Of a stretch of DNA of 64,000 nucleotides, positions 1-64,000 are shown one piece after another. Every line of letters starts with the position of its first letter. Positions within the stretch are counted from its first letter, which is position 1. Made by a program: the position numbers and the translations under genes. This DNA is from a bacterium (lineage in GTDB: Bacteria > Omnitrophota > Gorgyraeia > Zapsychrales > Zapsychraceae): NCBI GenBank assembly GCA_030429765.1, contig JAUIER010000016.1, positions 38,017 to 102,016 on the forward strand, in the 5' to 3' direction. Under the pieces are notes generated by a model that did no database searches, was not told the DNA's origin, and was given only the letters and a program-made list of their open reading frames with translations.

Positions 1-1
1 G

Positions 2-3000
2 GACTTTGACGGTTCACGACGCGTCTATCTGGAATCCAACCGGAATGTGACCGGCAGTTGGCGGCGGGAATTGCAGCCGGCCACGTTTGTGGAAAATCGC
101 GGCGGTCGCGCGGTTTACGAATTCAAAGTCCGGGCCCAGCGAAGCTTCGACTACAACTTTGTGTTTGTCAATGCCGACGGAACCGAGGAGTGGACGGATA
201 TTCCTTTTGGAAATCACACGGTTGAAGTCAAGAAACAGTATACGGCCGATGTTGTCTTTGTGGGGATGGAGCACAAACTCTTCGCGAAGGTTGGTGGATT
301 GGCGGATGTCATGCATAGTCTTCCCCGGGCGTTTGCCAAGTCCGGCAATGACACCACCGTTATCCTGCCACATTTTAAAAATTTAGACTATCAACTGGAA
401 GAATATGGATTCGAGGATGTGCCGGGTTTTGAGATTGAGATTCCTTTTAGACAAAGAGACAATGTTCGCCTGAAGGCCAAGCAGGCAATCGTCGAGGGAG
501 TCAAAGTCTATATTCTTGACGCCGAGACCGATGACTTATTCGGACAAATTTATAAAGATAACCGTAATATCTTTTTAGAATCTATCTTATTGTCACGTGG
601 CTCATTAGAGCTGCTCAGACATCTGGGCCGTCCGGTCAGTGTCATTAACTCCGCGGATCATCACGCCGCATTGGTTCCCCTATATATGGAAACCTTGTAT
701 AAGGATGACTTTAGTGAGACGGGTAGTGTTTTCACGATTCATAACTTTAGAAGTCAGGGAGATTATCCGCTCGAATGGTACGAAGAACTGGGTATGCCGT
801 TCGATGATGAATTGTATTATTCGTTCGCCAAGTATGGGCGAATCAATATGTTGAGCGTGCCCGGTGAGCTTTTACATCGGGTTGGAAAGGGGCATTACGT
901 TAATACTGTAAGCCAAGGTTATGCGCAGGAAATCCGTGAGGTGTTCTCGGATGTGGCTAATCTATACAGTGAGGCCGGTATACGTTTCGGCGGAATACTC
1001 AACGGGTTGGATTTTGAGGCCTGGGATCCTAACACCGATCCCAACATTGCCCGTAATTATTCATTGAGTGACGGGGCCGAATCCATTAAGGCCGCGCGCG
1101 AGCGGAACAAGAAGGAACTTCAATGGATTCTCTCACCAGAGGGAGACAAATCCTTAATCAAGCTTAAGGATCCGGCCAATGTTCACGGGGAGCTCACGAC
1201 CGAATCGGATCGTTTATTGGTGGGGGTGGTATCACGTCTGGATTCGCAAAAGCAGATTGATATCATCGCTGATATGCTCGAAGACATGTACGCCGGACGA
1301 CGGCCCGCATTGAATATTGACGTGCTAATAAATGGAACCGGTGATCCGGCTTTAACGCAGCGGCTTGCCGAAATCGCGTCGGACGCGCGTAAGCACAATA
1401 TCGGTATCTCGGTTGTATTTGTCAATGAGTACCTGCAGGTCTTGACCCAAAAGCTAATGGCGGGGGCGGATGTGCTTTTGATTCCATCCTATTTTGAGCC
1501 ATCCGGATTGACACAGATGCAGGCGATGCGCTACGGGGCTGTACCGGTTGTTCGACGGACAGGAGGGTTGGCTGATACGGTTTTCGAAGATCCCGAGCAT
1601 TGGAACGGATTTGTCTTCGAGGGCGCGGACCGGCTGCTTCATGATGAAGTCGAGGATATGAACCGACGCAAGATCAACACCTCGGGATTGTATGACGCGG
1701 TTTCCCGGGCGCAGGATGTTTATTACAATGATCCCGAAACATGGACAACAATTGTCGAGCAGGGAATGTCCGAAGAAAACGACTGGAACCGCAGCCTGAA
1801 CGATTACATGAATGTCTATGGATGGCTTTATGATGAGCGTCATCAGGATGTGCGGGGCGGGACGATATTGTCGGGTGACCAGGTTGTTAAAGACAAAGAC
1901 ACAGTGGTGCTTCGCGTCGCGGCGCACAGCCGCAGCAAGTCCCGTCGGGTGTATCTGCATTCCAACCGTAACGTGCTGGGCGAATGGGTTACAGACAAAA
2001 CTCCCGCGCGCTACGTCGAAACCATCGACGGGCAGGATATTTTTGAAGTCGAAGTCCAGGCGCGCCGAAATTTCGAATATACATTTGCCTTTGATTACGG
2101 CAACGATGATATTGTCTTTCTGGAACATAGTGAAGGCTATCCCAAGGTCACCATTGAGTCTGAGTTTACGGGAGCGGTGGCGTTTGTCGGCATGGAGTTT
2201 GGACCGCTCGTGAAAGTCGGCGGACAGGGTGATGTGATGTTTGAATTACCCAAGGCTTTGGTCAAATCCAACAAAGAGGTAGCCGTGGTGCTGCCAAAGT
2301 TTGACATACTTGAAGAAAAGTTGGCGGGTAAGGAGTTGGTCGAGATTGAAGATTGGAAGATGACGATTCCGTTTGAATATCGGGACGATGTCACGTTGCG
2401 GGCGTATGAAACGGATCTCGATGGTGTCAGGGTCATACTTATTGACGCTGATGCGCCGGATTTATTTATCCGGCCATATAATGTGGCTGAGGATGGTTCT
2501 CGCGATAGCGAATTTTATGAATCTATTTTATTGTCGCGGGGAAGTCTTGACGTACTACGGCATTTGAAGCGCGCAGGCAGTCTCGATGTTGATGTTATCA
2601 ATTCGGCGGACCATCATACGGCGCTGATCCCGCTTTACATGCGGCATACCTATGCCGAAGATTTCGCACGCACCGGCAATGTGTTTACGATCCATAATAT
2701 CGGCTATCAAGGTCGTTATGAACCGGAAATGTATTCGGAACTTGGGTTGGACGAATCGTTGCGGGATATGGTGCAAATCGGCGACGAGCTAGTTTTTATG
2801 GGGGTTCCACCCACCGTGATCAACCGATTAGGCAAGGAAGGCAACTATATCAATACCGTCAGTTCCAGTTATGCCAAGGAAACGCGACCGACACAGTTTG
2901 GACTGAACACGTCAGTGTTGCAATCTGTGGGCAATCGCTACGGCGGAATTCTGAACGGACTAGATTTTGACGTGTGGGATCCGGCCACGGATAAAATGAT

Positions 3001-6000
3001 CCACACCAACTACAGCATTACCGATGGCATGGACGCGGTATTGGAAGCCCGGGCGCAGAATAAACGCGAACTACAGGAGATACTTTCCGGCGAGGGTGAC
3101 CTCAGCGAGATCGGGATCAAGGATCTCAAGAATTTTAGCGGTCGGTTACGGGTGGGGTCGGATCGCATGCTTGTCGGGCTGGTTTCCAGATTGGTAGGGC
3201 AGAAGCAGATTGATATTATCGCCGACATGATTGATGACATGCTCAATGGCCGCAAAGAACAAATATCGGTCGATTTTGTTCTCAACGGTACCGGCGACTC
3301 GGATATCGAACAGCGATTGGCGGAGCTGGCAAAGAAAGTTGAAGAGGCGGGGTTAGACATGTCCTTTGCGTTTGTGAATGAATATCTTCAACCGGTCACA
3401 CAGAAGATTATGGCGGGCGCCGATGTGGTCCTGGTTCCGTCGGACTATGAGCCGAGTGGATTGACTCAAATGCAGGCCATGCGTTACGGGGCGGTGCCGG
3501 TTGTGCGTAATACCGGTGGATTAGCGGATACAGTCCATGAGCTGGGAGATAACTGGAGCGGTTTTGTCTTCGATGGTGTGCCGCGATTACTGGAGAATCC
3601 TGACGTCGATCAACGCCGTCGTCAGCAGAATGCCGATGATCTGTTCCTGGCCATCCGACGGGCGAATGAGGTTTATGTCAATGATCGTGAGCAGTGGCAT
3701 AAAATCATCAATACGGCGATGCGCGCGGAAAACGACTGGTCGCGCAGTTTGGGTGACTATCTCAATGTGTACACGTGGCTCACTGATGAGTTAAAACGTA
3801 AGGCCGATCCGGGCTTTGCGAAGATGTCCCGTACATTGTCGGCCAGTTATCAGGAATATCTGCGATCTGATCCTGAGCCCGGACGACCATTTGTCGTCGC
3901 GGTCAAAGGTAATTATGCCAGCGGCAAGTCAATGATGCGGCGGGCGCTGATGGATGAATTGGAAAAATTCGGACTGGTCGTCGATTTTGTCCACGATGAA
4001 TTTTATTTTGATGATCCAGCCGGTTACCACAGCATCGCTGATGCCGTTCGGTTGAAGAATGGTGTCAACATTCTGATTTATGAAATTGAACGGTATTTGC
4101 CGACGGGCGCCGATGAGATTGATATGTACATAGAGACCCGTAGCGAATTATCAACGGTCAAGCGTCGTATTGCGGCTGACAGCAAGAAATGGGAGGACCT
4201 GGAAGAACGGGTCCTGGCCAGCATGTCGGCTGAAGGGTTTAGCGCGTTGACGCCGGATGTCAGTATTCAGTTGGACACTCAATTAACGGATGACGAGTTT
4301 CGCGAATTCATCGGTGAGGGACTGGTGGAGATGAGCTTTACCAAAGCCCCGCCGGCCCGAGATTCCACGGCCAATGCGCGGTTGATGTCAGATACTCCCG
4401 CTGAGCTCACCAAAGAACGCCTTCGGGGGATTATCGAGCAACGGATGCCGTCGCGAACCAGTGGTGTATTGACGCATGTCAGTTCCTTGGACAGCGAATA
4501 CGGCATTGGTGACTTTGGTCCTTCAGCCCGCCGGTTTGTAGATTTTCTCATCGCGTCCAATCAGGATGTCTGGCAGGTTCTGCCACTGAATCCGACCGAC
4601 GCGGAGTTTAATCACTCCCCGTACAGCAGTGATTCCTCATTTGCGCTTAATCCATTGTTTGTGAGTCCAGACGATCTGGTTGAAATGGGTGTGTTGTCAT
4701 CCGAACAGATCACGAAATTCAGACGGCCGAATAATCGATTTGTCGACTACGACGCGGTCTCGGCTAACAAGCGGGAAATGCTTCGGCTGGCGTTTGACCA
4801 GCGTGAAGACGGACCCGGTGTGGTGCAGAAGTTTAAACGATTCAAAGCGCTTCACCGTGACTGGCTGGATCGATACGTGATGTACAGGGCGATCAGTGCG
4901 GCGCATGAAGGCCGGTCCTGGAATGAGTGGCCTGAAGGTCTGCGGGATCGACGGGCCAAAGCGTTGGTCGATTTCCGTGTTGATCATAAAGATGAAATTG
5001 AGTACTACGCGTTCGAACAGTTTTTGTTGTTTGAGCAATGGGGTAAGCTTCAAAAATATGCGCAGAAGGCGGGGGTCAAGATTCTGGGGGATCTTCCGTT
5101 GTATGTCAGTTATGACAGTGCTGATGTGTGGTCGAATAAAGAATTGTTTAATCTCGACGATGATTACAATCCAATCACTATATCCGGTGTGCCTCCGGAC
5201 GCCTTCAGCGCGGACGGACAGAAGTGGGGACATCCGACCTTTCATTGGCGTCGTATGCAGGCAAATGGATACCGTTGGTGGATGGAGCGAATCGCGCATA
5301 ATTTGCAGCTGTATGATCAGGTCCGCTTGGATCATTTCCGCGGACTGGTTCAGTACTGGTCTATTCCGGCCGATGCTGAGTCAGCCAATGCCGGGCATTG
5401 GGAACAGGCTGGAGATCAACACTTCTTCAGCTTGATAATTCAGCGTTTTGGCGTGGGACGTTTGATTGCTGAAGATTTGGGTGAGATCACACCGGACGTC
5501 ATAGAGGTACTCGAGCAGCTGGGTATCCGGCGCATGAAGATTCTTCAGTTTGGATTTGACGGTGAAAATCTCAGGGACAATACGTTTTTCCCGGAAAATT
5601 ATGACGAGAATTCCGTCGCCTACACCGGAACGCATGACAATAACACGATTCGCGGATGGTTCCGTCACGAACTTGGCGATCAAGCCCGTGAGAATCTACA
5701 ACGATTTCTGGGTAAAGATTTGATGGAGGAGCAGATCCACTGGGACATTATCCAGGCGGCGATGCGCTCGGGCGCTGAGACCGTGATCTTTCCACTGCAA
5801 GATGTATTCGGACTGGATGAATCCTCACGCATGAATTTGCCAGGGGTTGCCGCAGGTAACTGGACCTGGAGGATCAGCAGTGCGGATATGGATGCCGACA
5901 CCGTGCGGGAATTGGGAACGCTCAAGGCCACCACCCGTCCACCGCAGATAAAGTTGATGCGATCGGTCGGTATGAATCTGGTGAGCCGGGCGAGTAAATT

Positions 6001-6538
6001 CTTACGCGACAATAACTATGACGCACTGGCCCAAGAGCTAGAGCAGTTCAGCCGGCAGAATCGGATCAGAGAATGGGACTTCCGGCGTTTTGCCGCGGCG
6101 ACCTACAAAGATGATAACAATACAGAGTACATTTTGACTTCATCTGTTGATAGTGACGGTAAGAGGCTATCTGAAACTCAAAGGATTGCCAATTTGATCT
6201 TTGCTATCGGGGCCACGCAGAATTTTAATTTGGATGTGGATGTCAATGAGCGTCGTATGCAGGCCTATCTGGATCGTGCGATGAGCGCGGATACGGATGT
6301 CGGGGGGATCGATTTGAATCCGGATCTCATTCAACTGAACGTTGAGGGTGAGATGCCGTCCAATAATGCATTGAAGTACCCGTATGAGCTGCCGGTTCCC
6401 GTCGACATCAAGGGATTTGTGCCGGTAATTATTCAGATATCACCCGTACCGAACATACTCAATTATATGGGTGTAAACCTTCAACCCGGTGAGGTGCCGG
6501 GATACAATGATCAGCAACGGCTTTCGGCCGTTCGTTAA
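2..6538 (+). CDS. Giant multidomain alpha-glucan biosynthetic enzyme, 5'-partial. Domains in order: a starch-binding-like beta-sandwich, a glycogen/starch synthase GT5 module, a second beta-sandwich, a second GT5 module, a P-loop domain, a 4-alpha-glucanotransferase GH77 (amylomaltase) and a C-terminal module.
   Basis: There is no in-frame stop between nt 2 and the GTG at 47. The upstream frame reads SRRVYLESNRNVTGSW, which matches the internal repeat SRRVYLHSNRNVLGEWV at ~nt 1940, so the gene continues off the window. Glycogen-synthase motifs occur twice: KVGGLADV and KVGGQGDV, FTIHNFRSQG and FTIHNIGYQG, and EPSGLTQMQAMRYGAVPVVR(R/N)TGGLADTV. GH77 motifs are present: YGIGDFGP, WQVLPLNPT, SPYSSDSSFALNPLF, LDHFRGL, IAEDLGEITPDV, YTGTHDNNT and GNWTWR. 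Confidence 0.85.
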   Translation, partial: DFDGSRRVYLESNRNVTGSWRRELQPATFVENRGGRAVYEFKVRAQRSFDYNFVFVNADGTEEWTDIPFGNHTVEVKKQYTADVVFVGMEHKLFAKVGGLADVMHSLPRAFAKSGNDTTVILPHFKNLDYQLEEYGFEDVPGFEIEIPFRQRDNVRLKAKQAIVEGVKVYILDAETDDLFGQIYKDNRNIFLESILLSRGSLELLRHLGRPVSVINSADHHAALVPLYMETLYKDDFSETGSVFTIHNFRSQGDYPLEWYEELGMPFDDELYYSFAKYGRINMLSVPGELLHRVGKGHYVNTVSQGYAQEIREVFSDVANLYSEAGIRFGGILNGLDFEAWDPNTDPNIARNYSLSDGAESIKAARERNKKELQWILSPEGDKSLIKLKDPANVHGELTTESDRLLVGVVSRLDSQKQIDIIADMLEDMYAGRRPALNIDVLINGTGDPALTQRLAEIASDARKHNIGISVVFVNEYLQVLTQKLMAGADVLLIPSYFEPSGLTQMQAMRYGAVPVVRRTGGLADTVFEDPEHWNGFVFEGADRLLHDEVEDMNRRKINTSGLYDAVSRAQDVYYNDPETWTTIVEQGMSEENDWNRSLNDYMNVYGWLYDERHQDVRGGTILSGDQVVKDKDTVVLRVAAHSRSKSRRVYLHSNRNVLGEWVTDKTPARYVETIDGQDIFEVEVQARRNFEYTFAFDYGNDDIVFLEHSEGYPKVTIESEFTGAVAFVGMEFGPLVKVGGQGDVMFELPKALVKSNKEVAVVLPKFDILEEKLAGKELVEIEDWKMTIPFEYRDDVTLRAYETDLDGVRVILIDADAPDLFIRPYNVAEDGSRDSEFYESILLSRGSLDVLRHLKRAGSLDVDVINSADHHTALIPLYMRHTYAEDFARTGNVFTIHNIGYQGRYEPEMYSELGLDESLRDMVQIGDELVFMGVPPTVINRLGKEGNYINTVSSSYAKETRPTQFGLNTSVLQSVGNRYGGILNGLDFDVWDPATDKMIHTNYSITDGMDAVLEARAQNKRELQEILSGEGDLSEIGIKDLKNFSGRLRVGSDRMLVGLVSRLVGQKQIDIIADMIDDMLNGRKEQISVDFVLNGTGDSDIEQRLAELAKKVEEAGLDMSFAFVNEYLQPVTQKIMAGADVVLVPSDYEPSGLTQMQAMRYGAVPVVRNTGGLADTVHELGDNWSGFVFDGVPRLLENPDVDQRRRQQNADDLFLAIRRANEVYVNDREQWHKIINTAMRAENDWSRSLGDYLNVYTWLTDELKRKADPGFAKMSRTLSASYQEYLRSDPEPGRPFVVAVKGNYASGKSMMRRALMDELEKFGLVVDFVHDEFYFDDPAGYHSIADAVRLKNGVNILIYEIERYLPTGADEIDMYIETRSELSTVKRRIAADSKKWEDLEERVLASMSAEGFSALTPDVSIQLDTQLTDDEFREFIGEGLVEMSFTKAPPARDSTANARLMSDTPAELTKERLRGIIEQRMPSRTSGVLTHVSSLDSEYGIGDFGPSARRFVDFLIASNQDVWQVLPLNPTDAEFNHSPYSSDSSFALNPLFVSPDDLVEMGVLSSEQITKFRRPNNRFVDYDAVSANKREMLRLAFDQREDGPGVVQKFKRFKALHRDWLDRYVMYRAISAAHEGRSWNEWPEGLRDRRAKALVDFRVDHKDEIEYYAFEQFLLFEQWGKLQKYAQKAGVKILGDLPLYVSYDSADVWSNKELFNLDDDYNPITISGVPPDAFSADGQKWGHPTFHWRRMQANGYRWWMERIAHNLQLYDQVRLDHFRGLVQYWSIPADAESANAGHWEQAGDQHFFSLIIQRFGVGRLIAEDLGEITPDVIEVLEQLGIRRMKILQFGFDGENLRDNTFFPENYDENSVAYTGTHDNNTIRGWFRHELGDQARENLQRFLGKDLMEEQIHWDIIQAAMRSGAETVIFPLQDVFGLDESSRMNLPGVAAGNWTWRISSADMDADTVRELGTLKATTRPPQIKLMRSVGMNLVSRASKFLRDNNYDALAQELEQFSRQNRIREWDFRRFAAATYKDDNNTEYILTSSVDSDGKRLSETQRIANLIFAIGATQNFNLDVDVNERRMQAYLDRAMSADTDVGGIDLNPDLIQLNVEGEMPSNNALKYPYELPVPVDIKGFVPVIIQISPVPNILNYMGVNLQPGEVPGYNDQQRLSAVR

Positions 6539-6576
6539 CATATAGCTGTATAGACCAATTATCAGGAGACCAGACC

Positions 6577-9500
6577 ATGTCAAACGTATCTAAAAATCAA
6601 AAATTTAAAATTTGGGCCGCAGCCGCCCGGCTGATCATTGCGATGACGTTTATGCTATCGTCCGTAATGCCGGCAGGAATGGCGTTGGCGGACATTGATC
6701 GTTCAACGCTGGACAATATGAATATGGTACAGCCCGGCTCAATCGTCCGGCTGAGCGAGGCCTTTGAACCGGTCGTTCTTAAAGGGATCAATATTCGACC
6801 GGACCAGCCGTACACATTTGACTTTTTGGTCGATACCAACGGACACGACATGTCCGACGCCGAGTTTGAAGCGGAGTCGCAGAAGTTGATTAAGTATTTT
6901 TTGGCGTCGCTGACCATCCCCGAACAGGATATGTGGGTCAACTTGTCGCCATACGAAGCCAATCGCATGATCCCTGAAAGTTTTGGTCAAACCGAGATGG
7001 GACGTGATTTGCTGGCGCAGGATTATATGCTCAAGCAATTGACGGCTTCCTTGATGTATCCGGAAGATGAGTTAGGTCAAAAATTCTGGTCGCGGGTGCA
7101 AGACCTGGCGAACGAACAGTTCGGTACGCATGAACTGCCGATGAAGACATTTAACAAGGTCTGGATCGTTCCCGAGCAGGCGCGGGTTTATGAACATGAA
7201 CGCGGCGCGGTTGTGGTTGAGAGTTACTTGAATGTCATGTTGGAAGAGGATTACCTGGCGCTGGAAGCCAACGCAGGACGCACCAATCATGGTCTTGGTG
7301 ATGTCAGTGCGGATGAGCTGGTATCCAAGCAGGATGTATCCACGCGGGTAATCCGCGAGATTATTATACCTGAGATCGAACGTGAAGTGAACTCGGGTGA
7401 AACCTTTGCGAATCTCCGACAAATCTACAACTCGATGATCCTGGCAGTCTGGTACAAACGGGTCCTCAAAGAAAGTCTGTTAGGACAGATCTACATGGAC
7501 AAAGGTCGTGTCGAGGGAATTGCCCAGCCGAGTATTGAAGACAACCAAAAAATTTATGACATGTACGTCGAGGCGTTTAAGCGCGGTGTTTACAATTACA
7601 TCAAGGAAGATGTGGATCCGGCGACGAATCAGGTTGTCCCGCGGCAATATTTTTCCGGCGGTGCAGTCCCAATTACAGATCAGGCCGTGCTCGTCGAGCG
7701 CACAACCGCCGAAGAAACGCGGGCTGAACTGGAGCGAAGTCAAGTCCGGATGCTGACTGTCCGTATGGGACGTGTTCCGGACGTTAAACAAGACTACGCG
7801 GTGCTGGCGCAGGATCCTGAGCTTCAGCAGTTCTTAAGTGAGATTCGCGAGCCATCGAATAACGCCTTTACGGATATTTCGTTAGAAGCGGCGATCGCGG
7901 AACTCGAAGGTGAGGCCGAAGGAGCGCTCGGTAAAGGCGGTTTGGGATTCCTGACCGGTGATACGTGGGGAGCCTACAAGCATCTGAGTACGTATAGAGG
8001 TCTGGGCGTCATGCCATTGTATGATCGTCATTATAATCCCGGATCTGAATCGATTGATTGGGACAATCAGCCAGGCATTAAGCCGTTTATAGATCAATCG
8101 ACCGGAGAAGTTTTAACGTTCAATGTGGATTTCAATCTAGGCAGTTTTCCGGTTCAGATCTATTGGGTTAACCGAAACGGGATGCCAGTCTTTCTGATCC
8201 GCTCCGCCGACTTTTTCGGACAATTGTATCCCGGGGGCAACGCGCAGAAGCAGCAGTACGGTTTCTTGGCGCGAGCTTATGTGGAGCTCATGAAGAAACT
8301 GGAGATTGCTCCAAAGATTGTACGCTTAAGTGAGGGGCAGCTGGTTTTTGTTGGAACGGCTATGAAGAATGACGTGAAACATTTTAAAAATAATGGCGGT
8401 GAGAGTGTCTTTGACCAGGCCAAGATCGTATTTACAACGCATACGCCCGAAGCAGCGGCGTTGCCGATCTTTTATGACCTGGATGAGCTTGAGAATTTGG
8501 TCGGGCGGGATTTGTTCGAAGATATCATCGAGAATGGTCGAGTCAATGCAGCCAAGGCCCTGGCCGACATGGCGGATATCGTCAACGGTGTATCTGAAGA
8601 GCATGGTTCTGTAACCAAGGTTGCCGTGTTGCCCGAGTTCCGCAACAAAACCACTGCGATTCAAAACGGTAATGAAGAGGCGACGTGGTATTCCGGCCGA
8701 TTACGCGAGCATGTGGAAACAGTCGGGCTGGCCAATGTTACCGGTAAGGATCTCTTTGATATCGGCACAGAGATCAAACAAAATGATCTACAGCAATTGT
8801 TGCAGGATGAGTTCGGTGTAAAGTTTGCCGATCCGTCGAGGCCTCTGGTCGGTCTTGTTCGTCGACTGGTCGCTTATAAGGAACAGCAGATGTTCATTCC
8901 ATTGGTGAAATGGATTGTAGGTGACCCGAACAAGGATTACTACCATGATGAAACCGGTGACTATCTCGGCAAAGGGCTGGGAGCGAACCTCTTGATCGGA
9001 GGGCATTCGCTGGACGATGTCTCGCCGGTTTGGGTGCGTGAGTTCCGCCGGTTGATGCAGGAAGAAGATGTCAAAGGTAAGTTTCTTTATGTGGCCGGTA
9101 CCGGAATTGAATTGCGAAAACTGGCGGTAGCCGGTTCTGATATCTGGGTCAGTATTCCACGACCGACGCGTGAGGCTTCCGGAACCTCGGATGGAGCCGC
9201 TGCCCTGAATGGAACCGTCAATATTGCCACGGCAACGGGCGGTCCGCTGTCCTATATTAAGCATCGAAAAAATGGATGGCTTATCGATGTGTTTGCCGGA
9301 CAATCGCTGGATAATGTCACCCTGCGGTTTGATCAGGGGGATCACGATATTATCAAGGAATTTCAGTATGAAGGCGGAAGACAGCTGGCGACCGCACTGC
9401 GCGAATCGACCGAACGCCTAAACGATTACACGAGGCGCGGAAACACAGAGTGGTTAAAAACCATGCGCGCGTCGTTTACCGCGTCGCATCGTGAGGTGTC

Positions 9501-9858
9501 AATCGGGGTCATGATCCGCAAGTACGGACTGCTTTTTGACAGTGTCCTGGATGGGTCCGGAGCCGAGGGCTTTCGTGAGAAGATGGCTGCCTTCGACTTT
9601 ATCCCTGAGGGTGTCGAAACCGATTCGGCCTTACTAGCCGGTAAACCGGATGAGGTCGGGGGGATCGATTTGAATCCCGAGACCATGAATCTTTTGGTCG
9701 ACCGCGAAGGCCAGGGCTTGGTGGTTCCAGAATGGAAACCGATACCGGGCAGCGAGCGGATCCTCGGACTTCAGCCGATCATCCTCAATGTGACGCCTGT
9801 CGTCAATCTACCGCTGATTCTGGGGCTGAAAACCGTCGACACAGAGGCCGATGGCTAA
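6577..9858 (+). CDS. Alpha-glucan phosphorylase (GT35) homologue. It has an N-terminal signal or anchor, a ~430 aa unknown N-domain and a C-terminal module shared with the preceding gene. It is possibly non-catalytic, because there is no lysine in the EASGT motif.
   Basis: GGLGFLTGD...GLGVMPLYDR matches the GGLGxLAGD...LLYR motif of short alpha-glucan phosphorylases. TTHTPEAA and VNGVSEEHG are also present. EASGTSDGAAALNG occurs where EASGTSGMKAAMNG is expected. The N-terminus is KNQKFKIWAAAARLIIAMTFMLSSVMPAGMALA. An RBS (AGGAGA) precedes the ATG. Confidence 0.65.
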   Translation: MSNVSKNQKFKIWAAAARLIIAMTFMLSSVMPAGMALADIDRSTLDNMNMVQPGSIVRLSEAFEPVVLKGINIRPDQPYTFDFLVDTNGHDMSDAEFEAESQKLIKYFLASLTIPEQDMWVNLSPYEANRMIPESFGQTEMGRDLLAQDYMLKQLTASLMYPEDELGQKFWSRVQDLANEQFGTHELPMKTFNKVWIVPEQARVYEHERGAVVVESYLNVMLEEDYLALEANAGRTNHGLGDVSADELVSKQDVSTRVIREIIIPEIEREVNSGETFANLRQIYNSMILAVWYKRVLKESLLGQIYMDKGRVEGIAQPSIEDNQKIYDMYVEAFKRGVYNYIKEDVDPATNQVVPRQYFSGGAVPITDQAVLVERTTAEETRAELERSQVRMLTVRMGRVPDVKQDYAVLAQDPELQQFLSEIREPSNNAFTDISLEAAIAELEGEAEGALGKGGLGFLTGDTWGAYKHLSTYRGLGVMPLYDRHYNPGSESIDWDNQPGIKPFIDQSTGEVLTFNVDFNLGSFPVQIYWVNRNGMPVFLIRSADFFGQLYPGGNAQKQQYGFLARAYVELMKKLEIAPKIVRLSEGQLVFVGTAMKNDVKHFKNNGGESVFDQAKIVFTTHTPEAAALPIFYDLDELENLVGRDLFEDIIENGRVNAAKALADMADIVNGVSEEHGSVTKVAVLPEFRNKTTAIQNGNEEATWYSGRLREHVETVGLANVTGKDLFDIGTEIKQNDLQQLLQDEFGVKFADPSRPLVGLVRRLVAYKEQQMFIPLVKWIVGDPNKDYYHDETGDYLGKGLGANLLIGGHSLDDVSPVWVREFRRLMQEEDVKGKFLYVAGTGIELRKLAVAGSDIWVSIPRPTREASGTSDGAAALNGTVNIATATGGPLSYIKHRKNGWLIDVFAGQSLDNVTLRFDQGDHDIIKEFQYEGGRQLATALRESTERLNDYTRRGNTEWLKTMRASFTASHREVSIGVMIRKYGLLFDSVLDGSGAEGFREKMAAFDFIPEGVETDSALLAGKPDEVGGIDLNPETMNLLVDREGQGLVVPEWKPIPGSERILGLQPIILNVTPVVNLPLILGLKTVDTEADG

Positions 9859-10012
9859 AAATCCATCCTTTGCTGGCGGTATGCCGCAGATATGCTATAG
9901 TTATGGGGCTGAGCGGGTTAGCCTTATCAAACCCGCTTGGTCCCGAATCAGGTAAACTGTCTGAAAAGACAGGGCACAAAGCTTTAGAACCTAATCTTCA
10001 AAGGGGTGAAGA

Positions 10013-10393
10013 ATGGTCGTCAGCTGCAAACAAATGAGGCATATCTGTAGTACAGTGATACTATCTTTGGCCGTTCTGGCCAGCACGGGACAGGCCGATG
10101 TTCGTCCGTTGACCGATGAGGAAATGGAGGAGATCGTCGCCGCTAACCTTCCGGTCGTTTCACCTGACAAAATCAACGCTGAGTTTTCCAGTCAAATAGC
10201 AGAGCTTGTCCAGACCATCACGGGTATCATCAATACTGGGATCAGTTCGGCGCTGGACAGCCAGGGCGGTTTAGTTCATATTAATGCCCTGAATTCCACG
10301 GCCAACGTGCAGATCAACTTTACGATCGGTGATCAACAGGCCGGGACATCCATCTACCAGTCCAATACCTATAATCCAACCAACAACCGATGA
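10013..10393 (+). CDS. Small secreted protein of unknown function
   Basis: An AAGGGGTGA RBS precedes the start. There is an internal signal peptide, ICSTVILSLAVLASTGQA. The stop overlaps the next gene's start (ATGA). Confidence 0.5.
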   Translation: MVVSCKQMRHICSTVILSLAVLASTGQADVRPLTDEEMEEIVAANLPVVSPDKINAEFSSQIAELVQTITGIINTGISSALDSQGGLVHINALNSTANVQINFTIGDQQAGTSIYQSNTYNPTNNR

Positions 10394-10884
10394 ACCGACG
10401 CACACGACAGTACGCGCATTTGAGACCATTGATTCGGACAGCGGGAGATTATCTGTCTATCCTGTTTCTCGTGACGGGTATCAGTGGTTGCACGCTCAAT
10501 GAACCGCCGTATGAGTATCTGCCGGATGGTACGTTTAGTTACAAGACCGGTCCGATTCCGGTGATGGAATCGGTCAGTGATCCGAATACGTACAAGGGTT
10601 ATGTTCAAATGAAGGTCAAGTTTAAGGCCGATGAATACACGGCGAGCAATAAATTTGATCAAGGCGGCAGTGTGTTTGTGTCATTTTGGGTCGATTCAAG
10701 CGGGCATGTCGTCAAGGTCAAAGTGGTGCCTGAAAGTTCCAGCGCGCCGAAAGCATTGTACAAGCCGGCCGAACAGATCATCTACGACGCCGGGCCGTTC
10801 AAGCCCTTTCCGGAGGATATCAAATCCTCGACGCTGCAGTTTAATCTGATCATCAACTTCAAAGTTTCCGATCCCGATCAATAA
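10390..10884 (+). CDS. Lipoprotein with a TonB-C-terminal-like domain
   Basis: The lipobox is LVTGISGC. The C-terminal region GGSVFVSFWVDSSGHVVKVKVV...PFKPFP resembles the TonB_C fold. Confidence 0.45.
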   Translation: MNRRTRQYAHLRPLIRTAGDYLSILFLVTGISGCTLNEPPYEYLPDGTFSYKTGPIPVMESVSDPNTYKGYVQMKVKFKADEYTASNKFDQGGSVFVSFWVDSSGHVVKVKVVPESSSAPKALYKPAEQIIYDAGPFKPFPEDIKSSTLQFNLIINFKVSDPDQ

Positions 10885-10926
10885 AGAGCTTTTGGTCACG
10901 CCTGATTTGTGTATAATAGTAGGCCT

Positions 10927-12936
10927 ATGCGAACAATTCTCTGCCGTTATACAAGTCTGTTGATCCTTTCGGTTGTTGTCGTTGCCTGCGGCCAAACACC
11001 GCCGCCCCGATCGGCCGAACCTGTGGTCAGTTCCAAAATTTCATTGATGGATGAATGGCTCAAGGGGTACGAGCTGCCCGAACCAAGTTTTGAAATACAG
11101 AACCCGGGTAAGCCTGACGTATTGGATTATTCGGAATACGGCGAGTTTATCAATTTAGGGAAGAAGGGATACAAATTCAAGATCAAGGATCGTGACCGGC
11201 TAAAACAGGATATCGGACAGGGGATTTATCCCAACCAAAACGGTGTGCGTCAGGATGAGAATTTCAAGGCCATGTCGGAGCAAGGATTGATGAAGGAATC
11301 GCATTGGGATCTGCTCAAACATGAAAACGCGCAGCTGGCCTTCTACAAGTGGGCTACCGTTGGTGATGATCCCGGCGTTAAAGCGTTTTTTACCGGTCAA
11401 ATCCTGGAGCGGTCGGGCCATATCCTGCATGCGATCAAATCTTACTACGCGGCCGTCGTGCATTTTCCGAAATCAGCGGCCTGGGCGGCCGATGGGAGTT
11501 TTGTATGGTACATCGCGCCGGCGGCCATGGGATCCATCAAACGTCTGTGCCGCGATTATCCGGACCTGAATTTAGAATACCTGGACTATATGTTTTCCAT
11601 TGAAAACGGCGGGGATACCAACCTGGGCAATGATATTGTCGCGGTGCACCCCGGACGCTTTATCCAGAAAACATTTGACGAAAAATTGGCGGACAGGCCT
11701 GACTTTGATTCGCTCAAGATTGTTGAGCGGCGCGGGGACGGCAAGGTCCAGTTGGTCAAGTATGAAAACGGCCACTGGCAAATGCTCGTCGACAATAAAC
11801 CGTTTATGGTGCGGGGGGTTACTTATGGGCCGACTCAGATCGGGTTGGGACCGTTGGATGATTTTCATTATGATGTCCGCTGGATGCGTTCCGATGTGAA
11901 CGGAAACGGGATTGTTGATGCGCCCTATGAGGCGTGGGTGGACAAAAATCAGAACGGTGTTCAGGATGCGGATGAGCCGGCTGTCGGAGATTTTCAGCTG
12001 ATGAAGGACATGGGAGTCAACGCGATTCGATATTACATCACCAACGGCACGCGGACGGAGTATGATCCCGACCTGATCAACAAGGAATTGTTGCGCGATA
12101 TGTATGAGACATACGGGATTCGCCTGATCGCCGGCGATTTTTTGGGGGCGTACACCGTCGGATCAGGGGCAGATTGGGAGGCCGGTACGGATTACACGGA
12201 TCCCAAGCAGTTGAAATTCATGAAGGAAATCGTCCGTCAAAAGGTTCTGGATCTCAAGGATGAACCCTTTCTGTTGATGTGGCTGCTGGGTAATGAGAAT
12301 AATATGGGTAGCGGCAATCGCGGTGTTAATGCCACCCGCACGCTGGCCGACAAACAGCCCGAGGCCTATGCCAAGTTCCTCAATGAAGTCGCGGAAATGA
12401 TCCATGAGCTCGATCCGGACCATCCCGTTGCGATCGGTAATTTGGGTACAGGCCTGCTGGAGTATTATGGTAAGTATTCGCCGGCCATTGACATCATGGG
12501 CGTTAATGCGTACATGGGCGGTGGTGGTTTCGGTATCATGTGGGACGAGGTCAAGCGCGTGTTTGACCGTCCGGTGATGGTCACGGAGTATGGCGTGGAT
12601 GCGTTTGATGAGAACTTGAAGGATACAAATGAGACCGCGCAAAGCGAGTACCACTATGGCAACCTCAGGGATATCGTGATCAATCAGGCCGGCGGCATTT
12701 ACGCGGGCAATTCCATCGGCGGGATCATTTTTGAATATCTCGACGAGTGGTGGAAGGATACACATGGTCATCCGGTGACCGAGCAGCAACGCGAACCTCA
12801 ATATCCATCCGCGGCCTTCGACGGGTACAATCACGAAGAGTGGTTCGGGATCGTCGGGCAGGGGACGGGACGGCACAGTCCGTTTGAACGCCATCTGCGC
12901 GAAACATACTTTATGTACCAAAAGTACTGGCAATAA
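10927..12936 (+). CDS. Clan GH-A (GH5/GH2-like TIM-barrel) glycoside hydrolase lipoprotein with an inserted dockerin-like Ca-binding pair
   Basis: The lipoprotein signal is MRTILCRYTSLLILSVVVVACGQ. The ORF could start at the GTG at 10909. The LLGNENN motif fits the acid/base NE, and VTEYGVDAF fits the nucleophile TE. DVNGNGIVDA and DKNQNGVQDAD are Ca-binding loops. Confidence 0.6.
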   Translation: MRTILCRYTSLLILSVVVVACGQTPPPRSAEPVVSSKISLMDEWLKGYELPEPSFEIQNPGKPDVLDYSEYGEFINLGKKGYKFKIKDRDRLKQDIGQGIYPNQNGVRQDENFKAMSEQGLMKESHWDLLKHENAQLAFYKWATVGDDPGVKAFFTGQILERSGHILHAIKSYYAAVVHFPKSAAWAADGSFVWYIAPAAMGSIKRLCRDYPDLNLEYLDYMFSIENGGDTNLGNDIVAVHPGRFIQKTFDEKLADRPDFDSLKIVERRGDGKVQLVKYENGHWQMLVDNKPFMVRGVTYGPTQIGLGPLDDFHYDVRWMRSDVNGNGIVDAPYEAWVDKNQNGVQDADEPAVGDFQLMKDMGVNAIRYYITNGTRTEYDPDLINKELLRDMYETYGIRLIAGDFLGAYTVGSGADWEAGTDYTDPKQLKFMKEIVRQKVLDLKDEPFLLMWLLGNENNMGSGNRGVNATRTLADKQPEAYAKFLNEVAEMIHELDPDHPVAIGNLGTGLLEYYGKYSPAIDIMGVNAYMGGGGFGIMWDEVKRVFDRPVMVTEYGVDAFDENLKDTNETAQSEYHYGNLRDIVINQAGGIYAGNSIGGIIFEYLDEWWKDTHGHPVTEQQREPQYPSAAFDGYNHEEWFGIVGQGTGRHSPFERHLRETYFMYQKYWQ

Positions 12937-12977
12937 TTTTTGACGATATCGATTTCCTGCCTATTCTCCGATCTTCT

Positions 12978-13931
12978 ATGAACATGACCCCCGAGAAAAT
13001 TGAGCATCATGCCACCTTGTTGTGTAATCGTGTCAAGAAGCGATACGCGCATTTGCGCAAACGTTTTGCCCGACGACAAATCGACTGTTTTCGTCTGTAC
13101 GATTGGGATATTCCCGAAGTGCGGGCGGTCGTGGATTGGTACGCGGGGCATCTGGTCGTGGCCGAGTATGTGCGGACACAAACCGGTCCTGACTGGCTTC
13201 CGGCGATGGCTGCGGCGTTGTCCAAGGCTATGGAGATTTCCTCAGATCGGGTTCACATCAAGCGACGTCAAACCAAGTCAGGATCCGGACTGCGGTATTC
13301 ACGGCTCGCCGAGACCAATCAGCGTTTCATTGTTCACGAGCGCGATCTTAAGTTTTGGATCAACTGCGAAGATTTTCTGGACACGGGATTGTTTTCGGAT
13401 CATCGGGACACGCGTCTGATGGTGCAGGATCTCGCGGAAGGTAAACGATTTTTAAACCTATTCGCCTACACCGGCGCCTTCACATGCGCCGCTGCCTCGG
13501 GAGGTGCGGTAAACTGCACCACTGTCGATCGATCGGATACGTACATTTCCTGGGCCAAGGATAATCTGGTCTTGAACGGCTTGTGGAACGATGCCCACGA
13601 TTTGGTGCAGTCCGATGTCTTTGAGTTTCTGCGGCAGCAGCGTAAATTGGCGAAACGCTACGATCTATGCGTGGTTGACCCGCCGTCGTTTTTCAGGGAC
13701 GATAAGCGGAATGTGAATTTTGATGTCAATAAGGACCATATCCGCTTGCTGGAAAACGTGATCAAGGTGATGGATCAGGGGGGAATAGTCTTTTTTTCAA
13801 CCAATCACCAAAAGTTCAAATCCCGTCTTCGCCGGCTGGATGTTGCCCAGATGATGGAACTGACGCCAAAGTCTATCCCCGAGGATTATCGGAATCGGCA
13901 GATTCATCGGTGTTGGAAGATTACTGTTTAG
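12978..13931 (+). CDS. Class I SAM-dependent rRNA methyltransferase (RlmI/RlmK-like)
   Basis: Motifs LYDWDIPEV, NLFAYTGAFTCAAASGGA and VVDPPSF are typical of PF10672-type 23S rRNA methyltransferases. Confidence 0.6.
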   Translation: MNMTPEKIEHHATLLCNRVKKRYAHLRKRFARRQIDCFRLYDWDIPEVRAVVDWYAGHLVVAEYVRTQTGPDWLPAMAAALSKAMEISSDRVHIKRRQTKSGSGLRYSRLAETNQRFIVHERDLKFWINCEDFLDTGLFSDHRDTRLMVQDLAEGKRFLNLFAYTGAFTCAAASGGAVNCTTVDRSDTYISWAKDNLVLNGLWNDAHDLVQSDVFEFLRQQRKLAKRYDLCVVDPPSFFRDDKRNVNFDVNKDHIRLLENVIKVMDQGGIVFFSTNHQKFKSRLRRLDVAQMMELTPKSIPEDYRNRQIHRCWKITV

Positions 13932-14183
13932 CGGGGCAGGATTCTCGTCGGGGATCTTTTATGCCTAATTTTTAGGCATCGCGAAATCATCGCAAAAAAG
14001 TGCTTGTACGACGCATATATATATGTATAATGTAATCTCGTGCAGATGACTTCTTCTGCCGAGTGAGCATTTCGGGGGGAAATGCGTCCATCAAATACTC
14101 GGAGTCAATATATAGGCACTCACTGAAGTGAGGCCAAACGGATCTTCAAACACAATCAAAAACCAACTTCTTAGGAGGAAGAA

Positions 14184-15029
14184 ATGAAGAAATTGCCATT
14201 TTTTATGGTCCTAAGTCTAGTTATGGGGCTAGCAGCAACACAAGCTAGCGCGCAGCCTTATGCTGGACCAGTGGCGGCAGACAGTTGTGAAACCGAGGCG
14301 GGAAGTGCTGCCGGAGTTGCCACACCTTGTCAACCTGAACCAAACCAGAATGTCTACCAAGCTATCGAAAAAATTCTAGCCGAAGCGGGAGCTCCGTCGT
14401 TAGGATTGGATTCGAATGCCGATACAGACAATCTGCAGATTCTAGATAACGGATATTGGGATGTTCTAGGCGGCGGTGATCCATCAAACGTTGCGGTTAT
14501 CGCCATCGGAGCAGCCAACACAAACACATTGGGTGTTTATCCTTTCGGAAACCCGGCGGGTGTTGTTGATATCGTCCCTGCGCAAACTGGATTCCAGTTT
14601 TTAGGCGACGGAACAGCCGGTAACCCATACCCAGGTGGAACGATTAACCTAGCGACAAATTTCGGTTTCTCGCTAAGAAGTAACTTCGGATCAGGTGAAG
14701 ATATCTGGTATTCAGATCCAACACTAAACTCCGATGGTATCGATCACATGATGGCGTTCGCACTACCTTCACTTGACGGGACATCACTATTCATCGACCT
14801 AAACGGAACACCAACTGAAATTACTTTCGGTACCGGTACAGTTCTATTGGGTTGGGAAGATGTTTCAATGGGAGTTAGCTCTTCATCAGACTACGATTAC
14901 AACGATACGCTTTTCCTAATCTCAAACCTTGATAATCCAACGAATGTTGTTCCAGAGCCGCTATCAATGGTTCTTTTCGGAACAGGACTAGCTGGAATGG
15001 CCGGGTTGAGACGTCGAAAAGTTGCCTAA
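14184..15029 (+). CDS. PEP-CTERM sorting-domain secreted protein
   Basis: There is a strong RBS, AGGAGGAAGAAATG, and a signal peptide. The C-terminus VPEPLSMVLFGTGLAGMAGLRRRKVA is the canonical PEP-CTERM pattern: motif, TM helix, basic tail. Confidence 0.85.
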   Translation: MKKLPFFMVLSLVMGLAATQASAQPYAGPVAADSCETEAGSAAGVATPCQPEPNQNVYQAIEKILAEAGAPSLGLDSNADTDNLQILDNGYWDVLGGGDPSNVAVIAIGAANTNTLGVYPFGNPAGVVDIVPAQTGFQFLGDGTAGNPYPGGTINLATNFGFSLRSNFGSGEDIWYSDPTLNSDGIDHMMAFALPSLDGTSLFIDLNGTPTEITFGTGTVLLGWEDVSMGVSSSSDYDYNDTLFLISNLDNPTNVVPEPLSMVLFGTGLAGMAGLRRRKVA

Positions 15030-15061
15030 TAAGCATCACATTACGTTTGAAGAATTCAAGG

Positions 15062-15098
15062 TCGGGAAAGGGAGCGAATCCCTTTCCCGATTTTTTTT
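15062..15098 (+). terminator. Rho-independent terminator after the PEP-CTERM gene
   Basis: A perfect hairpin TCGGGAAAGGGAgcgaaTCCCTTTCCCGA is followed by a T8 run. Confidence 0.8.
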
Positions 15099-15202
15099 GA
15101 ATTGAAATTAGGGTGGGATCAGTGTGTGTTTTGTGGTAAACTTGTGTAGGTCAATCGTTGATTAACCACAAAGGCTTCAAGCCCCTACCAGAAAGAGGTA
15201 TC

Positions 15203-15595
15203 ATGCAAAATCCATTAGAAATTACTTTTCACGATATAGGTCACGATCCTGTTCTGGAAAATCTAGTTCAGGAAAAATACGAAAAGTTAAGGGGAGTGGC
15301 TCCCAATGTGACCAAATGTCACGTTATTCTTGAAAAATTGAGTAAGCATCACCATACCGCCAACGCCTGTTGCGTTCGGATGGATCTTAAAATTCCTCAT
15401 TTTGACGACATCGTCATTGCTGAAAAATGTGAAGAAGGCGAGGCTTCATTGTCTTCAACTATTATCAAGGTTTTTAAGCGCGGTTCGCGTCTGATGAAAA
15501 AAGATATGCAGCGCCGCACGGACCGTCACCGCGTCCCACGTCCTGATAAGTTTGAAGTTGGATCGCGGTCAGACGCGGCGGGTGAAGACGAGTAG
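15203..15595 (+). CDS. hpf: Ribosome hibernation promoting factor / RaiA-family protein (short form)
   Basis: The N-terminus PLEITFHDIGHDPVLENLVQEKYEKLRG fits the HPF pattern. AAGAGG lies 6 nt upstream of ATG 15203. The listed ORF start at 15158 is probably too long. Confidence 0.5.
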   Translation: MQNPLEITFHDIGHDPVLENLVQEKYEKLRGVAPNVTKCHVILEKLSKHHHTANACCVRMDLKIPHFDDIVIAEKCEEGEASLSSTIIKVFKRGSRLMKKDMQRRTDRHRVPRPDKFEVGSRSDAAGEDE

Positions 15596-15639
15596 TCTTC
15601 AGCCTTATCTCAGCATTCAAAATCAACTTAAAATATCCA

Positions 15640-15697
15640 GATGTGAATGTCGGGTGTCACTCAATGTGATGGCCCGATATTCACATTTGTATTTTTT
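15640..15697 (+). terminator. Rho-independent terminator after hpf
   Basis: A hairpin GTGAATGTCGGGTGTCACTCAATGTGATGGCCCGATATTCAC is followed by TTTGTATTTTTTT. Confidence 0.6.
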
Positions 15698-15807
15698 TGC
15701 GCTGTCCCGGACAGCGTCGGACAGGCCGGTTCTGACATCTTGATTAATGCTGAATCCTCCTTAAATTAGAAGGTAACAACTAACTTCTAACAAGGTGAGA
15801 TTCAGCT

Positions 15808-16353
15808 ATGAAAATTCAACTCAGTTTCCTCATTGCATTTGCAGTCATCTGCGCAGGCTCGACATCCGTCGATGCCTCAACATCCTTTTACGGATACGAT
15901 TACCACTACAATCTCAAAAAGAATCGCGACTATCACAAGATTATGCATGGCTATGCGCCGTATTATTTTTCGGACTCCGCACGATCCAGATATTCGTACA
16001 CGGCTGAAGAAAAAGGGCACTACATCGATGGTCGTACGGACAAGGAGTGGCCATTCTCTGAAAAAGCCTATGAGTTAAGTGAAACTTGGAGCGATGATTC
16101 AGATGGTGTGCTGATGTCAGTTCCATCCGATGAGTATGTCTCTAAGCTCAGTAAAGAGGTCAATCAGGCATTCGCTCTGGCCAAGCAGAAGAAGGTGACA
16201 CCGCGTGTCAATGAAATGCGAGATATCGATCAAGTGATCCAGCGACACAAGTGGACGTTTGAATCGTTGATTATGCGTAAGGCTGTCAAGGAAGGTCGCA
16301 GCGAGGTCAAGGCCGATACGATCGACTATGACCGACTTTTCCAAGTCAAGTAA
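15808..16353 (+). CDS. Secreted hypothetical protein
   Basis: The signal peptide is MKIQLSFLIAFAVICAGSTSVDAS. An RBS (AAGGTGAGA) precedes the start. Confidence 0.5.
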   Translation: MKIQLSFLIAFAVICAGSTSVDASTSFYGYDYHYNLKKNRDYHKIMHGYAPYYFSDSARSRYSYTAEEKGHYIDGRTDKEWPFSEKAYELSETWSDDSDGVLMSVPSDEYVSKLSKEVNQAFALAKQKKVTPRVNEMRDIDQVIQRHKWTFESLIMRKAVKEGRSEVKADTIDYDRLFQVK

Positions 16354-16465
16354 ACGTTAATCTTACACTTCAGATTTTCTCAGATTTTTGCGGACATTCT
16401 ATTTTTTTGTCGGTATGATAATAGGTAAGTTGAGTTATTATACTTTCAAAACAAAAGGATAGAGT

Positions 16466-16873
16466 ATGCCTGAATTGAATAATTATTCGCCTGAAGAAAA
16501 AGTCCAGATGGAGGCGTGGCTCGTCAGTGTGCTGCAAAAGTGCAAAAACGCCCAGCTTCAGATCAGCGAGAAACGGAATTATACCTTTGAGCGGGTAGAG
16601 TTGGTTGTCTATCGCAATGATATTGACGAATGGAAACGTATTTTTGCCGAAGATTACGGCGGGATTCGTAAGGATGAAGGGGCAACCCCGACGGAAGAGG
16701 ATATGGCGATCACCAAGTCCTATGGCGGGGTCAATGAAATGCAGACCCTTTTCGTCAAGGAATTAGAAAGTTTTACGGCGATCGCGATGTTTTGGCCGTG
16801 GGGTGATGATCTGAGTATGACCGTTCATATGGGATTTGTGTTTCAGCGAAAGTTAGATGATTTGGGAATTTAG
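16466..16873 (+). CDS. Hypothetical protein
   Basis: A 135 aa ORF with an RBS (AAGGATAGAG). I recognise no domain. Confidence 0.4.
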   Translation: MPELNNYSPEEKVQMEAWLVSVLQKCKNAQLQISEKRNYTFERVELVVYRNDIDEWKRIFAEDYGGIRKDEGATPTEEDMAITKSYGGVNEMQTLFVKELESFTAIAMFWPWGDDLSMTVHMGFVFQRKLDDLGI

Positions 16874-17516
16874 GTCGCTGAACTGGGGGCGATTCTTGGC
16901 GGTCATGTTTTTAAGCTTCCTGATGGCCGGTTGTCAGTCCTCAAGCTATGCTTCACCTGTCATTGTCTTTCTTGGGGACAGTCTAATCGCACGCAATGAT
17001 TGGACTAGCTTTCTCAATCGTTCCAATGTACACAATTCTGGAGTTGGCGGCAATACGGTGCGAGATGTCATCAATCGGCTCGATGCGGTCTATGAACTCA
17101 AGCCGGATGTGGTGGTTCTTATGGTGGGCATCAACAACAAGCCCAATCCACAGAATATTCCCCAAATTATCGATGATTACCGACAGCTTTTGATCCGATT
17201 GCGATCCTTTCATCCGGAATTGAATCTCTATGTTCATAGTGTCCTGCCTGTCAACTTTTCGATTTATGGGACGTCGCCGTCACATGTTCGGATCGACAAT
17301 AGAGATGTACAAATGCTCAACCGAAAGCTGCGTGCACTCGTGGCCGAATTTAAGGGGCATTTTATCGATCTTCATTCCTATTTTCTTGAAGATGGAGAGC
17401 TCAGCCCACAATACACGCAGGATGGCATTCATTTAAATCGGGCAGGATATGTCCTGTGGCGGTCACACCTCCCTAAACATTTTTTTGATACCACGCAAAC
17501 TGATTCCATTCGATGA
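16857..17516 (+). CDS. SGNH/GDSL-family hydrolase lipoprotein
   Basis: The lipobox is FLMAGCQ. Motifs GDSLIARNDW, GVGGNTV, GINN and DGIHLNRAGY match SGNH blocks I, II, III and V. Confidence 0.7.
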   Translation: MIWEFRSLNWGRFLAVMFLSFLMAGCQSSSYASPVIVFLGDSLIARNDWTSFLNRSNVHNSGVGGNTVRDVINRLDAVYELKPDVVVLMVGINNKPNPQNIPQIIDDYRQLLIRLRSFHPELNLYVHSVLPVNFSIYGTSPSHVRIDNRDVQMLNRKLRALVAEFKGHFIDLHSYFLEDGELSPQYTQDGIHLNRAGYVLWRSHLPKHFFDTTQTDSIR

Positions 17517-18028
17517 ATCCTGAGGAACTTATACGACAATTGAATCTCAAGGCCCATCCGGTTGAAGGTGGTTTCTTCCGGGAGACATACCGAAGTGAAG
17601 ACTGTATCGCGGCCGGCACCATCGCTGATCTTGACGAAGAGCGGAACTGCAGCACCGCCATATATTATCTGCTGACACCGGATACATTTTCTGAACTTCA
17701 TCGGTTAACCAGCGATGAGGTCTTTCATTTTTACGGTGGTGACGCCGTGGAGATGCTGCACTTGAGTCCAAATGGTACCAGTCAGGTGTTTCGACTTGGC
17801 GCTCATATTCTGGACGGAGAATTGTGTCAGCTTGTCGTGCCCAAAAATACGTGGCAGGGGTGTCGATTGGTCGACGGAGGGCGGTATGCCTTGTTGGGGT
17901 GTACGGTGTCACCGGGCTTTGATTTTAAGGACTATGAATCCGGATCAAGATCGGAGTTGCTCATGAAATATCCGGAACAAAAAGATCGAATTTTGAAGTT
18001 AACACATAAAAGAGGGGCCGATGTTTAA
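17513..18028 (+). CDS. Cupin-fold protein (DUF985-like)
   Basis: [14 protein letters not shown]...YYLL...FHFYGGD is the DUF985 cupin pattern. Confidence 0.5.
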
Positions 18029-18779
18029 AATAATTTCTTGGAATGTCAACGGGATTAAGTCAGCTGTCAGTAAGGGATTTTGTGATTTTGTGGAACAGGC
18101 TCAGCCGGATGTGGTCTGTCTGCAGGAAACCAAATCGCCTAAAGTTAAACCCGATATCAATATCCCGGGGTATGATATTGACTGGAATTATGCCCAGAAG
18201 CTGGGTTATTCCGGAACAGCTATTCTCAGCCGGCGAAAACCCCTTGCGGTCAGCTCTGATATCGGGATCGAGAAACATGATCAGGAAGGACGTGTCATGA
18301 CCGCTGAGTATAACAATTTTTACCTCGTCAATGTGTATGTTCCCAATTCCAAACGTAAGTTGGAACGGCTGGATTATCGGGTTAAGGAATGGGACGTTGA
18401 TTTTCTCAAATATCTCAAGAAACTTGAGAAGAGCAAGCCGGTCATATTTTGCGGTGATTTGAATGTGGCGCATACAGAAATTGACTTGGCCAATCCCAAG
18501 GGCAATGTCAAGAATCACGGCTTTACACCGGAAGAGCGGGCCGGATTTGATGAGATCATTCGGAAAGGATTTGTCGATACGTTCAGGTTATTCACTCCGG
18601 ATCCGGACCATTATACCTGGTGGAGCCCCATGAACAACTGCCGGGGGCGGAATATCGGCTGGCGCATCGATTATTTCTGTGCGTCTAAAGCGCTGGTCCC
18701 GCAGATCAAGAGTTCCCGAATTCTACCGGATGTCATGGGTTCGGATCATTGTCCGATTGAGCTGGTTCTTAAGGGCTGA
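18021..18779 (+). CDS. xth: Exodeoxyribonuclease III
   Basis: Xth/APE1 motifs are present: [48 protein letters not shown] and [11 protein letters not shown]. Confidence 0.9.
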
Positions 18780-18878
18780 ATTTGACGTAAATGGCTGTAT
18801 AGACAATATTTGTAAAAAGTTACGTAACTATGATATACTTAAAGATATTCCGACAATTCATCTTGGTAAGGTCACCTT

Positions 18879-19529
18879 ATGAACGAGCCCAATACGCCTG
18901 CAAATTCACACCTGTCTGCCGATCGCCGCGGTGATTCGGCGCCACCAGACAAATTGTTGTTATTCAACAACCCAATATTGAATCGAATTATTGTATTAGT
19001 TTTGTTAGCTTGTCTCTCAATCACTTGTCCTGTGTCCGGGGTTTATGCGGACGATTCAACGGAGGCGAACGGTGAGAATCCATTCGGACTGGAGATGTGT
19101 CATGATAAAAAATTGCGGGTTGCTTTTTTATGTGATCCGGACTGGGACTATCAGCTGGTTGAAGACGGCTTGCTGGTCATTATGTCCCGTGATCCGATCG
19201 TCACGATTACGTTTGCGCGTATCGATTCAGAGATTACGCATCTGCCGAAATTGAATAAGTCGGTGCTGTCCAAGAAAAATTTATATGAAAAAGGATTCCG
19301 GCGGGATTTGATGCAAATCAATGGCCGGGATGTCATTATTGTCCGGGCGTTTGCCAAAAAGGACGCGTCTCGTCGGGTGCTGGATCATTTTTTTATGCGC
19401 GACGAAAAATTGTTTGGTGTGTTGTTTTCGGTAACCCCCAAAGACAAATGGGACGAGTTTAAATTCAAGATTAAAGCCGTAGCCGACAGTATTTCATTTC
19501 CCGAGGATACGGCGGATAGTGACTTATAG
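18879..19529 (+). CDS. Membrane-anchored or secreted hypothetical protein
   Basis: A hydrophobic segment IIVLVLLACLSITCPVSGVYA follows a disordered N-terminus. Confidence 0.4.
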   Translation: MNEPNTPANSHLSADRRGDSAPPDKLLLFNNPILNRIIVLVLLACLSITCPVSGVYADDSTEANGENPFGLEMCHDKKLRVAFLCDPDWDYQLVEDGLLVIMSRDPIVTITFARIDSEITHLPKLNKSVLSKKNLYEKGFRRDLMQINGRDVIIVRAFAKKDASRRVLDHFFMRDEKLFGVLFSVTPKDKWDEFKFKIKAVADSISFPEDTADSDL

Positions 19530-20156
19530 GTTGGCGCACACGTCAAGGAGATCCTGGGGGGAATGAATCAGGTAGTCCGGATTATGTCGGGCCAGCGCGT
19601 CTTTGGAATTGAATCCCCAGCCGACAGCGATCATCGCGATCCCGGTTTTCTGCGCGGCCAGGATATCCCGAATTTCATCGCCGACATAAAACACATCTGA
19701 TAAATCGCGCTGTTTTTGCCGGATGAGGCGTTTGAGGCTTTGGCTTTTTCCAAAGACTTTGGACGTTGAGCTGATAAAGTCAAAGACATCCAGGTTGTGG
19801 TGCCGCAGAAATTCACTGACATTCTTGGCCGAGTTTGTGGTGATGATGCCCAATTCATAGCCGGCCTCGCGAAGCTCCTGCAGGGTTTCCGGTAAATGTT
19901 TGATGGGCTGGACCTGTTTGATTTCTTTGTGAAGTTCCTGCCTAGCCCGCAGCAGGATGCTGGGGACTTTGAGGACCGGGACCTTGAGATATTTGATTGT
20001 CTCTTCAACCGAGTTGTTTTTGAGGGGTTCGATGTCCTGCGGACGTATGGGGTTGAACTTGAATTCATCCGCTAACCGATTGCCAATATTGACAATATGA
20101 AGGAACGTGTCCGCAATGGTTCCGTCAAAATCAAAGAGAAGTAGCTGTTTTTTCAT
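19524..20156 (-). CDS. HAD-superfamily hydrolase (phosphoglycolate phosphatase-like)
   Basis: LLLFDFDGTIADT is motif I, GIITTNS is motif II and YVGDEIRDILAAQKTGI is motif IV. The ORF extends to 20249, but the HAD core begins at MKKQ, which is ATG 20156. Confidence 0.65.
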   Translation of the reverse strand: MKKQLLLFDFDGTIADTFLHIVNIGNRLADEFKFNPIRPQDIEPLKNNSVEETIKYLKVPVLKVPSILLRARQELHKEIKQVQPIKHLPETLQELREAGYELGIITTNSAKNVSEFLRHHNLDVFDFISSTSKVFGKSQSLKRLIRQKQRDLSDVFYVGDEIRDILAAQKTGIAMIAVGWGFNSKDALARHNPDYLIHSPQDLLDVCANL

Positions 20157-20281
20157 GAGATTACCGTCCGTCAGAATGCCCCAAGTATACAGGAAGCGGC
20201 CGGAATGTTCAAGCCCGGGGTTGCTTATTTCAAAACGTAATATTTTCATCCGGCGGATTATGTGGTATATTAGTTAAAAGC

Positions 20282-21775
20282 ATGAAGATCGATCATATTA
20301 AAGAACTACTAGAGTACGCGATAGAGCAAGAAGCCTCAGATGTCCATTTGGTCGTTGGAAGTCCTCCTGTAATCCGTGTCCATGGTGATATGACCGCAGT
20401 CGATGCGGATGTCCTGACCGATGAATCCATTCAAAAGCTGATCTATGACCTGCTCAACGAGGAGCAGAAGCGTAAATTGCACGAGAATCGTGAGCTGGAC
20501 AGTTCCTATGCCTACCGCGAAGACTACCAGTTTCGGGTCAATGCCCATTTTGAAAAAGGGCATATGGGATCCACCATTCGAATTACCCCATTGAACATCG
20601 ATACGATTCTGAGATTCGGACTTCCACCCGAGCTCAAAGACATTGCGCATCGGCACAAGGGTTTGTTTGTCGTTTCCGGAACTTCAGGAAGCGGGAAGAG
20701 TACCACGTTGACGTATATCGTCAATATGATCAACAACATGCGCAAGGCCAAGATCATCACGGTCGAGGATCCGATCGAGTACACCCATAAATCCAAACAA
20801 AGTCTTATCATTCAACGCGAAGTTTCGGTTGATACACCTTCATTCGCCAGTGCGTTAAAGTATTCATTGCGACAAGACCCGGACGTTATCGTTATCGGGG
20901 AAATCCGTGATTACGAGGCGATTTCTATGGCGTTGACCGCCGCGGAAACAGGTCACTTGGTATTAACGACCGTTCACGCGCCGGATGCGGTCGAAACCCT
21001 CAACCGTATCATCGACGTATACCCATCGGGATACCGAGAACAAATTTGTGCTCAGCTGGGGGGTAACTTAATCGGTGTTTGCTCGCAGACGCTTATTCCG
21101 AAAAAGGATTCGTCGGAACGGATCATGGCCACCGAATTGTTGCTATCAACGATCTCCATACGTAACCTGATCCGCCGCGGGGCGTTTACGGAATTGCGGG
21201 GTCAATTAGACTCTGAAGAAGATTCGCCGACGCACACCTTTGAGCGCTGTTTGTCTCGGCTCGTGTTAGATGGGAAGATTACCCGTGAAACTGCCGAATC
21301 GCACGCGCGATATCCTAATCTGTTGCAATTAGGTAATGAGCAGACATTTAAATTTAACACCTCGGCCAAGAAGGAAGGCAAGCGTTTGACGGCCGATGGG
21401 CGCGAAATCGATATGAATATCGACAAGGTATTTATTGTTGATCGAAGTGAAAAAGACAAGATCGAGATGGGCAAAGTTTTTAAAGATATCGGCTATATTA
21501 ACATTACCTATATTGCCAAGGGGGCTGATGCTTACGATAAAATTCTAGTGGAAAACCCTGTTATTGTCGTATTGGACACATTTTTTCCTGATGTGGACAG
21601 CTTTAATCTTTGCAAGATGATCAAGGACAATCCTGATCTGAATACGAAGGTCATTATGGTGACCGGAAACTTGCAGCCAACGGATCTGGAAGATGCAAAA
21701 TCTGCTGGTGCGGATGATTTTGTGGTTAAAACGTATCAGTATGATCTGTTAAGGAAAACGTTAGAACAACTGTAG
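20282..21775 (+). CDS. pilT: PilT/PilU-family type IV pilus retraction ATPase with a fused C-terminal receiver (REC) domain
   Basis: The Walker A is GTSGSGKSTT. Other PilT blocks are IITVEDPIEY, DPDVIVIGEIRD and AAETGHLVLTTVHA. A C-terminal ~120 aa region, KVFIVD...VVLDTFFPDVD...VIMVTG...VVKTY, has the CheY-like residue pattern. Confidence 0.8.
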   Translation: MKIDHIKELLEYAIEQEASDVHLVVGSPPVIRVHGDMTAVDADVLTDESIQKLIYDLLNEEQKRKLHENRELDSSYAYREDYQFRVNAHFEKGHMGSTIRITPLNIDTILRFGLPPELKDIAHRHKGLFVVSGTSGSGKSTTLTYIVNMINNMRKAKIITVEDPIEYTHKSKQSLIIQREVSVDTPSFASALKYSLRQDPDVIVIGEIRDYEAISMALTAAETGHLVLTTVHAPDAVETLNRIIDVYPSGYREQICAQLGGNLIGVCSQTLIPKKDSSERIMATELLLSTISIRNLIRRGAFTELRGQLDSEEDSPTHTFERCLSRLVLDGKITRETAESHARYPNLLQLGNEQTFKFNTSAKKEGKRLTADGREIDMNIDKVFIVDRSEKDKIEMGKVFKDIGYINITYIAKGADAYDKILVENPVIVVLDTFFPDVDSFNLCKMIKDNPDLNTKVIMVTGNLQPTDLEDAKSAGADDFVVKTYQYDLLRKTLEQL

Positions 21776-21787
21776 AAGGAGCGTAAG

Positions 21788-21994
21788 ATGGTAAAAGGAA
21801 AAGTAAAATGGTTCAGCAATCAAAAAGGTTACGGATTTATTACACCTGAGTCGGGAAAGGATGTATTTGTGCATTTTTCCGCCATTCAGGGTGACGGTTA
21901 TAAAATGCTCGAGGAGGGTCAGGACGTCGAATTCGAAATTATTGAGGGACCAAAAGGCGAGCAGGCGGCGAATGTCGTGAAGGCTGAGGCCTAG
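21788..21994 (+). CDS. cspA: Cold-shock protein
   Basis: [16 protein letters not shown]...VFVHFSAI are the RNP1 and RNP2 motifs of a cold-shock domain. Confidence 0.95.
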
Positions 21995-22842
21995 TCATTA
22001 ATTGACAGTTCTACCCAAACGGGAATATGATCGCTGGCTGATCGGTCAATGATTTTGCCGGCATTTACAGTTTCAAAATTTTTCGTAAAGATATGGTCCA
22101 AAGCGAACTTTCGGTTGGCCGTGTACCAGTATCGGTACGTCCAACCGAGTTCCTTTGTGGCCAGTTCAAATCCGTTTTCCTCCATCGGGGTGAGAACGGC
22201 GTAGTAGCCTACCTGTGTAAACGTATTAAAATCTCCCGCCACAATGCAATGCTCCACATTATCCGGAACGGAATTTAAGATTCGCTTCATTTGAAAACTG
22301 CGCACAAAAGGCTTTAACGAGATGTGCATATGGATGGAAAAGACCAGGACATTGTGTCCGTTCACGTCAAGCAGTGCGCTGGCCGCAATTCGCTGAAGTT
22401 TTTTATCATCTGCCTCGTCATCCGGCAGGATAATTTTATCGTCCCGTAAAATGGGCCATTTGGAGAGAATCGCATTGCCGAAGTTTTGTTGAGGGATGGG
22501 GTGGAAAACAGCGGGATAGTAGACATAATTGTAACCCAGGCGGCGGGCGATCTGCTCAACGCCGCGTTCATCCATCTCCTGCAGCAGTAAAATGTCCGCC
22601 CCAGCCAGTTCTGGATGCGAACTCAGAATGTCAACGGCCTCATCGATTTTCTTGGCAAAACGGATATTGTAGGTCACCGCCCGGATGGTGGTATTTTGGC
22701 TGGCTGTGGCCTCACTGATTTCAAAATTTGCATAGCGTGGTTCTATCGTTTGTGTATAATTAATACCGTACTTGGCGAGGCTACATCCGCTTGCGGTCAG
22801 CGCAGAAATCAGAATTGTTCCCAGCGTCAGAAATCTTTTCAT
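21991..22842 (-). CDS. Endonuclease/exonuclease/phosphatase (EEP) family lipoprotein
   Basis: The lipoprotein signal is [25 protein letters not shown]-fold motifs follow and end in [10 protein letters not shown]. The ORF could extend to 22863. Confidence 0.65.
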
Positions 22843-22936
22843 TTGAAATCTCTTAATCAACATTTAAGTTTGACTATAACCAGAGCGAACAGGGCTGTCA
22901 ACGCATTTACCTTGAAAATCCTGTCGTAACTGGCTA

Positions 22937-23743
22937 ATGCAACACAACAGAAAGGCAGACATGAAATTAACCAAGGACCTTGTTGTTTTGGACCTGGAAA
23001 CGACCGGAACGTGGGTCGACAAAGACCGTATCATCGAGATCGCACTGATCAAGATGAAACCGGACGGCACCCGTGAAGATATGGTCATGAAAATCAATCC
23101 CGGCATGCCGATACCTCCCGTGGTGACAGAATTAACCGGGATCAGCAATGGGGATGTTCAGAACGCGCCGCAATTCAAGACCGTCGCCCAGGAAATCCAG
23201 GCGTTTATCGGGGATGCCGATCTCGGCGGATTCAATATCGACCGTTTTGATCTGCCGCTCTTGAAACGTGAATTTAACGAGGCCGGTGTGGAATTCAGCG
23301 TCGCGAACCGTAATGTCTACGACGCGCAAAAGGTCTATCATATCAATGAGAAAAGGGACCTCTCGGCGGCGTATCAATTTTTTTGTCAGAAGGAGCTGGT
23401 CAACGCACATTCGGCGATGGCCGATACCGAGGCGACCTTGGAGATTCTCGCCCAGCAGATGGTCAAATATGGCGATGAGTCACCGGAATCCCTATTGCAG
23501 TATACCTATCAAACGTCGAACGAATTTTATGACAAAGAACGGAAGTTTCGCTGGTGGAACGGTAAGCTGTACATGATGTTCGGTAAGTACGCACGGCGTC
23601 ACAGTCTTGATGAGGTGGTCAAAAAAGACCGGGGTTATCTAGAGTGGATTCTATCGGCCAATTTCAGTCAGGATATCAAACTGCTCGTGGAAAATGCCTT
23701 AAACGGACAGATGCCGGTCTACGGACAAAAAATTGACTCATAG
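22937..23743 (+). CDS. DEDDh 3'-5' exonuclease (DnaQ/epsilon-like) with a C-terminal ~90 aa extension
   Basis: LVVLDLETTG is the Exo I motif and HSAMADTEAT is the Exo III H-x4-D motif. An alternative start is ATG 22961. Confidence 0.7.
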   Translation: MQHNRKADMKLTKDLVVLDLETTGTWVDKDRIIEIALIKMKPDGTREDMVMKINPGMPIPPVVTELTGISNGDVQNAPQFKTVAQEIQAFIGDADLGGFNIDRFDLPLLKREFNEAGVEFSVANRNVYDAQKVYHINEKRDLSAAYQFFCQKELVNAHSAMADTEATLEILAQQMVKYGDESPESLLQYTYQTSNEFYDKERKFRWWNGKLYMMFGKYARRHSLDEVVKKDRGYLEWILSANFSQDIKLLVENALNGQMPVYGQKIDS

Positions 23744-23754
23744 GAGGCTGTTTT

Positions 23755-24141
23755 ATGGCGACATTGTTCACAAAAATTATCAACGGCGAAATTCCCTGTC
23801 ATAAAATTCTGGAAGATGACAATTACTTGGCATTTCTGGATATTCGGCCGATCAATCCAGGCCATACATTGGTGATCCCGAAGATAGAGATGGATTACAT
23901 ATTTGATCTCAATGATGATGTGCTGTCCGGCGCGTTTGTCTTTGCCAAGAAGGTCGCGGGGATGATCCGTCCAGTGGTGTCCTGCCAGCGCATCGGCATT
24001 ATGGTGGCGGGATTGGAAGTGCCGCACGCGCATATCCACCTGGTTCCTATACATCAGGTGTCGGATTTGAATTTCGCCAAGGCCAAAGACACGCCGGCGG
24101 ATGAGTTGGCGGCAATGGCGGCCAAGATTACCGGAGCCTAG
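23755..24141 (+). CDS. HIT-family hydrolase
   Basis: The histidine triad is HAHIHLVP. Confidence 0.85.
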   Translation: MATLFTKIINGEIPCHKILEDDNYLAFLDIRPINPGHTLVIPKIEMDYIFDLNDDVLSGAFVFAKKVAGMIRPVVSCQRIGIMVAGLEVPHAHIHLVPIHQVSDLNFAKAKDTPADELAAMAAKITGA

Positions 24142-24143
24142 CG

Positions 24144-24620
24144 GTGTTTGAATGGCAGGATGATCTCGATCGGGTCTTTAAACATACCAGTCTGATTGGC
24201 TACGGGACATCCATGAGTGTGATCTTTTACGGCTTGATAGGATTCTTTGTCTTGAAGTATTCATCTCGGCCTGAGCCGTTTATATCGCCTGATAGTTTTG
24301 TTAAATCGATATGTGTCGGCATAGCCCTGGGATTTGCCGGCTTGGCCTGGTTTATCCGTGCTAAAATTCGGCAGGATCTGGAAGTTGGGATGATGTCGGT
24401 TGACGCGGCCTTGCGGCGGCTGCAAACCAGCACATTGGTGACCTATGGCCTTTGCGAAGGCATAGGTCTCGTCGGATTGATCGTGGCGTATTTAACTCAG
24501 TCGATTCAGGATTACTACCCATACGCATTTGCCGCGCTATTGGCCTTTAGTCTTTTCTTTCCACGATACAATGATTGGGAGCGAGTGATTCAGCGGCAAC
24601 AATCACGGGCGATCACCTAA
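24144..24620 (+). CDS. Hypothetical membrane protein
   Basis: Three predicted TM segments. I recognise no family. Confidence 0.4.
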   Translation: MFEWQDDLDRVFKHTSLIGYGTSMSVIFYGLIGFFVLKYSSRPEPFISPDSFVKSICVGIALGFAGLAWFIRAKIRQDLEVGMMSVDAALRRLQTSTLVTYGLCEGIGLVGLIVAYLTQSIQDYYPYAFAALLAFSLFFPRYNDWERVIQRQQSRAIT

Positions 24621-24665
24621 GTTTGAAAACGATCAGACTGATCACAACCATTAAAGGAGTAAAAC

Positions 24666-25094
24666 ATGTCGAAGCTTACGTCTAACAAACCGTCTGACTG
24701 GACCGATGATCAAAATGCGGTATGGAAATCTCTGGAGGACCACTGGGACCATTTGATCAGCAAAAGGGTTGATGAATTTATTGAGTACATTCATCCGGAT
24801 ATGGTGGGGTATGGACATGAAAGTCCGTTGCCCGTTGATCGGCCATGGTTGCACAAGTGGGTCGGGTTCTGGACCAAGACAACCGATATTGCGATTTGTG
24901 AGTTGAAACCGGTTGACATTCGCGTGCACGGTGACATTGCCGTTTTGCAGTATCTAATTTTTACCATTGAAAAAAACGAGACCGGCGGCAAGCATGTGAT
25001 CCGTCGGTACACGATGACATGGCAGCGTGGCCCAAAACACTGGGTGGTTATCGCGAGTCACAATAATTTGATGAACGAGACGCTCCGGGGATAG
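24666..25094 (+). CDS. SnoaL/NTF2-like fold protein
   Basis: The size and pattern fit DUF4440/SnoaL-like proteins. This is a weak call. Confidence 0.35.
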   Translation: MSKLTSNKPSDWTDDQNAVWKSLEDHWDHLISKRVDEFIEYIHPDMVGYGHESPLPVDRPWLHKWVGFWTKTTDIAICELKPVDIRVHGDIAVLQYLIFTIEKNETGGKHVIRRYTMTWQRGPKHWVVIASHNNLMNETLRG

Positions 25095-25188
25095 GGACAA
25101 ATACGGGCGAAATATCTCACTGGGTATGTCCTAGTGAGTCCATGTATGTCATATTGACAGAAATTCAGACGGGTGGCACAATACCGTC

Positions 25189-26841
25189 ATGCTTAACAAC
25201 ATGTTCACACCTACGTACACCAGAGTCGTGCTTACCACATTGCTCGCGGGACTGATAGCTGCACCCGCCATGGCCGAAAATTCCAGAGAACGAAGAATTC
25301 GTGAAATGGGATTCATTCCGATCACTGAGGTCTCGGCTGAAGACATTCCCGCCGAAAAAATCGAGTATGTGCCGGTTCCAAAGGTGATGGACATTCCGCA
25401 AAGCAGTCCGGCCCGAATCCGATCTACGTCAAACGATCGACTGGCTGCCAGATCCGAGGCGGATGTGTCGATCGAGGTCGCGCCGATCTATGTTTCTCCT
25501 AATAAGAACTCAGCCGGTGATCCGGTATCTGTGTCCACCGTTTCGCCGTCAGGTAACCTCGCGCCGATTATCGTTTCACCCAAGGGGTCGGAGATCGGAC
25601 AGGTTCAGTATGACGATCCATCGCTTAACCAACGGTTTAAGGCCGTGGCCACAGCCATTTGGGATACGGATGAACCGCGGACGCGAGCTGTTGATACAAG
25701 TAATCCGATTCACCGTCAGGAAGCACGGAATTATTACGGCTATGATGAACGCTCGGGGCAGCTCAAAGACGGCTTTCAGGGGGCGATGTTTGATGAGGAT
25801 CTTCACCATCAATACGCCGGTGGCGGTGTGGCGATGCCTGTGGGACAGGATGGCTACCACTATGACTATGAAAAGCCGATGCCAAATGAAGTTCTAGACG
25901 AATTTGAGCCCTATCCAACGATCGACTTAGACTATACCACGCGGGATAAGGGTTTGGGGCTTCCTTTATTCGATGCGCGGCTTCAGGTGACCGGAGGATA
26001 TCGTGTCGATGACCTGGACTGGAATATCGCGGCAGACCTAAGCGGTTCGGTTGAACCGAACATTCTCTCAGAGCTAACTTGGTCCGATCTTCAGATGTTT
26101 GAAGTCAAGGGGCGTGGTGAATTGGTGTTTTCGAATATCGCCGTGGTAGATTTCAAAGCCGGATATGCCTGGATCGTCGAAGGAGAAAACCAGGATTCAG
26201 ATTATTTCGGCAATAACCGTACACAAGAATTCTCGAGATCCTTATCGGATACGGATGATGGTGATGCTTGGGATTTGTCTCTTGGTGGAGGCGTGAGAAT
26301 CGCAATTAATCAGCCGCACGAGCTCTTCATGGTTGACCGTCTGTGGTTGACCTTGTTGGCGGGATACTCACAACACTCACTTGATGTTCAGGATAAGAAT
26401 TTGAATCAAATAATTCCGGATCTCGGAAATTTTGTAGATGGGCTTGATAGTCGTTACAATGCTGATTGGGAAGGTCCATGGCTAGGGATTCAGCTGGACG
26501 GGGCCAATCGAAATGATAAACTGTATGGCTATTTCAGAATTGAATACCACTTTCCAGATTATGAAGGTGATGCAACCTGGAATCTACGTGAAGATTTCGC
26601 CCAACCTTTGAGTTTTGAACATTGGTCTGACGATGGTTGGGGTATTGTTTTTGACATGGGTGGAAATTATCAGATTAATGACATCTGGAATTTTGGTTTC
26701 AGTCTCACATTGCAAGATTGGCAAATGGATCCGGGGCTTGATAGAGTTTATTTCAGCAACGGTACATCGGCGGATACCCGCCTGAATCAGGTTAATTGGG
26801 ACTCGCTCTCTATAGGCTTTGGCCTCACCGCAAGATTTTAA
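25189..26841 (+). CDS. Putative outer-membrane beta-barrel protein
   Basis: The signal peptide is TTLLAGLIAAPAMA. The sequence shows alternating aromatic and hydrophobic residues and ends in ...GFGLTARF, with a terminal Phe. Confidence 0.5.
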   Translation: MLNNMFTPTYTRVVLTTLLAGLIAAPAMAENSRERRIREMGFIPITEVSAEDIPAEKIEYVPVPKVMDIPQSSPARIRSTSNDRLAARSEADVSIEVAPIYVSPNKNSAGDPVSVSTVSPSGNLAPIIVSPKGSEIGQVQYDDPSLNQRFKAVATAIWDTDEPRTRAVDTSNPIHRQEARNYYGYDERSGQLKDGFQGAMFDEDLHHQYAGGGVAMPVGQDGYHYDYEKPMPNEVLDEFEPYPTIDLDYTTRDKGLGLPLFDARLQVTGGYRVDDLDWNIAADLSGSVEPNILSELTWSDLQMFEVKGRGELVFSNIAVVDFKAGYAWIVEGENQDSDYFGNNRTQEFSRSLSDTDDGDAWDLSLGGGVRIAINQPHELFMVDRLWLTLLAGYSQHSLDVQDKNLNQIIPDLGNFVDGLDSRYNADWEGPWLGIQLDGANRNDKLYGYFRIEYHFPDYEGDATWNLREDFAQPLSFEHWSDDGWGIVFDMGGNYQINDIWNFGFSLTLQDWQMDPGLDRVYFSNGTSADTRLNQVNWDSLSIGFGLTARF

Positions 26842-27022
26842 CCCGCCGCAACTATCCTTCCTCACAAAAAATACAAAAATTCATTGCACCAGTATCAACC
26901 CCTCCTATAATTAGATAGTATCTAGTATTGTGGCTCGTTCTTTTCAATAATACATTTGAGGTAAAATTCTGTCTGCGAAAGCCGCTGTTACCATAACGAC
27001 AATTTTAGTTTTCTCGGCACCG

Positions 27023-27706
27023 ATGTGGTGTTGGTCTGAAGTCGACCTGCCAACGGAAGTTTTGTCTGAGGATGTCATATCAGCCGAGCAGACAAAAGAC
27101 ACGGCAGTCATGGATTTACTGGCACAAGACGACTCAGTTCTCACCAGCACAAAAGCAGTATTGCTGGTTGAGGGGACCGCGTCGCTTCGTCACGATCCAC
27201 GTGCCGATACAGATCTCGACGTGATGGAACAGGTTTTAGACGACGTCAACCATAGTTTGGGTCGAATCGAGCGGGACATTCAAGCGCAGCCAGAGTTCGC
27301 GATAGCACAAGAGATTGAATTGAACGGGGATTTGACGGACCAAGAGATCGAGTCGACGGGTTTAGGTCCGGCAATCAAGGCACAGGCTCACAAAGAAAAA
27401 GATCTTGCCGAAATTTCCCGATCATCCGTCTTGATCAGTGCAGATACGGAGCCGGAGAAATTCAGCGAGTTCGAAGTGACAGTGTCCGCCGAATCACAGT
27501 CCCAAGAGAGTCTTGTGTCCATTGAACCGTCACCGGGATCGCGACTTATTTCATCGGGATCCAGTTTACGGTCAGATCCCAAGGTGGACCAGGCTGCGGA
27601 TTTTAGTCAGAAAATGGAAATACTGCAGTTGATATCAAATCAAAATCCACAGAATTTGCAGGATAATTTACTCAAAGACGATATGCCGGAAAAAACGGGA
27701 GAATAA
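27023..27706 (+). CDS. Acidic hypothetical protein
   Basis: 227 aa, rich in D and E. It ends 4 nt before the histidine-kinase gene. Confidence 0.35.
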   Translation: MWCWSEVDLPTEVLSEDVISAEQTKDTAVMDLLAQDDSVLTSTKAVLLVEGTASLRHDPRADTDLDVMEQVLDDVNHSLGRIERDIQAQPEFAIAQEIELNGDLTDQEIESTGLGPAIKAQAHKEKDLAEISRSSVLISADTEPEKFSEFEVTVSAESQSQESLVSIEPSPGSRLISSGSSLRSDPKVDQAADFSQKMEILQLISNQNPQNLQDNLLKDDMPEKTGE

Positions 27707-27710
27707 TCGA

Positions 27711-28862
27711 TTGGACGAAAACAATTCAGTAAAATTTGACAAGCCCTTGTATATCCTGATTGTCGAGGATAACCAGGTTGACCTTCGCCTGTTGCAGGGG
27801 ATGCTCGCGGTATCAGAAAATTCCACTGAGCGGTTGAAGTGGACAAACACGGTGAAAGGGGCGTTGGAGTTATTATCAGCGCATGATTTCGATGCCGTAG
27901 TTTTGGATTTGAATCTCCCGGATTTACGGGGGACCGAGACCATTCGGCGGGTCAATGAACTCTTTCCCGACATTGCGGTGGTCGTCAACACAGGCGAATA
28001 CGAAGAAGAGTTGGGGATAGAGGCGTTGGAATATGGGGCGCAGGATTTTCTGGTCAAGGGACGGTACAACGGATACACATTGCTTAAGTCGCTGCACTAT
28101 GCGGTTAAACGTAAGCGACTAGAGACGCAGGTGCTTGAGGCCTATGGGCAGCTCAAGGAGGCTCAAGGTCAGTTGATCCAGGTAGAGAAAATGAAGGTCA
28201 TCGGCGGGATCGCCAGCGGTGTGGCGCATGAAGTCCGCAATCCTTTGGCGGCGATCAAGTATGGCATTCAGTATCTCAATGAAAAATCAACGGATCGTAG
28301 CGAGGATATCGTCAAGGTGTTGGAGAGTATGGAGGATTCAGTAAATCGGGCGAACGATATTATCACAGACCTGCTGGATTTCAGCGGATTATCCAATTTG
28401 GAACAGCAATCTGAAAGTTTAAATGTCTCGGTCCTTAAATCTTTGGCGCTGGTGAATCATGCAATCTCTAAAAAAGAAATCGCCGTAGACAAGCAAATTG
28501 ATATTAACTTGCCGAATGTCAAGATTGACCGCAATAGGATTGAGCAGGTGATTATCAACTTGCTGTTGAACTCCATCAATTTTGTAGAAAATGGAGGCAA
28601 GATAACAGTCAAGACTTACACGGATGACAATCATGTTTATCTGGATGTCATTGACAATGGCAAGGGAATTGACGATTCGATCAAGAAAAGAATTTTTGAT
28701 CCGTTCTTCACCACGCGGCGGGCCAATGGCGGAGTCGGCCTGGGTCTGTCGATTTGTAAAAACATCATGGATGTGCACGGAGGAAAAATTGAAGTGCAGA
28801 ACAACCCGGACGCCGGCGTTACGGCCCGTTTGGTATTTCCTGTCCTCACCGCCGCCTCATAG
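27711..28862 (+). CDS. Hybrid sensor histidine kinase (REC-HisKA-HATPase) with no sensory input domain
   Basis: ILIVEDNQVD...VVLDLNLPD is the receiver domain. AHEVRNPLAAI is the H box. DNGKGIDDS...GGVGLGLSICK are the G boxes. The start codon is TTG. Confidence 0.8.
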   Translation: MDENNSVKFDKPLYILIVEDNQVDLRLLQGMLAVSENSTERLKWTNTVKGALELLSAHDFDAVVLDLNLPDLRGTETIRRVNELFPDIAVVVNTGEYEEELGIEALEYGAQDFLVKGRYNGYTLLKSLHYAVKRKRLETQVLEAYGQLKEAQGQLIQVEKMKVIGGIASGVAHEVRNPLAAIKYGIQYLNEKSTDRSEDIVKVLESMEDSVNRANDIITDLLDFSGLSNLEQQSESLNVSVLKSLALVNHAISKKEIAVDKQIDINLPNVKIDRNRIEQVIINLLLNSINFVENGGKITVKTYTDDNHVYLDVIDNGKGIDDSIKKRIFDPFFTTRRANGGVGLGLSICKNIMDVHGGKIEVQNNPDAGVTARLVFPVLTAAS

Positions 28863-28946
28863 CGGCGCACTAAAAATCCCATTTATGTCTCGCGCACGGC
28901 GTGTGTGCGTCAGTGTTCAACATCAATCATCTTTTGAGGAACCACT

Positions 28947-29516
28947 ATGAAAAAGTCATCCAAGAATGACAAGCCCAAGAAGGTCAAGAGTCCTTACATC
29001 AAGGTTAAAAAGTCAAAGATTCACGGAACTGGAATCTATGCGAAGACAGATATCCCGGCCGGCACGCGTGTGATCGAATATGTAGGGGAGCGTGTTACCA
29101 AGAAAGAATCGGATCGCAGGGCGCAAACGCCTTTGGAAAACAATGCCGAGAACGAAGAGATGGGAGCTGTTTACCTTTTTGAAATCAACAAGCGTTATGA
29201 TCTGGATGGATATGTTCCATATAATACCGCGCGATTTATCAATCATTCGTGTGATCCCAATTGCGAATCGGATATTATCAAAGGACGCGTGTATATCATC
29301 GCAATTCGGGATATCAAAAAGGGTGAGGAAATCTTTTACAATTACAACTACTCTTGGGAAGACTACGAAGATCATCCGTGCTACTGCGGGACAAAACGCT
29401 GTGTGGGATTCATACTCGCTGAAGAATATTGGCCGAAACTCAAGCGAAAACTCAAAAAAAAGCGTGAAGCCAAGCAGAAAAAAAGCAAAAAAGGCGAGAA
29501 AAATAACAAAAAATAA
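28947..29516 (+). CDS. SET-domain protein-lysine methyltransferase with lysine-rich N- and C-terminal tails
   Basis: SET motifs are GTGIYAKTDIPAGTRVIEYVGE, NHSCDPNC and ELFYNY-like EIFYNYNY. The post-SET region is CYCGTKRC. The tails are KNDKPKKVKSPYIKVKKSK and KLKRKLKKKREAKQKKSKKGEKNNKK. Confidence 0.8.
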   Translation: MKKSSKNDKPKKVKSPYIKVKKSKIHGTGIYAKTDIPAGTRVIEYVGERVTKKESDRRAQTPLENNAENEEMGAVYLFEINKRYDLDGYVPYNTARFINHSCDPNCESDIIKGRVYIIAIRDIKKGEEIFYNYNYSWEDYEDHPCYCGTKRCVGFILAEEYWPKLKRKLKKKREAKQKKSKKGEKNNKK

Positions 29517-29656
29517 TTTCCAAGATTTTCGTAAATTGTTGTTATTAATATGTTTAGGTTGTTTTGTGTTTCTTGATGAATCGAATATTAGGTGGTATAC
29601 TTAGTTTCAATTTGATGTAAACTAAAATATTACCAATAAAGGATTTATGGTTAATC

Positions 29657-32128
29657 ATGAAAAATACAGCCAACCTAATTCGACTCGTAGTTATTTTTTC
29701 ACTTATCTTTGCGCCAGCTGTTCCTCACGCGCAAGAATCTCCAGATAAAATTGCCGACTCATTCTATGAGCACGGCCTTAAACTGCTCGAAAGCGGTGAC
29801 TACAACGCTGCAATCAATGATTTCAGCCGAGCGTTTCTGCTCAATCCTCAAGATCCCAAATTATATCAGGCCCTCAAATCCCTGGCTCGCGACCGAAATG
29901 TTCCCGCGGCCCAAAAGATGGAGCTGATCCTGCTTGAAGATTTGTTGGGATATACCAACAAACTCCAGGAAAAACGCGACTATTTCCGCTATAAGCGTAA
30001 TGTATTAGGGGAAGAGTTGATCAACAAGGGGTTCGATCGATCTTTTTTTGAGGAAGAGATGATGGCGATGCAGCAGGGCGTCTTTGAAGATTACAGTGTC
30101 GAAGAGCAGGCAATCCAGGAGCGCTACGCCAAGGGTGAAGATCCGGTCAAGGTGATCCACGCTTCCATCCAGTTGGAGAATGAAAGGCTGCAGAAAGAGA
30201 TTGACCTGTACGAACGGCAATTTGGTCATTTAAGGGAAATCAATGCCCAGAATGGTTACATCGAAGGAGAATTGGTATATTTAAGTCCATCCGAATTCAG
30301 CCGTAAACAGAAATTTTATGATGCCGATGGCAAACGGTTACCGGTAGATGTAGCGCCGGTTCAGATCGCTGCTCAGGACCTCAACAGTATCGATGGTATC
30401 AGTTATCTGCTTGATGAAGCCAAGACGCAGATCGACAACATGAAAATGGTAGTAGACGGCCGTGATGATAAAATTCAGCAATTATCGCAGGAAGTCGTTG
30501 ATCTGTCACTTGAGCTTACCGAAAGCCGTGCCAATGAGAGCTTCAAAGATCAGGAAATCACTGAACTCAAGGATGTCATTGTCGAATTTGAAACCAAGAG
30601 TTTGTTGTCTCAGCGCATGGAGCAGAATTTCAGCAAGCTCAAGAGCGATCTGGCCAAGCGGGATGAAATGATCCAGGAAAAAGATCAGAAAATCTCCGAT
30701 ATGGGCTATGAAATCGAAGACAAAGACCGAAACATCGAAGAGCTCAGCCAGCAAATCCAGGAATTGGTCTCCAAAAGCGACAGTCTTCAGAAAGACCTCG
30801 AAGAACGTGATCTGCAGATATCAAATTACGAAGCGCAAATTCAGGAATTAGAAGCCAGCGCGGCCAAGCTTCAGGAGTATCAGGATGAAGTTTGGAAGTT
30901 GCGACATGAGCTGACCAAGGCGCGTGAAGGTCAAGGCGAGCTGACGGAAGTCCGTTCTCAATTGGCTCAAACGGAGCAGGAATTGGCGATGAAGGATGAA
31001 CTGCTTGCACAGAAAGATCAGACAGTTAATGATCTTAACCAGCAATTAGCTGATCTGGAAATCAAGTTCGCCCAAAGTCAGCAAATTATTGCCGAAAAAG
31101 AGGCATTGCTTGAGAGTCAGTCCGTTGAGTTGGCCGGCAGCCGCGATATGTTTGATTCGCAATTGATGGCCAAAGACGGTGAGATTCAGGAACTCAATAA
31201 AATTCTTGAGGAATATAGAGACAAATTAGCAAACGTTGATAAAATGTTAAATGAAAAAGACGCCAGCATGGCATCGCTTCAGGAAGAACTTACCGGGATT
31301 CGCGGTAAGCTGATCAAGGACGAGGAAAATCGTTTTGTTATCAGTGAAGCGGATGTAGCCAAGAAGGATGAAATGATTGCCGAGAAAGAGGCCGAACTGG
31401 CTGAACTTTCGCAAATGGTATCAGTCTACAAATCCAATCTGGCCAAGGCCAACAAAGACATCAATTACCAGAAACAGCAGATTGATGAACTGACCAAAGA
31501 GTTGGCCAATCTCGACAATAAAATGATGTCGAGAGATCGATTGTCGCGGGAAAAATTGAATCACATCAAACTTCTGAAAGATATGCTTAAACGCGAGAAG
31601 GAAAAGCGGGATGAGCGAAATCAGAAGCTTCGCGAAATCGTTAAAGAGAAGGTCCTTGAAATTGAAGAGCTTGAAGGGATGCTTGATGTATACAAGAGCA
31701 AGCTCAAAGATCGACATTTCGTGGCTGAAGAGCGTGAGCAATTGATGGCCAATATGGAAAATCAATTGCAAAGCACATTGATGATGCTCAACAGCAAATC
31801 AGATGTGATCAACAAGACGCATCACAATTTGAGTGTCCTTCAGGATCAGCTTAACGAAATAAATGACAGTTTGATTGCGATCCAGAACGGCAGTTCAGGG
31901 AGCGATCAGGCGGATGTAGATGAAGAAATCAATCGGTTACAGCTTAAGATAGATGACATCAATACGTTTCTTCAAGGCGAAATTCAAACGATTGAAAGCG
32001 ATAAACACATGTCAGACGCCGATGAATCATCTGAACTGGATGTTGTTGACGACATCCAGTTGGATTCAGAGCTGGACAGTGTGAACATCGACGCTCAAGA
32101 TCTTGAACTAGATTTAGATCATATATAA
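29657..32128 (+). CDS. Exported giant coiled-coil protein with a TPR-like N-terminus and an acidic C-terminus
   Basis: The signal peptide is LIRLVVIFSLIFAPAVPHA. About 650 aa are rich in heptad-compatible E, K, Q and L. The tail is DDIQLDSELDSVNIDAQDLELDLDHI. Confidence 0.6.
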   Translation: MKNTANLIRLVVIFSLIFAPAVPHAQESPDKIADSFYEHGLKLLESGDYNAAINDFSRAFLLNPQDPKLYQALKSLARDRNVPAAQKMELILLEDLLGYTNKLQEKRDYFRYKRNVLGEELINKGFDRSFFEEEMMAMQQGVFEDYSVEEQAIQERYAKGEDPVKVIHASIQLENERLQKEIDLYERQFGHLREINAQNGYIEGELVYLSPSEFSRKQKFYDADGKRLPVDVAPVQIAAQDLNSIDGISYLLDEAKTQIDNMKMVVDGRDDKIQQLSQEVVDLSLELTESRANESFKDQEITELKDVIVEFETKSLLSQRMEQNFSKLKSDLAKRDEMIQEKDQKISDMGYEIEDKDRNIEELSQQIQELVSKSDSLQKDLEERDLQISNYEAQIQELEASAAKLQEYQDEVWKLRHELTKAREGQGELTEVRSQLAQTEQELAMKDELLAQKDQTVNDLNQQLADLEIKFAQSQQIIAEKEALLESQSVELAGSRDMFDSQLMAKDGEIQELNKILEEYRDKLANVDKMLNEKDASMASLQEELTGIRGKLIKDEENRFVISEADVAKKDEMIAEKEAELAELSQMVSVYKSNLAKANKDINYQKQQIDELTKELANLDNKMMSRDRLSREKLNHIKLLKDMLKREKEKRDERNQKLREIVKEKVLEIEELEGMLDVYKSKLKDRHFVAEEREQLMANMENQLQSTLMMLNSKSDVINKTHHNLSVLQDQLNEINDSLIAIQNGSSGSDQADVDEEINRLQLKIDDINTFLQGEIQTIESDKHMSDADESSELDVVDDIQLDSELDSVNIDAQDLELDLDHI

Positions 32129-32139
32129 GAAACAACCCA

Positions 32140-33639
32140 ATGCCCAAACTGAAATGTTTTGGACTTGTTTGTGTCATCTTTGCGGCTCTGTGTCCACTAG
32201 CAGCAGCCGAACAACCTGTAGAGTCCGTCGTTAAAATTTTCGTAACATCCAACAAGATGGATTTCTATCGGCCGTGGCAATCCCACGGCATCTCGTCTTC
32301 CAGCGGCTCGGGCGCGATCATCTACGGTCAACGCATTCTCACCAACGCCCATGTGGTCTCTGATCACACCTTTATCCAAGTTAAAAAACACAACGATCCC
32401 AAAAAGTACACGGCCAAGGTTATTGCGATCGGCTCGGATTGTGATTTGGCGTTGCTATCGGTCGAAGATGAAGACTTCTTCGAAGGGACACGTCCATTAG
32501 AGTACGGCGGTCTGCCCAAGCTGCAGGACACGGTTACTGTTTTGGGATTTCCGCAGGGCGGAGAGAAGTTGTCGATCACAGAGGGGGTTGTCTCCCGAAT
32601 TGAAGTTTCGTCCTACGCCTTGAGTTCCCGCAAGTTGTTGAGTGTGCAGATTGATGCCGCCATCAATCCAGGTAACAGCGGCGGCCCGGTGACGCAGGAC
32701 GGAAAAATGGTGGGGATTGCGATGCAGGTGCTGAACTCCGGCCAGAATATCGGCTATATGATCCCGATTCCGATCATCAGTCATTTTTTTGAGGACCTTG
32801 AGGACGGGGAGTATGATGGATTCCCGATGCTGGGGATCAATTATGGTAACACCGAAAATGACCATTTACGCAGCTTTTATCAGGCCTCCGATATCGAGGG
32901 CGGCGTCATCATTACCAAGATCCTGCCGTTTTCGTCGGCGGACAAAAAGCTTAACGAAGGTGATATTATCCTTGCGATCGACGGAGTGCCGATCGGCGAA
33001 GACGGGACCTTTGTGTTTCGCGGCAATGAACGTTTAACGTTGCCGCATCTGATTTCAAACAAGCAAATCGGTGAAAAGATCGAATTTAGCATCTGGCGGG
33101 ACGGACAGGCCCAGACACTTTTTGTGGATGTCGAGAAATTTACGACACTTGTACCTCCGCCTGATCATTTTGAAAAGCCGACGTACTTTATTTATGGAGG
33201 ATTGGTGTTTACCATCTTAAGTGCCGACTTAATCCACGCTTGGGGTAAGCGCTGGTGGGAGCAGGGCCCCGTGAACCTTACCTATTTCATCGTCGGCAAC
33301 GGTCGTCTTAATGCTGAGATGGACCAGGAAAAAGTTGTGCTGCTGAATGTGTTGTCAGATGATATCAACGTGGGATATCATGGTCAGGGCAATGAGATCA
33401 TCGAATCCATCAATGGGGAAGAGTTTAAGTCTTTCCGTGAGTTCGTGCAACTCATTGACCGGGCGAAGCGGACGAGTCCGTATACCATCATCAAAAATAG
33501 CGCCGGCGGCAAGTACATCATCGCCAACGAAGATATCGACGCCATCGATCAAGCGATCATCAAGCGTAATAATATTCCCGCCCGGTTTTCAGAAGATGTC
33601 GGCGGATGGCTTGGTATCGAACCTGCCAAAGAAGAGTAA
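32140..33639 (+). CDS. HtrA/DegP-family serine protease with a PDZ domain
   Basis: A signal peptide is present. The catalytic triad context is TNAHVV, DCDLALL and GNSGGPV. A PDZ-like region is ITKILPFSSADKKLNEGDIILAIDGVPI. Confidence 0.8.
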   Translation: MPKLKCFGLVCVIFAALCPLAAAEQPVESVVKIFVTSNKMDFYRPWQSHGISSSSGSGAIIYGQRILTNAHVVSDHTFIQVKKHNDPKKYTAKVIAIGSDCDLALLSVEDEDFFEGTRPLEYGGLPKLQDTVTVLGFPQGGEKLSITEGVVSRIEVSSYALSSRKLLSVQIDAAINPGNSGGPVTQDGKMVGIAMQVLNSGQNIGYMIPIPIISHFFEDLEDGEYDGFPMLGINYGNTENDHLRSFYQASDIEGGVIITKILPFSSADKKLNEGDIILAIDGVPIGEDGTFVFRGNERLTLPHLISNKQIGEKIEFSIWRDGQAQTLFVDVEKFTTLVPPPDHFEKPTYFIYGGLVFTILSADLIHAWGKRWWEQGPVNLTYFIVGNGRLNAEMDQEKVVLLNVLSDDINVGYHGQGNEIIESINGEEFKSFREFVQLIDRAKRTSPYTIIKNSAGGKYIIANEDIDAIDQAIIKRNNIPARFSEDVGGWLGIEPAKEE

Positions 33640-33640
33640 T

Positions 33641-34591
33641 ATGGCCCATCGAATAGATGAATCACATAAGTTCAGAGATTTTGTTCACCTTGTGATGAAG
33701 GGGATGTGCATGGGAATCGCCGAGATTATTCCGGGGATCTCCGGCGGAACAATCGCCTTTTTGCTGGGCATCTATGAAAATTTCATCAACGCCATCAAGT
33801 CATTCAATATCCATTTTTTTCAGGCGCTTCTGCGGTTTAAAATCCGAGAAGCCTTCGGCATGGTGGCCTGGCGCTTCCTATTTGCCTTGGTTGTCGGTAT
33901 GGGTATCTCGATTATTCTCTTGTCCCACGCGATCAGCTGGATGATTGAATATCATCCGGTGTACATCTTTTCGTTCTTTTTCGGATTGATCCTCGCCACG
34001 GTTCCGCTGATCGCGCGGATGATCGAGCATTGGAATCCATTCAAGGTAATCGTTTTTATCGGGGTTGCGATTGCGACTTATTTCTTTGTCGGCCTGGTGC
34101 CGATGCAGACACCGGAAACCGCCTGGTTTGTGTTTTTGTGCGGGGCCATTGCGATTAGTGCCATGATTCTGCCGGGTATCTCCGGATCATTTGTGCTCCT
34201 TTTGCTGGGCAAATATCACTATGTTCTCAACGCCGTGAACCAGCGTGATTTCTTGACGATTATCATTTTTATGCTGGGAATTGTCGTGGGCGTCCTGACG
34301 TTTGTCCGTGTGCTTAGTTGGCTGTTTCATCGATACCATGACATGACACTTTGTGTGCTGACAGGCTTCGTTGTTGGGTCGCTCAACAAGATCTGGCCAT
34401 GGAAGAAGACGTTGCGGAGTATGGAAGGGCGGCACGGCGAAATGATCCCAATTGAGCAATTCAATCAGTGGCCGAGTGTCTTTGATCACACCGTGATGAT
34501 CGCCGTATTAGCCATGTTGCTGGGATTCATTTTGGCGATTATCATCAACGGCGGTAATACCAGTTCATTCCGCGGCATAAATAGGGCTTGA
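33641..34591 (+). CDS. DUF368-family integral membrane protein
   Basis: IIPGISGGTIAFLLG and ILPGISGSFVLLLLGKY are the duplicated DUF368 motif. ATG 33641 lies 1 nt after the htrA stop. The longer ORF from 33347 overlaps htrA and is rejected. Confidence 0.7.
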   Translation: MAHRIDESHKFRDFVHLVMKGMCMGIAEIIPGISGGTIAFLLGIYENFINAIKSFNIHFFQALLRFKIREAFGMVAWRFLFALVVGMGISIILLSHAISWMIEYHPVYIFSFFFGLILATVPLIARMIEHWNPFKVIVFIGVAIATYFFVGLVPMQTPETAWFVFLCGAIAISAMILPGISGSFVLLLLGKYHYVLNAVNQRDFLTIIIFMLGIVVGVLTFVRVLSWLFHRYHDMTLCVLTGFVVGSLNKIWPWKKTLRSMEGRHGEMIPIEQFNQWPSVFDHTVMIAVLAMLLGFILAIIINGGNTSSFRGINRA

Positions 34592-34768
34592 CAGTCCATT
34601 CGCACAACGATAGAATTTTTTAGTTTTTGGGAAAAGCATTGACGTTTTTCCTGTTTACATTTTTCTGGGCAACGAAGTCCTTCTTTACATATATTCACGT
34701 CATTCGTGTATATACGTTCGGAAGGATTTTTTTATATACAGAAGATGTCCAATAAAAAGGGGGGATAA

Positions 34769-36103
34769 ATGAATCGAACATTGTTAATGATGTTGACAAT
34801 GGCCACGGGATTGCTGTGTGTCCCGGGTTTGAGTTTTGCCGCTGAAGAAATTGGTCCGGATTCGGGGATTACCGCTTGGATGATTACATCCACGGCCCTT
34901 GTATTATTGATGGTTCCCGGTCTGGCCTTGTTTTATGGTGGTCTGGTTAGAACAAAGAATGTCTTGGGGACGATGATGCACAGTTTCGCCTCGATGGCAA
35001 TTGTCGGGGTGCTCTGGGCTGTCTGCGGCTATGCCTTGAGTTTTGGCCCTAATGTCCTGGGCGGCTGGATCGGATGGGACAGCAGTCTGCTGTTTCTTGA
35101 AGGTCTGGACAATGCCTATAGTGAAGGTGGTATTCCTGATTACGTGTTTGCGATGTTTCAGGGTAAATTTGCCATTATCACACCTGCCTTAATCGCCGGC
35201 GCGTTCGCCGAGCGAGTTAAATTCAAGAGTTATTGTATTTTTATCGTTTTGTGGATCCTGTTTGTCTACTGTCCGCTGTGCCATTGGGTTTGGGCGGAAG
35301 ATGGATTCCTTTACAATATGGGAGCGGATGGCGCCATCGACTTTGCCGGAGGTACCGTTGTGCACATTTCATCCGGAATCAGCGCGCTTGTGATTGCGCT
35401 TTACATCGGGGCTCGACGAGGATATCCAAGAACGGCGATGCACCCGAATAACCTGGTCTTCACATTACTTGGAGCCGGATTGCTCTGGGTGGGATGGTTT
35501 GGATTCAATGCCGGTAGTTCGGTTAATAGTGGTTTGGATACAGCTCGAGCCCTCACCGTCACTCAGGTGGCCGGAGCCAGCGGGGCGTTGATGTGGATGC
35601 TGATTGAGGCCTTAAAGCATGGTAAAGCGACGAGTTTGGGATTGGCCAGTGGGATTCTGGCCGGACTTGTGGTTATCACACCGGCTGCCGGTGTCGTTCA
35701 AGTCCCAGCCGCGATCATTTTAGGTTTCATTGCTTCCGTCGTGAGCTATTCGGCTATTCAGCTGAAAACGAAATTGGGTTATGACGATACGCTGGATGTG
35801 TTCGGTATTCACGGTGTATCCGGAATTGTCGGGGCTCTTGGACTTACATTTTTTATTCGTGAGGAATGGATGGCTGAGGCCGCCGCCAATGTCAGCGGAG
35901 GAACATGGACCGTGATGCAGCAATTCGGCGTTCAGTTGGCTGCGACGGGAATCACAATCGGTTACACGGTTGTTGTCACACTGGCGATCACATTCTTGGT
36001 GGATAAACTCTGCGGGTTCCGTATTTCTGAAAAAGATGAAATGACCGGGCTCGATGAAGCTTGCCACGGGGAACATGGGTACGGACTACTAAACTTAAAT
36101 TAA
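34769..36103 (+). CDS. amtB: Ammonium transporter
   Basis: There is a signal peptide and 11 TM segments, with Amt signatures DFAGGTVVHISSG and GAGLLWVGWFGFNAGS. Confidence 0.9.
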   Translation: MNRTLLMMLTMATGLLCVPGLSFAAEEIGPDSGITAWMITSTALVLLMVPGLALFYGGLVRTKNVLGTMMHSFASMAIVGVLWAVCGYALSFGPNVLGGWIGWDSSLLFLEGLDNAYSEGGIPDYVFAMFQGKFAIITPALIAGAFAERVKFKSYCIFIVLWILFVYCPLCHWVWAEDGFLYNMGADGAIDFAGGTVVHISSGISALVIALYIGARRGYPRTAMHPNNLVFTLLGAGLLWVGWFGFNAGSSVNSGLDTARALTVTQVAGASGALMWMLIEALKHGKATSLGLASGILAGLVVITPAAGVVQVPAAIILGFIASVVSYSAIQLKTKLGYDDTLDVFGIHGVSGIVGALGLTFFIREEWMAEAAANVSGGTWTVMQQFGVQLAATGITIGYTVVVTLAITFLVDKLCGFRISEKDEMTGLDEACHGEHGYGLLNLN

Positions 36104-36137
36104 TCCAATTATCCGTTTGAGGATAGGGGGTACATAT

Positions 36138-36479
36138 ATGAAAATGATAACCGCAATTATTCAGCCGGATAAGCTCGACGAGGTTTCCGAAGCGCTGATA
36201 AAAAAGGATATCACCCGAATCACGGTCGGGCGGGTAACCGGTCATGGTCAGAAAATTGAGGGGGATCTCTATCGGGGACAGGAAGTCGGGATGGACCTAA
36301 GTCCTAAGATCCGAATTGAGATCGCCTGTAATGATGCGTTCGTCAAAGAAATTTGTGACATCATCATTGAGACAGCCAAACACGACGGAGGGAAGCTTGG
36401 TGACGGCAAGATATTCATCTCGCCGCTTGAGGAGTGTATTCGTATTCGCACCGGACAACGGGGATCCGAGGCGATCTAA
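36138..36479 (+). CDS. glnK: Nitrogen regulatory protein P-II
   Basis: MKMITAIIQPDKLDEV...RVTGHGQ... is the P-II fold signature. It lies immediately downstream of amtB. Confidence 0.9.
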   Translation: MKMITAIIQPDKLDEVSEALIKKDITRITVGRVTGHGQKIEGDLYRGQEVGMDLSPKIRIEIACNDAFVKEICDIIIETAKHDGGKLGDGKIFISPLEECIRIRTGQRGSEAI

Positions 36480-36490
36480 TCATTATGTTA

Positions 36491-36527
36491 AACCCGGAAA
36501 GCTGACTTGGCTTTCCGGGTTTTTTTG
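36491..36527 (+). terminator. Rho-independent terminator after glnK
   Basis: A hairpin AACCCGGAAAGCtgacttgGCTTTCCGGGTT is followed by TTTTTT. Confidence 0.85.
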
Positions 36528-36534
36528 TAGGTCT

Positions 36535-36563
36535 TTGACGTTGTAACGGTGTATGGGTATAAT
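36535..36563 (+). promoter_or_regulatory. Sigma70-type promoter for crcB-arsC
   Basis: TTGACG, a 17-nt spacer and TATAAT. The RBS AGGTGA is 5 nt before ATG 36581. Confidence 0.6.
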
Positions 36564-36580
36564 ATCTCAGTAGGTGAACT

Positions 36581-36952
36581 ATGCTTAATGCTTTTTTTGT
36601 AGGGCTCGGCGGATTTGTCGGATCCATCGGCCGCTACTTATTGATCAATTTTTCCAAACGCCTGTCAGCCGGTCACTGGTTCCCGATCGGTACGTTAACT
36701 GTTAATATCGCGGGATGCTTCCTGATTGGCATATTGGGCGGTTATTTACAGGATCGATCCGATATAGCGGAACATTGGCGATTATTTGTCATTGTCGGTG
36801 TGTTAGGCGGGTTTACTACTTTTTCAACATTTGGTCATGAAACTGTCCATCTCGTTAAATCAACGCAGTCTTTGGGAGCGTTACTCAATATAATTCTGCA
36901 TGTTTCCTTGTGCTTATTTGCGGCATGGTGGGGGCATCATTTAGGGAGGTAA
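36581..36952 (+). CDS. crcB: Fluoride ion channel CrcB/Fluc
   Basis: A 4-TM protein starting MLNAFFVGLGGFVGSIGRY, with GFTTFSTF. Confidence 0.85.
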   Translation: MLNAFFVGLGGFVGSIGRYLLINFSKRLSAGHWFPIGTLTVNIAGCFLIGILGGYLQDRSDIAEHWRLFVIVGVLGGFTTFSTFGHETVHLVKSTQSLGALLNIILHVSLCLFAAWWGHHLGR

Positions 36953-36958
36953 TTTACC

Positions 36959-37381
36959 GTGAAGAAAGTCTTGTTTGTTTGTATCCACAATAGCGCCAGG
37001 AGTCAGATGGCCGAGGCCTATCTCAATCAATTGGGGCAGGGGCAATTTGCTGCGGAGAGTGCCGGGATTGAGCCGGGACAACTCAATCCGGTGGTGGTTG
37101 AGGTTATGGCCGAGGAAGGGATCGACATTGCCGCAAATACCACTAACAGTGTGCAGGAATTTATTGAGGCAGGACGTCAGTATGATTATCTGATAACGGT
37201 TTGTGATGAGGCCAGTGCCGAGCGCTGTCCTGTTTATCCGGGAGCAGGAATCCGCCGTCATATCGGATTTGAAGATCCTTCATCTCTGGCGGGATCCGCA
37301 GAAGAAAGGCTTCAGCAAACCCGTAAGATTCGGGATCAAATAAAACGCGAAATAGAGGCGTTTATACAGTCGGAGACATAG
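36959..37381 (+). CDS. arsC: Low-molecular-weight phosphotyrosine phosphatase-family arsenate reductase
   Basis: VLFVCIHNSARSQMAE is the CX5R P-loop. The length and pattern fit thioredoxin-coupled ArsC. Confidence 0.7.
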   Translation: MKKVLFVCIHNSARSQMAEAYLNQLGQGQFAAESAGIEPGQLNPVVVEVMAEEGIDIAANTTNSVQEFIEAGRQYDYLITVCDEASAERCPVYPGAGIRRHIGFEDPSSLAGSAEERLQQTRKIRDQIKREIEAFIQSET

Positions 37382-37539
37382 TTGGGTTGAAGCTGAGAGA
37401 GCGATGGCGGCTTAATTGGTTCGGAGTATCGAAATTTACATAAGTATATAAATTACAGTAGTTTATGTAATTATTTGGTTCGGAGGGGTGGAAATGGAGG
37501 TTAAATTTGTGCTATACTGTACAGAAAAAGGGAAACCAG

Positions 37540-37980
37540 ATGTCCAAATCATTTAAAGTTACAGCCAGCTTATTGATGTTTTTTTTAATATTTGCAATGG
37601 CAATGTGTCCTCCAGCTGTTGCGGATGAGGTCCCCTTGTACATAAAGTATCGGTTTCAGAAGGAAACCGGTCGTCGGTGGATAGATGCATCGCATGAGCG
37701 GCAACAGAAGTTTTTGGCCGAGGTTCGGGATCGAAACCGAAAGGCCAGAATGCGAAAGCAAGTCAAAGCCATGAAGCAGGCTCAGAAAGCCAGTGTCGAA
37801 CAGTCTCGCCGGGCGGTCAAGGAAGCCAAAGAAAATGCTCGAAAACAGCGACGGCTAGTGAGACAGCAAATCAAGCAGCAAAAACTGCTTTTGCGAAGAC
37901 AAAAAGCTCAGCAAATGCGGGCCAAAATGATTGAGAAAATCCGACAGGCCAGAGAGAAAAGCAAGAGTTTACGTCGTTAG
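37540..37980 (+). CDS. Exported lysine/arginine-rich basic protein
   Basis: The RBS is AAAGGGAAA and the signal peptide is LLMFFLIFAMAMCPPAVA. An ~100 aa K/R/Q-rich helical segment follows. Confidence 0.5.
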   Translation: MSKSFKVTASLLMFFLIFAMAMCPPAVADEVPLYIKYRFQKETGRRWIDASHERQQKFLAEVRDRNRKARMRKQVKAMKQAQKASVEQSRRAVKEAKENARKQRRLVRQQIKQQKLLLRRQKAQQMRAKMIEKIRQAREKSKSLRR

Positions 37981-38737
37981 TATTTTGGATAAAATCGCAG
38001 AACTTACAAATTTTATTTTAACCTCCAAAAACCTATGCTTCTTCACGGGAGCAGGTATATCCACTGACAGCGGTATCAGCGATTACCGCAGCAAGGGCGG
38101 TCTGTGGGACCGCTTCACACCCATCACCATCCAAGAATTTATAGATGATCCAGCCAAACGTCAGGAGTATTGGCGCAGAAAGATCGAGTTGTATCAGAAT
38201 TTTTCCAAGGCCAAGCCTAATCCTGGGCACGTAGCAATTGCCGAATTTGAGCAATTCGCCCCGGTGCGTGGGGTGATTACCCAGAACATTGATGGTTTGC
38301 ATCAGCTCGCCGGAAGTACAGCCGCTCATGTCATTGAGATCCACGGCAGCAACCGGGAAACTATTTGTCTGAATTGTGGAGACTTGACGTCTTGGGAGGA
38401 TTCTTATCAACGTTTGACTAGCGGCGAATCGGCACCGCTTTGTCTCTCCTGCGGCGGTTTGCTCAAACCGAATACCATCTCATTTGGGCAGCGACTCAAC
38501 CCAGAAATTTTGGATAGGGCTGTACAACTGGCCGGTGAATGTGATTTAATGATTGTAGTCGGGTCAACACTCCTCGTGGAGCCGGCGGCAAGTTTACCTC
38601 GCATTGCGAAGAAGAACGGAGCCGCTTTGGTGATCATCACGCTGTCGGATACGCCCTTAGATCAGCTGGCCGATATCAAATTTTCTGAATCAGCATCCGA
38701 CGTTTTATCCGCGGCGGTTGAATCGTGTCGATCTTAA
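37931..38737 (+). CDS. cobB: NAD-dependent protein deacylase, Sir2 family
   Basis: Sir2 motifs are CFFTGAGISTDSGISDYRSKGGLW, ITQNIDGLH and a CxxC...CxxC Zn site. The 5' end overlaps the previous gene. The true start is probably TTG near 37985. Confidence 0.8.
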   Translation: MRKSDRPERKARVYVVSILDKIAELTNFILTSKNLCFFTGAGISTDSGISDYRSKGGLWDRFTPITIQEFIDDPAKRQEYWRRKIELYQNFSKAKPNPGHVAIAEFEQFAPVRGVITQNIDGLHQLAGSTAAHVIEIHGSNRETICLNCGDLTSWEDSYQRLTSGESAPLCLSCGGLLKPNTISFGQRLNPEILDRAVQLAGECDLMIVVGSTLLVEPAASLPRIAKKNGAALVIITLSDTPLDQLADIKFSESASDVLSAAVESCRS

Positions 38738-38756
38738 CCAACCATCTTTAATCCAA

Positions 38757-40121
38757 ATGAATGAGTGGCTTTTAAAAGGCGTAGATTTTGTATGGGGAAT
38801 TCCCCTCATGCTATTTCTTGTAGGGACGGGTCTTTTTCTGACGATTCGGTTGCGTTGTGTTCAATTCCGCGGCTTATCACATGCCGTCCGCGTCGTGAGC
38901 GGAATTTTTGATCGCCAGAATGATCCAGGTGAAATATCACACTTCCGGGCCTTGTCCACGGCCCTGTCAGCAACCATCGGGACCGGGAATATCGTCGGTG
39001 TGGCGGCGGCCATTCTGGCCGGCGGACCGGGCGCTGTGTTCTGGATGTGGGTGACGGCCTGTGTCGGAATGGCCACCAAGTTTTCCAGTTGTACCCTGGC
39101 CGTCCATTTCAGGAAGATTGACGAGCATGGAGAGGCGCATGGCGGTCCGATGCATTTTATCGAACGGGGCATGGGGCGGCAGTTTAAATGGCTGGCCGTG
39201 GCCTTTGCGGGCTTCACGGCGCTGGCCAGTTTTGGTATCGGAAATATGTTCCAGATCAACAGTATGGTCTCGGCGGTGAGTGAGCTCATGTATGGGCAAG
39301 GCATTGAGCCTCACCTGGGATTAAAGTGGGGTATCGGGATTGTCTCGGCGATGGCTGTGGCCAGTGTGATCCTGGGCGGGATCAAGCGAATCGCGGTTAT
39401 TGCGGGATTTCTGGTTCCCTTTATGTGTGCCGCCTACGTGTGTATTGGCCTGTTCATTTTAGTATTGAACGCTGAATCAATCCTCCCGGGAATTAAGCTG
39501 ATTTTGTATCATGCATTTAATGCGCCGGAGTCAGTCACGGGAGGACTCTTGGGTGGAGTGATCCGTTCAGGCGTGGCGCGTGGTTTATTTTCCAATGAGG
39601 CCGGTCTGGGATCGGCGGCGATGGCCCATGGCGCCGCGCGAACGAGCGAGCCGGTGCGGGAAGGTCTTGTGGCCATGTTAGGGCCGTTGATTGACACGCT
39701 CGTGGTCTGCACAATCACGGCGCTGGTGATCGTGAATACCGGTGTTTATGAAACAGTGAAGATCAAAGGACAGCTTACCGCCGCGGCATTTGATGCGGGG
39801 CTTCCGGGAGCCGGTTGGGTTGTCTCGGTCGGGATTATCCTCTTTTCATTTTCAACACTCGTCGCCTGGTCTTACTACGGAGATCGGGCGGTTGACTATC
39901 TGTTCGGACCCCATGCAGTCACACCGTACCGGTTTGTTTACACCGGGTTTATTATATTGGGGGCCGTCCGTCCGCTGGATGAAGTGATCAATTTTTGTGA
40001 CATCATGAACGCGTTGATGGCCATCCCGAATCTGATTGCTATAATCGTCTTGTCCCCGGTGGTGGCGGATCTCACCCGGAATTATATGCGGAATTTGTCC
40101 CACGCCACGACGGGCGAGTAA
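38757..40121 (+). CDS. Alanine/glycine:cation symporter (AGCS family)
   Basis: The N-terminus MNEWLLKGVDFVWGIPLMLFLVGTGLFLTIRL is followed by multi-TM AGCS-like sequence. Confidence 0.7.
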   Translation: MNEWLLKGVDFVWGIPLMLFLVGTGLFLTIRLRCVQFRGLSHAVRVVSGIFDRQNDPGEISHFRALSTALSATIGTGNIVGVAAAILAGGPGAVFWMWVTACVGMATKFSSCTLAVHFRKIDEHGEAHGGPMHFIERGMGRQFKWLAVAFAGFTALASFGIGNMFQINSMVSAVSELMYGQGIEPHLGLKWGIGIVSAMAVASVILGGIKRIAVIAGFLVPFMCAAYVCIGLFILVLNAESILPGIKLILYHAFNAPESVTGGLLGGVIRSGVARGLFSNEAGLGSAAMAHGAARTSEPVREGLVAMLGPLIDTLVVCTITALVIVNTGVYETVKIKGQLTAAAFDAGLPGAGWVVSVGIILFSFSTLVAWSYYGDRAVDYLFGPHAVTPYRFVYTGFIILGAVRPLDEVINFCDIMNALMAIPNLIAIIVLSPVVADLTRNYMRNLSHATTGE

Positions 40122-40162
40122 AAATTCCTTGTCATCCGGCGGTCGAATCATATAATTGTAGG

Positions 40163-40831
40163 ATGTCAAAAACGACCCATCACATCAAGGCCGTCATCTT
40201 CGATATGGACGGCGTGATCACGAATACAATGCCGGACCATCACCGCGCCTGGAAAGTCACCCTGGATAAATACGGTATTCCGCTGACGCATGAGGATGTT
40301 TATACCCGAGAAGGTCAGCCGGGAGACGAGGCATTGGTGGAGATATTCGCCAAGTACAAGGTTTCCGGGCGGGATTCCGAAATTCCCGTGATTTTGCGGG
40401 AAAAAGAGGAGTATTTTAAAGAAATTGTTCGGTTGAGATTTATTCCAAAATCAAGGACCCTGCTTCGAACATTACACAAACGCGGTATTCACCTGGCGCT
40501 GGTCACCGGGACGGCCCGGCATGAGCTTAAAAAGATTTTACCGGATTCCCTGGCCAGTCTGTTTTCGGTGGTTGTCACGGGAACGGATGTCACGAATGGC
40601 AAGCCTCATCCGGAGCCGTTTTTAAAAGCCCTAAAGCATTTGGCTATTCCGGCCCATGAGGCGGTGGTGATTGAAAACGCACCGTACGGTATCCGGTCGG
40701 CCAAATCAGCGGGCCTCAAGTGCATCGCCCTGGAAACATCTTTATCTCGGCAACATTTATTCGAAGCGGATCATATATTTGAATCCATGACCGATCTCAA
40801 TGAAAAAGTACATTTTGAACTGATCGCATGA
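40163..40831 (+). CDS. HAD-superfamily hydrolase (beta-phosphoglucomutase-like)
   Basis: IKAVIFDMDGVITNT is motif I and LVTGT is motif II. The C-terminus is GxENAPxG. Confidence 0.7.
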   Translation: MSKTTHHIKAVIFDMDGVITNTMPDHHRAWKVTLDKYGIPLTHEDVYTREGQPGDEALVEIFAKYKVSGRDSEIPVILREKEEYFKEIVRLRFIPKSRTLLRTLHKRGIHLALVTGTARHELKKILPDSLASLFSVVVTGTDVTNGKPHPEPFLKALKHLAIPAHEAVVIENAPYGIRSAKSAGLKCIALETSLSRQHLFEADHIFESMTDLNEKVHFELIA

Positions 40832-41691
40832 AATCCAGCAAAATTTTAGTCCTCTACAAAAAGACCGCCTATTCCATTTACAAAGGCGAAAAAATCATCG
40901 GTGATTCGGCGGCAACGTCATTGCTGAGGGCCGAACATCGGCGCCTGCGAAAGGCCCACGACGAGCATCATCAGACTTATGAGCATGTCATCCAATCGCT
41001 GAAAGAGATGGGTGTGGCGTTTAAGGCATTTTACCGCGGGCGGGAAATTCCGTTTCGGGATTACGATATTGTGCTCACCATCGGAGGTGACGGAACATTT
41101 CTGAAGGCTTCATCTTTTCTGGATAAACAATTGATTATCGGGATCAACTCTGCGCCATCTTACAGCGTCGGGCGGTTGTGTACTATGAAATTGGATTCAT
41201 TTCAATCGACGATGTCAAAGGTGATGGCCGGCCGTCACAAAGTCCGGGAATTGCAGCGTATTGAATTACGGGTGGGTAAAAGGCCCCCACTGAATGTTCT
41301 TAACGATGTGCTGATCGCGCATTCCAACCCCGCCGTGTTGAGCCGCTATTCGTTGAAGATCGCCGGCAAGCAAGAAGAGCAGCGAAGTTCGGGTATTTGG
41401 GTTTCCACTCCGGTGGGCAGTTCGGGAGCTATCGGCTCGGCCGGGGGTAAACAGTTGCCGGCATATGCCAAAAAGTTTCAGTATCTGCCCCGGGAGCTGT
41501 ATGAAGGTTTGTATGATCCCTACAAATTAGTCGGGGGTGTTCTGGGGCCGCGGGCTTCACTTAATCTCGTATCCTTGATGCCCAAAGGCCGGGTGTATGT
41601 CGATGGGGGACAGAATCAGATTGAGTTTCCCTACGGAGAGCACATCCGGTTGACGCTATCCAAAAACCCAATAAGGACATTACCCCTATGA
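40828..41691 (+). CDS. nadK: NAD kinase
   Basis: GGDGTFL is the signature. The protein is 287 aa, matching NadK length. Confidence 0.75.
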   Translation: MKSSKILVLYKKTAYSIYKGEKIIGDSAATSLLRAEHRRLRKAHDEHHQTYEHVIQSLKEMGVAFKAFYRGREIPFRDYDIVLTIGGDGTFLKASSFLDKQLIIGINSAPSYSVGRLCTMKLDSFQSTMSKVMAGRHKVRELQRIELRVGKRPPLNVLNDVLIAHSNPAVLSRYSLKIAGKQEEQRSSGIWVSTPVGSSGAIGSAGGKQLPAYAKKFQYLPRELYEGLYDPYKLVGGVLGPRASLNLVSLMPKGRVYVDGGQNQIEFPYGEHIRLTLSKNPIRTLPL

Positions 41692-42047
41692 AAAGTGTAT
41701 TGATCATTTCACACGGCAGCCGTTCGGCGAAGACCAAAGAAGAGGTCGAACAGTTGGTTGAAAAACTCAAGGTCAGGAATTCTGAGCTGATCTTTCGATA
41801 TGGATTTCTGGAACTTGAATCACCAAGCATTCCGGAGGGGATTGATCAATGTGTGGCGGCCGGAGCCAATGAAGTCCTGGTCCTGCTGAACTTTCTCAAT
41901 GCCGGACGTCATGTGGACAAAGATATTCCAGAGATCGTCGAGGAGTCCCGCCAAAAACATCCGAAGGTCTGTATACATATCAGTCCGCCGGTGGGGCAAC
42001 ACCCCGGCATCGTGCAATTATTTACCGATATCATCCATGACAACTAA
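41688..42047 (+). CDS. CbiX/SirB-type small sirohydrochlorin chelatase
   Basis: MKSVLIISHGSRSAKTKEE... is the CbiX(S) pattern with a catalytic His. Confidence 0.6.
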   Translation: MKSVLIISHGSRSAKTKEEVEQLVEKLKVRNSELIFRYGFLELESPSIPEGIDQCVAAGANEVLVLLNFLNAGRHVDKDIPEIVEESRQKHPKVCIHISPPVGQHPGIVQLFTDIIHDN

Positions 42048-42053
42048 TTTTCC

Positions 42054-43103
42054 ATGACTTCCCGGCCTTCCATCGCCAGATTACTGAATAATTGGTACCG
42101 AAAGAATTCCCGGGCCCTACCGTGGCGTGAAACCACGGATCCCTACAAGATCTGGATATCCGAGGTCATGCTCCAGCAAACCACCGTGGCGACGGTTATT
42201 CCATACTATCAGAAATGGACCAGCAAATATCCTACGGTCCATGCCGTCGCACAGGCGTCCGAACAGGAATTGCTCAAGATGTGGCAGGGGCTCGGATACT
42301 ATCAGCGTGCCAAGAATCTTCACAAAGCGTCTCGCATCATTTCCCAAGAACTCAACGGCAAACTGCCATCAACCCGGGAGGAGTTGAGTAAGCTTCCAGG
42401 CTTCGGGCCATATACCACGGGCGCGGTCCTGAGCATAGCCTTTGACAAAAGAGAGCCGATCGTCGATGCCAACGTTCGTCGTGTGGTGATGCGTTTACTC
42501 GCGATTGAAGGAGAGGCGACACCCAAGGTGGACAATCAGATTACCGAGTATCTCTGGGAAGTGATGCCGCAACGTAATTTGCGTACGTTTAATCAGGCCT
42601 TGATGGAGCTCGGCGCTTTGGTGTGCCGCAGCAAATCACCATTGTGTTTGCTGTGTCCGCTCAAAGACCATTGCGCGGCGTATCGCCAGGGCGTGCAGGA
42701 GATCATTCCGCCTCCCAAGCGGAAAGTCATAAAGGATCTCGATGTCGCGATCGCGGTCATAGAAGCTGATGGAAAGTATCTGATCCAAAAACGCGGTTCC
42801 AAGGGGCTGATGGCGGATCTGTGGGAATTTCCTGGCGGTAAGATTGAGTCCGGCGAAAGTCCGCGACAGGCCTTGAAGCGGGAGGTTCGCGAGGAGGTGG
42901 ATATTGAGATTGCAGAGATCCGCCACTTTATCGATCTCAAGCATTACTATACCCAGTTTAGAGTCCACCTGAAGGTATTCCTGTGCCGGCCTGAGAATCC
43001 GCCGGTGGAGACGGCGGATCGTCAATGGGTGTCCAGGGCTGATTTGTCCCGCTTTCCGATGCCTTCCGGAAGTGCCAAAATAGTTGACAAACTACAGCAA
43101 TGA
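42054..43103 (+). CDS. mutY: A/G-specific adenine DNA glycosylase
   Basis: LLNNWYRKNSRALPWR...YKIWISEVMLQQT is the HhH-GPD N-terminus. A 4Fe-4S cluster motif and a Nudix-like C-domain follow. Confidence 0.85.
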   Translation: MTSRPSIARLLNNWYRKNSRALPWRETTDPYKIWISEVMLQQTTVATVIPYYQKWTSKYPTVHAVAQASEQELLKMWQGLGYYQRAKNLHKASRIISQELNGKLPSTREELSKLPGFGPYTTGAVLSIAFDKREPIVDANVRRVVMRLLAIEGEATPKVDNQITEYLWEVMPQRNLRTFNQALMELGALVCRSKSPLCLLCPLKDHCAAYRQGVQEIIPPPKRKVIKDLDVAIAVIEADGKYLIQKRGSKGLMADLWEFPGGKIESGESPRQALKREVREEVDIEIAEIRHFIDLKHYYTQFRVHLKVFLCRPENPPVETADRQWVSRADLSRFPMPSGSAKIVDKLQQ

Positions 43104-43146
43104 TGATATCCTTACTAGCCTAATCAAGTTAGTAAGGATTAAAACA

Positions 43147-43569
43147 ATGCGTATTTCAGCCAAAATTGATTATGCCTGCCGGGCGCTTCTGGAGCTGTCC
43201 CTGCATTGGCCCAACAAGACACCGTTGCAGATCAGTGAGATCTCCCGGCGTCAAGACATTTCGATACAGTTCCTGACGCAGATCCTGATATCGCTCAAGC
43301 AGCTCGGTTATACGGAAAGTGTCCGCGGAAAACGCGGTGGATATCTGCTGTCGAGGTCGCCGCAAGATATCAAGCTTGATCAGGTGGTGGTGGATCTGGG
43401 CAGCGTCGGATACAGCGTGGCGGAGCGGACGTCGGACGAAAACAGTGTAATGGATCAGATCTGGGCCGAGGTGGACGAGGCCGTGCTCAAGGCGATGGCG
43501 AATATTACGTTTGAAGATATCGCCAACCGGCAGAAGTCCCAGGAAAATATAGTGATGTTCGACATCTAA
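43147..43569 (+). CDS. Rrf2-family transcriptional regulator (CymR/IscR-like)
   Basis: MRISAKIDYACRALLELSLHWPNKTPLQISEISRRQDISIQFLTQILISLKQLGYTESVRGKRGGYLL has an HTH. It sits in front of the cysteine/sulfate genes. Confidence 0.8.
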   Translation: MRISAKIDYACRALLELSLHWPNKTPLQISEISRRQDISIQFLTQILISLKQLGYTESVRGKRGGYLLSRSPQDIKLDQVVVDLGSVGYSVAERTSDENSVMDQIWAEVDEAVLKAMANITFEDIANRQKSQENIVMFDI

Positions 43570-43603
43570 TCGATGCACACGATACAAGCGGATTAACGGA
43601 TTT

Positions 43604-44590
43604 ATGGTCTTTGTCATTTTCTTACTGGCCGTGTTCTTTGCCACCAATATGGGAGGCGCCAGTTTTGCCGCCTCTTTTTCAGCGCCCTATGGCGGAAAAG
43701 TGATCGGACACGGACGGGCTGCGATTTTGTTTATTGTCTTTGTCCTGATAGGCGCTGTGCTATTCGGACAAAACGTGGCGGTCACGTTAGGCAATAACAT
43801 CGTGCCGGCGTCGGCGATGACAGGCAAGGCCATCGTTATTGTCTTTTTATCCGCGGGGCTCAGCATGTTTGTGGCCAATCGTGCCAACATCCCGCAGTCA
43901 ACCAGTCTGGTAACGGTCGCGGCGATTGCCGGAGTCGGATGCTACATCGGTGATGTCAATACACGTGAGATTTTACGTTTTGTCCCGTTCTGGATCTTAC
44001 TGCCACTGCTGAGTTATTTGATGACGTATATCTGCGTCGGACGGATCTATCCGCCCCGGGCGGGTAACTTTTGGATTTATCAGAAGTTAGTGAACCAGAA
44101 AAGCAAGCTCAAGGCGTTTGTTCTGATCGCCAGTTGTTACAACGCTTTCTCCGTCGGGACCAACAATGTCGCCAATGTGGTCGGGCCGATGATGGGATAT
44201 GGCCACACACCATCTGGACAATATGGTTTTGGAGGAGATGCCTCGGCTATACTGATGCCGGTTATGGCCGTTATTTACGGGCTTGGGGCGGTGCTGTTTA
44301 CCGGCCCAATCAAAACGGCCGGCAACAAAATCGTGCCGTTGGGATTGATGACGGCATCGGTTATTTCATTTATCAGCGGAACGCTCATGATCATTGCGTC
44401 GTGGTGGGGCGTTCCGCAATCATTTGTCATGCTCCAGATGGGCGCGCTATTTGCCGTGTCGAGTTTGAAGCACGGCACGGAGTACACGCTTAAAAATCCA
44501 TTGATTCAGCGCACGTTTTATACCTGGACTATTAATCCCGTGATCACATTGTTTATCAGTTACGGATTGTGTTTTTTAATTATGAGGTAA
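43604..44590 (+). CDS. cysP: PiT-family anion permease, probably the sulfate permease CysP
   Basis: NMGGASFAASF is typical of the PHO4/PiT family. Its position mirrors Bacillus subtilis cysP, a PiT-family sulfate permease, ahead of cysK-cysH-cysD-cysN. Confidence 0.6.
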   Translation: MVFVIFLLAVFFATNMGGASFAASFSAPYGGKVIGHGRAAILFIVFVLIGAVLFGQNVAVTLGNNIVPASAMTGKAIVIVFLSAGLSMFVANRANIPQSTSLVTVAAIAGVGCYIGDVNTREILRFVPFWILLPLLSYLMTYICVGRIYPPRAGNFWIYQKLVNQKSKLKAFVLIASCYNAFSVGTNNVANVVGPMMGYGHTPSGQYGFGGDASAILMPVMAVIYGLGAVLFTGPIKTAGNKIVPLGLMTASVISFISGTLMIIASWWGVPQSFVMLQMGALFAVSSLKHGTEYTLKNPLIQRTFYTWTINPVITLFISYGLCFLIMR

Positions 44591-44591
44591 T

Positions 44592-45524
44592 ATGTCAGCC
44601 AAGATCGTTGATACAGTGATAGATTTGATTGGAAATACCCCTTTGATTCGGTTAAACCGGATCCGGTTGGACGACCAGTCGGCGGAGATTCTCGGAAAAC
44701 TGGAATCCTTTAACCCGGGCGGCAGCGTGAAGGACCGGCCATGTCTGGAGATGATTGAAGCGGCGGAACGCGAAGGATTGATCAGTGAGGGAACCACGAT
44801 CATTGAGCCCACTACGGGCAACACCGGTATTGGCCTGGCCATGATTTGCGCGGTCAAAAAGTACAAATGTATTTTGACCATGCCCGAGGACTTGAGTCTG
44901 GAGAGGATCTATCTGTTGCGCTCCTACGGGGCCGAAGTGGTCTTGACCCCGGCCCGGGCGGGTGTACGCGGCTCCATCGAGCGGGCTGAGCAGTTGCACA
45001 AGAAGATCAAGAACAGCTTTATTCCGCTTCAGTTCAAAAGCCGTTCCAATCCCGAGGCCCACCGCAAAAGCACAGCCGTCGAAATTCTGGATGCCTGTGA
45101 TGGTCGGATAGACGCCTTTGTCGCCGGCGTGGGAACAGGCGGGACGATTACCGGAGTCGGAGAGATTCTTAAGGAACGGATCAGTCACGTGAAGGTGGTG
45201 GCTGTCGAGCCTGAGACCTCGGCGGTTTTATCCGGACAAAAGCCGGGGCAACATCGTATCCAAGGGATCGGCGCCGGTTTTGTTCCGGAGATCCTGAATC
45301 GATCTATTATAGATGAAATCATTCCCGTGTCGGATCAGGACGCGTTTGATATGACGCGTTTGCTGGGATCCCGGGAAGGGCTTTGCGTGGGCATATCGGC
45401 GGGGGCGAATGTGGTGGCTGCCCGTCAAGTGGCGCAGCAATTAGGGCCTGATAAACGGGTGGTCACGATTTTATGTGATACCGGCGAACGATATTTTTCA
45501 ACCGAACAGTTTTTTACCGCTTAG
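44592..45524 (+). CDS. cysK: Cysteine synthase A (O-acetylserine sulfhydrylase)
   Basis: PLIRLNRI, the PLP-lysine context SVKDRP, TGNTGIGLAM and GVGTGGTITG. Confidence 0.9.
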   Translation: MSAKIVDTVIDLIGNTPLIRLNRIRLDDQSAEILGKLESFNPGGSVKDRPCLEMIEAAEREGLISEGTTIIEPTTGNTGIGLAMICAVKKYKCILTMPEDLSLERIYLLRSYGAEVVLTPARAGVRGSIERAEQLHKKIKNSFIPLQFKSRSNPEAHRKSTAVEILDACDGRIDAFVAGVGTGGTITGVGEILKERISHVKVVAVEPETSAVLSGQKPGQHRIQGIGAGFVPEILNRSIIDEIIPVSDQDAFDMTRLLGSREGLCVGISAGANVVAARQVAQQLGPDKRVVTILCDTGERYFSTEQFFTA

Positions 45525-45536
45525 GAGAATTTTCTG

Positions 45537-46262
45537 ATGAAAGAAAAAATCAATGACTATATCCAGCAGACCGGCGGGTTTGAGGCCGAAGAGATCCTGA
45601 AATTTGCCTATTCAGAATTTGGCGATCGATTGTCCTTCGCGACAAGTCTCGGCGAGGAAGATCAGGTCTTGACCGATTTGATCGCCAAGGCTGAACCACG
45701 GATTCGGATATTCACCCTGGACACGGGGCGATTATTTCAGGAAAGTTATGATCTGCTCGCCAAGAATCAAAAACGCTATCCAATGGCGGTGGATGTTTAC
45801 TTTCCTAACGCGGCGAAGATAGAATCGATGGTCAAAGAACATGGTGTTAATTTGTTTTACGATAGCGTCGAGAATCGAAAGATGTGTTGCGGAGTTCGCA
45901 AGGTTGAGCCGTTGCAACGTGCGCTTTCGACGGTGGATGCGTGGATTACCGGCCTGCGGCGGTCTCAGTCAGTAACCAGGGCGAACATGAAGACGTTTGA
46001 GTGGGATGATGCCAATCAAAAGGTCAAGATCAATCCATTGGCCGATTGGTCATTGGACCGATTGCGGGAATACATTCAAACAAACAAGGTGGATGTGAGT
46101 CCGTTGCATGAAAAGGGATTTGTAAGTATTGGTTGCGCGCCGTGTACGCGTGCCATCAAGCCGGGGGAAGATATCCGTGCCGGACGGTGGTGGTGGGAAG
46201 CGCCGGAACAGAAAGAATGTGGTTTACACAACAATCCCAATCGTCCCCCGGCCAAGTCGTAA
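45537..46262 (+). CDS. cysH: Assimilatory adenylylsulfate (APS) reductase, thioredoxin-dependent
   Basis: The PAPS_reduct fold has a CysCys...CxxC iron-sulfur motif (MCCGVRK, GCAPCTR) and a terminal ECGLH. Confidence 0.8.
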   Translation: MKEKINDYIQQTGGFEAEEILKFAYSEFGDRLSFATSLGEEDQVLTDLIAKAEPRIRIFTLDTGRLFQESYDLLAKNQKRYPMAVDVYFPNAAKIESMVKEHGVNLFYDSVENRKMCCGVRKVEPLQRALSTVDAWITGLRRSQSVTRANMKTFEWDDANQKVKINPLADWSLDRLREYIQTNKVDVSPLHEKGFVSIGCAPCTRAIKPGEDIRAGRWWWEAPEQKECGLHNNPNRPPAKS

Positions 46263-46315
46263 TTTTCGAGCGTATAGGGAATCTATTCAAAGTTTAATTC
46301 ATACAGGAGCAAGAC

Positions 46316-47212
46316 ATGAGCAAGCAAACGATGACGAAACTAGATGAAATTGAGGCGCAAAGTATATTTATCTTTCGTGAAGCCTACCGCGAGTTCAAGA
46401 ATCTCGCGATGCTGTGGTCGATTGGAAAGGACAGTACCGTACTCTTGTGGTTGGCCCGTAAGGCCTTCTTCGGTCACGTGCCGTTTCCATTGGTTCATAT
46501 TGATACCAGTTACAAGATCCCGGCGATGATCGAGTATCGGGACAAGCTGGCCAAGGAGTGGAAGCTTAATATGGTCTATGGCCAGAACAAACAAGCCCTA
46601 AAGGACAAACAAACGTATCCCGATGGAGCGATTGATCGAATCTCCTGCTGCAAGGCCTTAAAATCAGAAGCGCTCAAGCATACCCTGGCCGGCTCATGGC
46701 CGCGATTTCGGTTGAATCATGAGATCGGTGAGTATGAGGTCGATACCAACACAGAGCCGTACACAGGTGTTATTGTCGGTGTTCGAGCGGATGAAGAAGG
46801 CAGTCGCTCCAAGGAACGGTATTTCTCGCCGCGGGATAGAAACAATGATTGGGACGTCGGTGATCAGCCGCCGGAGCTTTGGAATCAGTTCAAGACCGAT
46901 TTTGCGCCGGGAACTCACCTGCGGATTCATCCACTGCTGGACTGGACGGAGTTGAATATCTGGGAGTACATCGAACGTGAAAATATTCCGATTATTGATC
47001 TGTATTTTGATCAAGGCGAGGGGACGCGTTACCGGTCTCTTGGATGTATGCCGTGCACATTACCGGTTGAATCGACGGCCAAGAATGTACCGGAGATTGT
47101 CGAGGAGCTTCGATCCGGAAAATTTAAAAACATAGCCGAACGATCCGGTCGAGCTCAGGACAAAGAGGACGGCGGCGGTCTGGAAACACTGCGGGTTGAC
47201 GGATATATGTAG
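46316..47212 (+). CDS. cysD: Sulfate adenylyltransferase subunit 2
   Basis: The ATP-PPase-type protein has [16 protein letters not shown] and CysD-typical length and context. Confidence 0.85.
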
Positions 47213-47242
47213 GTACATCATAGGCGCTAATCAATCGTAGAT

Positions 47243-49069
47243 ATGAGAAACGAAAAGGATATAGAGATGAACGAAAAAGAACAAATGAATGTTGTGATCG
47301 TCGGTCATGTGGATCACGGAAAGAGCACGCTGATCGGACGTCTGCTCGCGGATACAGGTTCCCTGCCGGAAGGCAAACTGGATCAGGTCAAGGATATGTG
47401 CAAGCGCAATGCCAAACCATTTGAGTATGCGTTTTTGCTGGATGCCCTGAAGGACGAACAGGCGCAGGGGATCACCATTGATACGGCGCGAAGTTTTTTC
47501 AAATCCGAGAAACGGGATTACATCATTATCGATGCCCCGGGGCATATCGAGTTTCTAAAGAACATGGTCACCGGCGCGGCCCGGGCCGAGGCGGCGATGC
47601 TTGTCATCGATGCCAACGAAGGGATTCAGGAAAATTCTAAACGTCACGGTTACATTATGTCGTTTCTGGGTATCAAGAACGTGACGGTTTGTGTCAACAA
47701 GATGGACCTGGTGGACTATGATGAAAAGACCTTTAACGATATTCATCTTGAGTACACCAAATTCCTCAAGGAAATCAATCTGGTCCCGCAGCACTTTATT
47801 CCGATCAGTGCCCGTGAAGGAGACAATATCGTGCATCTATCGGAGAAGATGCCATGGTACAAGGGGTTATCCATTCTCGAGGCCTTTGATGACTTTAAGA
47901 AAAAAGCACCGAAGAGTGAATTGGATCTGCGCTTTCCGATCCAGGATATTTACAAGTTTACTGAACAGGGAGACGACCGACGAATCTTTGCCGGACGGAT
48001 CGAATCAGGTTCGGTTAAAGTCGGCGATGAAGTGGTGTTCTTGCCGTCGAATAAGCGGTCGCGGGTGAAAAGCATTGAAGGATTTAATCTACCGGAGCAG
48101 ACCGAGGCCTTTGTCGGTCAAAGCACCGGGATCACCCTTGAAACACAGATATATGTGAAGCCAGGAGATATTGTCAGTATCGCCAGTCAACGTCAACCGC
48201 ATGTGAGTTCCAAGCTCAAGGTCAATTTGTTCTGGATGGGCAAACAGCCGTTCATCAAGGGACGTAACTACAAGATTAAATTGGCCTCCCAAAAAGTTCC
48301 GGTAGTTTTGTCGCAGATCAATAGTGTGTTGGATGCGTCGGAGCTTTCATCCATGTCAAACAAGCCGCAGGTTGATCGGCATGACGTGGCCGAGTGTGTG
48401 CTGGAGACACTGAAGCCTTTGGCCTTCGATGAAATCTCCGCGATCTCCGAGACGGGTCGATTTGTGATCGTCGATAACTACGAGATTGCCGGTGGCGGTA
48501 TCATCCTTGCACCTGTCTTTGAAGAGGCCAGTGCCTTAAAAGAACATATTCATGCGCGGGAGCATAACTGGTTGCGTAGTGAGATAAGCAGCTCTCAGCG
48601 TGCGGAAAAGCAAGGTCATAAATCCGCCTTCGTGGTTCTGACCGGCTCAGTGGATTCGGGTAAAATTGATCTGGCCCGTGCGCTTGAGTCCCAATTGTTT
48701 AGTTCGGGGCAGCAGGTGTACTATATGGGATTGTCCAGTGATCTGATGGCGACACAGATCGGTACGGGTGACAGGACACTTAATCGTGTGCGGCATATTT
48801 ATCAGCTGGGAGAGATGGCGCATATGATGACCAATTCCGGGATGATTTTGTTGGCGACGGTATCAGATCTCGATGCCTACGAACTGGATATTCTCAAACA
48901 GCTTAATCGTCCCAACATGACCATTGTTGTAAATGTCGGTGAAAAAATGTTCTCGGATGAACGTATCGATCTTCAGGTTCAGGACCCGAAATCAGGCCCA
49001 GAGAGCGTTCAGGAGATAGTCAAATATCTTACAGACAGCCTGACGCCGGACCCGGAATTCTCGATTTGA
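47243..49069 (+). CDS. cysN: Sulfate adenylyltransferase subunit 1 fused to an APS-kinase-like domain with a degenerate P-loop
   Basis: The GTPase motifs are [16 protein letters not shown] and NKMD. The C-terminal CysC-like domain has [10 protein letters not shown] where GLSGSGKST is expected. Confidence 0.8.
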
Positions 49070-49134
49070 TCATCTGATTTCTTCGAATGTCGCTTGCCTA
49101 ATAAGTTGCAATAAAACGTATTTTCAAATACCAT

Positions 49135-49163
49135 TTGACATGAAATAGGACGGATGTTAATAT
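49135..49163 (+). promoter_or_regulatory. Near-consensus sigma70 promoter upstream of the Com-like mini-gene and the TonB-receptor operon
   Basis: TTGACA, a 17-nt spacer and TAATAT. A perfect 6-1-6 palindrome ATAACTAAGTTAT at 49175-49187 lies just downstream. Confidence 0.5.
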
Positions 49164-49211
49164 CCGGGTAGTCAATAACTAAGTTATATTGCGACGTATT
49201 TAGGTTGATCC

Positions 49212-49385
49212 ATGTCCAAGCAAGAAGAACGCTGCGATTGCGGCAAATTGCTGTTCAAGCTCACCCCGCGAGGGTTAGAATTTAAGTGTAACCGCTGCAA
49301 AGAGATCCATTTGGTTCCCTTGTATCGGATAGACACTGAATTTCGCAATATCTGTCCGGTTATTGACCAGACGCACAAAAAATAA
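49212..49385 (+). CDS. Com-family (phage Mu Com-like) zinc-finger small protein, 57 aa
   Basis: MSKQEERCDCGKLLFKLTPRGLEFKCNRCKEIHLV matches the Mu Com signature C-x-C-x-KLLFK...C-x-RCK. It is not in the supplied ORF track because it is shorter than 60 aa. Confidence 0.55.
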   Translation: MSKQEERCDCGKLLFKLTPRGLEFKCNRCKEIHLVPLYRIDTEFRNICPVIDQTHKK

Positions 49386-49449
49386 CCGCAGAGACTCGAG
49401 ATCACGAATCCTAAGTCCAAAACAAAGATGTCGAAAGAAAGGAAAGACT

Positions 49450-51747
49450 ATGTCATTTGGACCCAGGGAATTCGTCCCGCCACTCAAATCAACCAGCCAA
49501 ACACTTGTTAAATGCTTGTTTTGTGTCGCCGTTTTATTAGGTGTCACCTGTACCGCCCAATATGCCCAGGCCGAAATCTGGGATGTGGTCACCGTACTCG
49601 GTCAGCGCGAGAGCGAAGGGAATCTTCCCGGATCAGGCGGAAGTGTCAGCGCCGAGGAGATCCGTCAGCATAACTATGATGACGTCAACCGGGCGTTGCG
49701 AAAAATCCCCGGCGTTTATTTACGTGAAGAGGATGGTTTCGGACTTTTCCCTAATATATCGTTGAGAGGTGTGGATACCAATCGCAGCTCCAAGGTGACC
49801 ATTATGGAGGATGGAATTCCGTCCGCCCCAGCTCCATACTCGGCCCCGGAGGCGTACTACTCACCCACCACCGGACGGATGAGCAAAATTGAAATACTCA
49901 AAGGGTCCAGTCAGGTCAAATACGGACCGCATACCACCGGCGGCGTTGTTAATTATGTTTCCACGCCGATTCCTGATCAGCGTGAGTTTTATCTCAAAAC
50001 CATCGGGGGGAATCACGGCGAGTTACGGACGCATGGGTATTACGGTGACGTGATCGATACGGAGTTTGGTCGGTTTGGAATTCTGCTAGAAGAATACTTT
50101 CGCTCGAACAACGGATTTAAAGATTTGGATTCAACCGCTGAAAATGACGGAGATAGCACGGGATTTCAGAAATCCGAACCTATGCTCAAATTGTCGTGGG
50201 AATCTCCCGAGGAGGCCGAGACGTATCAGCGTCTCGAGGCCAAGTTTGGCTATAGCGATATCGACGCCGATGAGAGCTACTTGGGATTGACCGAGGCCGA
50301 TTTTGATGCCAATCCGTTCCGTCGATACGCGGCAACACGCTTTGACAACCTTCAAACGGAAAACGTCCGTACATCTTTGAACTACTTCCGTGAGATCGGA
50401 GAACAAATCAGCTTGAGCCTGACGGGGTATTACACCGAGTTTCACCGTGATTGGGCCAAGCTGCACAATATCGGGGGAGGATCCGAGTCTAATTTGTCCG
50501 AAGCCATTGCGGCCGGTGGGACATCACTTTCAATCCTAAAAGGTGAAGCGGCCGGCACCCTAAATGTCCGTCATAACAAGCGGGACTACGAGACCTATGG
50601 ATTTAAAACGGCGACCAACATTGATTTTCAGCTAGGTGAGACAGATCACGAACTGGAAATCGGATGGGGGATTCACTACGACTATATCCGACGAAAACAA
50701 AATACGGATATTTATACGCAGGACGCCAATGGAAATATCACGGGTGTCACGTCAACCGCACCCGGGACAGCGGGTAATCGCCGTCAGGACAGCGACAGTT
50801 TTTTTGCCTATGTCAAAGACAGCTTTGACGTCGGACCGTTTACGTTTACGCCGGGGTTCCGCTACGAAAAGGTTAATTACGAATTCATTGATTTTGATAC
50901 GTCCGGGGCGAATCCGGATATGATCACTCAACGGGCATCGTCGGATATTTCGGCCCATGCCGGCGGTTTGGGGGTAAACTATGAATTTGACGAACAAACA
51001 TCATTCTTCGGCGGAATTCACCAGGGCTATTCGGTTCCGGGACCGCGTGACAACGCGCGCAGCGGACTGACAGAGGAGACCAGTCTTACCAAAGAAGTCG
51101 GTGTACGCTACCGTTCGGGCAATCAGGCGTTTCAGACCGAGCTGTCGTATTTTCACACGAGCTTTGATGATCTGCTCGTCGTCGATAACATCGGCGGGGC
51201 GGGTACGGGCGACAGTGAGAATGTCGGAGAGGCCATCAGTCAGGGGATTGAGTTTAAGGCGCAATACGATGTCGGGATCGCCAAGCAAAAGGATTATAAG
51301 AATCCGTTCTATGTGGCCTTTACTTTCACCAACGCGGAATTGGACGGCGATTCAAATTCAACGGATGCCGAATCGATCTTTGCCGGCGGCAAGGATGGCA
51401 ACAAGATACCATATGTTCCCGAGTTTCAATTCAGTGTGGGGACCGGCATCGAAACGGATCGATGGGGCGTTTTTGTCGACGGAATATATGTGGATGAAAC
51501 ATTTTCAACCGCCAGTAATACTTCATCACAAATCCGGCCGGATGGAACGCCGGACGCGCGGTTTGGAAAGACCGATGATTATTTCATTATTGATCTGTCG
51601 GGATACTATAAGATTAACGAAAATACCAAGCTATTGGCCAGCATTCATAATCTGACGGACCGGGAATATGTTGTATCACGGCATCCGCATGGGCCACGGC
51701 CGGGAAAGCCGTTTACGGTGACAGGCGGTATTGAAGTTAAGTTCTAA
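49450..51747 (+). CDS. TonB-dependent outer-membrane receptor
   Basis: The signal peptide is LFCVAVLLGVTCTAQYAQA. The TonB box/plug is DVVTVLG. The barrel ends in a terminal Phe (GGIEVKF). The longer ORF from 49363 lacks an RBS. Confidence 0.85.
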   Translation: MSFGPREFVPPLKSTSQTLVKCLFCVAVLLGVTCTAQYAQAEIWDVVTVLGQRESEGNLPGSGGSVSAEEIRQHNYDDVNRALRKIPGVYLREEDGFGLFPNISLRGVDTNRSSKVTIMEDGIPSAPAPYSAPEAYYSPTTGRMSKIEILKGSSQVKYGPHTTGGVVNYVSTPIPDQREFYLKTIGGNHGELRTHGYYGDVIDTEFGRFGILLEEYFRSNNGFKDLDSTAENDGDSTGFQKSEPMLKLSWESPEEAETYQRLEAKFGYSDIDADESYLGLTEADFDANPFRRYAATRFDNLQTENVRTSLNYFREIGEQISLSLTGYYTEFHRDWAKLHNIGGGSESNLSEAIAAGGTSLSILKGEAAGTLNVRHNKRDYETYGFKTATNIDFQLGETDHELEIGWGIHYDYIRRKQNTDIYTQDANGNITGVTSTAPGTAGNRRQDSDSFFAYVKDSFDVGPFTFTPGFRYEKVNYEFIDFDTSGANPDMITQRASSDISAHAGGLGVNYEFDEQTSFFGGIHQGYSVPGPRDNARSGLTEETSLTKEVGVRYRSGNQAFQTELSYFHTSFDDLLVVDNIGGAGTGDSENVGEAISQGIEFKAQYDVGIAKQKDYKNPFYVAFTFTNAELDGDSNSTDAESIFAGGKDGNKIPYVPEFQFSVGTGIETDRWGVFVDGIYVDETFSTASNTSSQIRPDGTPDARFGKTDDYFIIDLSGYYKINENTKLLASIHNLTDREYVVSRHPHGPRPGKPFTVTGGIEVKF

Positions 51748-51760
51748 GGGGAAATTGTAG

Positions 51761-52441
51761 ATGTTGTGGGATCATAGTGTAATTGAATTATTCCAAAAGG
51801 CCGGGCTGACAAGGTGGCCGTTGTTTATCTGCTCGATTGTCGGTCTGGCCATCATTCTGGAACGGGGGTTTTACTTTTTCCGATTGCGTTTTAATTATGC
51901 CAAGTTCAGTCGGGATTTGTTTATTCTGCTGCGGGCGGATCAGCTGATGAAGGGTATCCACTTTTGTCAGGAAAATTCCTCCAATCCTGTGCCGTATATT
52001 GCGGGGACATATCTGCGCAATGTCAAAAACAAGAAACGTGACAGCATTTTGACACGGGAAGGTTCCAATATCATGGAGAAAGTCGAAGCGCGTCTGCGTG
52101 GGCTGGCGACGATTACGCATGTGGCCCCGTTACTGGGTTTGTTGGGGACGGTCGCCGGTCTGGTCGGGGCCTTTCACGAGATCGAATTAACCGCCGGACA
52201 GGTCCAGGCGCAGAATTTGGCCGGGGGGATTTGGGAAGCGCTATTGAGCACGGTCTTCGGATTGATCGTCGCCATTCCTTGTATGGTGGCGTATCATGGC
52301 TTCGAAAGTCAGGCGGACCGGATTGCCCGGCGGCTACAATCAGTGGTGACAGAGCTGGATGAATTCTACGGGAACAAATCTCATCATGAATTCCGTGATG
52401 AGTCCGTCGATGATAACGATCTCAAAAACACAACGGAATAG
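51761..52441 (+). CDS. exbB: MotA/TolQ/ExbB proton-channel protein
   Basis: A 3-TM protein with the TolQ/ExbB conserved C-terminal region, immediately ahead of exbD-tonB. Confidence 0.8.
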   Translation: MLWDHSVIELFQKAGLTRWPLFICSIVGLAIILERGFYFFRLRFNYAKFSRDLFILLRADQLMKGIHFCQENSSNPVPYIAGTYLRNVKNKKRDSILTREGSNIMEKVEARLRGLATITHVAPLLGLLGTVAGLVGAFHEIELTAGQVQAQNLAGGIWEALLSTVFGLIVAIPCMVAYHGFESQADRIARRLQSVVTELDEFYGNKSHHEFRDESVDDNDLKNTTE

Positions 52442-52443
52442 GT

Positions 52444-52842
52444 ATGCAATTAGTCCGGGCTAAAAAGCAAAAGTTGAGTATGGATCTGGCGCCATTGATT
52501 GATGTCGTATTTCAGCTGTTGGTATTTTTTATGCTGACGTCGACATTCGCGAATCCGGCGATCAAGATGGTGCTGCCCAAGGCCGTCTCGGCCGACCAAA
52601 ATGACCGGCAGCTGATTGTGGTCAGCGTCGATGAGGATCTCAAGGTTTATATTGATGATCAGCCGGTGGAACTGGATGCGTTTCAGTCCCGTTTGTCACA
52701 GGTCTTGAAAGACAAAGAGAAGAAGTCGATCCATATTCGCGGGCATAAGGACATGCCGTACGAACGCTTTGTCCGGCTGATGGATCTGTCGCGCCAGGCA
52801 GGCGCTACGCAGGTGAATATTTTGCATCAAAAGGGAGAATAG
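52444..52842 (+). CDS. exbD: ExbD/TolR biopolymer transport protein
   Basis: A single N-terminal TM, LAPLIDVVFQLLVFFM, and an ExbD fold. Confidence 0.8.
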   Translation: MQLVRAKKQKLSMDLAPLIDVVFQLLVFFMLTSTFANPAIKMVLPKAVSADQNDRQLIVVSVDEDLKVYIDDQPVELDAFQSRLSQVLKDKEKKSIHIRGHKDMPYERFVRLMDLSRQAGATQVNILHQKGE

Positions 52843-52845
52843 CTC

Positions 52846-53646
52846 GTGGCTGCCCGACAATCTTATGCGTCAACCAGATTGACCCCATACTTACTCGCGT
52901 CTTTGAGTATTCACTTGGCCGGGTTTGGGATCAGCGCGCTGAGGCCCACCTCACCGCAGTACAATGTGACACCGGCGCCCCCGCCGAGCATCGCGGTATC
53001 GCTGGTCGAAGAAGTGCCCGCGCCTGTCATTGAGCCGGTGGTGGAACCGATAGTCGAACCCGAGCCGGTGACGAAGGCAATTGAGGCCGTCGATGTCACC
53101 GAGGATGTGGTGGAGCCGATGGAATTATCACCCATGGCGATTGATCATCCACAGATTGATGCCCCTCAGGTCAAGGTCTTCAAGAAATTTATTCCCAAAC
53201 TCAAACCTAAACCCGAGGTCGTAAAGAAGAAGCGTCCGACACCGACCATCAAAAAGCCGCTTAAGACTCCCGTACCGGAGAAAAAGATTCAACCCAAAAA
53301 AAATATAACCCGGGTTCAGTCATCGGCACAGATGGCGGCAGCGGATTCCGAGAGCGGGGCCAAATCTGAACCCAAGCCGATTAAGCGGGTGAATCCGCGG
53401 CCCAAGTATCCAAAGCGGGCGATTCGACGGGGATGGGAAGGTACAGTGACCCTGCGGGTCCGTGTCAGCCGAGCCGGTGATCCGCTGGACATTCAGATTG
53501 AGGAGAGTTCCGGTCGGAAGATCCTCGACGACGCGGCGGTGTCGACCGTCAAACAATGGAAGTTTGAGCCGGCGAGGGCCGGACGCATGACATTTGAGAG
53601 TTGGGCGACGATTCCTGTTGAATTCAGGCTGACGGACGCCCGATAA
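52846..53646 (+). CDS. tonB: Energy transducer TonB
   Basis: An N-terminal TM and a Pro-rich spacer with (EPV)n and K/P repeats. The C-terminal TonB domain is RGWEGTVTLRVRVSRAGD...KFEPA. Confidence 0.85.
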   Translation: MAARQSYASTRLTPYLLASLSIHLAGFGISALRPTSPQYNVTPAPPPSIAVSLVEEVPAPVIEPVVEPIVEPEPVTKAIEAVDVTEDVVEPMELSPMAIDHPQIDAPQVKVFKKFIPKLKPKPEVVKKKRPTPTIKKPLKTPVPEKKIQPKKNITRVQSSAQMAAADSESGAKSEPKPIKRVNPRPKYPKRAIRRGWEGTVTLRVRVSRAGDPLDIQIEESSGRKILDDAAVSTVKQWKFEPARAGRMTFESWATIPVEFRLTDAR

Positions 53647-53669
53647 ACGATTAGTCAAAGGAGACCCAA

Positions 53670-54701
53670 GTGAAACATCTTATTATCACATGCTTGATTT
53701 TAGCGACATATACGTCGACAGCGGTAGCTGATTTGACCGTTTTTTCCGGTCGCAAGGAGCCATTAATAAAACCGGTGATCGAGGCCTTTACCGCAGAGAC
53801 GGGAATCGAGGTTCGGCTCAAAACAGGTAAGTCGACCGCTCTCGGGCAGCAGATTTTGCAGGAACAGCCGCGGCCAACGGCAGACATCTATATAGCCAAA
53901 GAGTCAGGGTCACTGGAATATCTGCGCGGAAAGGGCGCATTTGAAACATATGAATCCCGTGAGACCAAACGTATTCCCGAACGATTCAAAGCGCGAGATG
54001 GATCATGGATCGGCGTTTCGGGTCGATCGCGGGCGCTGATTTACAACAAGGATCTCATCGACGCGTCCGATCTGCCGCAATCAATTGAGGAGCTGTCGGA
54101 CCGGAAATATCGGGGTCAGATTGCAGCGGTCAATGCAGGCAATGAGTCGTTTATCGCATGGATCAGCGGATTGCGACTGCACATGGGCGACGAAGCTGTG
54201 GCTGCGTGGTTGAAGGCCATGAAGAAAAACAAAATCCAGCTGTTGTCATCCAGTCATACCGATATCCGAAAGGCGGTGGGACGGGCCGAATATCCGATGG
54301 GACTGATCAATCACTACTATTATCACCTGCAGAAGCGTGAGGCCGATGAGGAACTGACGAATGTGGGTGTGGTGTATCTTGATCAAAAGGATGACCAGCG
54401 CGGTGAGTTGGTGAATGTATCCGGTGCGGCGATTGTAAAGGGCACGGCCAATATGACGCAGGCACGGCAGTTCATAGATTTCCTGGCATCGCCCAAGGCG
54501 CAGGACTTGTTTGCCAATGCGAATTTTGAGTTTCCGCTGATCGCGGATGTCGAGGTCAATCCGGAAGTGGTGGCGGCGATGGGCTGTGAACCCGGTACGC
54601 CAGCGCTGGACTGTCTGCATGTGATGGATGTTCATCTGGATGAGTTTGGATCCCAGATGAAGACAACCCTGGAAATTCTCGACGAGGTGGACTGGTACTA
54701 A
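53670..54701 (+). CDS. Periplasmic Fe(3+)-binding protein of an ABC transporter (FbpA/AfuA-like)
   Basis: A signal peptide and a type-2 solute-binding protein pattern. It is followed by a two-domain permease and an ATPase. Confidence 0.7.
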   Translation: MKHLIITCLILATYTSTAVADLTVFSGRKEPLIKPVIEAFTAETGIEVRLKTGKSTALGQQILQEQPRPTADIYIAKESGSLEYLRGKGAFETYESRETKRIPERFKARDGSWIGVSGRSRALIYNKDLIDASDLPQSIEELSDRKYRGQIAAVNAGNESFIAWISGLRLHMGDEAVAAWLKAMKKNKIQLLSSSHTDIRKAVGRAEYPMGLINHYYYHLQKREADEELTNVGVVYLDQKDDQRGELVNVSGAAIVKGTANMTQARQFIDFLASPKAQDLFANANFEFPLIADVEVNPEVVAAMGCEPGTPALDCLHVMDVHLDEFGSQMKTTLEILDEVDWY

Positions 54702-54702
54702 T

Positions 54703-56295
54703 ATGCGGATGAGTTTGAGACGATTGCCGGCGGTATTAACAGCCCTACTGATGGTTGTACCTGTTGTCGCGACGCTGATTTATGCGGCGTCGGTTGATGC
54801 GTCTATCTGGATACGGCTGTGGGAAAACCGGATCCCGCGGCTGTTCTTTACCTCAATGCTGCTCGTCGCGGCCGTGACCGTTGGTTCGATTGTGCTGGGA
54901 ACGCTTTTGGCCTTTCTCGTCGAGCGGACAAATCTGCCGGGACGAAAGATATTTCGTCCGCTGCTGATCGCGCCCTTGGTGACACCGTGCTTTATCATCG
55001 CCATCACATACGTTAATTTTTTTGGCATCCGGGGTGTCGGTCAAAAGATGTTCGGAGCTATGGGGATCAATTGTAATTTACCGAATATCTACGGATTTTG
55101 GGGTGCGGTCGGGATCTTTGTTCTTGGGACGTTTCCCTACGTCTACACAATTGTACTGGCTTCTTTGAGCCGGCTGGATCCAAGCCTGTCCGAGGCGGCG
55201 CGCTGTTTGGGGGCGTCTCGACGGGAACGAATGTGGCGGGTGTCACTGCCGCTATTACTGCCGGCGATCAGCGCGGGATCGATTCTTGTGGCGTTGTATG
55301 TATTTTCAGATTTTGGCGTGGTGAGTATCCTTCGATACTCGACATTCGTGAATATGATCTATGAACAGATCAGCGGGCGGTATGATTTTGCCGTGGCCTC
55401 ATCGCTGAGTACCGTCCTCATGGGGATCACTTTTATATTGGTGTTCTTTCAGGACTTGCTGACCAAGAAACGGCAGTTCAGCAATACCAAAAATAAACGA
55501 TACAATCTACCACGCTTGGATCTCAAGTGGGCCCGTCTACCGGCGTTTGTATTTGTGTTCGCGGTTTTGGGGTTCGCCTTGATCCTTCCCGTTGGCGTAC
55601 TGCTGTACTGGTTTGTTCAGTCGTTGGGAGTGGATAGTGTCTGGGGTTCCAACGCGCGGGAATTGTTCCGTTCAGGATTCAATAGTCTTTTGATTTCATC
55701 GCTGGCCGCCACCGCCGCCGTGTTACTGGCCTTACCGCTGGCCTACTGGAATGTCAGGGATCGTAACAGCCGTTGGGGAAAGATCTGCGCGGGAGCATCC
55801 CAACTCGGAGTCGCGTTGCCCGGTGTCCTGATTGCCCTGGCGTTATCGCTGGTTTTGGGTCAATTTTTTCCGCGGCTCAATTTCAGTGTGACGGCCCTGT
55901 TTCTGGCCTTTGTGATTCACTTTTTTGCCAAGGCTTATCAGATGACACGCGCCGGATTGATTCAGCTGTCGCCGCGCGTTGAAGAAGGTGCCCGGATGCT
56001 GGGATGCAGTCCGGTGCAGACGTTTTGGCTGATCACCCGTCCATTGTTGACCCCGGCCTTAATGGTCGCCTGGATATTTGTCTTTTTAAGTTCGATGCGT
56101 GAGCTGGCGGCATCATTGTTATTGCGTCCCGCCGGATTTGATCCGCTCACGGTTAAGGTCTGGATCGCGGCCAGTGAGGGATTTTATGAACAAGCGGCTG
56201 CCCCGGCCCTGCTAATTGTGATATTATCATTACCGATGGTGATGATCATGGCACGGCATCAGGGTCAGTATCAATCGTCACTGGAGTCTACATAG
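54703..56295 (+). CDS. Iron(III) ABC transporter permease (fused two-domain, FbpB-like)
   Basis: Two ~6-TM halves each carry an EAA-like loop (SEAARCLGASR and EGARMLGCSP). Confidence 0.75.
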   Translation: MRMSLRRLPAVLTALLMVVPVVATLIYAASVDASIWIRLWENRIPRLFFTSMLLVAAVTVGSIVLGTLLAFLVERTNLPGRKIFRPLLIAPLVTPCFIIAITYVNFFGIRGVGQKMFGAMGINCNLPNIYGFWGAVGIFVLGTFPYVYTIVLASLSRLDPSLSEAARCLGASRRERMWRVSLPLLLPAISAGSILVALYVFSDFGVVSILRYSTFVNMIYEQISGRYDFAVASSLSTVLMGITFILVFFQDLLTKKRQFSNTKNKRYNLPRLDLKWARLPAFVFVFAVLGFALILPVGVLLYWFVQSLGVDSVWGSNARELFRSGFNSLLISSLAATAAVLLALPLAYWNVRDRNSRWGKICAGASQLGVALPGVLIALALSLVLGQFFPRLNFSVTALFLAFVIHFFAKAYQMTRAGLIQLSPRVEEGARMLGCSPVQTFWLITRPLLTPALMVAWIFVFLSSMRELAASLLLRPAGFDPLTVKVWIAASEGFYEQAAAPALLIVILSLPMVMIMARHQGQYQSSLEST

Positions 56296-56297
56296 CG

Positions 56298-57389
56298 ATG
56301 GTAACCACAATTCAATCAAAAAAGTCACAGACGGATGATCAATCACCGCGCGAGATTGTCCGTTTTGAGAAGATCCAGTACGCGTACCGGTCCGGTAAGA
56401 AACAATTTCAGCTCGGACCGATGACGCTGGGGCTGCAGTCGCATGAGTTGATGGCGATTTTGGGACCAAGTGGATCAGGGAAGACGACCTTTTTACGGTT
56501 GATTGCCGGATTGGCCATGCCGTCGACGGGGACAATTGAACTCGATGAACGTGTCGTGTTTGATCCCAGTACTCGGGTTAGAGCCGAGCACCGGAATGTC
56601 GGGATGATGTTTCAGGACCACGCGCTGTTCCCGCATATGACCGTTCGCAAGAATATAGTCTTCGGGATTCGACAGTGGCAAAAGGACGACCGCGAACGAA
56701 GGTTATATGAGCTTGAGGACATGTTGGGTCTGCGCGATTATCTCGACCGTTATCCGCATGAGTTGTCCGGTGGTCAGCAGCAACGTGTCGCTCTGGCGCG
56801 CACGCTCGCGCCGAAACCGAGTGTGGTGTTGCTCGATGAACCACTGAGCAGCATTGACGCTGATCTTCGGTCGAGTCTGGCCCAGGAGCTGCGTGATGTT
56901 CTCAAACAGGCCGGTACCACAGCCATTTGGGTTACACATGATCAAACCGAAGCGCTGGACCTGGCGGATCGCATCATCGTGTTGAATGAGGGCAAAGTGG
57001 AACAGGTGGATTCACCGTGGGAGCTGTACAATAATCCCAAGACACGTTTTGTGGCCTCGTTTATCGGGCATGCTGTCTTTTTGCCAGGCCGGCTTAAAGG
57101 TCAAACTATCCTGACCGAAGTCGGCACACTGAATTATCTGCCGTGTCTGCAGGACTTCGAGGACCTGGAGGTGATGATCCGGCCGGACGATGTCAAGGCT
57201 ACACCACATGACGCCGGAATCGGGACCATTTGCAAGCGTCAATTTTGGGGATCAATGCAGTTGTATACCATCAATCTGCCTTCCGGACAGCGGCTCTTGT
57301 CCACGCAACCGGCGCATATCAACTGGCCTTTAGGAACGCAAGTTCGTATCACACTTGATCTTAAGAGTATCGTTGCCTTTCCGACATAA
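56298..57389 (+). CDS. ABC transporter ATP-binding protein (FbpC-like) with a C-terminal TOBE domain
   Basis: The Walker A is GPSGSGKTT, the signature is LSGGQQQRVALAR and the Walker B is VLLDEP. Confidence 0.85.
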   Translation: MVTTIQSKKSQTDDQSPREIVRFEKIQYAYRSGKKQFQLGPMTLGLQSHELMAILGPSGSGKTTFLRLIAGLAMPSTGTIELDERVVFDPSTRVRAEHRNVGMMFQDHALFPHMTVRKNIVFGIRQWQKDDRERRLYELEDMLGLRDYLDRYPHELSGGQQQRVALARTLAPKPSVVLLDEPLSSIDADLRSSLAQELRDVLKQAGTTAIWVTHDQTEALDLADRIIVLNEGKVEQVDSPWELYNNPKTRFVASFIGHAVFLPGRLKGQTILTEVGTLNYLPCLQDFEDLEVMIRPDDVKATPHDAGIGTICKRQFWGSMQLYTINLPSGQRLLSTQPAHINWPLGTQVRITLDLKSIVAFPT

Positions 57390-57510
57390 TCTTTGTTTTT
57401 CCCGCCTGTCGATGTGGACAACTATTTGCCGTCCCTACGAAAATATGATAGTGTAATACCATTATTAGTACATATTTACTCTAAGTCTTACCCGAAATAC
57501 TACCGAATAC

Positions 57511-58266
57511 ATGAAAATTTTACTGACAAATGACGATGGCATTTATGCCCCGGGCATTCATGCCGTCTATCTTGAGCTCAAGAAATTGGGTGAGGTGATT
57601 GTTGTGGCCCCGGACTCTGAGCGGAGTTCTGTCGGACACGGGATCACACTGGCGCATCCCATCCGGCAAAAACCGGTCAATCGCAAGGGCGAGTACTTCG
57701 GCATCGGCGTTAGCGGGATGCCGGCGGACTGCGTGAAGTTTGCCGTTGATGTAATCTTTAAAGGTGAGAAGCCGGATATGCTCGTGTCGGGTATTAATCT
57801 CGGGCCGAATGAGGGGTGCAGTGTCTTTTATTCGGGCACGGTGGCCGGCGCGCGTGAGGGGGCACTCATGGGAATCCCGTCGATTGCCATTTCACTCGAT
57901 ACATTCACGGATCCTGATTTTAGCTTTGCCGCCCGGTGCGGTCGGCGGGTCGCCGAGTTTTTAACCAAACACCCCGTCCCGACGAGCACGTTTCTAAATG
58001 TCAATGTTCCGCATTGCCCTGAATCAGAAATCCAGGGCATTCGATTCACCAAGCAATGCCTTGAACCGATCCATGGAACATTTGTGCAATGCAAGGACCC
58101 CAATGCCAAGGACTATTACTGGCTGACCGGTAAATTGCCGGTGGCCAATGACGACAACACTATCGATACCTACGCCATGCATAACCGTTATGTGACCATC
58201 ACACCGACGCATTGTGACTCGACCGACTACGACGTTTACAAGACCTTTGAAACATTCGAATTTTAA
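57511..58266 (+). CDS. surE: 5'/3'-nucleotidase SurE
   Basis: MKILLTNDDGIYAPGI is the SurE N-terminal signature. Confidence 0.9.
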   Translation: MKILLTNDDGIYAPGIHAVYLELKKLGEVIVVAPDSERSSVGHGITLAHPIRQKPVNRKGEYFGIGVSGMPADCVKFAVDVIFKGEKPDMLVSGINLGPNEGCSVFYSGTVAGAREGALMGIPSIAISLDTFTDPDFSFAARCGRRVAEFLTKHPVPTSTFLNVNVPHCPESEIQGIRFTKQCLEPIHGTFVQCKDPNAKDYYWLTGKLPVANDDNTIDTYAMHNRYVTITPTHCDSTDYDVYKTFETFEF

Positions 58267-58299
58267 CGCTCTATCAGGTTCTGCACCTAAAGACGACAG

Positions 58300-60429
58300 A
58301 TGAAGACTAGGGTACGCAAATCACGTTACGGCGGTCCGTTCTACCGGAAAACCTGTACAGAAATCCTTACATTCACATTGGGACTATCTGTGCTGTCCAC
58401 TCCGGCGTTTGGACAGGACCGCGGGACATCGGCGGATCAGAAAGACCTGATCATCCGTAATCTCCGACGACAAATTTACGACCTTCAATCACAGCTCCCG
58501 ACGGATTCACGGATTCAGCAGTTGCGCGAGACCATTCGCAGGCTCCGCAGTCAGCTAAGTCTGCAGCGTTCCGAACTCATTGATCAGCACGCGGCCGAAA
58601 CGGCAGAGCTCACAGCCCAAATTCAGACGCTTCAATCCACGATCGAGGAGCTTGAAACCAACCGGCAGTCCGGTATTGACGATGCCACCCGGGAACTTAA
58701 GACGAAACTCAAAGAGGTTCAAGCCAAGAATACGGAATTGACGGAGAACCTGATCAAGTCCAACGAACTGGTGGCGAAGGTCGTGGCTGAACGGACAGAT
58801 GTCCAGGAAAAGTGGCAGAAGCTCGAAGAAGAGCATCGTCTGGTTCAGGATCGTTTGACGGATGTTACCGTCAAGTATGAACAACTTGAAGCGGCCCAGG
58901 TGGATAAGATGAAATCGGCCACGGAGAATCTGGAAAAAGATGTCAAGCAGCTGCAGGCGGCGCTGACTGAACTCAAGTCAAAGAATCAAACCGCCGAAGA
59001 GCAATGGCAGCAGGAACGTGACGGGTTGATCAATGCGGCCAAATCGGCCGCCGACGCTCATCAGCAGACCGTCAAGACAATCACCGACGAGCGGGACAAG
59101 TTCAAGTCGGAATTAAAAGATCAGGCCGACAAGCTTGATGTTTATAAGCGGTTGATCGATAAGCAAGATGAAGAACTGGCTGAGCTCAAGCGCAACAGAC
59201 AGGATGAGCAGGCCATCGCGGCGCGGCTTGAGTCCGAGTCGGAGCGGAAGCTCAACGAACGGCTGGCCCAGCTCGAAAGCGAATGGGCTGACAAATCGCG
59301 TCAATTTGAGGCCGAGCATCAACAAAAATTGGCAGCTCTGAAGGCGCAGCAAACGGAACAAGCCTCTGCCGTGCAGACGGTAGAATCCGAATGGCAGGCC
59401 AAGCTCGAGGAGCTCAATCGCCGGCATGCGGACGATAAAAAAGAATGGGAGCAACAGGTCGCCGCATTGAAGCAGTCGAATGATCAAAATCGTTTGGATT
59501 GGGAAAAACAGTTTGCCAAACTCACATCCGAACATCAAACCGCGCTTGGCCAATGGGAGCAAAAAGTCAAACAGCTCGAGAGCGAAAAAGCTGCCCGGTC
59601 CGATGAAACCCGGTCGCAGGCGGGTCAGCTGGCACAGATAACGGAAAAGTATGAGGAACTTCAGAGCCGGCGGGATATCCTGCTCAAGGAGAATGCGGCC
59701 CAGGAACAGAAGATTGCCGAGCTGTCGGTGCAGCTGGAGCAGGTGGGTGATGTTAAGGCCTTAAAAAAAGAGAATGCGTCCCAGAAGCAAACCATCGCCG
59801 ATCTGTCGGACCAGTTGGACCGGATCGGTGATGTGCAGGCGTTAAAAGATGAACTGAAAACCGCGAATCAGGTGATCGACCGATTTGATCTCGATGTCGC
59901 GGACAAGACTGAACGCATCGTTACGCTGACCACGGAAAACCGGGACCTTAGGGAAAAGCTCAAGGAAGTGCGGGCGCAATCCGATCGGCTCAAGTCAACG
60001 GCGGAAAAACTGGAAGCGCAGGCGTCTGAGCGGGTGGACAAGGAGCAGCTGGACGTGCTCAAAACGGCTCTGTCCAAGGCCAAGCAGGAAACCGCCCAGC
60101 GCGATGTGCGGATCAAGGAACTCGAAGAGCAGCAGACATCGCTTCAGCGTGAAGTTTCGGCCTTGAGTCAACAGCTGGATGAGAAAATCCAAAAGATTGG
60201 CGAGATGGATCTGGCGTTGCTGAATAACAACAAGGTCTACTCCGAGGAAGAATTAAGTCAGATGCGCGAGCCGCTGGTCGGCGAGATCGCGGCTTTAAAA
60301 AAACGAATTTCTGAACTCGAAATGCAGCTGCTTGAGACGTGGGACACGGCGGAGAATATGCTGATGGAATTGAAAAACCATCCGAGCATTCAGCAAAACC
60401 TGGATCCCTCGGTCAAGACGGAAAACTAA
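58300..60429 (+). CDS. Exported giant coiled-coil protein
   Basis: A basic N-terminus is followed by a hydrophobic segment, ILTFTLGLSVLSTPAFGQ. Over 600 aa are heptad-rich E, K, Q, L and R. Confidence 0.55.
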   Translation: MKTRVRKSRYGGPFYRKTCTEILTFTLGLSVLSTPAFGQDRGTSADQKDLIIRNLRRQIYDLQSQLPTDSRIQQLRETIRRLRSQLSLQRSELIDQHAAETAELTAQIQTLQSTIEELETNRQSGIDDATRELKTKLKEVQAKNTELTENLIKSNELVAKVVAERTDVQEKWQKLEEEHRLVQDRLTDVTVKYEQLEAAQVDKMKSATENLEKDVKQLQAALTELKSKNQTAEEQWQQERDGLINAAKSAADAHQQTVKTITDERDKFKSELKDQADKLDVYKRLIDKQDEELAELKRNRQDEQAIAARLESESERKLNERLAQLESEWADKSRQFEAEHQQKLAALKAQQTEQASAVQTVESEWQAKLEELNRRHADDKKEWEQQVAALKQSNDQNRLDWEKQFAKLTSEHQTALGQWEQKVKQLESEKAARSDETRSQAGQLAQITEKYEELQSRRDILLKENAAQEQKIAELSVQLEQVGDVKALKKENASQKQTIADLSDQLDRIGDVQALKDELKTANQVIDRFDLDVADKTERIVTLTTENRDLREKLKEVRAQSDRLKSTAEKLEAQASERVDKEQLDVLKTALSKAKQETAQRDVRIKELEEQQTSLQREVSALSQQLDEKIQKIGEMDLALLNNNKVYSEEELSQMREPLVGEIAALKKRISELEMQLLETWDTAENMLMELKNHPSIQQNLDPSVKTEN

Positions 60430-60532
60430 CAAAAAAATCGAACGCCGTTAAATTGTAAAGCTTGAAATACGGTATGTTCCATAATATAATAGCCGTTCGT
60501 TGAGAAACGAACCACCCAATGATGACCAATAG

Positions 60533-61834
60533 ATGGAGGAATGCATGGAGGAAAAGGCAAAAATTGTTCTGGACGGAAAAACGTATGAATTTCCTGTAGA
60601 GACCGGAACAGAAAACGAAAAAGCCATCGATATCTCCAAGTTCAGGGCGCAGACATCGTATGTGATGCTGGACAATGGATTTGGAAACACGGGAGCCTGC
60701 AAAAGCGCGATCACGTTTCTCGACGGGGAAAAAGGAATTTTGCGTTATCGAGGCATTCCGATCGAGCAGATCGCCGAGAAATCGACATTTGTTGAGACCG
60801 CCTACCTTTTAATCAATGGTCAGTTGCCGACGGATGCGCAGCTCGCTTCTTTTGCCTCTTCGTTTACGGAGCACGCGGCGTTGTTGCCGGATATGCTCAA
60901 TTTTTTCAAGGCCTATCCCAAAGATGGTCATCCGATGGGATTGTTGTCATCAATGGTGTGTTCGCTGTCGGGGTATCATCCCGAACTACTAAAACCGGAC
61001 TTAAGCGAAGAAGAGATTCAGTTGATGGCGGCTAAGCTGTTATCCAAAGTCCGCACCATTACCGCTTACACCTACAAAAAATCTATCGGCGAAGATTTTG
61101 TCCCGCCCCGCGATGATCTCAAATACATTTCGAATTTTCTACATATGATGTTCTCGACCAAGGACAAGGAATATGACCGTCACGACGCCGTGGTCAACGC
61201 GCTGGAGGCTTTGCTGATCCTGCATGCGGATCACGAACAGAATTGCAGTACATCGACCGTGCGCTTAATCGGTAGTTCCTGGGCGAACCTGTTCGCGTCG
61301 GTGTCCGGCGGTGTCAGTGCTTTGTGGGGGCCGCTGCATGGCGGGGCCAATCAAAAGGTCGTCGAGATGCTCGAAGAGATCCAGGCGGCCGGCGGAGATA
61401 TCCATAAATTTATCGAGAAGGCCAAAGATCCGGATGATAATTACCGCCTGATGGGATTTGGCCATCGCGTATACAAGAATTTCGACCCGCGGGCGACCAT
61501 CATCAAGAAACGTTGCCATGACCTGTTTGAAACCCTGGGCATCCAGGATCCGTTACTCGACATCGCTGTAAAGCTTGAAGCAGCGGTGCTAAAGGACGAT
61601 TATTTCAGCGAACGCAGACTCTATCCGAATGTTGACTTCTACAGCGGCCTTATCTACAAGGCGATTGGTATTCCTACAAAAATGTTTCCAGTTTTATTTG
61701 CGATCGGGCGTATGCCCGGCTGGATCGCGCACTGGAAAGAAATGAAAGCGGATCCTCGATCCAGAATCGGCCGGCCGCGGCAAATCTATGTTGGTTTAAA
61801 CGAACGCGATTACGTTCCCCGGGATCAACGATAA
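60533..61834 (+). CDS. gltA: Citrate synthase
   Basis: GFGHRVYK and ...HADHEQNCSTSTVRL... are citrate synthase signatures. Confidence 0.9.
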   Translation: MEECMEEKAKIVLDGKTYEFPVETGTENEKAIDISKFRAQTSYVMLDNGFGNTGACKSAITFLDGEKGILRYRGIPIEQIAEKSTFVETAYLLINGQLPTDAQLASFASSFTEHAALLPDMLNFFKAYPKDGHPMGLLSSMVCSLSGYHPELLKPDLSEEEIQLMAAKLLSKVRTITAYTYKKSIGEDFVPPRDDLKYISNFLHMMFSTKDKEYDRHDAVVNALEALLILHADHEQNCSTSTVRLIGSSWANLFASVSGGVSALWGPLHGGANQKVVEMLEEIQAAGGDIHKFIEKAKDPDDNYRLMGFGHRVYKNFDPRATIIKKRCHDLFETLGIQDPLLDIAVKLEAAVLKDDYFSERRLYPNVDFYSGLIYKAIGIPTKMFPVLFAIGRMPGWIAHWKEMKADPRSRIGRPRQIYVGLNERDYVPRDQR

Positions 61835-61890
61835 ATTTTTTTTCATCCAACAATTCATAAGAAGGTTCCACTTTCAGAAAGGGGTACTTT

Positions 61891-63348
61891 GTGATCAAGT
61901 TTAGCTCCAAGCCGAATTTTGACAAAGACGGTACTGTACTATTACTCGAAAAATCTCAAGTCAGTCAAAATCGTTTTCCCGGAGGTCTGCCGGATGAGGT
62001 GCGCGATGCCATCAAGCACGTCGCCGACGCAGGTCAATTTACCGGTGAGAAATGTCAGATGTTTCCGTTGCTGCATGACGGGCGTACCCTGGTCCTGTTG
62101 GGTCTTGGAGAGTTTCGGGACCTGTCGATGACGAAGCTGCGTATCTGTGTCAAAACGGTCATGCAATCCGGTTTTCTGCGGAAGATCAACGCCATCGAGG
62201 TCGTTCCCAGTCGTGACAGCGAAGAGGTGACCCGGGCCATCGTTGAAGGGATCTGCCTGGGGACATATCGTTGGGACAAGTACATCGCGAGCGCCCAATC
62301 AGAAACCAAGGCGCTCGACAAAGATATTACGATCTGCGCCAACAAACGTAAAGCCAACGATAATATCGTCAAGGTTTGCGGCGCCGTCAATTTTGCCCGC
62401 GATCTGGTCAATGAGAACGCGGATGTGACCACCTCTGACTATTTAGAGAAGGCGATCAAGAAATTGATCAAAGGCCATAAGCATGTCAGCATGCAGGTGC
62501 TCAACAAAAAAGAACTCAAGGCCAAAGGGCTGCATCTGCATTTGGCGGTCAACCAGGGAAGCCGGCGAGAACCCAAGCTGGTGATCGTGAAATACAACGG
62601 CGGATCCAAGAAGGCCAAGTATACGGCCTTGGTCGGCAAGGGATTGACGTATGACACCGGCGGTCTCAATCTCAAGCCCACGGGCCATATCGAAAGCATG
62701 AAGCTGGACATGGGCGGGGCAGCCTGTGTGATCGGGACGCTTAAAAGCGCGATCGATTTAAATCTCAAACGTAATGTCCTGTTTGTCTGTGGTATTGCCG
62801 AGAATGTTACCGGGGCGGCATCATACAAACCAGGTGAAGTGTTGAACAGTTATTCCGGAAAGACGGTTGAAGTGGCCAATACCGATGCCGAAGGCCGTTT
62901 GGTGCTGGCCGATGCCATTTCCTATGTCGTCAGGAACTATAAGCCGGGTAAGATCATCGATGTCGCGACGCTGACCGGAGCCTGCATTGTGGCCTTGGGA
63001 TTCGATTACTGCGGTCTGGTGTCGACCGATGACAGTTTGGCCGGAAAATTGATCCAATCGTCCAAGGCGACGGATGACCGTGCGTGGCGGTTGCCGATGT
63101 ATCCGGAGTTGAGCGAGTCGGTGAAGTCACAGATTGCTGATATCCGCAACCTGGGATCTCCTAAAGGGGCCGGCGGCGCAATCACGGCCGCGGAGTTTTT
63201 ACGACAGTTTACCGAAGACACCACCTGGGCGCATCTGGATATCGCCGGAACATCTTATGTGGAAAACGGTAAACGACAGTACTTCGGTCATGGCGCGACC
63301 GGGGCCGGTGTAAGGCTCTTAACGCACTATCTACAACACAATTCATAA
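61891..63348 (+). CDS. pepA: Leucyl aminopeptidase (M17)
   Basis: NTDAEGRLVLADA is the M17 signature. VGKGLTYDTGG is also present. The start codon is GTG. Confidence 0.85.
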   Translation: MIKFSSKPNFDKDGTVLLLEKSQVSQNRFPGGLPDEVRDAIKHVADAGQFTGEKCQMFPLLHDGRTLVLLGLGEFRDLSMTKLRICVKTVMQSGFLRKINAIEVVPSRDSEEVTRAIVEGICLGTYRWDKYIASAQSETKALDKDITICANKRKANDNIVKVCGAVNFARDLVNENADVTTSDYLEKAIKKLIKGHKHVSMQVLNKKELKAKGLHLHLAVNQGSRREPKLVIVKYNGGSKKAKYTALVGKGLTYDTGGLNLKPTGHIESMKLDMGGAACVIGTLKSAIDLNLKRNVLFVCGIAENVTGAASYKPGEVLNSYSGKTVEVANTDAEGRLVLADAISYVVRNYKPGKIIDVATLTGACIVALGFDYCGLVSTDDSLAGKLIQSSKATDDRAWRLPMYPELSESVKSQIADIRNLGSPKGAGGAITAAEFLRQFTEDTTWAHLDIAGTSYVENGKRQYFGHGATGAGVRLLTHYLQHNS

Positions 63349-64000
63349 TGAAAAAAGCAATGATAAAAAAGTGGAGACTTGTGATCAGCCTGTTGATGGT
63401 GTTGGCCGGCGGTTTGCTGCTAAACATGCCGGCTTTGGAGTCTTCCAGTTCTAATCAGGTGTACGTGATCCAGCTGGAGGATGATAGTATCAATCCGGTC
63501 ACGTCGGAATACATCACCGAAGCCATTGATCAGGCCGAAGACGCCAATGCGCGGCTGCTCGTGATTCAGCTGGATACGCCGGGAGGACTATTGAGTTCGA
63601 CCCGGAGCATCGTCAAACGAATGTTGACCTCAAGGGTACCGATTGCCGTTTACATCGCCCCGGGCGGATCTCGGGCCGGATCGGCCGGTGTCTTTATCAC
63701 CTACGCCAGCCATATCGCCGCCATGGCTCCCTCGACAAACATTGGCGCGGCGCATCCGATCAAGATCGGCGAGGGGTCCAAACCCAAACAAACCGGCGAT
63801 TGGCAAGAACTTAAAGAGCTTCTTCAGGATATCCGTGATGCACAGACTCAAGAGAAGGATGCCGTTGAGGAAAACAACGAACAGCCGTCCATCGATAATG
63901 ATTCCGCTGATAAGCCAGAGGTGACAGACGATACAGTAAATGACGAAGTCGCCGATGAAGCGGATGTGGTGCCGTCGGACGACGAATCGTCGACAACGGC
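63348..64000 (+). CDS. NfeD-family membrane-bound ClpP-class serine protease, 3'-partial (runs off the window)
   Basis: ATG 63348 overlaps the pepA stop (TAATG). The sequence is an N-terminal TM followed by VYVIQLEDDSINPVTSEYI...LVIQLDTPGGLL...YIAPGGSRAGSAGVFI. There is no stop before the window end. Confidence 0.7.
   Translation, partial: MKKAMIKKWRLVISLLMVLAGGLLLNMPALESSSSNQVYVIQLEDDSINPVTSEYITEAIDQAEDANARLLVIQLDTPGGLLSSTRSIVKRMLTSRVPIAVYIAPGGSRAGSAGVFITYASHIAAMAPSTNIGAAHPIKIGEGSKPKQTGDWQELKELLQDIRDAQTQEKDAVEENNEQPSIDNDSADKPEVTDDTVNDEVADEADVVPSDDESSTT

What the first reader, a model, noticed from the sequence alone, without database searches (positions are those of the whole stretch)
6299..6321. 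Identical 23-nt stretch encoding VGGIDLNP shared by the synthase fusion and the phosphorylase homologue (copy 1)
GTCGGGGGGATCGATTTGAATCC occurs at 6299-6321 in the first gene and again, base-for-base, at 9655-9677 in the second gene. In both genes it opens a homologous ~70 aa C-terminal module. The first gene reads DVGGIDLNPDLIQLNVEGEMP...GFVPVIIQISPVPNILNYMGV. The second reads EVGGIDLNPETMNLLVDREGQGL...LQPIILNVTPVVNLPLILGLK. The shared pattern is P[VI]I[IL][QN][IV][ST]PV[PV]N[IL].

Two otherwise unrelated enzymes of the same pathway carry the same terminal tag. This suggests a targeting, docking or co-assembly module. Candidates are anchoring to a glucan granule, to a membrane or compartment, or recognition by a sorting or processing system. 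It does not match the PEP-CTERM, GlyGly-CTERM, LPXTG or T9SS C-terminal domains I know.
Basis: seen in the sequence. Interest (0 to 1): 0.8.

Follow-up and report, generated by a model that had tools for sequence, protein, structure and literature searches.

The report
Omnitrophota C-terminal tail of a bipartite cassette
The repeated 23 bases encode the invariant core of an undescribed ~65-residue C-terminal domain that, always paired with a signal peptide and a conserved ~340-residue N-terminal domain, brackets thousands of otherwise unrelated 'cytoplasmic-type' enzymes in the candidate phylum Omnitrophota, which suggests a phylum-specific protein targeting or assembly system.

Summary
The 23-mer occurs exactly twice, in frame, near the 3' ends of two adjacent genes. 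The two ~70-aa tails are homologous.

The tail is not specific to glycogen enzymes. It is a phylum-wide C-terminal domain with the consensus GGIDLNP..LDLQIKRDGxGxPLP..QP....I.GF.PVIINVTP..NLP.LLG, followed by an acidic extension. An exhaustive profile search found 5,959 protein clusters. In every listed hit the domain ends 2-78 residues from the C-terminus.

Every complete gene examined that carries the tail also starts with a Sec-type signal peptide and a strongly conserved ~340-aa N-terminal domain. Gene 2 of the window has both. Gene 1 runs off the window edge. The cargo between the two caps is arbitrary: glycogen enzymes, PGK, hexokinase, PGM, PPDK, DnaJ, histidine-kinase ATPase, response regulators and radical SAM.

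Neither cap matches Pfam, NCBIfam, PADLOC, PHROGs, PDB sequences or PDB folds. I found no description in the searchable literature.

The base-for-base identity itself has no nucleotide-level meaning. Codons differ in the closest relative and across the phylum.

Best reading: a cargo-independent C-terminal sorting or docking module that acts after Sec export. This mechanism is inferred, not shown.

The parts
6299..6321 (+). 23-mer copy 1, encoding V-G-G-I-D-L-N-P(artial), the invariant core at the start of the gene 1 tail
   Evidence: Exact match; in frame.
9655..9677 (+). 23-mer copy 2, the same peptide at the start of the gene 2 tail
   Evidence: Exact match; in frame.
2..6538 (+). Gene 1, with its 5' end outside the window. 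It is a fusion of at least 2,178 aa: weak CBM20-like region, GlgA, GlgA, P-loop-like linker, MalQ (GH77), tail.
   Evidence: ORF list and translation; Pfam and NCBIfam. The orthologue on L001 is 4,026 aa with GlgB in front.
6287..6508 (+). C-terminal domain (tail) of gene 1: DVGGIDLNP...GFVPVIIQISPVPNILNYMG. An extension ending QQRLSAVR follows at 6509-6535.
   Evidence: Tail profile E=1e-15, residues 2096-2169 of the frame-2 segment; extension motif.
6577..9858 (+). Gene 2, complete at 1,093 aa: signal peptide, N-terminal domain, GT-B phosphorylase-like cargo, tail
   Evidence: AlphaFold model.
6577..6690 (+). Sec-type signal-peptide-like N-terminus of gene 2. It has a basic n-region, a hydrophobic h-region and the site ...AGMALA|D.
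   Evidence: Sequence; family-wide n/h/c pattern; helix 8-30 in the model.
6691..7692 (+). Conserved N-terminal domain of gene 2 (~340 aa), the obligatory partner of the tail. It has no known family or fold.
   Evidence: N-domain profile E=9e-166. It shows 50-60% identity to N-termini of proteins with unrelated cargo. No Pfam, NCBIfam or PDB match.
7805..9606 (+). Cargo of gene 2: a GT-B fold, alpha-glucan-phosphorylase/GT5-like domain that lacks the PLP lysine
   Evidence: NCBIfam TIGR02094 scores 77 bits, below its cutoff. pLDDT >90. Motif EASGTSDGAAALNG.
9643..9846 (+). C-terminal domain (tail) of gene 2: EVGGIDLNP...GLQPIILNVTPVVNLPLILG, plus a short acidic end
   Evidence: Tail profile E=6e-21, residues 1023-1090 of the protein.

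Best explanation
The 23-mer encodes the invariant GGIDLNP core of a ~65-residue C-terminal domain. This domain is the 3' cap of a bipartite, cargo-independent cassette specific to Omnitrophota. The order is: Sec-type signal peptide, conserved ~340-aa N-terminal domain, arbitrary cargo (0.24 to >5 kaa of enzymes or regulators), C-terminal domain, acidic extension.

Shown:
- The architecture and its strict coupling.
- Its C-terminal position.
- Its independence from cargo.
- Its restriction to one phylum, and its multi-copy and often tandem occurrence.

Inferred:
- The proteins are exported co-translationally by Sec/SRP.
- The tail then acts as a C-terminal sorting or docking signal. It would be recognised in trans, either by a conserved receptor or machinery or by N-terminal domains of the same family.
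- This would retain, translocate or assemble the cargo in the envelope, on the cell surface or towards a host cell.

On this reading, gene 1 (GlgB?/GlgA/GlgA/MalQ fusion) and gene 2 (phosphorylase-like) are two clients of one trafficking or assembly system. They are not two proteins tagged for glycogen.
For: Prevalence and position:
- A tail profile of 50 sequences, run exhaustively with HMMER against 1.84 billion representatives, found 5,959 clusters at E<=1e-3 and 2,803 at E<=1e-10. In all 150 listed hits the domain ends 2-78 aa from the C-terminus.

Coupling to the N-terminal domain:
- 116 of the 122 sequences scanned (120 N-domain-bearing homologues of gene 2, plus gene 2 and gene 1 of the window) carry the tail.
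- 51 of 55 tail-bearing representatives of >=1000 aa carry the N-domain at residues ~20-360.
- In 79 genomic loci, 53 complete ORFs have both. Three more are split by frameshifts. The two apparent tail-only ORFs are 3' pieces of broken genes.

Cargo independence:
- Pfam on members finds PGK, hexokinase, ROK, PGM, DnaJ, HATPase_c, response regulator, radical SAM, M23, methyltransferase and PPDK. The precomputed Pfam accessions listed with the hits, named from my own knowledge of those accessions, add PGI (PF00342), UDPGP (PF01704), FBPase (PF00316), GGDEF (PF00990), TetR_N (PF00440) and HEAT_2 (PF13646).
- P0210 shares only the tail with gene 1.

Export signal:
- 133 of 141 N-termini have a positively charged n-region, and the h-region has mean Kyte-Doolittle hydrophobicity (KD) of 2.27.
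- 131 of 141 have a small-x-small site near residue 37, followed by Q in 94.
- 132 of 149 members have no further TM-like segment.

Taxonomy:
- All 79 loci come from MAGs labelled Omnitrophota, 'uncultured Planctomycetales', 'Planctomycetales bacterium' (2 loci) or 'uncultured bacterium' (1 locus). There are several per MAG and they are often tandem.
- None were found in 2.9 million viral contigs.

Structure prediction:
- The tail is not folded in the gene 2 monomer model (pLDDT <45). This is as expected for a signal that folds on a partner.

Context from the literature:
- Published work on Omnitrophota giant proteins reports the same cargo modules. It predicts signal-peptide or extracellular topology without explaining it (10.1101/2023.11.21.568195; 10.64898/2026.06.07.730766).
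- Chlamydia, in the same PVC superphylum to which Omnitrophota is assigned (PMC10407285), secretes GlgA and PGM and accumulates glycogen in the inclusion lumen. This rests on the titles and abstracts of PMC3722199, PMC4829429 and PMC9251005.
Against: - No machinery was identified. No neighbour gene recurs in more than 8 of 79 loci.
- Much of the cargo needs ATP, ADP-glucose or DNA (glycogen synthase, hexokinase, PGK, TetR, response regulators). Such cargo makes poor sense outside a cytoplasm unless the destination is a host cell. Export itself is predicted from sequence heuristics only, because no SignalP or DeepTMHMM was available.
- The tail lacks features of known sorting signals. It has no TM helix plus basic tail, and no fold match to the T9SS CTD.
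- In the P0047 model the tail reaches pLDDT 56-85. This could mean it packs in cis.
- About 86 of 141 new representatives are short proteins with a tail but no N-domain. I treat them as gene fragments, but cannot prove it.
Confidence: 0.5

Rival explanations
1. Split-domain or intramolecular clasp. The N-terminal domain and the tail are two pieces of one ancestral ~420-aa protein. Cargo was inserted at a Gly-Gly loop: the N-domain ends with invariant YFSGG and the tail starts with invariant GGID. The tail folds back onto its own N-terminal domain, which closes the protein into a loop. The composite domain is then the functional unit, as an anchor, oligomerisation unit or enzyme.
For: - Near-absolute co-occurrence of the two caps.
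- YFSGG at the end of the N-domain and GGI at the start of the tail are both conserved at >=90%.
- In the AlphaFold model of P0047 (45-sequence alignment) the tail has pLDDT 56-85 while the adjacent cargo is below 45. This suggests the tail packs against something ordered.
Against: - In the gene 2 model the tail is unstructured (pLDDT <45).
- Mutual-information analysis of 175 unique N-domain/tail pairs puts only 3 N-domain/tail pairs among the top 100 couplings, although such pairs make up 31% of all pairs.
- No cargo-less member was seen among about 350 proteins or ORFs. The smallest gap between the caps is 238 aa.
- Model coordinates could not be inspected.
Confidence: 0.22
2. C-terminal membrane anchor. 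The hydrophobic stretch GFVPVIINVTPxxNLPLLLG inserts into a membrane as a tail anchor or re-entrant hairpin. Together with the N-terminal hydrophobic helix it would tether both ends of the protein to the inner membrane.
For: - The 19-residue Kyte-Doolittle average reaches >=1.7 in the tail of 40 of 149 members.
- The family's N-terminal helix is strongly hydrophobic.
- The 2026 preprint reports that 94% of the long proteins (>=10 kaa) in its catalogue carry TM helices or a signal peptide.
Against: - The segment carries three near-invariant prolines and two conserved asparagines.
- It is followed by an acidic, not basic, extension.
- 109 of 149 members fall below the TM threshold.
- The conserved GGIDLNP..KRDGxG..PLP part upstream would be unexplained.
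Confidence: 0.1
3. Glycogen-specific tag. The tail binds alpha-glucan or a glycogen granule and co-localises the enzymes of that pathway.
For: Both window genes encode alpha-glucan enzymes. Many family members carry GT5, PGM or UDPGP domains.
Against: - The same tail is found on DnaJ, histidine-kinase ATPase, response regulator, radical SAM, M23 peptidase, PPDK, PGK and hexokinase proteins.
- There is no match to any CBM model.
- It is strictly coupled to a signal peptide and N-domain regardless of cargo.
Confidence: 0.03
4. Nucleotide-level feature or artefact. The 23-mer would be a recombination or regulatory site, a slippery G6 run, or an assembly duplication.
For: The exact identity of 7 synonymous codon choices has a naive probability of about 5e-4. 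The GGG GGG pair is shared by both genes here and in L001.
Against: - The flanks are diverged and both reading frames are intact.
- The closest relative differs at 4 of 23 positions between its two copies.
- Codons vary across 61 tails.
- Orthologous tails are more similar than paralogous ones, so there is no concerted evolution.
Confidence: 0.02

Closest known systems
T9SS cargo architecture of Bacteroidota (Sec signal peptide + cargo + ~80-aa C-terminal domain)
   Same: - An N-terminal Sec signal, often with Gln after the cleavage site (Q-rule, PMC5837995).
- Arbitrary cargo.
- A small conserved domain at the extreme C-terminus, present on many proteins per genome in a single phylum.
   Different: - No sequence match to Por_Secre_tail or other CTD models.
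- An additional obligatory ~340-aa N-terminal domain.
- The cargo is of the cytoplasmic type.
- No T9SS genes were tested or seen.
LapA/RTX-adhesin type T1SS substrates (N-terminal retention module + variable body + C-terminal secretion signal)
   Same: Bipartite logic: a conserved N-terminal module and a conserved C-terminal signal bracket a very long variable body. The C-terminal region is acidic.
   Different: - T1SS substrates lack Sec signal peptides, whereas this family has one.
- There are no RTX nonapeptide (HemolysinCabind) hits.
- GGIDLNP does not fit GGxGxDxUx.
PEP-CTERM/exosortase, LPXTG/sortase and related C-terminal sorting signals
   Same: A short conserved motif followed by a hydrophobic stretch at the C-terminus of signal-peptide-bearing proteins. 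These signals are multi-copy and lineage-restricted.
   Different: - The motif is followed by ~45 structured residues.
- The hydrophobic stretch is rich in Pro and Asn.
- The terminus is acidic rather than a basic cluster.
- A bona fide PEP-CTERM protein in the same window (14184-15029) is detected by Pfam, while the tails are not.
Omnitrophota giant 'Archaeovorin' / multi-enzyme proteins (West-Roberts et al. 2023 preprint; 2026 complete-genome preprint)
   Same: - Same phylum.
- Same cargo repertoire: GT5 starch synthase, GT1, PGM, PGI, FBPase, PPDK, HEAT, HATPase_c, response regulator, radical SAM, ROK.
- Same predicted signal-peptide or extracellular topology.
   Different: - Those studies treat proteins of >=10-30 kaa and say the N-terminal regions 'lack identifiable domains'.
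- They do not describe the conserved N-terminal domain or the GGIDLNP tail.
- Whether the giants carry the caps was not testable here.
Secreted glycogen enzymes of Chlamydia (PVC superphylum)
   Same: Housekeeping glycogen-pathway enzymes are equipped with secretion signals and act outside the bacterial cytoplasm. GlgA is found in the inclusion lumen and host cytosol (PMC3722199). Glycogen is stored and made de novo in the inclusion lumen (PMC4829429). PGM is a type 3 secretion substrate (PMC9251005). Secretion of GlgB, GlgP and MalQ is from my own knowledge of PMC4829429 and was not read here.
   Different: Chlamydia uses N-terminal type III signals on otherwise ordinary single-domain enzymes. 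There is no Sec peptide, no shared N-terminal domain and no C-terminal tail.

Membership tests
PEP-CTERM (PF07589 / exosortase substrates) | Match to the PEP-CTERM model: PEP motif, TM helix and basic cluster at the C-terminus | tested here: not met
   No Pfam or NCBIfam hit for either tail at E<=0.1. The same library detects PEP-CTERM in the window protein at 14184-15029. The tails end in acidic or neutral residues.
T9SS C-terminal domain (Por_Secre_tail and related) | Sequence match to CTD models | tested here: not met
   No Pfam or NCBIfam hit for the tails or the full proteins.
T9SS C-terminal domain (Por_Secre_tail and related) | Compact 7-stranded Ig-like beta-sandwich fold | tested here: inconclusive
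LPXTG / sortase substrates | LPXTG-like motif, then a hydrophobic helix and a positively charged tail | tested here: not met
   No such motif is present and there is no Gram_pos_anchor hit. The host is a diderm, with TonB, TBDR and Pom porin in the window.
T1SS / RTX C-terminal secretion signal | Absence of an N-terminal Sec signal, with GGxGxDxUx repeats upstream of the C-terminal signal | tested here: not met
   The family has a Sec-like signal peptide. There is no HemolysinCabind hit. The single GGIDLNP motif does not fit the nonapeptide.
Dockerin / cohesin (cellulosome-type assembly) | Dockerin Ca-binding repeat (PF00404) | tested here: not met
   No Pfam hit in the tails or in 57 family members scanned.
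Carbohydrate-binding module (glucan or granule anchoring) | Match to a CBM family, and restriction to carbohydrate-active cargo | tested here: not met
   No CBM hit in the tails. The tail occurs on many non-carbohydrate cargos.
New Omnitrophota N-cap/C-tail family (defined here) | Tail profile match within ~80 aa of the C-terminus | tested here: met
   Gene 1 E=1e-15 and gene 2 E=6e-21. The tails end 9 and 3 residues before the stop.
New Omnitrophota N-cap/C-tail family (defined here) | Signal peptide plus N-terminal domain profile at residues ~20-370 of the same protein | tested here: met
   Met for gene 2 (E=9e-166). Not testable for gene 1, whose 5' end lies outside the window. Its L001 orthologue is also cut.
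Alpha-glucan phosphorylase GT35 (gene 2 cargo) | PLP-binding lysine in the EASGTxNMK motif, and a score above family cutoffs | tested here: not met
   The motif is EASGTSDGAAALNG in the window protein and EASGTSDQRAGFNG in relatives. TIGR02094 scores 77 bits against a cutoff of 191.7. The canonical motif is from my own knowledge.

The most novel reading that the evidence does not exclude
Omnitrophota possess a previously unrecognised, phylum-specific protein trafficking or assembly system. Its clients are marked by a signal peptide plus N-terminal domain at one end and the GGIDLNP tail at the other. Through it, a large part of central sugar metabolism, glycogen metabolism and signalling enzymes is placed outside the cytoplasm, in the periplasm, on the cell surface or inside the prey or host cell. 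The size range would run from 0.7-kaa single-enzyme proteins up to the giant multi-enzyme proteins. This would give a molecular handle on how these ultra-small epibionts exploit hosts. It would also explain why 'cytoplasmic' enzyme domains in the giant proteins are predicted to be extracellular.
Probability: 0.3. Interest if true: 0.9.

Novelty: new variant of a known kind. Interest (0 to 1): 0.72.

Why it matters
Omnitrophota are widespread, uncultivated, ultra-small, host-dependent bacteria. Their giant multi-enzyme proteins are an open puzzle. Published analyses predict signal peptides and extracellular topology for domains that normally work in the cytoplasm, and offer no explanation.

The tail found here and its N-terminal partner define a single, easily searchable architecture covering at least ~6,000 protein clusters. 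This turns a vague puzzle into testable questions:
- Are these proteins exported?
- Is the tail cleaved?
- What binds it?
- Which genes co-vary with it?

It also supplies two new domain families for annotation. If the tail is a transferable targeting signal, it offers a candidate tag for protein display or delivery. For genome annotation, enzymes carrying these caps should not be assumed to contribute to cytoplasmic metabolism.

Tried and rejected
Searches that found nothing:
- A word-index search with the two window tails alone found nothing. The exhaustive profile search was needed instead.
- The search for related loci with the 50-sequence tail alignment failed because no stretch was conserved enough. 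An 8-sequence alignment worked.
- Pfam, NCBIfam, PADLOC and PHROGs have no family for the tail or the N-domain.
- PDB sequence searches with single sequences and with profiles returned nothing but coiled-coil noise in cargo linkers.
- Viral contigs hold no relatives.
- Literature searches for the motif strings and for descriptions of the caps found nothing relevant.

Fold searches on the P0047 model:
- Foldseek versus PDB gave no E<=1e-3. ClyA/MakA/MakB-family toxins recur at noise level (E>=0.08, probability <=0.08). I do not count this as evidence.
- The afdb50 library was not available.

Other analyses that led nowhere:
- Aligning 91 full-length members failed internally.
- Neighbourhood clustering in 79 loci, looking for a dedicated processing or secretion gene, found nothing recurrent. 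The maximum was 8 loci, for a response regulator. Rhomboid-like genes occur in 4.
- Mutual information between the N-domain and the tail showed no enrichment of couplings.
- An attempt to see the 5' end of gene 1 through relatives failed. P0121 starts at the GlgA domain, the L001 orthologue is cut by the locus edge, and P0210 is unrelated apart from the tail.

Rejected readings:
- Assembly artefact, nucleotide-level element, glycogen-granule tag, and low-complexity linker.
Full report
**Observation.** The 23-mer GTCGGGGGGATCGATTTGAATCC occurs exactly twice, at 6299-6321 and 9655-9677 on the + strand. No further matches exist at up to 3 mismatches, and none is expected by chance. Both copies are in frame as VGGIDLNP near the 3' ends of two adjacent genes.
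- Gene 1 is an ORF open to the left window edge that ends at 6538. It is at least 2,178 aa and reads GlgA-GlgA-P-loop-like linker-MalQ.
- Gene 2 spans 6577-9858 and is 1,093 aa.

The tails are homologous: BLASTP E=2e-8. The flanking DNA is diverged, so the repeat is not an assembly artefact.

**Is the nucleotide identity meaningful?** Given the same peptide, seven identical codons have a naive probability of about 5e-4 with this window's codon usage. Three results argue against a nucleotide-level element.
- On the closest related contig (L001, whose gene 2 orthologue is 72% identical) the two copies differ at four synonymous positions.
- Across 61 tails from other genomes the codons vary freely.
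- Orthologous tails (47-59% identity) are closer than the two paralogous tails (27-35%), so there is no concerted evolution.

The identity therefore reflects an invariant peptide plus coincidence, or at most a micro-conversion.

**What the tail is.** A word-index search with the two tails alone found nothing. Searching with full-length gene 2 returned more than 4,300 proteins. All but three of the named hits are labelled Omnitrophota or Omnitrophica. Three are labelled only 'hydrothermal vent metagenome' and one is assigned to a Heimdallarchaeota archaeon, probably a binning error. These proteins share only the first ~365 residues of gene 2, at 50-60% identity, and are otherwise fused to very different domains. 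Of the top 120, 79 end in a GGIDLNP...PVIINVTP...LLLG tail by pattern. With a profile, 116 of the 122 sequences scanned (those 120 plus the two window genes) carry the tail.

The consensus is ..VGGIDLNPALLDLQIKRDGKGVPLPVSQQPIENMNIEGFVPVIINVTPITNLPLLLG. Near-invariant positions are G-G-I, the G of GF, two prolines, an isoleucine and the final G. A 12-45-residue acidic extension follows. One large subclass ends ...KAREPEEISALN-COOH, and many others contain an [E/R/Q]LS motif. Gene 1 ends QQRLSAVR.

An exhaustive HMMER search with a 50-tail profile against 1.84 billion representatives found 5,959 clusters at E<=1e-3 and 2,803 at E<=1e-10. In all 150 listed hits the domain lies 2-78 residues from the C-terminus, in proteins up to 5,808 aa. 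In the window's six frames, only genes 1 and 2 carry the tail and only gene 2 carries the N-terminal domain.

**Strict pairing with an N-terminal cap.** Among tail-bearing representatives of >=1000 aa, 51 of 55 have the N-terminal domain at residues ~20-360. A scan of one genome per GTDB species gave 278 confirmed tails under very restrictive patterns. The 79 loci fetched all come from MAGs labelled Omnitrophota, 'uncultured Planctomycetales', 'Planctomycetales bacterium' (2 loci) or 'uncultured bacterium' (1 locus). One MAG contributes up to five loci, and the genes are frequently tandem. In these loci 53 complete ORFs have both caps. Three more are split by a frameshift. The two apparent tail-only ORFs are the 3' pieces of broken longer genes.

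The many short tail-only database entries are most simply gene fragments, but this is not proven.

Gene 1's 5' end lies outside the window, so its N-cap cannot be checked. Its L001 orthologue is 4,026 aa (GlgB-GlgA-GlgA-MalQ) but is cut by the locus edge.

**The N-terminus looks like a Sec signal peptide.**
- 133 of 141 members have a positively charged n-region.
- The h-region is strongly hydrophobic (mean KD 2.27 over 15 residues).
- Roughly half of the members (75 of 141) have a PP in the c-region. A small-x-small site near residue 37 occurs in 131 of 141, followed by Gln in 94.
- Gene 2 reads ...PAGMALA|DIDR.
- 132 of 149 members have no other TM-like segment. A minority has one just after the N-domain.

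These are heuristics of my own. No dedicated predictor was available.

**Cargo.** Pfam scans of members find PGK, hexokinase, ROK kinase, PGM, DnaJ, HATPase_c, response-regulator receiver, radical SAM, M23 peptidase, DUF218 and methyltransferases. In a 4,030-aa member they find PPDK plus a methyltransferase. Precomputed Pfam accessions listed with the hits, which I name from my own knowledge of the accessions, add PGI (PF00342), UDPGP (PF01704), FBPase (PF00316), GGDEF (PF00990), TetR_N (PF00440) and HEAT_2 (PF13646). The 4,030-aa protein shares nothing with gene 1 except the tail (BLASTP E=1e-7). The tail is therefore cargo-independent and not a glycogen tag.

**Comparison with known families.**
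- Neither cap matches Pfam, NCBIfam, PADLOC or PHROGs.
- The same Pfam search does detect a genuine PEP-CTERM protein at 14184-15029.
- PDB sequence searches are empty for both caps.
- AlphaFold2 of gene 2 (33 sequences) gives a confident GT-B cargo, a moderate N-domain and an unstructured tail.
- AlphaFold2 of the short member P0047 (45 sequences) gives an N-domain at pLDDT 75-93 and a tail at 56-85. The N-domain has a mixed alpha/beta fold with a long beta-hairpin.
- A mutual-information analysis of 175 paired sequences shows N-domain/tail couplings depleted among the strongest pairs: 3 of 100 against 31% expected.
- No neighbouring gene recurs in more than 8 of 79 loci.
- No relatives occur in viral contigs.

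**Literature.** Searches for the motif strings found nothing. Two preprints on Omnitrophota giant proteins describe the same cargo modules: starch synthase GT5, GT1, PGM, PGI, FBPase, PPDK, HEAT, HATPase_c, receiver, radical SAM and ROK. Both predict signal-peptide or extracellular topology, which the authors find puzzling. One states that the N-terminal regions lack identifiable domains. Neither describes these caps (10.1101/2023.11.21.568195; 10.64898/2026.06.07.730766). The phylum-level study PMC10066038 does not mention them.

A precedent for exporting glycogen-pathway enzymes exists in Chlamydia, which belongs to the same PVC superphylum that Omnitrophota is assigned to (PMC10407285). GlgA is found in the inclusion lumen and host cytosol (PMC3722199). 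Glycogen is stored and made in the inclusion lumen (PMC4829429). PGM is a type 3 secretion substrate (PMC9251005). I saw only the titles and abstracts of these three papers.

**Interpretation.**
- Shown: an undescribed, Omnitrophota-restricted, bipartite architecture, consisting of signal peptide, N-domain, any cargo, C-tail and acidic end. The window's two genes are members of it.
- Inferred, most likely (about 0.5): after Sec/SRP export, the tail serves as a C-terminal sorting or docking signal recognised in trans. This would retain, translocate or assemble the cargo in the envelope, on the surface or towards a host.
- Main rival (about 0.2): the tail folds back on its own N-domain, with cargo inserted at a YFSGG|GGID junction of an ancestral protein.
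- Lesser rivals: a C-terminal membrane anchor (about 0.1). A glycogen tag and a nucleotide-level element are both effectively refuted.
- The chief difficulty for any export model is that much of the cargo needs ATP, sugar nucleotides or DNA. The difficulty disappears only if the destination is another cell's cytoplasm, or if the N-terminus is not an export signal.

**Verdict.** The module is an undescribed domain family of a known general kind, a terminal targeting or assembly module, with an unusual bipartite form and an unusual clientele.

Noticed in passing
window 9172-9213 (gene 2 residues 866-879): The 'phosphorylase homologue' has EASGTSDGAAALNG where GT35 phosphorylases have EASGTGNMKFMLNG, so the PLP-binding lysine is absent. 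Relatives have Arg at that position. The protein scores far below phosphorylase family cutoffs. It is probably a PLP-independent GT-B enzyme. [quoted passage not shown]
   Followed up: partly
window 14184-15029 (+): A 281-aa protein with a signal peptide, a DUF4114 domain and a bona fide PEP-CTERM sorting signal (...VPEPLSMVLFGTGLAGMAGLRRRKVA). The organism therefore also has an exosortase-type sorting system, distinct from the GGIDLNP tail.
   Followed up: partly
window 20282-21775 (+): A type II/IV secretion ATPase (T2SSE) is fused to a C-terminal response-regulator receiver domain. This fusion is unusual. Its relation to export of the capped proteins is unknown.
   Followed up: no
window 2-6538 and L001 1-9964: Gene 1 is a multi-enzyme glycogen 'assembly line' in one polypeptide (GlgA-GlgA-P-loop-MalQ). 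Its orthologue is 4,026 aa and also contains a branching enzyme (CBM48 + alpha-amylase). It falls in a size continuum that runs towards the giant Omnitrophota proteins described in preprints.
   Followed up: partly
family-wide, e.g. gene 2 residue 39 region; P0034, P0050, P0210 N-termini: The predicted signal-peptidase site is followed by Gln in 94 of 131 family members (...A-x-A|Q). This resembles the Bacteroidetes 'Q-rule' (pyroglutamate N-termini), which was reported as specific to Bacteroidetes. Two other signal-peptide proteins in the window (14184 and 29657) also have Q at +1, while others do not.
   Followed up: partly
C-terminal extensions of family members, e.g. P0171, P0175, P0232; window 6509-6535: After the LLLG end of the tail there is an acidic extension. 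A large subclass has a conserved extreme C-terminus ...KAREPEEISALN-COOH. Others have a recurrent [E/R/Q]LS motif, and gene 1 ends QQRLSAVR. This may be a third signal, for example a protease or PDZ ligand. An HtrA-like PDZ protease lies at 32140-33639.
   Followed up: partly
window 25189-26841 (+), 10390-10884 (+), 49363-51747 (+): A Pom-family porin (Protochlamydia outer membrane protein family), a TonB C-terminal domain protein and a TonB-dependent receptor. These indicate a diderm PVC-type envelope, which is consistent with the assignment to Omnitrophota.
   Followed up: no
P0047 res 411-436, P0078 405-425, P0282 407-425, P0090 390-411: A minority of family members have one strongly hydrophobic, TM-like segment immediately after the N-terminal domain. 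That would put their cargo and tail on the opposite side of the membrane from the N-domain. The topology of the family may therefore not be uniform.
   Followed up: no

Follow-up and report, generated by a model that had tools for sequence, protein, structure and literature searches.

The gene described here encodes a protein of 1093 aa whose catalytic domain, judged from alignments and predicted structure, falls into a so far undescribed family that is the sister of the short, TIGR02094-type GT35 phosphorylases and in which the lysine that binds pyridoxal phosphate (PLP) has been lost. This Schiff-base lysine is K680 in the rabbit enzyme and K646 in E. coli MalP and, to our knowledge, it holds PLP in every characterised alpha-glucan phosphorylase. 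We refer to the family as Arg-type; it was defined in this analysis and is not curated, and its members carry the GT35 motifs and have Arg, or any residue other than Lys, at the column of the PLP lysine. The query fits this definition, and its closest relatives are all of that type. The features found in the window, i.e., the whole stretch of 64,000 nucleotides that was analysed, are collected in Table 1.

Table 1. Positions of the query gene, its parts and its upstream neighbour (nucleotides of the window; residues of the query protein)
Feature	Residues	Nucleotides	Strand	Remarks
GlgA-GlgA-Walker-A segment-MalQ (GH77)-C module gene		2..6538	+	5' end cut by window edge
Shine-Dalgarno AGGAG		6564..6568	+	8 nt 5' of ATG; read from sequence
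Whole ORF	1093 aa + stop	6577..9858	+	Frame intact
Sec-type signal peptide (predicted)	1-38	6577..6690	+	n/h/c regions; heuristic
N module, Omnitrophota-specific	39-365	6691..7671	+	Mixed alpha/beta; 603 bits to N-module HMM
Linker, variable, poorly predicted	366-410	7672..7806	+	53% identity to orthologue vs 76% in flanking modules
GT-B catalytic domain, Arg-type (PLP-lysine-less) GT35-like family	411-1005	7807..9591	+	
GKGGLGFLTGD glycine loop	452-462	7930..7962	+	GGLGxLAGD of TIGR02094 phosphorylases
TTHTPEAA	620-627	8434..8457	+	His622 = substrate-binding His316 of ScGP
RRLVAYKE		8860..8883	+	Arg762, Arg763, Lys768 = phosphate-binding Arg507, Arg508, Lys513 of ScGP
FLYVAGTG strand		9082..9105	+	Thr842 at Tyr/Phe column of E-D/N-Y strand
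EASGTSDGAAALNG	866-879	9172..9213	+	Glu866 kept; Ala874 (GCC, 9196-9198) at PLP Schiff-base lysine position
C module	~1015-1093	9619..9855	+	69.9 bits to C-module HMM

The gene product and its PLP-lysine site

Along the protein, a signal peptide is followed by an N module, a linker, a GT35-like GT-B domain and a C module, and the N-terminus of the ORF is in register with the N-termini of aligned homologues. The first-pass annotation had assigned the C-terminal two-thirds to the phosphorylase part, which was too much: the domain spans aa ~411-1005, or ~55% of the protein. The N-terminal region of ~430 aa, which had been described as one unknown domain, is indeed additional to the phosphorylase part, but it is not a single domain and consists of the 38-aa signal peptide, a module of ~325 aa and the variable linker. 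A conserved C-terminal module of ~70 aa was absent from that description.

The assignment to GT35-type homologues was well founded. All motifs quoted for it are present, including PLYDR (aa 480-484), VNGVSEEHG (aa 669-677) and EASGTSDGAAALNG, the last exactly at nt 9172-9213, and glycogen phosphorylase of Segatella copri (ScGP, PDB 9L6I) is the best match in both sequence and structure. The AF2 model has pLDDT of ~85-95 over aa 411-1005 and a phosphorylase-type GT-B fold with two Rossmann domains; its best Foldseek matches are ScGP (E 3e-26) and E. coli GlgP/MalP, with top E-values ranging from 1e-26 to 1e-21. The roles of His316, Arg507, Arg508 and Lys513 in ScGP are taken from PMC12912991. 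The equivalents of the three phosphate-binding residues are invariant in 119/119 Arg-type domains and in 12/12 Lys-type relatives, whereas His622 and Glu866, together with the same three, are invariant across the 20 orthologues as well as the 119 Arg-type domains. The NGVS-EH and QNG motifs are also unchanged in the query.

At the cofactor site, EASGTSDGAAALNG is placed against EASGTSGEKAEMNG of ScGP both by pairwise alignment with phmmer and by a profile built from 20 family sequences. The PLP lysine of that enzyme is Lys609 (PMC12912991), and it pairs with Ala874, as counted off the printed alignment. No alignment puts a Lys at the PLP site, in agreement with the earlier observation that none is available there. 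One explanation is an artefact, i.e., an error in sequencing or assembly or a pseudogene that is decaying. However, the closest homologue, an orthologue that is 72% identical and comes from the independent run SRR23272297 (P0001), also reads EASGTSDGAAALNG; a sequencing error in this region is excluded because the same motif is found in another sample. In addition, the frame of 1093 codons is intact and preceded by a Shine-Dalgarno sequence, and the nonsynonymous divergence is much lower than the synonymous divergence. We consider that an artefact is almost certainly not the explanation.

The comparison of the query with its orthologue yielded pN of 0.157 for the catalytic domain, versus pS of 0.835, with synonymous sites being saturated. 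The catalytic domain and the N module are under equally strong purifying selection.

The pattern of substitutions in the Arg-type family

Among ~175 aligned relatives, the PLP-Lys column contains Arg in 135, Lys in 15 (canonical TIGR02094 enzymes) and other residues in ~25. The nearest ~30 homologues of the query read EASGTS[DQH][QE]R; the query and P0001 have Ala, and in the wider family the position is variously filled by L, M, G, A, V, I, D or C. Judging from this alignment, the loss of lysine is a trait of the whole family and is not private to the query gene, and the Ala of the query is a secondary change from the family Arg. Of all strongly conserved positions, only the PLP-Lys column distinguishes Arg-type from Lys-type domains, and nowhere in the domain does the family alignment show another conserved Lys that is peculiar to Arg-type members.

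A second position is also affected. In the rabbit enzyme, the Tyr of the E-D/N-Y strand stacks on PLP. This column is occupied by Tyr or Phe in 12/12 Lys-type sequences, compared to Ser or Thr in 81/119 Arg-type sequences; the query, like ~90% of Arg-type enzymes, has lost the Tyr.

In a search of 1.84 billion proteins, only 722 representatives matched at E<=1e-3. The Arg-type family was found in Omnitrophota, Patescibacteria, Sedimentisphaerales and Elusimicrobia, including domains within ORFs of at least 7298 and at least 5794 aa. The annotation of its members is inconsistent, being 'glycogen/starch synthase' at NCBI versus 'glucan phosphorylase' at JGI; therefore, metabolic reconstructions of Omnitrophota and CPR that count these proteins as GlgP or GlgA may be wrong. 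The family also bears on the old question of why a glycosyltransferase fold adopted PLP, for which a proto-GT35 using NDP-sugars is still a hypothesis (PMC11046441). A conserved, selected clade that keeps the phosphorylase active site and has Arg or Ala instead of the lysine represents a set of natural variants to assay, and because these variants are available, the question is directly testable.

Candidate functions in the genomic context

The query gene has the same orientation as the GlgA-GlgA-MalQ gene and begins 38 nt after it. The upstream polyprotein carries the same C module as the query, with GGIDLNP at 6302-6322. This arrangement is kept in another locus (L001), where the upstream orthologue has 4026 aa and also contains the branching enzyme GlgB; it should be noted that GlgB was seen only in this polyprotein, which is itself uncertain. 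The locus of the query encodes two genuine GlgA domains and lacks a phosphorylase.

In this context, we tentatively favour an alpha-1,4-glucan enzyme that would be active without covalent PLP and would use chemistry of the Pi/G1P type, a reading that we regard as possible and place somewhat short of even chances. Glucose would move between the end of a glucan chain and a phosphate group, as in the Pi/glucose-1-phosphate reaction, and the query would fill the GlgP/MalP slot beside GlgA-GlgA-MalQ. In the Arg-type family, the PLP lysine is replaced by Arg (Ala in the query) and the aromatic residue of the Tyr column mostly by Ser or Thr, with the glucan- and phosphate-binding residues kept. The acid/base catalyst of GT35 enzymes is the 5'-phosphate of covalently attached PLP (PMC11046441), and because of this role the removal of PLP should cripple phosphorolysis unless it is replaced. 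The architecture, the distribution of residues in the family, the conserved positions, the purifying selection and the gene neighbourhood are observed, whereas we infer catalytic competence, the identity of donor and acceptor, and a substitute for the acid/base role of the 5'-phosphate. Against an active enzyme, it can be said that any part assigned to the family Arg falls away in the query, which no longer has this residue, and that the query scores below the cut-offs for both TIGR02094 (77.3 bits, over aa 750-983 only, versus the curated 191.7) and the GlgA model TIGR02095 (32.5 versus 328 bits); Pfam PF00343 has no match in the query at E<=0.01.

The same subthreshold scores for both enzyme families would suit a pseudoenzyme, i.e., a non-catalytic, alpha-glucan-binding or scaffold subunit of the adjacent glycogen polyprotein. 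Furthermore, the cofactor-binding residue of GT35 is gone, the query is without even the family Arg, and the scatter of residues at the PLP-Lys column would fit relaxed constraint. Conversely, residues that serve chemistry only (Arg762, Arg763, Lys768, His622 and Glu866) are invariant in the query and in 119 diverged Arg-type domains, the catalytic domain is selected as strongly as the N module, and the phosphate-binding triad is not expected to survive under a binding-only role. We consider the pseudoenzyme somewhat unlikely. The first-pass annotation had proposed either a pseudo-phosphorylase scaffold or changed chemistry; the former is the weaker of the two, given the invariant residues and the low pN. 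The conservation of the remaining catalytic residues, together with purifying selection on the domain, makes an enzyme with altered cofactor or donor chemistry likelier than a dead scaffold.

An altered donor is the essence of another explanation, a glucan synthase that uses NDP-sugars, in which the former PLP pocket would bind the NMP part of ADP-, UDP- or GDP-glucose. Such an enzyme would be GT5/GT3-like with GT35 motifs, and may represent a surviving or reverted 'proto-GT35'; according to a hypothesis on record in a 2024 Chem Rev review (PMC11046441), PLP replaced the nucleoside monophosphate of an NDP-sugar-dependent proto-GT35. Several observations are consistent with this scenario: (i) the N-terminal Rossmann half matches Pfam PF08323, Glyco_transf_5, over aa 512-675 and above the gathering score (36.4 versus 22.7 bits); (ii) in Foldseek with the AF2 model, starch synthases are covered at TM 0.76, with a fully superposable core; (iii) small Ser/Thr-Gly residues stand in place of the aromatic residue, and the positive charge of Arg would suit a diphosphate; and (iv) NCBI names favour a synthase, as opposed to the JGI names. 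However, the locus already has its GlgA domains and lacks a phosphorylase, the phosphate motif is the RRxxYK of GT35 and not the SRLxxQK of GT5, and no adenine- or uracil-binding signature was found. In addition, the query is without the Arg. We regard an NDP-sugar synthase as unlikely.

It is also conceivable that the query is an ordinary PLP-dependent phosphorylase in which PLP is held non-covalently or on a different lysine. The imine is not itself catalytic, as borohydride-reduced phosphorylase is active, and the remaining active-site residues of the query are canonical. Nevertheless, there is no conserved Arg-type-specific Lys in the domain and the Tyr column is gone, and a Sec-exported protein would be expected to fold away from the cytoplasmic PLP pool. 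This explanation is quite improbable. The preferred reading, activity of the Pi/G1P type without covalent PLP, has a difficulty of its own in the predicted location of the protein: an exported location would lack nucleotide sugars and ATP for the neighbouring cargo enzymes, so that the predicted topology is hard to square with the metabolic reading.

The N...C cassette and comparison with known systems

The query protein is probably exported. The basic stretch and hydrophobic segment, which had been read as a signal or an anchor, correspond to an n-region whose basic residues are K6, K9, K11 and R18, followed by a hydrophobic core that spans aa 19-31; the c-region reads PAGMALA, and cleavage is predicted between Ala38 and Asp39. 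The -1 position is Ala in 81/88 aligned N-module proteins, PP precedes the c-region, and 79 of the 88 pass a crude, heuristic signal-peptide rule. Both the cleavage and the extracytoplasmic location are putative.

The N module (AF2 pTM 0.77) recurs, at 50-60% identity, at the N-terminal end of many proteins whose cargo is unrelated. The C module contains GGIDLNP (9658-9678), a beta-hairpin, the hydrophobic, proline-containing ILGLQPIILNVTPVVNLPLILGL (9760-9828) and a short acidic tail. No match to either module was found in Pfam, NCBIfam or PDB. Both are present in 114 of 120 homologues among the matches listed, and in 63 ORFs across 79 genome loci. We defined proteins with an N module right after the signal peptide and a C module at the extreme C-terminus as N...C cassette proteins, a class that is not curated and that includes the query. 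In Omnitrophota, the enzymes flanked by the N...C pair are diverse and of the cytoplasmic type, with PGI, PGM, hexokinase and GlgA among them. The pairing around many different enzymes suggests, therefore, that both modules relate to targeting or anchoring and not to glucan chemistry. Such a cassette on cytoplasm-type enzymes with predicted Sec signals bears on the use of the proteome by host-dependent nanobacteria.

A broader scenario, which we consider rather unlikely, would combine these results. The Arg-type family would be a PLP-free branch of the phosphorylase lineage that is widespread in nature, being either a proto-GT35 survivor or reversion, or enzymes in which the cofactor phosphate is otherwise replaced. 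In Omnitrophota, it would also be cassette cargo, with the whole glycogen/hexose-phosphate pathway (GlgA, MalQ, the GT35-like enzyme, PGM, PGI, hexokinase and UGPase, with GlgB in L001 only) exported as signal peptide-N module-cargo-C module to the periplasm or to prey cells.

Compared to ScGP, the query shares GGLGxLxGD, (T)HTP, NGVSxxH, RRxxxYK and EASGTS, with the four functional residues kept. It differs in the PLP lysine (Ala in the query, Arg in the family), in the Tyr of the E-D-Y strand (Thr), in the missing Lys of GKAHP and in being fused to the signal peptide and to the N and C modules. The distance from TIGR02094 phosphorylases is evident from the scores of true Lys-type relatives, 525 and 474 bits for P0238 and P0244, versus 77 bits for the query. 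With GT5 GlgA, for example Arabidopsis SSIV (PDB 6GNE), the query shares the GT-B core and the predicted absence of PLP, and it is encoded beside genuine GlgA domains. However, PF08323 is the only GT5 model whose threshold it passes, and its versions of the GT5 motifs KxGGL, SRLxxQKG and EPxGL are those of GT35, for example EASGTS and not EPxGL.

Glycogen phosphorylase reconstituted with pyridoxal is activated by free phosphite or phosphate. A non-covalent anion could replace the 5'-phosphate in this way, which is a possible model for an Arg-lined pocket, although the reconstituted enzyme depends on a lysine-bound pyridoxal ring and the query has no such Arg.

The giant multi-enzyme proteins of Omnitrophota (10.1101/2023.11.21.568195; 10.64898/2026.06.07.730766) come from the same phylum and, in the available parts of these reports, share predictions of signal peptides or TM segments and the cargo types starch synthase, PGM, hexokinase, ROK, HATPase_c, radical SAM and HEAT; the query, in contrast, has a single cargo and 1.1 kaa. 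The available parts of West-Roberts 2023 and Nielsen & Lui 2026 make no mention of the N and C modules or of a lysine-less GT35-like domain. The 79 loci showed no internal N/C repeats of the kind expected if the giants were simply N...C units strung together.

Chlamydia GlgP is canonical and PLP-dependent, and other glycogen enzymes of Chlamydia trachomatis are secreted in addition to its phosphoglucomutase. According to the accessible portion of PMC9251005, this bacterium, which like Omnitrophota belongs to PVC, stores glycogen in the vacuole lumen, and its phosphoglucomutase is a type 3 secretion substrate. The two systems thus have in common that cytoplasm-type glycogen enzymes are bound outside the cytoplasm, in our case as predicted from export-type signals on GlgA, MalQ, PGM, PGI, hexokinase and the GT35-like protein. 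The difference is in the route: type III signals are used in Chlamydia, whereas a predicted Sec-type signal is combined with novel N and C modules here.

The cofactor site of the query protein

We compared the query protein with Segatella copri glycogen phosphorylase (ScGP, PDB 9L6I), its closest solved structure by sequence; a profile built from 20 family sequences matches ScGP over the whole length (E 3e-24). In ScGP, Lys609 is the PLP lysine, and H316, R507, R508 and K513 are substrate and phosphate ligands (PMC12912991). The corresponding query residues in the printed alignment are Ala874, His622, Arg762, Arg763 and Lys768; thus, the PLP lysine is absent and the other ligand residues are present, in agreement with the lysine loss proposed in the first-pass annotation. 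All motifs quoted in that annotation were recovered at their positions, including the cofactor-site motif EASGTSDGAAALNG. A sequencing error at 9172-9213, which the same annotation had set against its own reading, is excluded because P0001, the closest homologue (72% identity to the query), comes from an independent sequencing run and has the identical motif. Together with the intact frame and pN << pS, this motif rules out a pseudogene as well, and an artefact of any kind has a negligible chance of explaining the observation. The N-terminus of the query lines up with the N-termini of its homologues in the alignment.

Curated models recognise the query only weakly: it reaches 77.3 bits with TIGR02094 (cut-off 191.7; match confined to aa 750-983), about 30 bits with GlgA models, and 36.4 bits with Pfam Glyco_transf_5 (aa 512-675). 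In the AlphaFold2 model, based on the orthologue alignment, aa 411-1005 are confident (pLDDT about 85-95). In a Foldseek search of the PDB with this model, ScGP is the top match (E 3e-26), ahead of E. coli GlgP/MalP and mammalian phosphorylases; starch synthases (SSIV 6GNE, GBSS) come next at E 1e-21 but are covered almost completely, with a target-normalised TM of 0.76. The modelled domain is thus a compact GT-B core, as large as that of a short phosphorylase or of a synthase.

Relatives with arginine at the lysine position

All of the ~30 closest homologues have the pattern EASGTS[DQH][QE]R[AW]G[FL]NG, with Arg at the lysine position; Ala is found in the query and P0001 only. Using the catalytic part alone (aa 405-1010), we searched 1.84 billion representative proteins with HMMER; no more than 722 passed E<=1e-3, and 59 of these passed E<=1e-30. 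Neither a look-up of the exact query sequence nor a genome scan with this single sequence gave a match. When all retrieved relatives were aligned to the family HMM, the PLP-Lys column contained Arg in 135 cases, Lys in 15, and L/G/M/A/V/I/E/D/C/Q in about 25. By these counts, the lysine loss is a character of the family, beyond the query alone. The Lys-bearing relatives are the most distant matches and are ordinary TIGR02094 phosphorylases (474-525 bits). Domains with a residue other than Lys, mostly Arg, at this column (Arg-type) score 65-130 bits on TIGR02094 in nine of the ten scanned, P0143 being slightly over the cut-off at 202.8, and 23-65 bits on GlgA among the scanned proteins.

We then compared 119 Arg-type with 12 Lys-type domains; among the strongly conserved columns, only two distinguish the groups, the PLP-Lys column and an Ala/Gly column at aa 567. 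In the E-D/N-Y strand, one column is Tyr/Phe in 12/12 Lys-type domains and Ser/Thr in 81/119 Arg-type domains (Thr842 in the query); in the rabbit enzyme, this Tyr presumably stacks against the PLP ring. In the alignment, the change in the Tyr column accompanies that of the PLP lysine as a second change. PLP bound non-covalently is very unlikely. A displaced lysine that still binds PLP was also considered and is ruled out, since this comparison revealed no conserved Lys specific to the Arg-type domain. In a smaller part of the family, the cofactor column carries L, M, G, V, I, C or D in place of Lys or Arg (P0146, P0173, P0184, P0222, P0230, P0233, P0239 and P0246); these proteins are mostly ~520 aa long, the named ones are from Patescibacteria, many retain the Tyr column, and they may represent a further subfamily.

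Beyond Omnitrophota, Arg-type domains occur as stand-alone ~520-aa proteins in Patescibacteria (Falkowbacteria, Paceibacterota, Sungbacteria, Liptonbacteria), and also in Sedimentisphaerales and Elusimicrobia. Database names for them disagree: they are "glycogen/starch synthase" in NCBI PGAP and "glucan/starch/glycogen phosphorylase" in JGI and other sources (P0150, P0154, P0156, P0170, P0260 and P0288-P0300, with hosts including Patescibacteria, Sedimentisphaerales and Elusimicrobia). The domain is also embedded, at about residue 3300, in giant Omnitrophota ORFs of at least 7298 aa (L006 2-21895) and 5794 aa (L007 56-17437), where the cofactor-site motif reads EASGTSDQRAALNG and EASGTSDNRAALNG, respectively. 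No description of a GT35 protein lacking the PLP lysine was found in the literature, and the Arg-type family is apparently undescribed so far.

End modules, predicted export and gene neighbourhood

The N-terminal domain that the first-pass annotation listed as unknown is a genuine addition; it consists of a signal and a module recurring on unrelated proteins, and a further module at the C-terminus had been overlooked. BLAST of the query against its best 120 database matches separated three independently conserved blocks: aa 1-362, with 50-60% identity to proteins with unrelated middle parts; the GT35-like part, common to only about 33 of these matches; and aa ~1015-1090. Both end modules are present in 114 of the best 120 matches, with the C module at the extreme C-terminus. 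Neither the ~325-aa N module nor the ~70-aa C module has a match in Pfam, NCBIfam or PDB. In consensus, the C module reads VGGIDLNPALLDLQIKRDGKGVPLPLSQQPIENMNIEGFVPVIINVTPVTNLPLLLGL (GGIDLNP...GFVPVIINVTPVxNLPLLLG across the Omnitrophota cassettes) and closes with an acidic tail; within the query, its proline-containing end ranks second in hydrophobicity among all stretches.

A scan of GTDB species representatives for the modules gave at least 578 confirmed matches. The 79 retained loci, at least 11 of them from one MAG, are nearly all labelled Omnitrophota, with some MAGs labelled Planctomycetales or Elusimicrobia; they contain 63 ORFs (680 to 3361 aa) that start with the N module and end with the C module, often in same-strand tandem arrays. 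Among the variable, cytoplasm-type cargo enclosed by the two modules are phosphoglucose isomerase, phosphoglucomutase, UDP-glucose pyrophosphorylase, hexokinase, fructose-bisphosphatase, ROK kinases and GlgA, as well as HATPase_c, HEAT repeats, DnaJ, radical SAM and GGDEF. Because passages of a giant-protein preprint give about one TM helix per 1000 aa in giant Omnitrophota proteins, we considered that these might be in-frame chains of N-cargo-C units; this is not supported, as no internal N or C modules were found in any ORF of the 79 loci or 139 representatives. Passages of two such preprints (10.1101/2023.11.21.568195, 10.64898/2026.06.07.730766) report the same cargo Pfams and frequent signal-peptide/TM predictions, and these passages mention neither the modules nor the lysine-less domain. 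No description of the modules was found in the literature, and the Omnitrophota N...C architecture is apparently undescribed so far.

The signal or anchor seen at the N-terminus in the first pass follows a Sec-type pattern. Across the family, a K/R-rich n-region leads into a 15-16-residue hydrophobic core, PP and finally (V/A/S)-x-A|Q, the -1 residue being Ala in 81/88 aligned N-module proteins; in the query, the predicted cleavage site is ALA|D after residue 38. This is predicted to be a textbook Sec signal, which in turn predicts that the query and many N...C proteins with hexokinase, PGM, UGPase or GlgA exit the cytoplasm. Export is in tension with the cargo chemistry, because several cargo enzymes need ATP, UTP or ADP-glucose. 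A precedent for extracytoplasmic glycogen metabolism is the PVC member Chlamydia trachomatis: according to PMC9251005, its glycogen is deposited in the lumen of the inclusion, and its phosphoglucomutase is a substrate of type III secretion. Passages of a giant-protein preprint describe Omnitrophota as host-dependent or predatory, and the proteins predicted to be exported may act in the periplasm, at the cell surface or inside prey. One could speculate that a Sec-exported phosphorylase would fold without access to the PLP of the cytoplasm, a situation that would favour an enzyme free of the cofactor. The Lys-to-Arg change need not be tied to export, because the ~520-aa Patescibacteria Arg-type proteins start directly with the catalytic domain, without an N module.

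Features of the window referred to in the text
Feature	Position	Strand	Remarks
Upstream gene	2-6538	+	Cut by the window edge, since its frame is open from window base 2; 38 nt before the query gene
Shine-Dalgarno AGGAG of the query ORF	6564-6568	+	Read from sequence
Query ORF	6577-9858	+	1093 aa
N...C end modules on the query	6577-7671 and 9619-9855	+	Also in loci L002-L080
Cofactor-site motif	9172-9213	+	Exact codons of the query ORF
Four downstream genes	10013-13931	+	Synteny shared with L001, the locus of the P0001 orthologue
Other window genes	25189-26841, 20282-21775, 47243-49069, 49363-51747	+	

The visible 2178 aa of the upstream gene product comprise two GlgA domains, a kinase-like segment with a Walker-A motif (GNYASGKS), a GH77 4-alpha-glucanotransferase (MalQ) and a C module (GGIDLNP at 6302). 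By eye, the short beta-rich segment in front of each GlgA domain resembles a starch-binding module. The syntenic counterpart next to P0001 (4026 aa, extending past the fetched locus) adds a CBM48/GH13 branching enzyme (GlgB) and about 1100 further N-terminal residues. The locus thus provides for elongation and disproportionation, and in the L001 orthologue also for branching, ahead of the GT35-like protein; since the neighbours encode GlgA-GlgA-MalQ, plus the branching enzyme in L001, the query occupies the usual GlgP/MalP position. Neither the window nor the 1.3 Mb of fetched loci contains a Lys-type phosphorylase, but this is a biased sample with little bearing on whole genomes. The downstream genes encode a small secreted protein (126 aa, with a signal peptide, matching no family), a TonB_C-like protein of 164 aa, a GH2_C-like protein of 675 aa with a weak GH2 TIM-barrel match, and a SAM-dependent methyltransferase (PF10672).

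An orthologous GlgA-GlgA-MalQ-C-module gene, P0306 (L081 1678-7959), has no GT35-like gene after it in L081. It was set aside as an example of a C module without an N module, because a gene upstream (2-1735) overlaps it by 58 nt and touches the contig end; the overlap could be a frameshift splitting a longer polyprotein. Elsewhere, the window encodes an outer-membrane protein of the Pom type (Protochlamydia), which fits a PVC envelope, a fusion of a T2SS/T4P ATPase with a response-regulator receiver, a CysN/CysC-like fusion of an EF-Tu-like GTPase with an APS-kinase domain, and a TonB-dependent receptor.

Proposed activity and comparison with GT35 and GT5

Residues E586, H622, E675, H676, Q696, N697, G698, R762, R763, Y767, K768, E866 to S871, N878 and G879 are invariant in 20 orthologues, and the key residues of this set are also invariant in the wider Arg-type set. 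Between the catalytic domain and its L001 orthologue, the non-synonymous difference is 0.157, and synonymous sites are saturated at 0.835; the N module shows a matching pattern. Such a low pN relative to a saturated pS indicates the behaviour of a working protein. The first-pass annotation had offered a pseudo-phosphorylase scaffold or an enzyme with altered chemistry; the conserved active site and the pN and pS values favour the latter and weaken the former. The retained phosphate-binding triad likewise argues for chemistry over mere glucan binding, and we consider a pseudoenzyme somewhat unlikely.

We infer that the query would be an active alpha-1,4-glucan glucosyl-transferring enzyme without covalently bound PLP. 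A phosphorylase-like reaction (Pi/G1P) is tentatively favoured for it, because the phosphate-binding motif specific to GT35 is intact, two synthases are already encoded by the neighbouring gene, and the place beside MalQ is the MalP/GlgP slot. In GT35 enzymes, the PLP 5'-phosphate is the acid/base catalyst (PMC11046441). A replacement for it would therefore be needed, which is the main chemical objection to the Pi/G1P reading. The Arg of the Arg-type family could hold a free anion in its place; pyridoxal-reconstituted phosphorylase is reportedly rescued by phosphite. The query lacks even the family Arg (Ala874), which is at odds with an Arg-held anion. The leading rival among active enzymes, unlikely in our estimate, is an NDP-glucose-dependent synthase with the nucleotide in the old PLP pocket. 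The GT5-like N-domain match of the query, the apparently enlarged pocket and the split database annotations are consistent with such a synthase, and the same idea, a nucleotide in the later PLP site, is recorded as a hypothesis for "proto-GT35" in a review (PMC11046441).

With natural phosphorylase homologues that lack the PLP lysine and are under selection, experiments can test how PLP came into this enzyme class and whether it is necessary there. By curated score and cofactor lysine, the query falls outside GT35, with which it shares the fold and most catalytic residues; by score and motifs, it falls outside GT5. It has RRxxYK instead of the SRLxxQK of GT5, and EASGTS instead of EPxGL, so that its motifs are of the GT35 type.

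Follow-up and report, generated by a model that had tools for sequence, protein, structure and literature searches.

The gene analyzed here encodes a bacterial SET-domain protein with lysine-rich ends and raises the question whether it acts as a secreted effector on the chromatin of a eukaryotic host or as an enzyme on proteins of its own cell. It lies in a stretch of 64,000 nucleotides from an Omnitrophota contig, here referred to as the window. A preliminary description of the window had reported a complete SET domain between two highly basic, nuclear-localisation-like tails and had likened the protein to the effectors NUE and RomA, with binding of the tails to the bacterial nucleoid as an alternative. 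The gene and its protein comprise the following features:

28936..28941, + strand: GAGGAA, a Shine-Dalgarno-like hexamer as read from the sequence, with 5 nt between its end and the ATG

28947..29516, + strand: coding sequence of the SET-domain protein-lysine methyltransferase, 189 aa, stop codon included (ORF list, Pfam SET, PDB search)

28947..28973, + strand: residues 1-9, MKKSSKNDK, a basic extension of the N-terminus that varies between homologs (occupancy 9-39 of 58 aligned homologs)

28977..29024, + strand: residues 11-26, KKVKSPYIKVKKSKIH, the conserved N-flank and first SET beta-strand (58-homolog alignment, AlphaFold2 model)

29025..29348, + strand: residues 27-134, the SET catalytic domain (PF00856; GxG 27-29, EYVGE 44-48, NHSCDPNC 99-106, Tyr block Y131/Y133/Y135)

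29379..29402, + strand: the post-SET cysteine motif C145-x-C147-x4-C152 (CxCx4C), a predicted zinc site together with C102

29403..29453, + strand: residues 153-169, VGFILAEEYWPKLKRKL, a family-specific, position-conserved post-SET extension that is basic at its end

29454..29513, + strand: residues 170-189, KKKREAKQKKSKKGEKNNKK, a polybasic tail of variable length and sequence with conserved composition

The gene starts with an ATG, and the same methionine opens a 92%-identical homolog (P0001). An identical protein with unchanged neighbours was present on a Logan contig as well. The complete SET domain and post-SET motif reported earlier were confirmed. Every quoted motif was found, namely H26-G27-T28-G29, E44-Y45-V46-G47-E48, N99-H100-S101-C102-D-P-N-C106, Y131-N-Y133-N-Y135 and the post-SET motif C145-Y-C147-G-T-K-R-C152. 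The Pfam model PF00856 matched residues 27-134 over its full length (model positions 1-105 of 105) with 92.8 bits against a cut-off of 22.4 (E 2.1e-26). Across 58 aligned homologs the residues H26, G29, E44, Y45, G47, N99, H100, C102, Y131, Y133, C145, C147 and C152 were invariant, and the GxG, YxG, NHSCxPN and Tyr-block motifs were all invariant or nearly so.

Structural and comparative analysis placed the protein next to the eukaryotic KMT2 enzymes. A phmmer search of the PDB returned SET1/MLL catalytic domains on top (E ~1e-25), aligned from residue 11-12 to residue 156 with the post-SET motif included, and comparison of the family profile with these domains gave E ~1e-31. The best matches were MLL1 (2W5Z) and yeast Set1 (6VEN) with 37-38% identity over ~145 residues. 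The AlphaFold2 model, built from the 58-homolog alignment, has a mean pLDDT of 80 and shows the SET fold; in Foldseek it matched the MLL1 SET domain (2W5Z) with a probability of 1.00, an E-value of 1e-12, 37% identity and an rmsd of 2.9 A over 145 columns. Common to the KMT2 enzymes and the window protein are the N-flank (KKTS..V..S.IHG.G), NHSCxPNC, the Tyr block, the switch tyrosine and CxCx4C. The four cysteines C102, C145, C147 and C152 align with the post-SET region of MLL1 and Set1, and a zinc site is predicted from this correspondence. The counterpart of Y131 in MLL1 is the Tyr of TYDY, which we take to be the Phe/Tyr-switch position. We infer from a tyrosine at this place that the enzyme would carry out mono- or di-methylation rather than trimethylation. 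As far as sequence and model can tell, the enzyme is apparently intact, with a SET core predicted to bind S-adenosylmethionine and a zinc-cysteine post-SET cluster that would shut the lysine/cofactor channel.

Nevertheless, the window protein differs from the KMT2 enzymes in several respects. It is a stand-alone protein of 189 aa without the WRAD-binding (Win) motif or other eukaryotic modules. MLL and Set1 stop right past the post-SET motif, whereas the window protein adds a basic extension of 37 residues. Furthermore, histone H3 is ruled out as the substrate in a bacterium that lacks H3. No defence-system model of PADLOC matched the SET protein.

The earlier claim of two basic tails was upheld for the C-terminus and had to be revised for the N-terminus, where residues 11-26 turned out to be a conserved flank of the SET domain and only residues 1-9 form an extension. 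Residues 11-26 align with KKTSKEAVGVYRSPIH of MLL1 and KRKKPVMFARSAIH of Set1, which precede the SET domain there, and residues 18-23 form a strand in the AlphaFold2 model. The family consensus of this flank is KKTTSPYIxVKKSxIH, with S23 and H26 present in all 58 homologs, S15 in 55, P16 in 51 and Y17 in 48. Most homologs lack residues 1-9 and have their first residue near position 10.

The C-terminal tail (residues 153-189) contains 16 K/R, of which 14 are lysines, and 4 D/E among its 37 residues, resulting in a net charge of +12, while the calculated pI of the core (residues 15-157) is 6.3. This richness in lysine does not reflect a proteome-wide bias, since only one other ORF among ~60 non-overlapping ORFs of the window exceeded 22% K+R as well and the GC content is ~0.49. 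Two parts of the tail can be distinguished. In the first part single positions are kept (G154 in 57 of the 58 homologs, I156 in 58, E159 in 54, W162 in 57, K/R164 in 57, L165 in 51, K/R166 in 54 and K/R167 in 51), and the conserved segment after the post-SET motif reads WPKLKRK. Beyond residue 169 the occupancy drops from 58 to 17 homologs and no particular lysine is kept, while K+R make up ~0.35-0.7 of the occupied cells. A helix was predicted by AlphaFold2 for residues 159-188 with a pLDDT of 85-95. AlphaFold often builds helices from lysine-rich stretches. The long C-terminal helix of the model may reflect this habit and was not used as structural evidence.

To what extent the tail is a feature of this single protein can be seen from its relatives. 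A word-indexed search yielded 2,054 homologs, of which the best 120 were 57-92% identical. These best 120 came mostly from Omnitrophica MAGs, and the named homologs carried the NCBI name "SET domain-containing protein-lysine N-methyltransferase". In all of the 120 closest homologs a CxCx(3-6)C motif was followed by the conserved WPKLKRK segment and a K/R-rich stretch. Counted from the post-SET motif, this tail measured 14-68 aa, its medians being 10 K+R and a net charge of +6 (at least +5 in 72%). Among 118 complete representatives clustered at 50%, the net charge of the post-SET tail was at least +4 in 73, and some carried AKK/PAKK repeats resembling the tails with which histone H1-like proteins bind DNA. 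SAR11-type members showed a similar layout (GYIVREGSRWRIKKKKK), and in Acidobacteriota- and Gemmatimonadaceae-type members CRGTM was followed by K/R-rich tails. According to these alignments a basic C-terminus characterises the prokaryotic family as a whole. Patterns of the NLS-like type K-K/R-x-K/R occur in the window protein and equally in SAR11 and other homologs from lineages without a eukaryotic host, so that such a pattern does not discriminate. SAR11 bacteria are free-living oligotrophic plankton and have no eukaryotic host.

The family itself is large and widely distributed. When 1.84 billion cluster representatives were searched exhaustively with the profile, 22,256 SET proteins were obtained at E<=1e-3, of which 7,312 passed E<=1e-10 and 236 passed E<=1e-30. 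Scanning a single genome for each species gave at least 582 loci. According to record titles the bacterial loci belong to Omnitrophota, Verrucomicrobiota, Planctomycetales, Pelagibacteraceae, HIMB59-type Alphaproteobacteria, Gemmatimonadaceae, Acidobacteriota and Steroidobacteraceae, and the archaeal ones to Woesearchaeota and Methanosarcinales-labelled MAGs; the basic-tail layout was present in Verrucomicrobiota, HIMB59-type Alphaproteobacteria and DPANN-labelled MAGs as well. The subfamily, a grouping drawn from the alignment of this analysis and not a curated family, comprises proteins of ~150-220 aa with TSPYI.V.KS.IH, the SET domain, the post-SET motif, xGYIxxExxW-P-K/R-L-K/R-R-K and a K/R-rich tail, and the window protein fits this design. 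The window gene thus adds a member to a large prokaryotic SET family that is already known and annotated. No literature tying Omnitrophota to SET domains was found.

An origin from a mobile element was considered and rejected. No phage homologs of the SET protein were found. The matches on plasmids and chromids were distant Burkholderia-type proteins that aligned with the core only (residues 26-160, ~36-38% identity), and the composition of the gene is normal except for its lysine codons.

The gene directly upstream and a metabolic gene of the window are located as follows:

27711..28862, + strand: hybrid receiver-HisKA-HATPase histidine kinase (Pfam), separated from the SET gene by a gap of 84 bp

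60533-61834: citrate synthase

Neither a terminator-like site nor a promoter-like site on the + strand was seen in the 84-bp gap, and the histidine kinase and the SET gene may be co-transcribed. Downstream of the SET gene are the genes of a secreted coiled-coil protein of 823 aa and of a protease of the DegP type. The gene order is kept over 12 kb around an 80%-identical homolog (L082), which indicates that the SET gene resides stably in the chromosome of this clade. The order of kinase and SET gene was found in a further locus (L081). All-against-all clustering of the ORFs of 81 loci revealed no partner gene common across phyla. The arrangement of receiver-kinase, SET gene and coiled-coil gene was restricted to close relatives, and the neighbourhood was therefore rejected as a clue to the substrate. 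The named best hits of the citrate synthase (69-82% identity) belonged, apart from one hydrothermal-vent metagenome record, to Candidatus Omnitrophota/Omnitrophica MAGs. Besides citrate synthase, the window encodes sulfate assimilation, cysteine synthase, TonB/ExbB, a TonB-dependent receptor, ABC transport, Amt with PII, MutY, NAD kinase, large glycogen-metabolism fusions and a c-di-GMP-I riboswitch. Judged from these genes the Omnitrophota host is metabolically autonomous. Histone-like, Hc1-like or SWIB genes were not present in the window.

On this basis the proposed role as a secreted effector with NLS tails that methylates the histones of a eukaryotic host can be addressed. The tail does hold a classical monopartite NLS-like stretch (KLKRKLKKKR), the SET core is nearest to eukaryotic H3K4 methyltransferases and many Omnitrophota are thought to be host-associated. 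Additionally, the basic C-terminus of NUE aids nuclear accumulation (PMC2904774). However, SAR11 and numerous further lineages that have no eukaryotic host share this tail design, and since SAR11 is free-living the polybasic tail is unlikely to have evolved as an NLS. Of the description of nuclear-localisation-like tails, the unusually basic C-terminus is confirmed. A Sec-type hydrophobic signal sequence or a long N-terminal secretion domain was not seen when the protein sequence was read. The search for secretion-system genes, which had been proposed as a check, revealed no T3SS or T4SS gene within the 64-kb window, where the sole related item was a T2SSE-type ATPase fused to a receiver domain. 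The phylum paper (PMC10066038) makes no mention of type III or type IV secretion. The partners it proposes for Omnitrophota are prokaryotes, either as hosts or as prey, which together with the autonomous metabolism of the window speaks indirectly against a eukaryote-associated lifestyle.

Legionella RomA/LegAS4 and Burkholderia BtSET have the SET core in common with the window protein (E 1e-12 with the NCBIfam LegAS4 model), but the matches miss the tails, and the window protein has neither ankyrin repeats nor a Dot/Icm context. Membership in the LegAS4/AnkI family was rejected: NF043024 scored 47.6 bits against a cut-off of 550 and covered 133 of 439 model positions, and no ankyrin domain was found with Pfam. 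In total, nothing specific supports a secreted effector like NUE or RomA, and we regard this function as extremely unlikely. The preliminary description had itself named tails acting as DNA-binding regions in an organism without eukaryotic association as speaking against an effector, and measured by this the effector half of the proposal is the weaker one. Its alternative, binding of the tail to the bacterial nucleoid, would fit the evidence better.

A related reading assumes that the enzyme is sent into prokaryotic prey or hosts of Omnitrophota, where archaeal histones, MC1 or comparable chromatin proteins would be its targets for methylation. Omnitrophota have been proposed to be predators or parasites, and V. 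archaeovorus attacks Methanosaeta (PMC10066038). Furthermore, a Methanosarcina SET enzyme methylates MC1-alpha (PMC3980110), and close homologs occur in MAGs that are labelled Methanosarcinales and Woesearchaeota in their records. Against these points, the architecture is widespread among non-predatory bacteria, no delivery system is linked to the gene and the window is broadly autonomous in biosynthesis, so that we give this reading a very low probability.

With moderate confidence we rather propose a small cytoplasmic SET methyltransferase that acts on proteins of its own cell and whose tail serves as a polyanion anchor. WPKLKRK and the variable polylysine tail would most likely form a non-specific anchor that holds the acidic-to-neutral core on DNA, or possibly RNA. 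Anchored in this way the enzyme would methylate lysines of basic proteins bound to nucleic acid, for example nucleoid-associated or histone-like proteins, and the resemblance to an NLS would be a by-product of the polybasic design. Since the tail also occurs in free-living plankton such as SAR11, an intracellular DNA or RNA anchor is more likely than a nuclear-targeting signal. The analogous cases from which this role is deduced are the basic extension of NSD1-3, cpnSET acting on Hc1 and Go1-SET acting on MC1-alpha.

NSD1/2/3 and the window protein carry a polybasic stretch directly after the post-SET motif, and the alignment of NSD2 to the family profile extends into the tail (profile positions 169-171). 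In NSD enzymes the basic post-SET extension is needed for efficient methylation of nucleosomal H3K36, and a contact with DNA phosphate is expected (PMC8593083). The NSD enzymes differ by their AWS, PWWP and PHD modules and by a post-SET loop that is autoinhibitory, and the likeness of the tails is one of composition and not demonstrably homology. A prokaryotic parallel is the stand-alone SET protein Go1-SET of Methanosarcina mazei with its endogenous DNA-associated substrate MC1-alpha. It is archaeal and is likened here by description; MC1 is not known in bacteria. The chlamydial proteins NUE (CT737, C. trachomatis) and cpnSET (Cpn0878), compared here by published description as well, are likewise small SET proteins, and their bacteria belong to the wider PVC neighbourhood. 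According to a review, cpnSET of C. pneumoniae binds and methylates the histone-like protein Hc1, and Go1-SET methylates MC1-alpha (PMC3980110). Hc1 was not methylated by NUE in one study (PMC2904774), which counts against the anchor model.

NUE also offers a parallel for the tail, since its KHRKKR is located at the extreme C-terminus. It has a type III secretion signal at its N-terminus and reaches the host nucleus, in contrast to the window protein, which has neither such a region nor a T3SS context. By analogy, the 'NLS' of NUE may be an ancestral basic tail of the family that was reused.

Other roles are equally conceivable for the polybasic tail: its partner could be RNA or the ribosome, polyphosphate or an acidic membrane, or the tail could itself serve as a substrate. 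The last of these would make the lysine-rich tail mainly an element of automethylation or autoregulation (a pseudo-substrate) as in NUE, and this would be compatible with an anchor. In NUE, KHRKKR is found at position 206, automethylation of K209 and K210 raises the activity, and removal of the last 12 residues reduces activity and nuclear enrichment (PMC2904774). The 14 lysines of the window tail adjoin the post-SET motif that forms part of the active site, as this reading would have it. Nevertheless, the length of the tail varies from 14 to 68 aa and past residue 169 charge alone is kept; non-specific electrostatic binding therefore fits better than a defined pseudo-substrate, and a mainly autoregulatory tail appears distinctly unlikely.

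An anchor on RNA, with ribosomal or translation proteins as substrates, has to be weighed somewhat more seriously but is in our opinion still unlikely. Eukaryotic SET-domain Rkm enzymes methylate ribosomal proteins, and Lys/Arg-rich C-terminal tails are typical of bacterial RNA-binding enzymes. The SET gene was found beside truA-fmt-def in SAR11-type and beside miaB-phoH-ybeY in HIMB59-type loci (neighbours read from N-terminal sequences and not from a family scan), and a SpoU/TrmH-like gene, read in the same way, directly follows it in locus L003. Furthermore, the representative P0256 is fused to a PP-loop, MnmA-like domain. However, most of the translation-type neighbours are encoded on the other strand and they vary from lineage to lineage, and fusions are single cases that may result from read-through in gene calling. 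The prokaryotic SET enzymes studied experimentally acted on DNA-associated proteins (PMC3980110).

In a further-reaching version of the DNA anchor, to which we attach a tentative and rather low probability, the stand-alone SET domain with its basic tail would be an ancient endogenous prokaryotic 'chromatin writer', tethered to the nucleoid and older than both the NSD extension and the 'NLS' of NUE. If this is true, the C-terminal 'NLS' of NUE was co-opted from a DNA anchor. Independent of this version, a tail acting as an anchor would mean that a lysine-rich, NLS-like tail alone is no mark of a host-targeting nucleomodulin, since the family, which abounds in free-living bacteria, would have had such a tail from its ancestor onwards. 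The conservation of the basic post-SET extension across the whole family is a useful generalisation, and the individual locus brings no new principle. The family is small in protein size, soluble and widespread with WPKLKRK kept, and it offers a handy entry for asking if bacteria methylate their own nucleoid or ribosomal proteins.

Finally, the polybasic segment with W162, L165 and L169 might tether the enzyme to acidic lipids or polyphosphate. Membrane-binding polybasic helices have hydrophobic residues interspersed with K/R. Homologs of the SET gene adjoin pst, phoU and phoBR in two unrelated lineages (PMC10734472 for HIMB59), as a link to polyphosphate might suggest. Neither the window nor most lineages show this phosphate linkage, which amounts to about two independent events. 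Among SET enzymes such a tether has no experimental precedent either, so that we consider it very improbable.

As an observation in its own right, two groups, the HIMB59-type Alphaproteobacteria and, independently of them, an Omnitrophota-like clade (L002, L003 and L004), have the SET gene at a distance of 1-7 kb from pstSCAB-phoU, phoB-phoR or both. With its few events and its absence from the window the linkage was set aside as evidence. For a nucleoid-tethered 'chromatin writer' this recurrent adjacency in two phyla might hint at a regulation by nutrient state. The SET gene has been drawn at the edge of the phosphate island in the HIMB59 paper already (PMC10734472).

The surroundings of the SET gene were analyzed in the window and in the loci of other genomes that carry homologs. 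The features of the window considered here were:

47-6538, +: 2,163-aa ORF with two starch/glycogen synthase modules and a C-terminal GH77
6577-9858, +: 1,093-aa protein, next after this ORF, with a partial GT5 match
9941-10031, +: c-di-GMP-I riboswitch aptamer (62.1 bits vs a gathering score of 35)
10013-10393: small secreted-looking ORF downstream of the riboswitch
10390-10884: TonB_C-domain protein downstream of the riboswitch and the small ORF
20282-21775, +: T2SSE ATPase (type II/IV secretion family) with a C-terminal response-regulator receiver domain
25189-26841, +: Pom (Protochlamydia outer membrane protein) family outer-membrane protein (E 6e-58)
29657-32128, +: 823-aa protein directly 3' of the SET gene, with an N-terminal signal-like hydrophobic segment and a very long acidic coiled coil
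37931-38737, +: Sir2-family NAD-dependent deacylase (E 2e-42)

The position of the 823-aa coiled-coil gene was conserved in the close relatives L081 and L082, and the protein itself showed no more than weak matches to SMC/JetC/LmuB-type coiled coils. Apart from the SET protein, the sole lysine-modification enzyme of the window was the Sir2-family deacylase, whose gene follows the SET gene at a distance of about 8 kb. The TTG listed as its start lies within a K/R-rich ORF (37507-37980), so that the true start is uncertain.

Genes of the phosphate regulon (pstSCAB, phoU and/or phoB-phoR) adjoined SET-gene homologs in two lineages that are not related to each other, HIMB59-type Alphaproteobacteria and an Omnitrophota-like clade. 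They were found near the homolog in loci L003 (2105-11989), L002 (949-3889) and L004 (549-1986); in L016, L026, L028-L031, L036, L040, L046 and L047, where the SET gene lies at about 10001-10500, they followed it within 1-7 kb. The SET gene is likewise drawn at the edge of the HIMB59 phosphate island in a figure from the literature (PMC10734472). Within the 64-kb window no linkage of the SET gene to the phosphate regulon was seen. Since the independent events number only about two, the linkage could be due to chance.

Close homologs were also present in MAGs whose record titles name Methanosarcinales (L001, L025 and L048) or Woesearchaeota (L011, L027, L033 and L049). These proteins, archaeal by record title only, shared 44-67% identity and the same architecture with the window protein. 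The titles may be correct labels or may reflect binning errors or inter-domain transfer.

Among the representatives at 50% clustering, P0271, P0359, P0396 and P0267 carried long C-terminal tails of AKK/PAKK-type repeats, and such tails resemble the DNA-binding tails of histone H1, Hc1 and AlgP type. P0247 was a tandem SET protein. In P0256 and P0301 the SET domain was fused to a PP-loop MnmA-like and a HAM1-like domain, respectively, both identified by eye from the sequence.

Regarding the remaining features, the 2,163-aa ORF is an unusually large glycogen-metabolism fusion, in which GT5 and GT1 were each matched twice and the C-terminal GH77 corresponds to a 4-alpha-glucanotransferase. The fusion of T2SSE ATPase and receiver domain was found in the syntenic relative L082 as well. 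The Pom-family protein fits with the organism having a PVC-related affiliation. Across the window (1-64000) nearly all long ORFs were orientated on the + strand and the GC skew was above zero in all of the 2-kb bins; the window in its entirety seems to belong to one leading-strand replichore and to have a very strong gene-strand bias.
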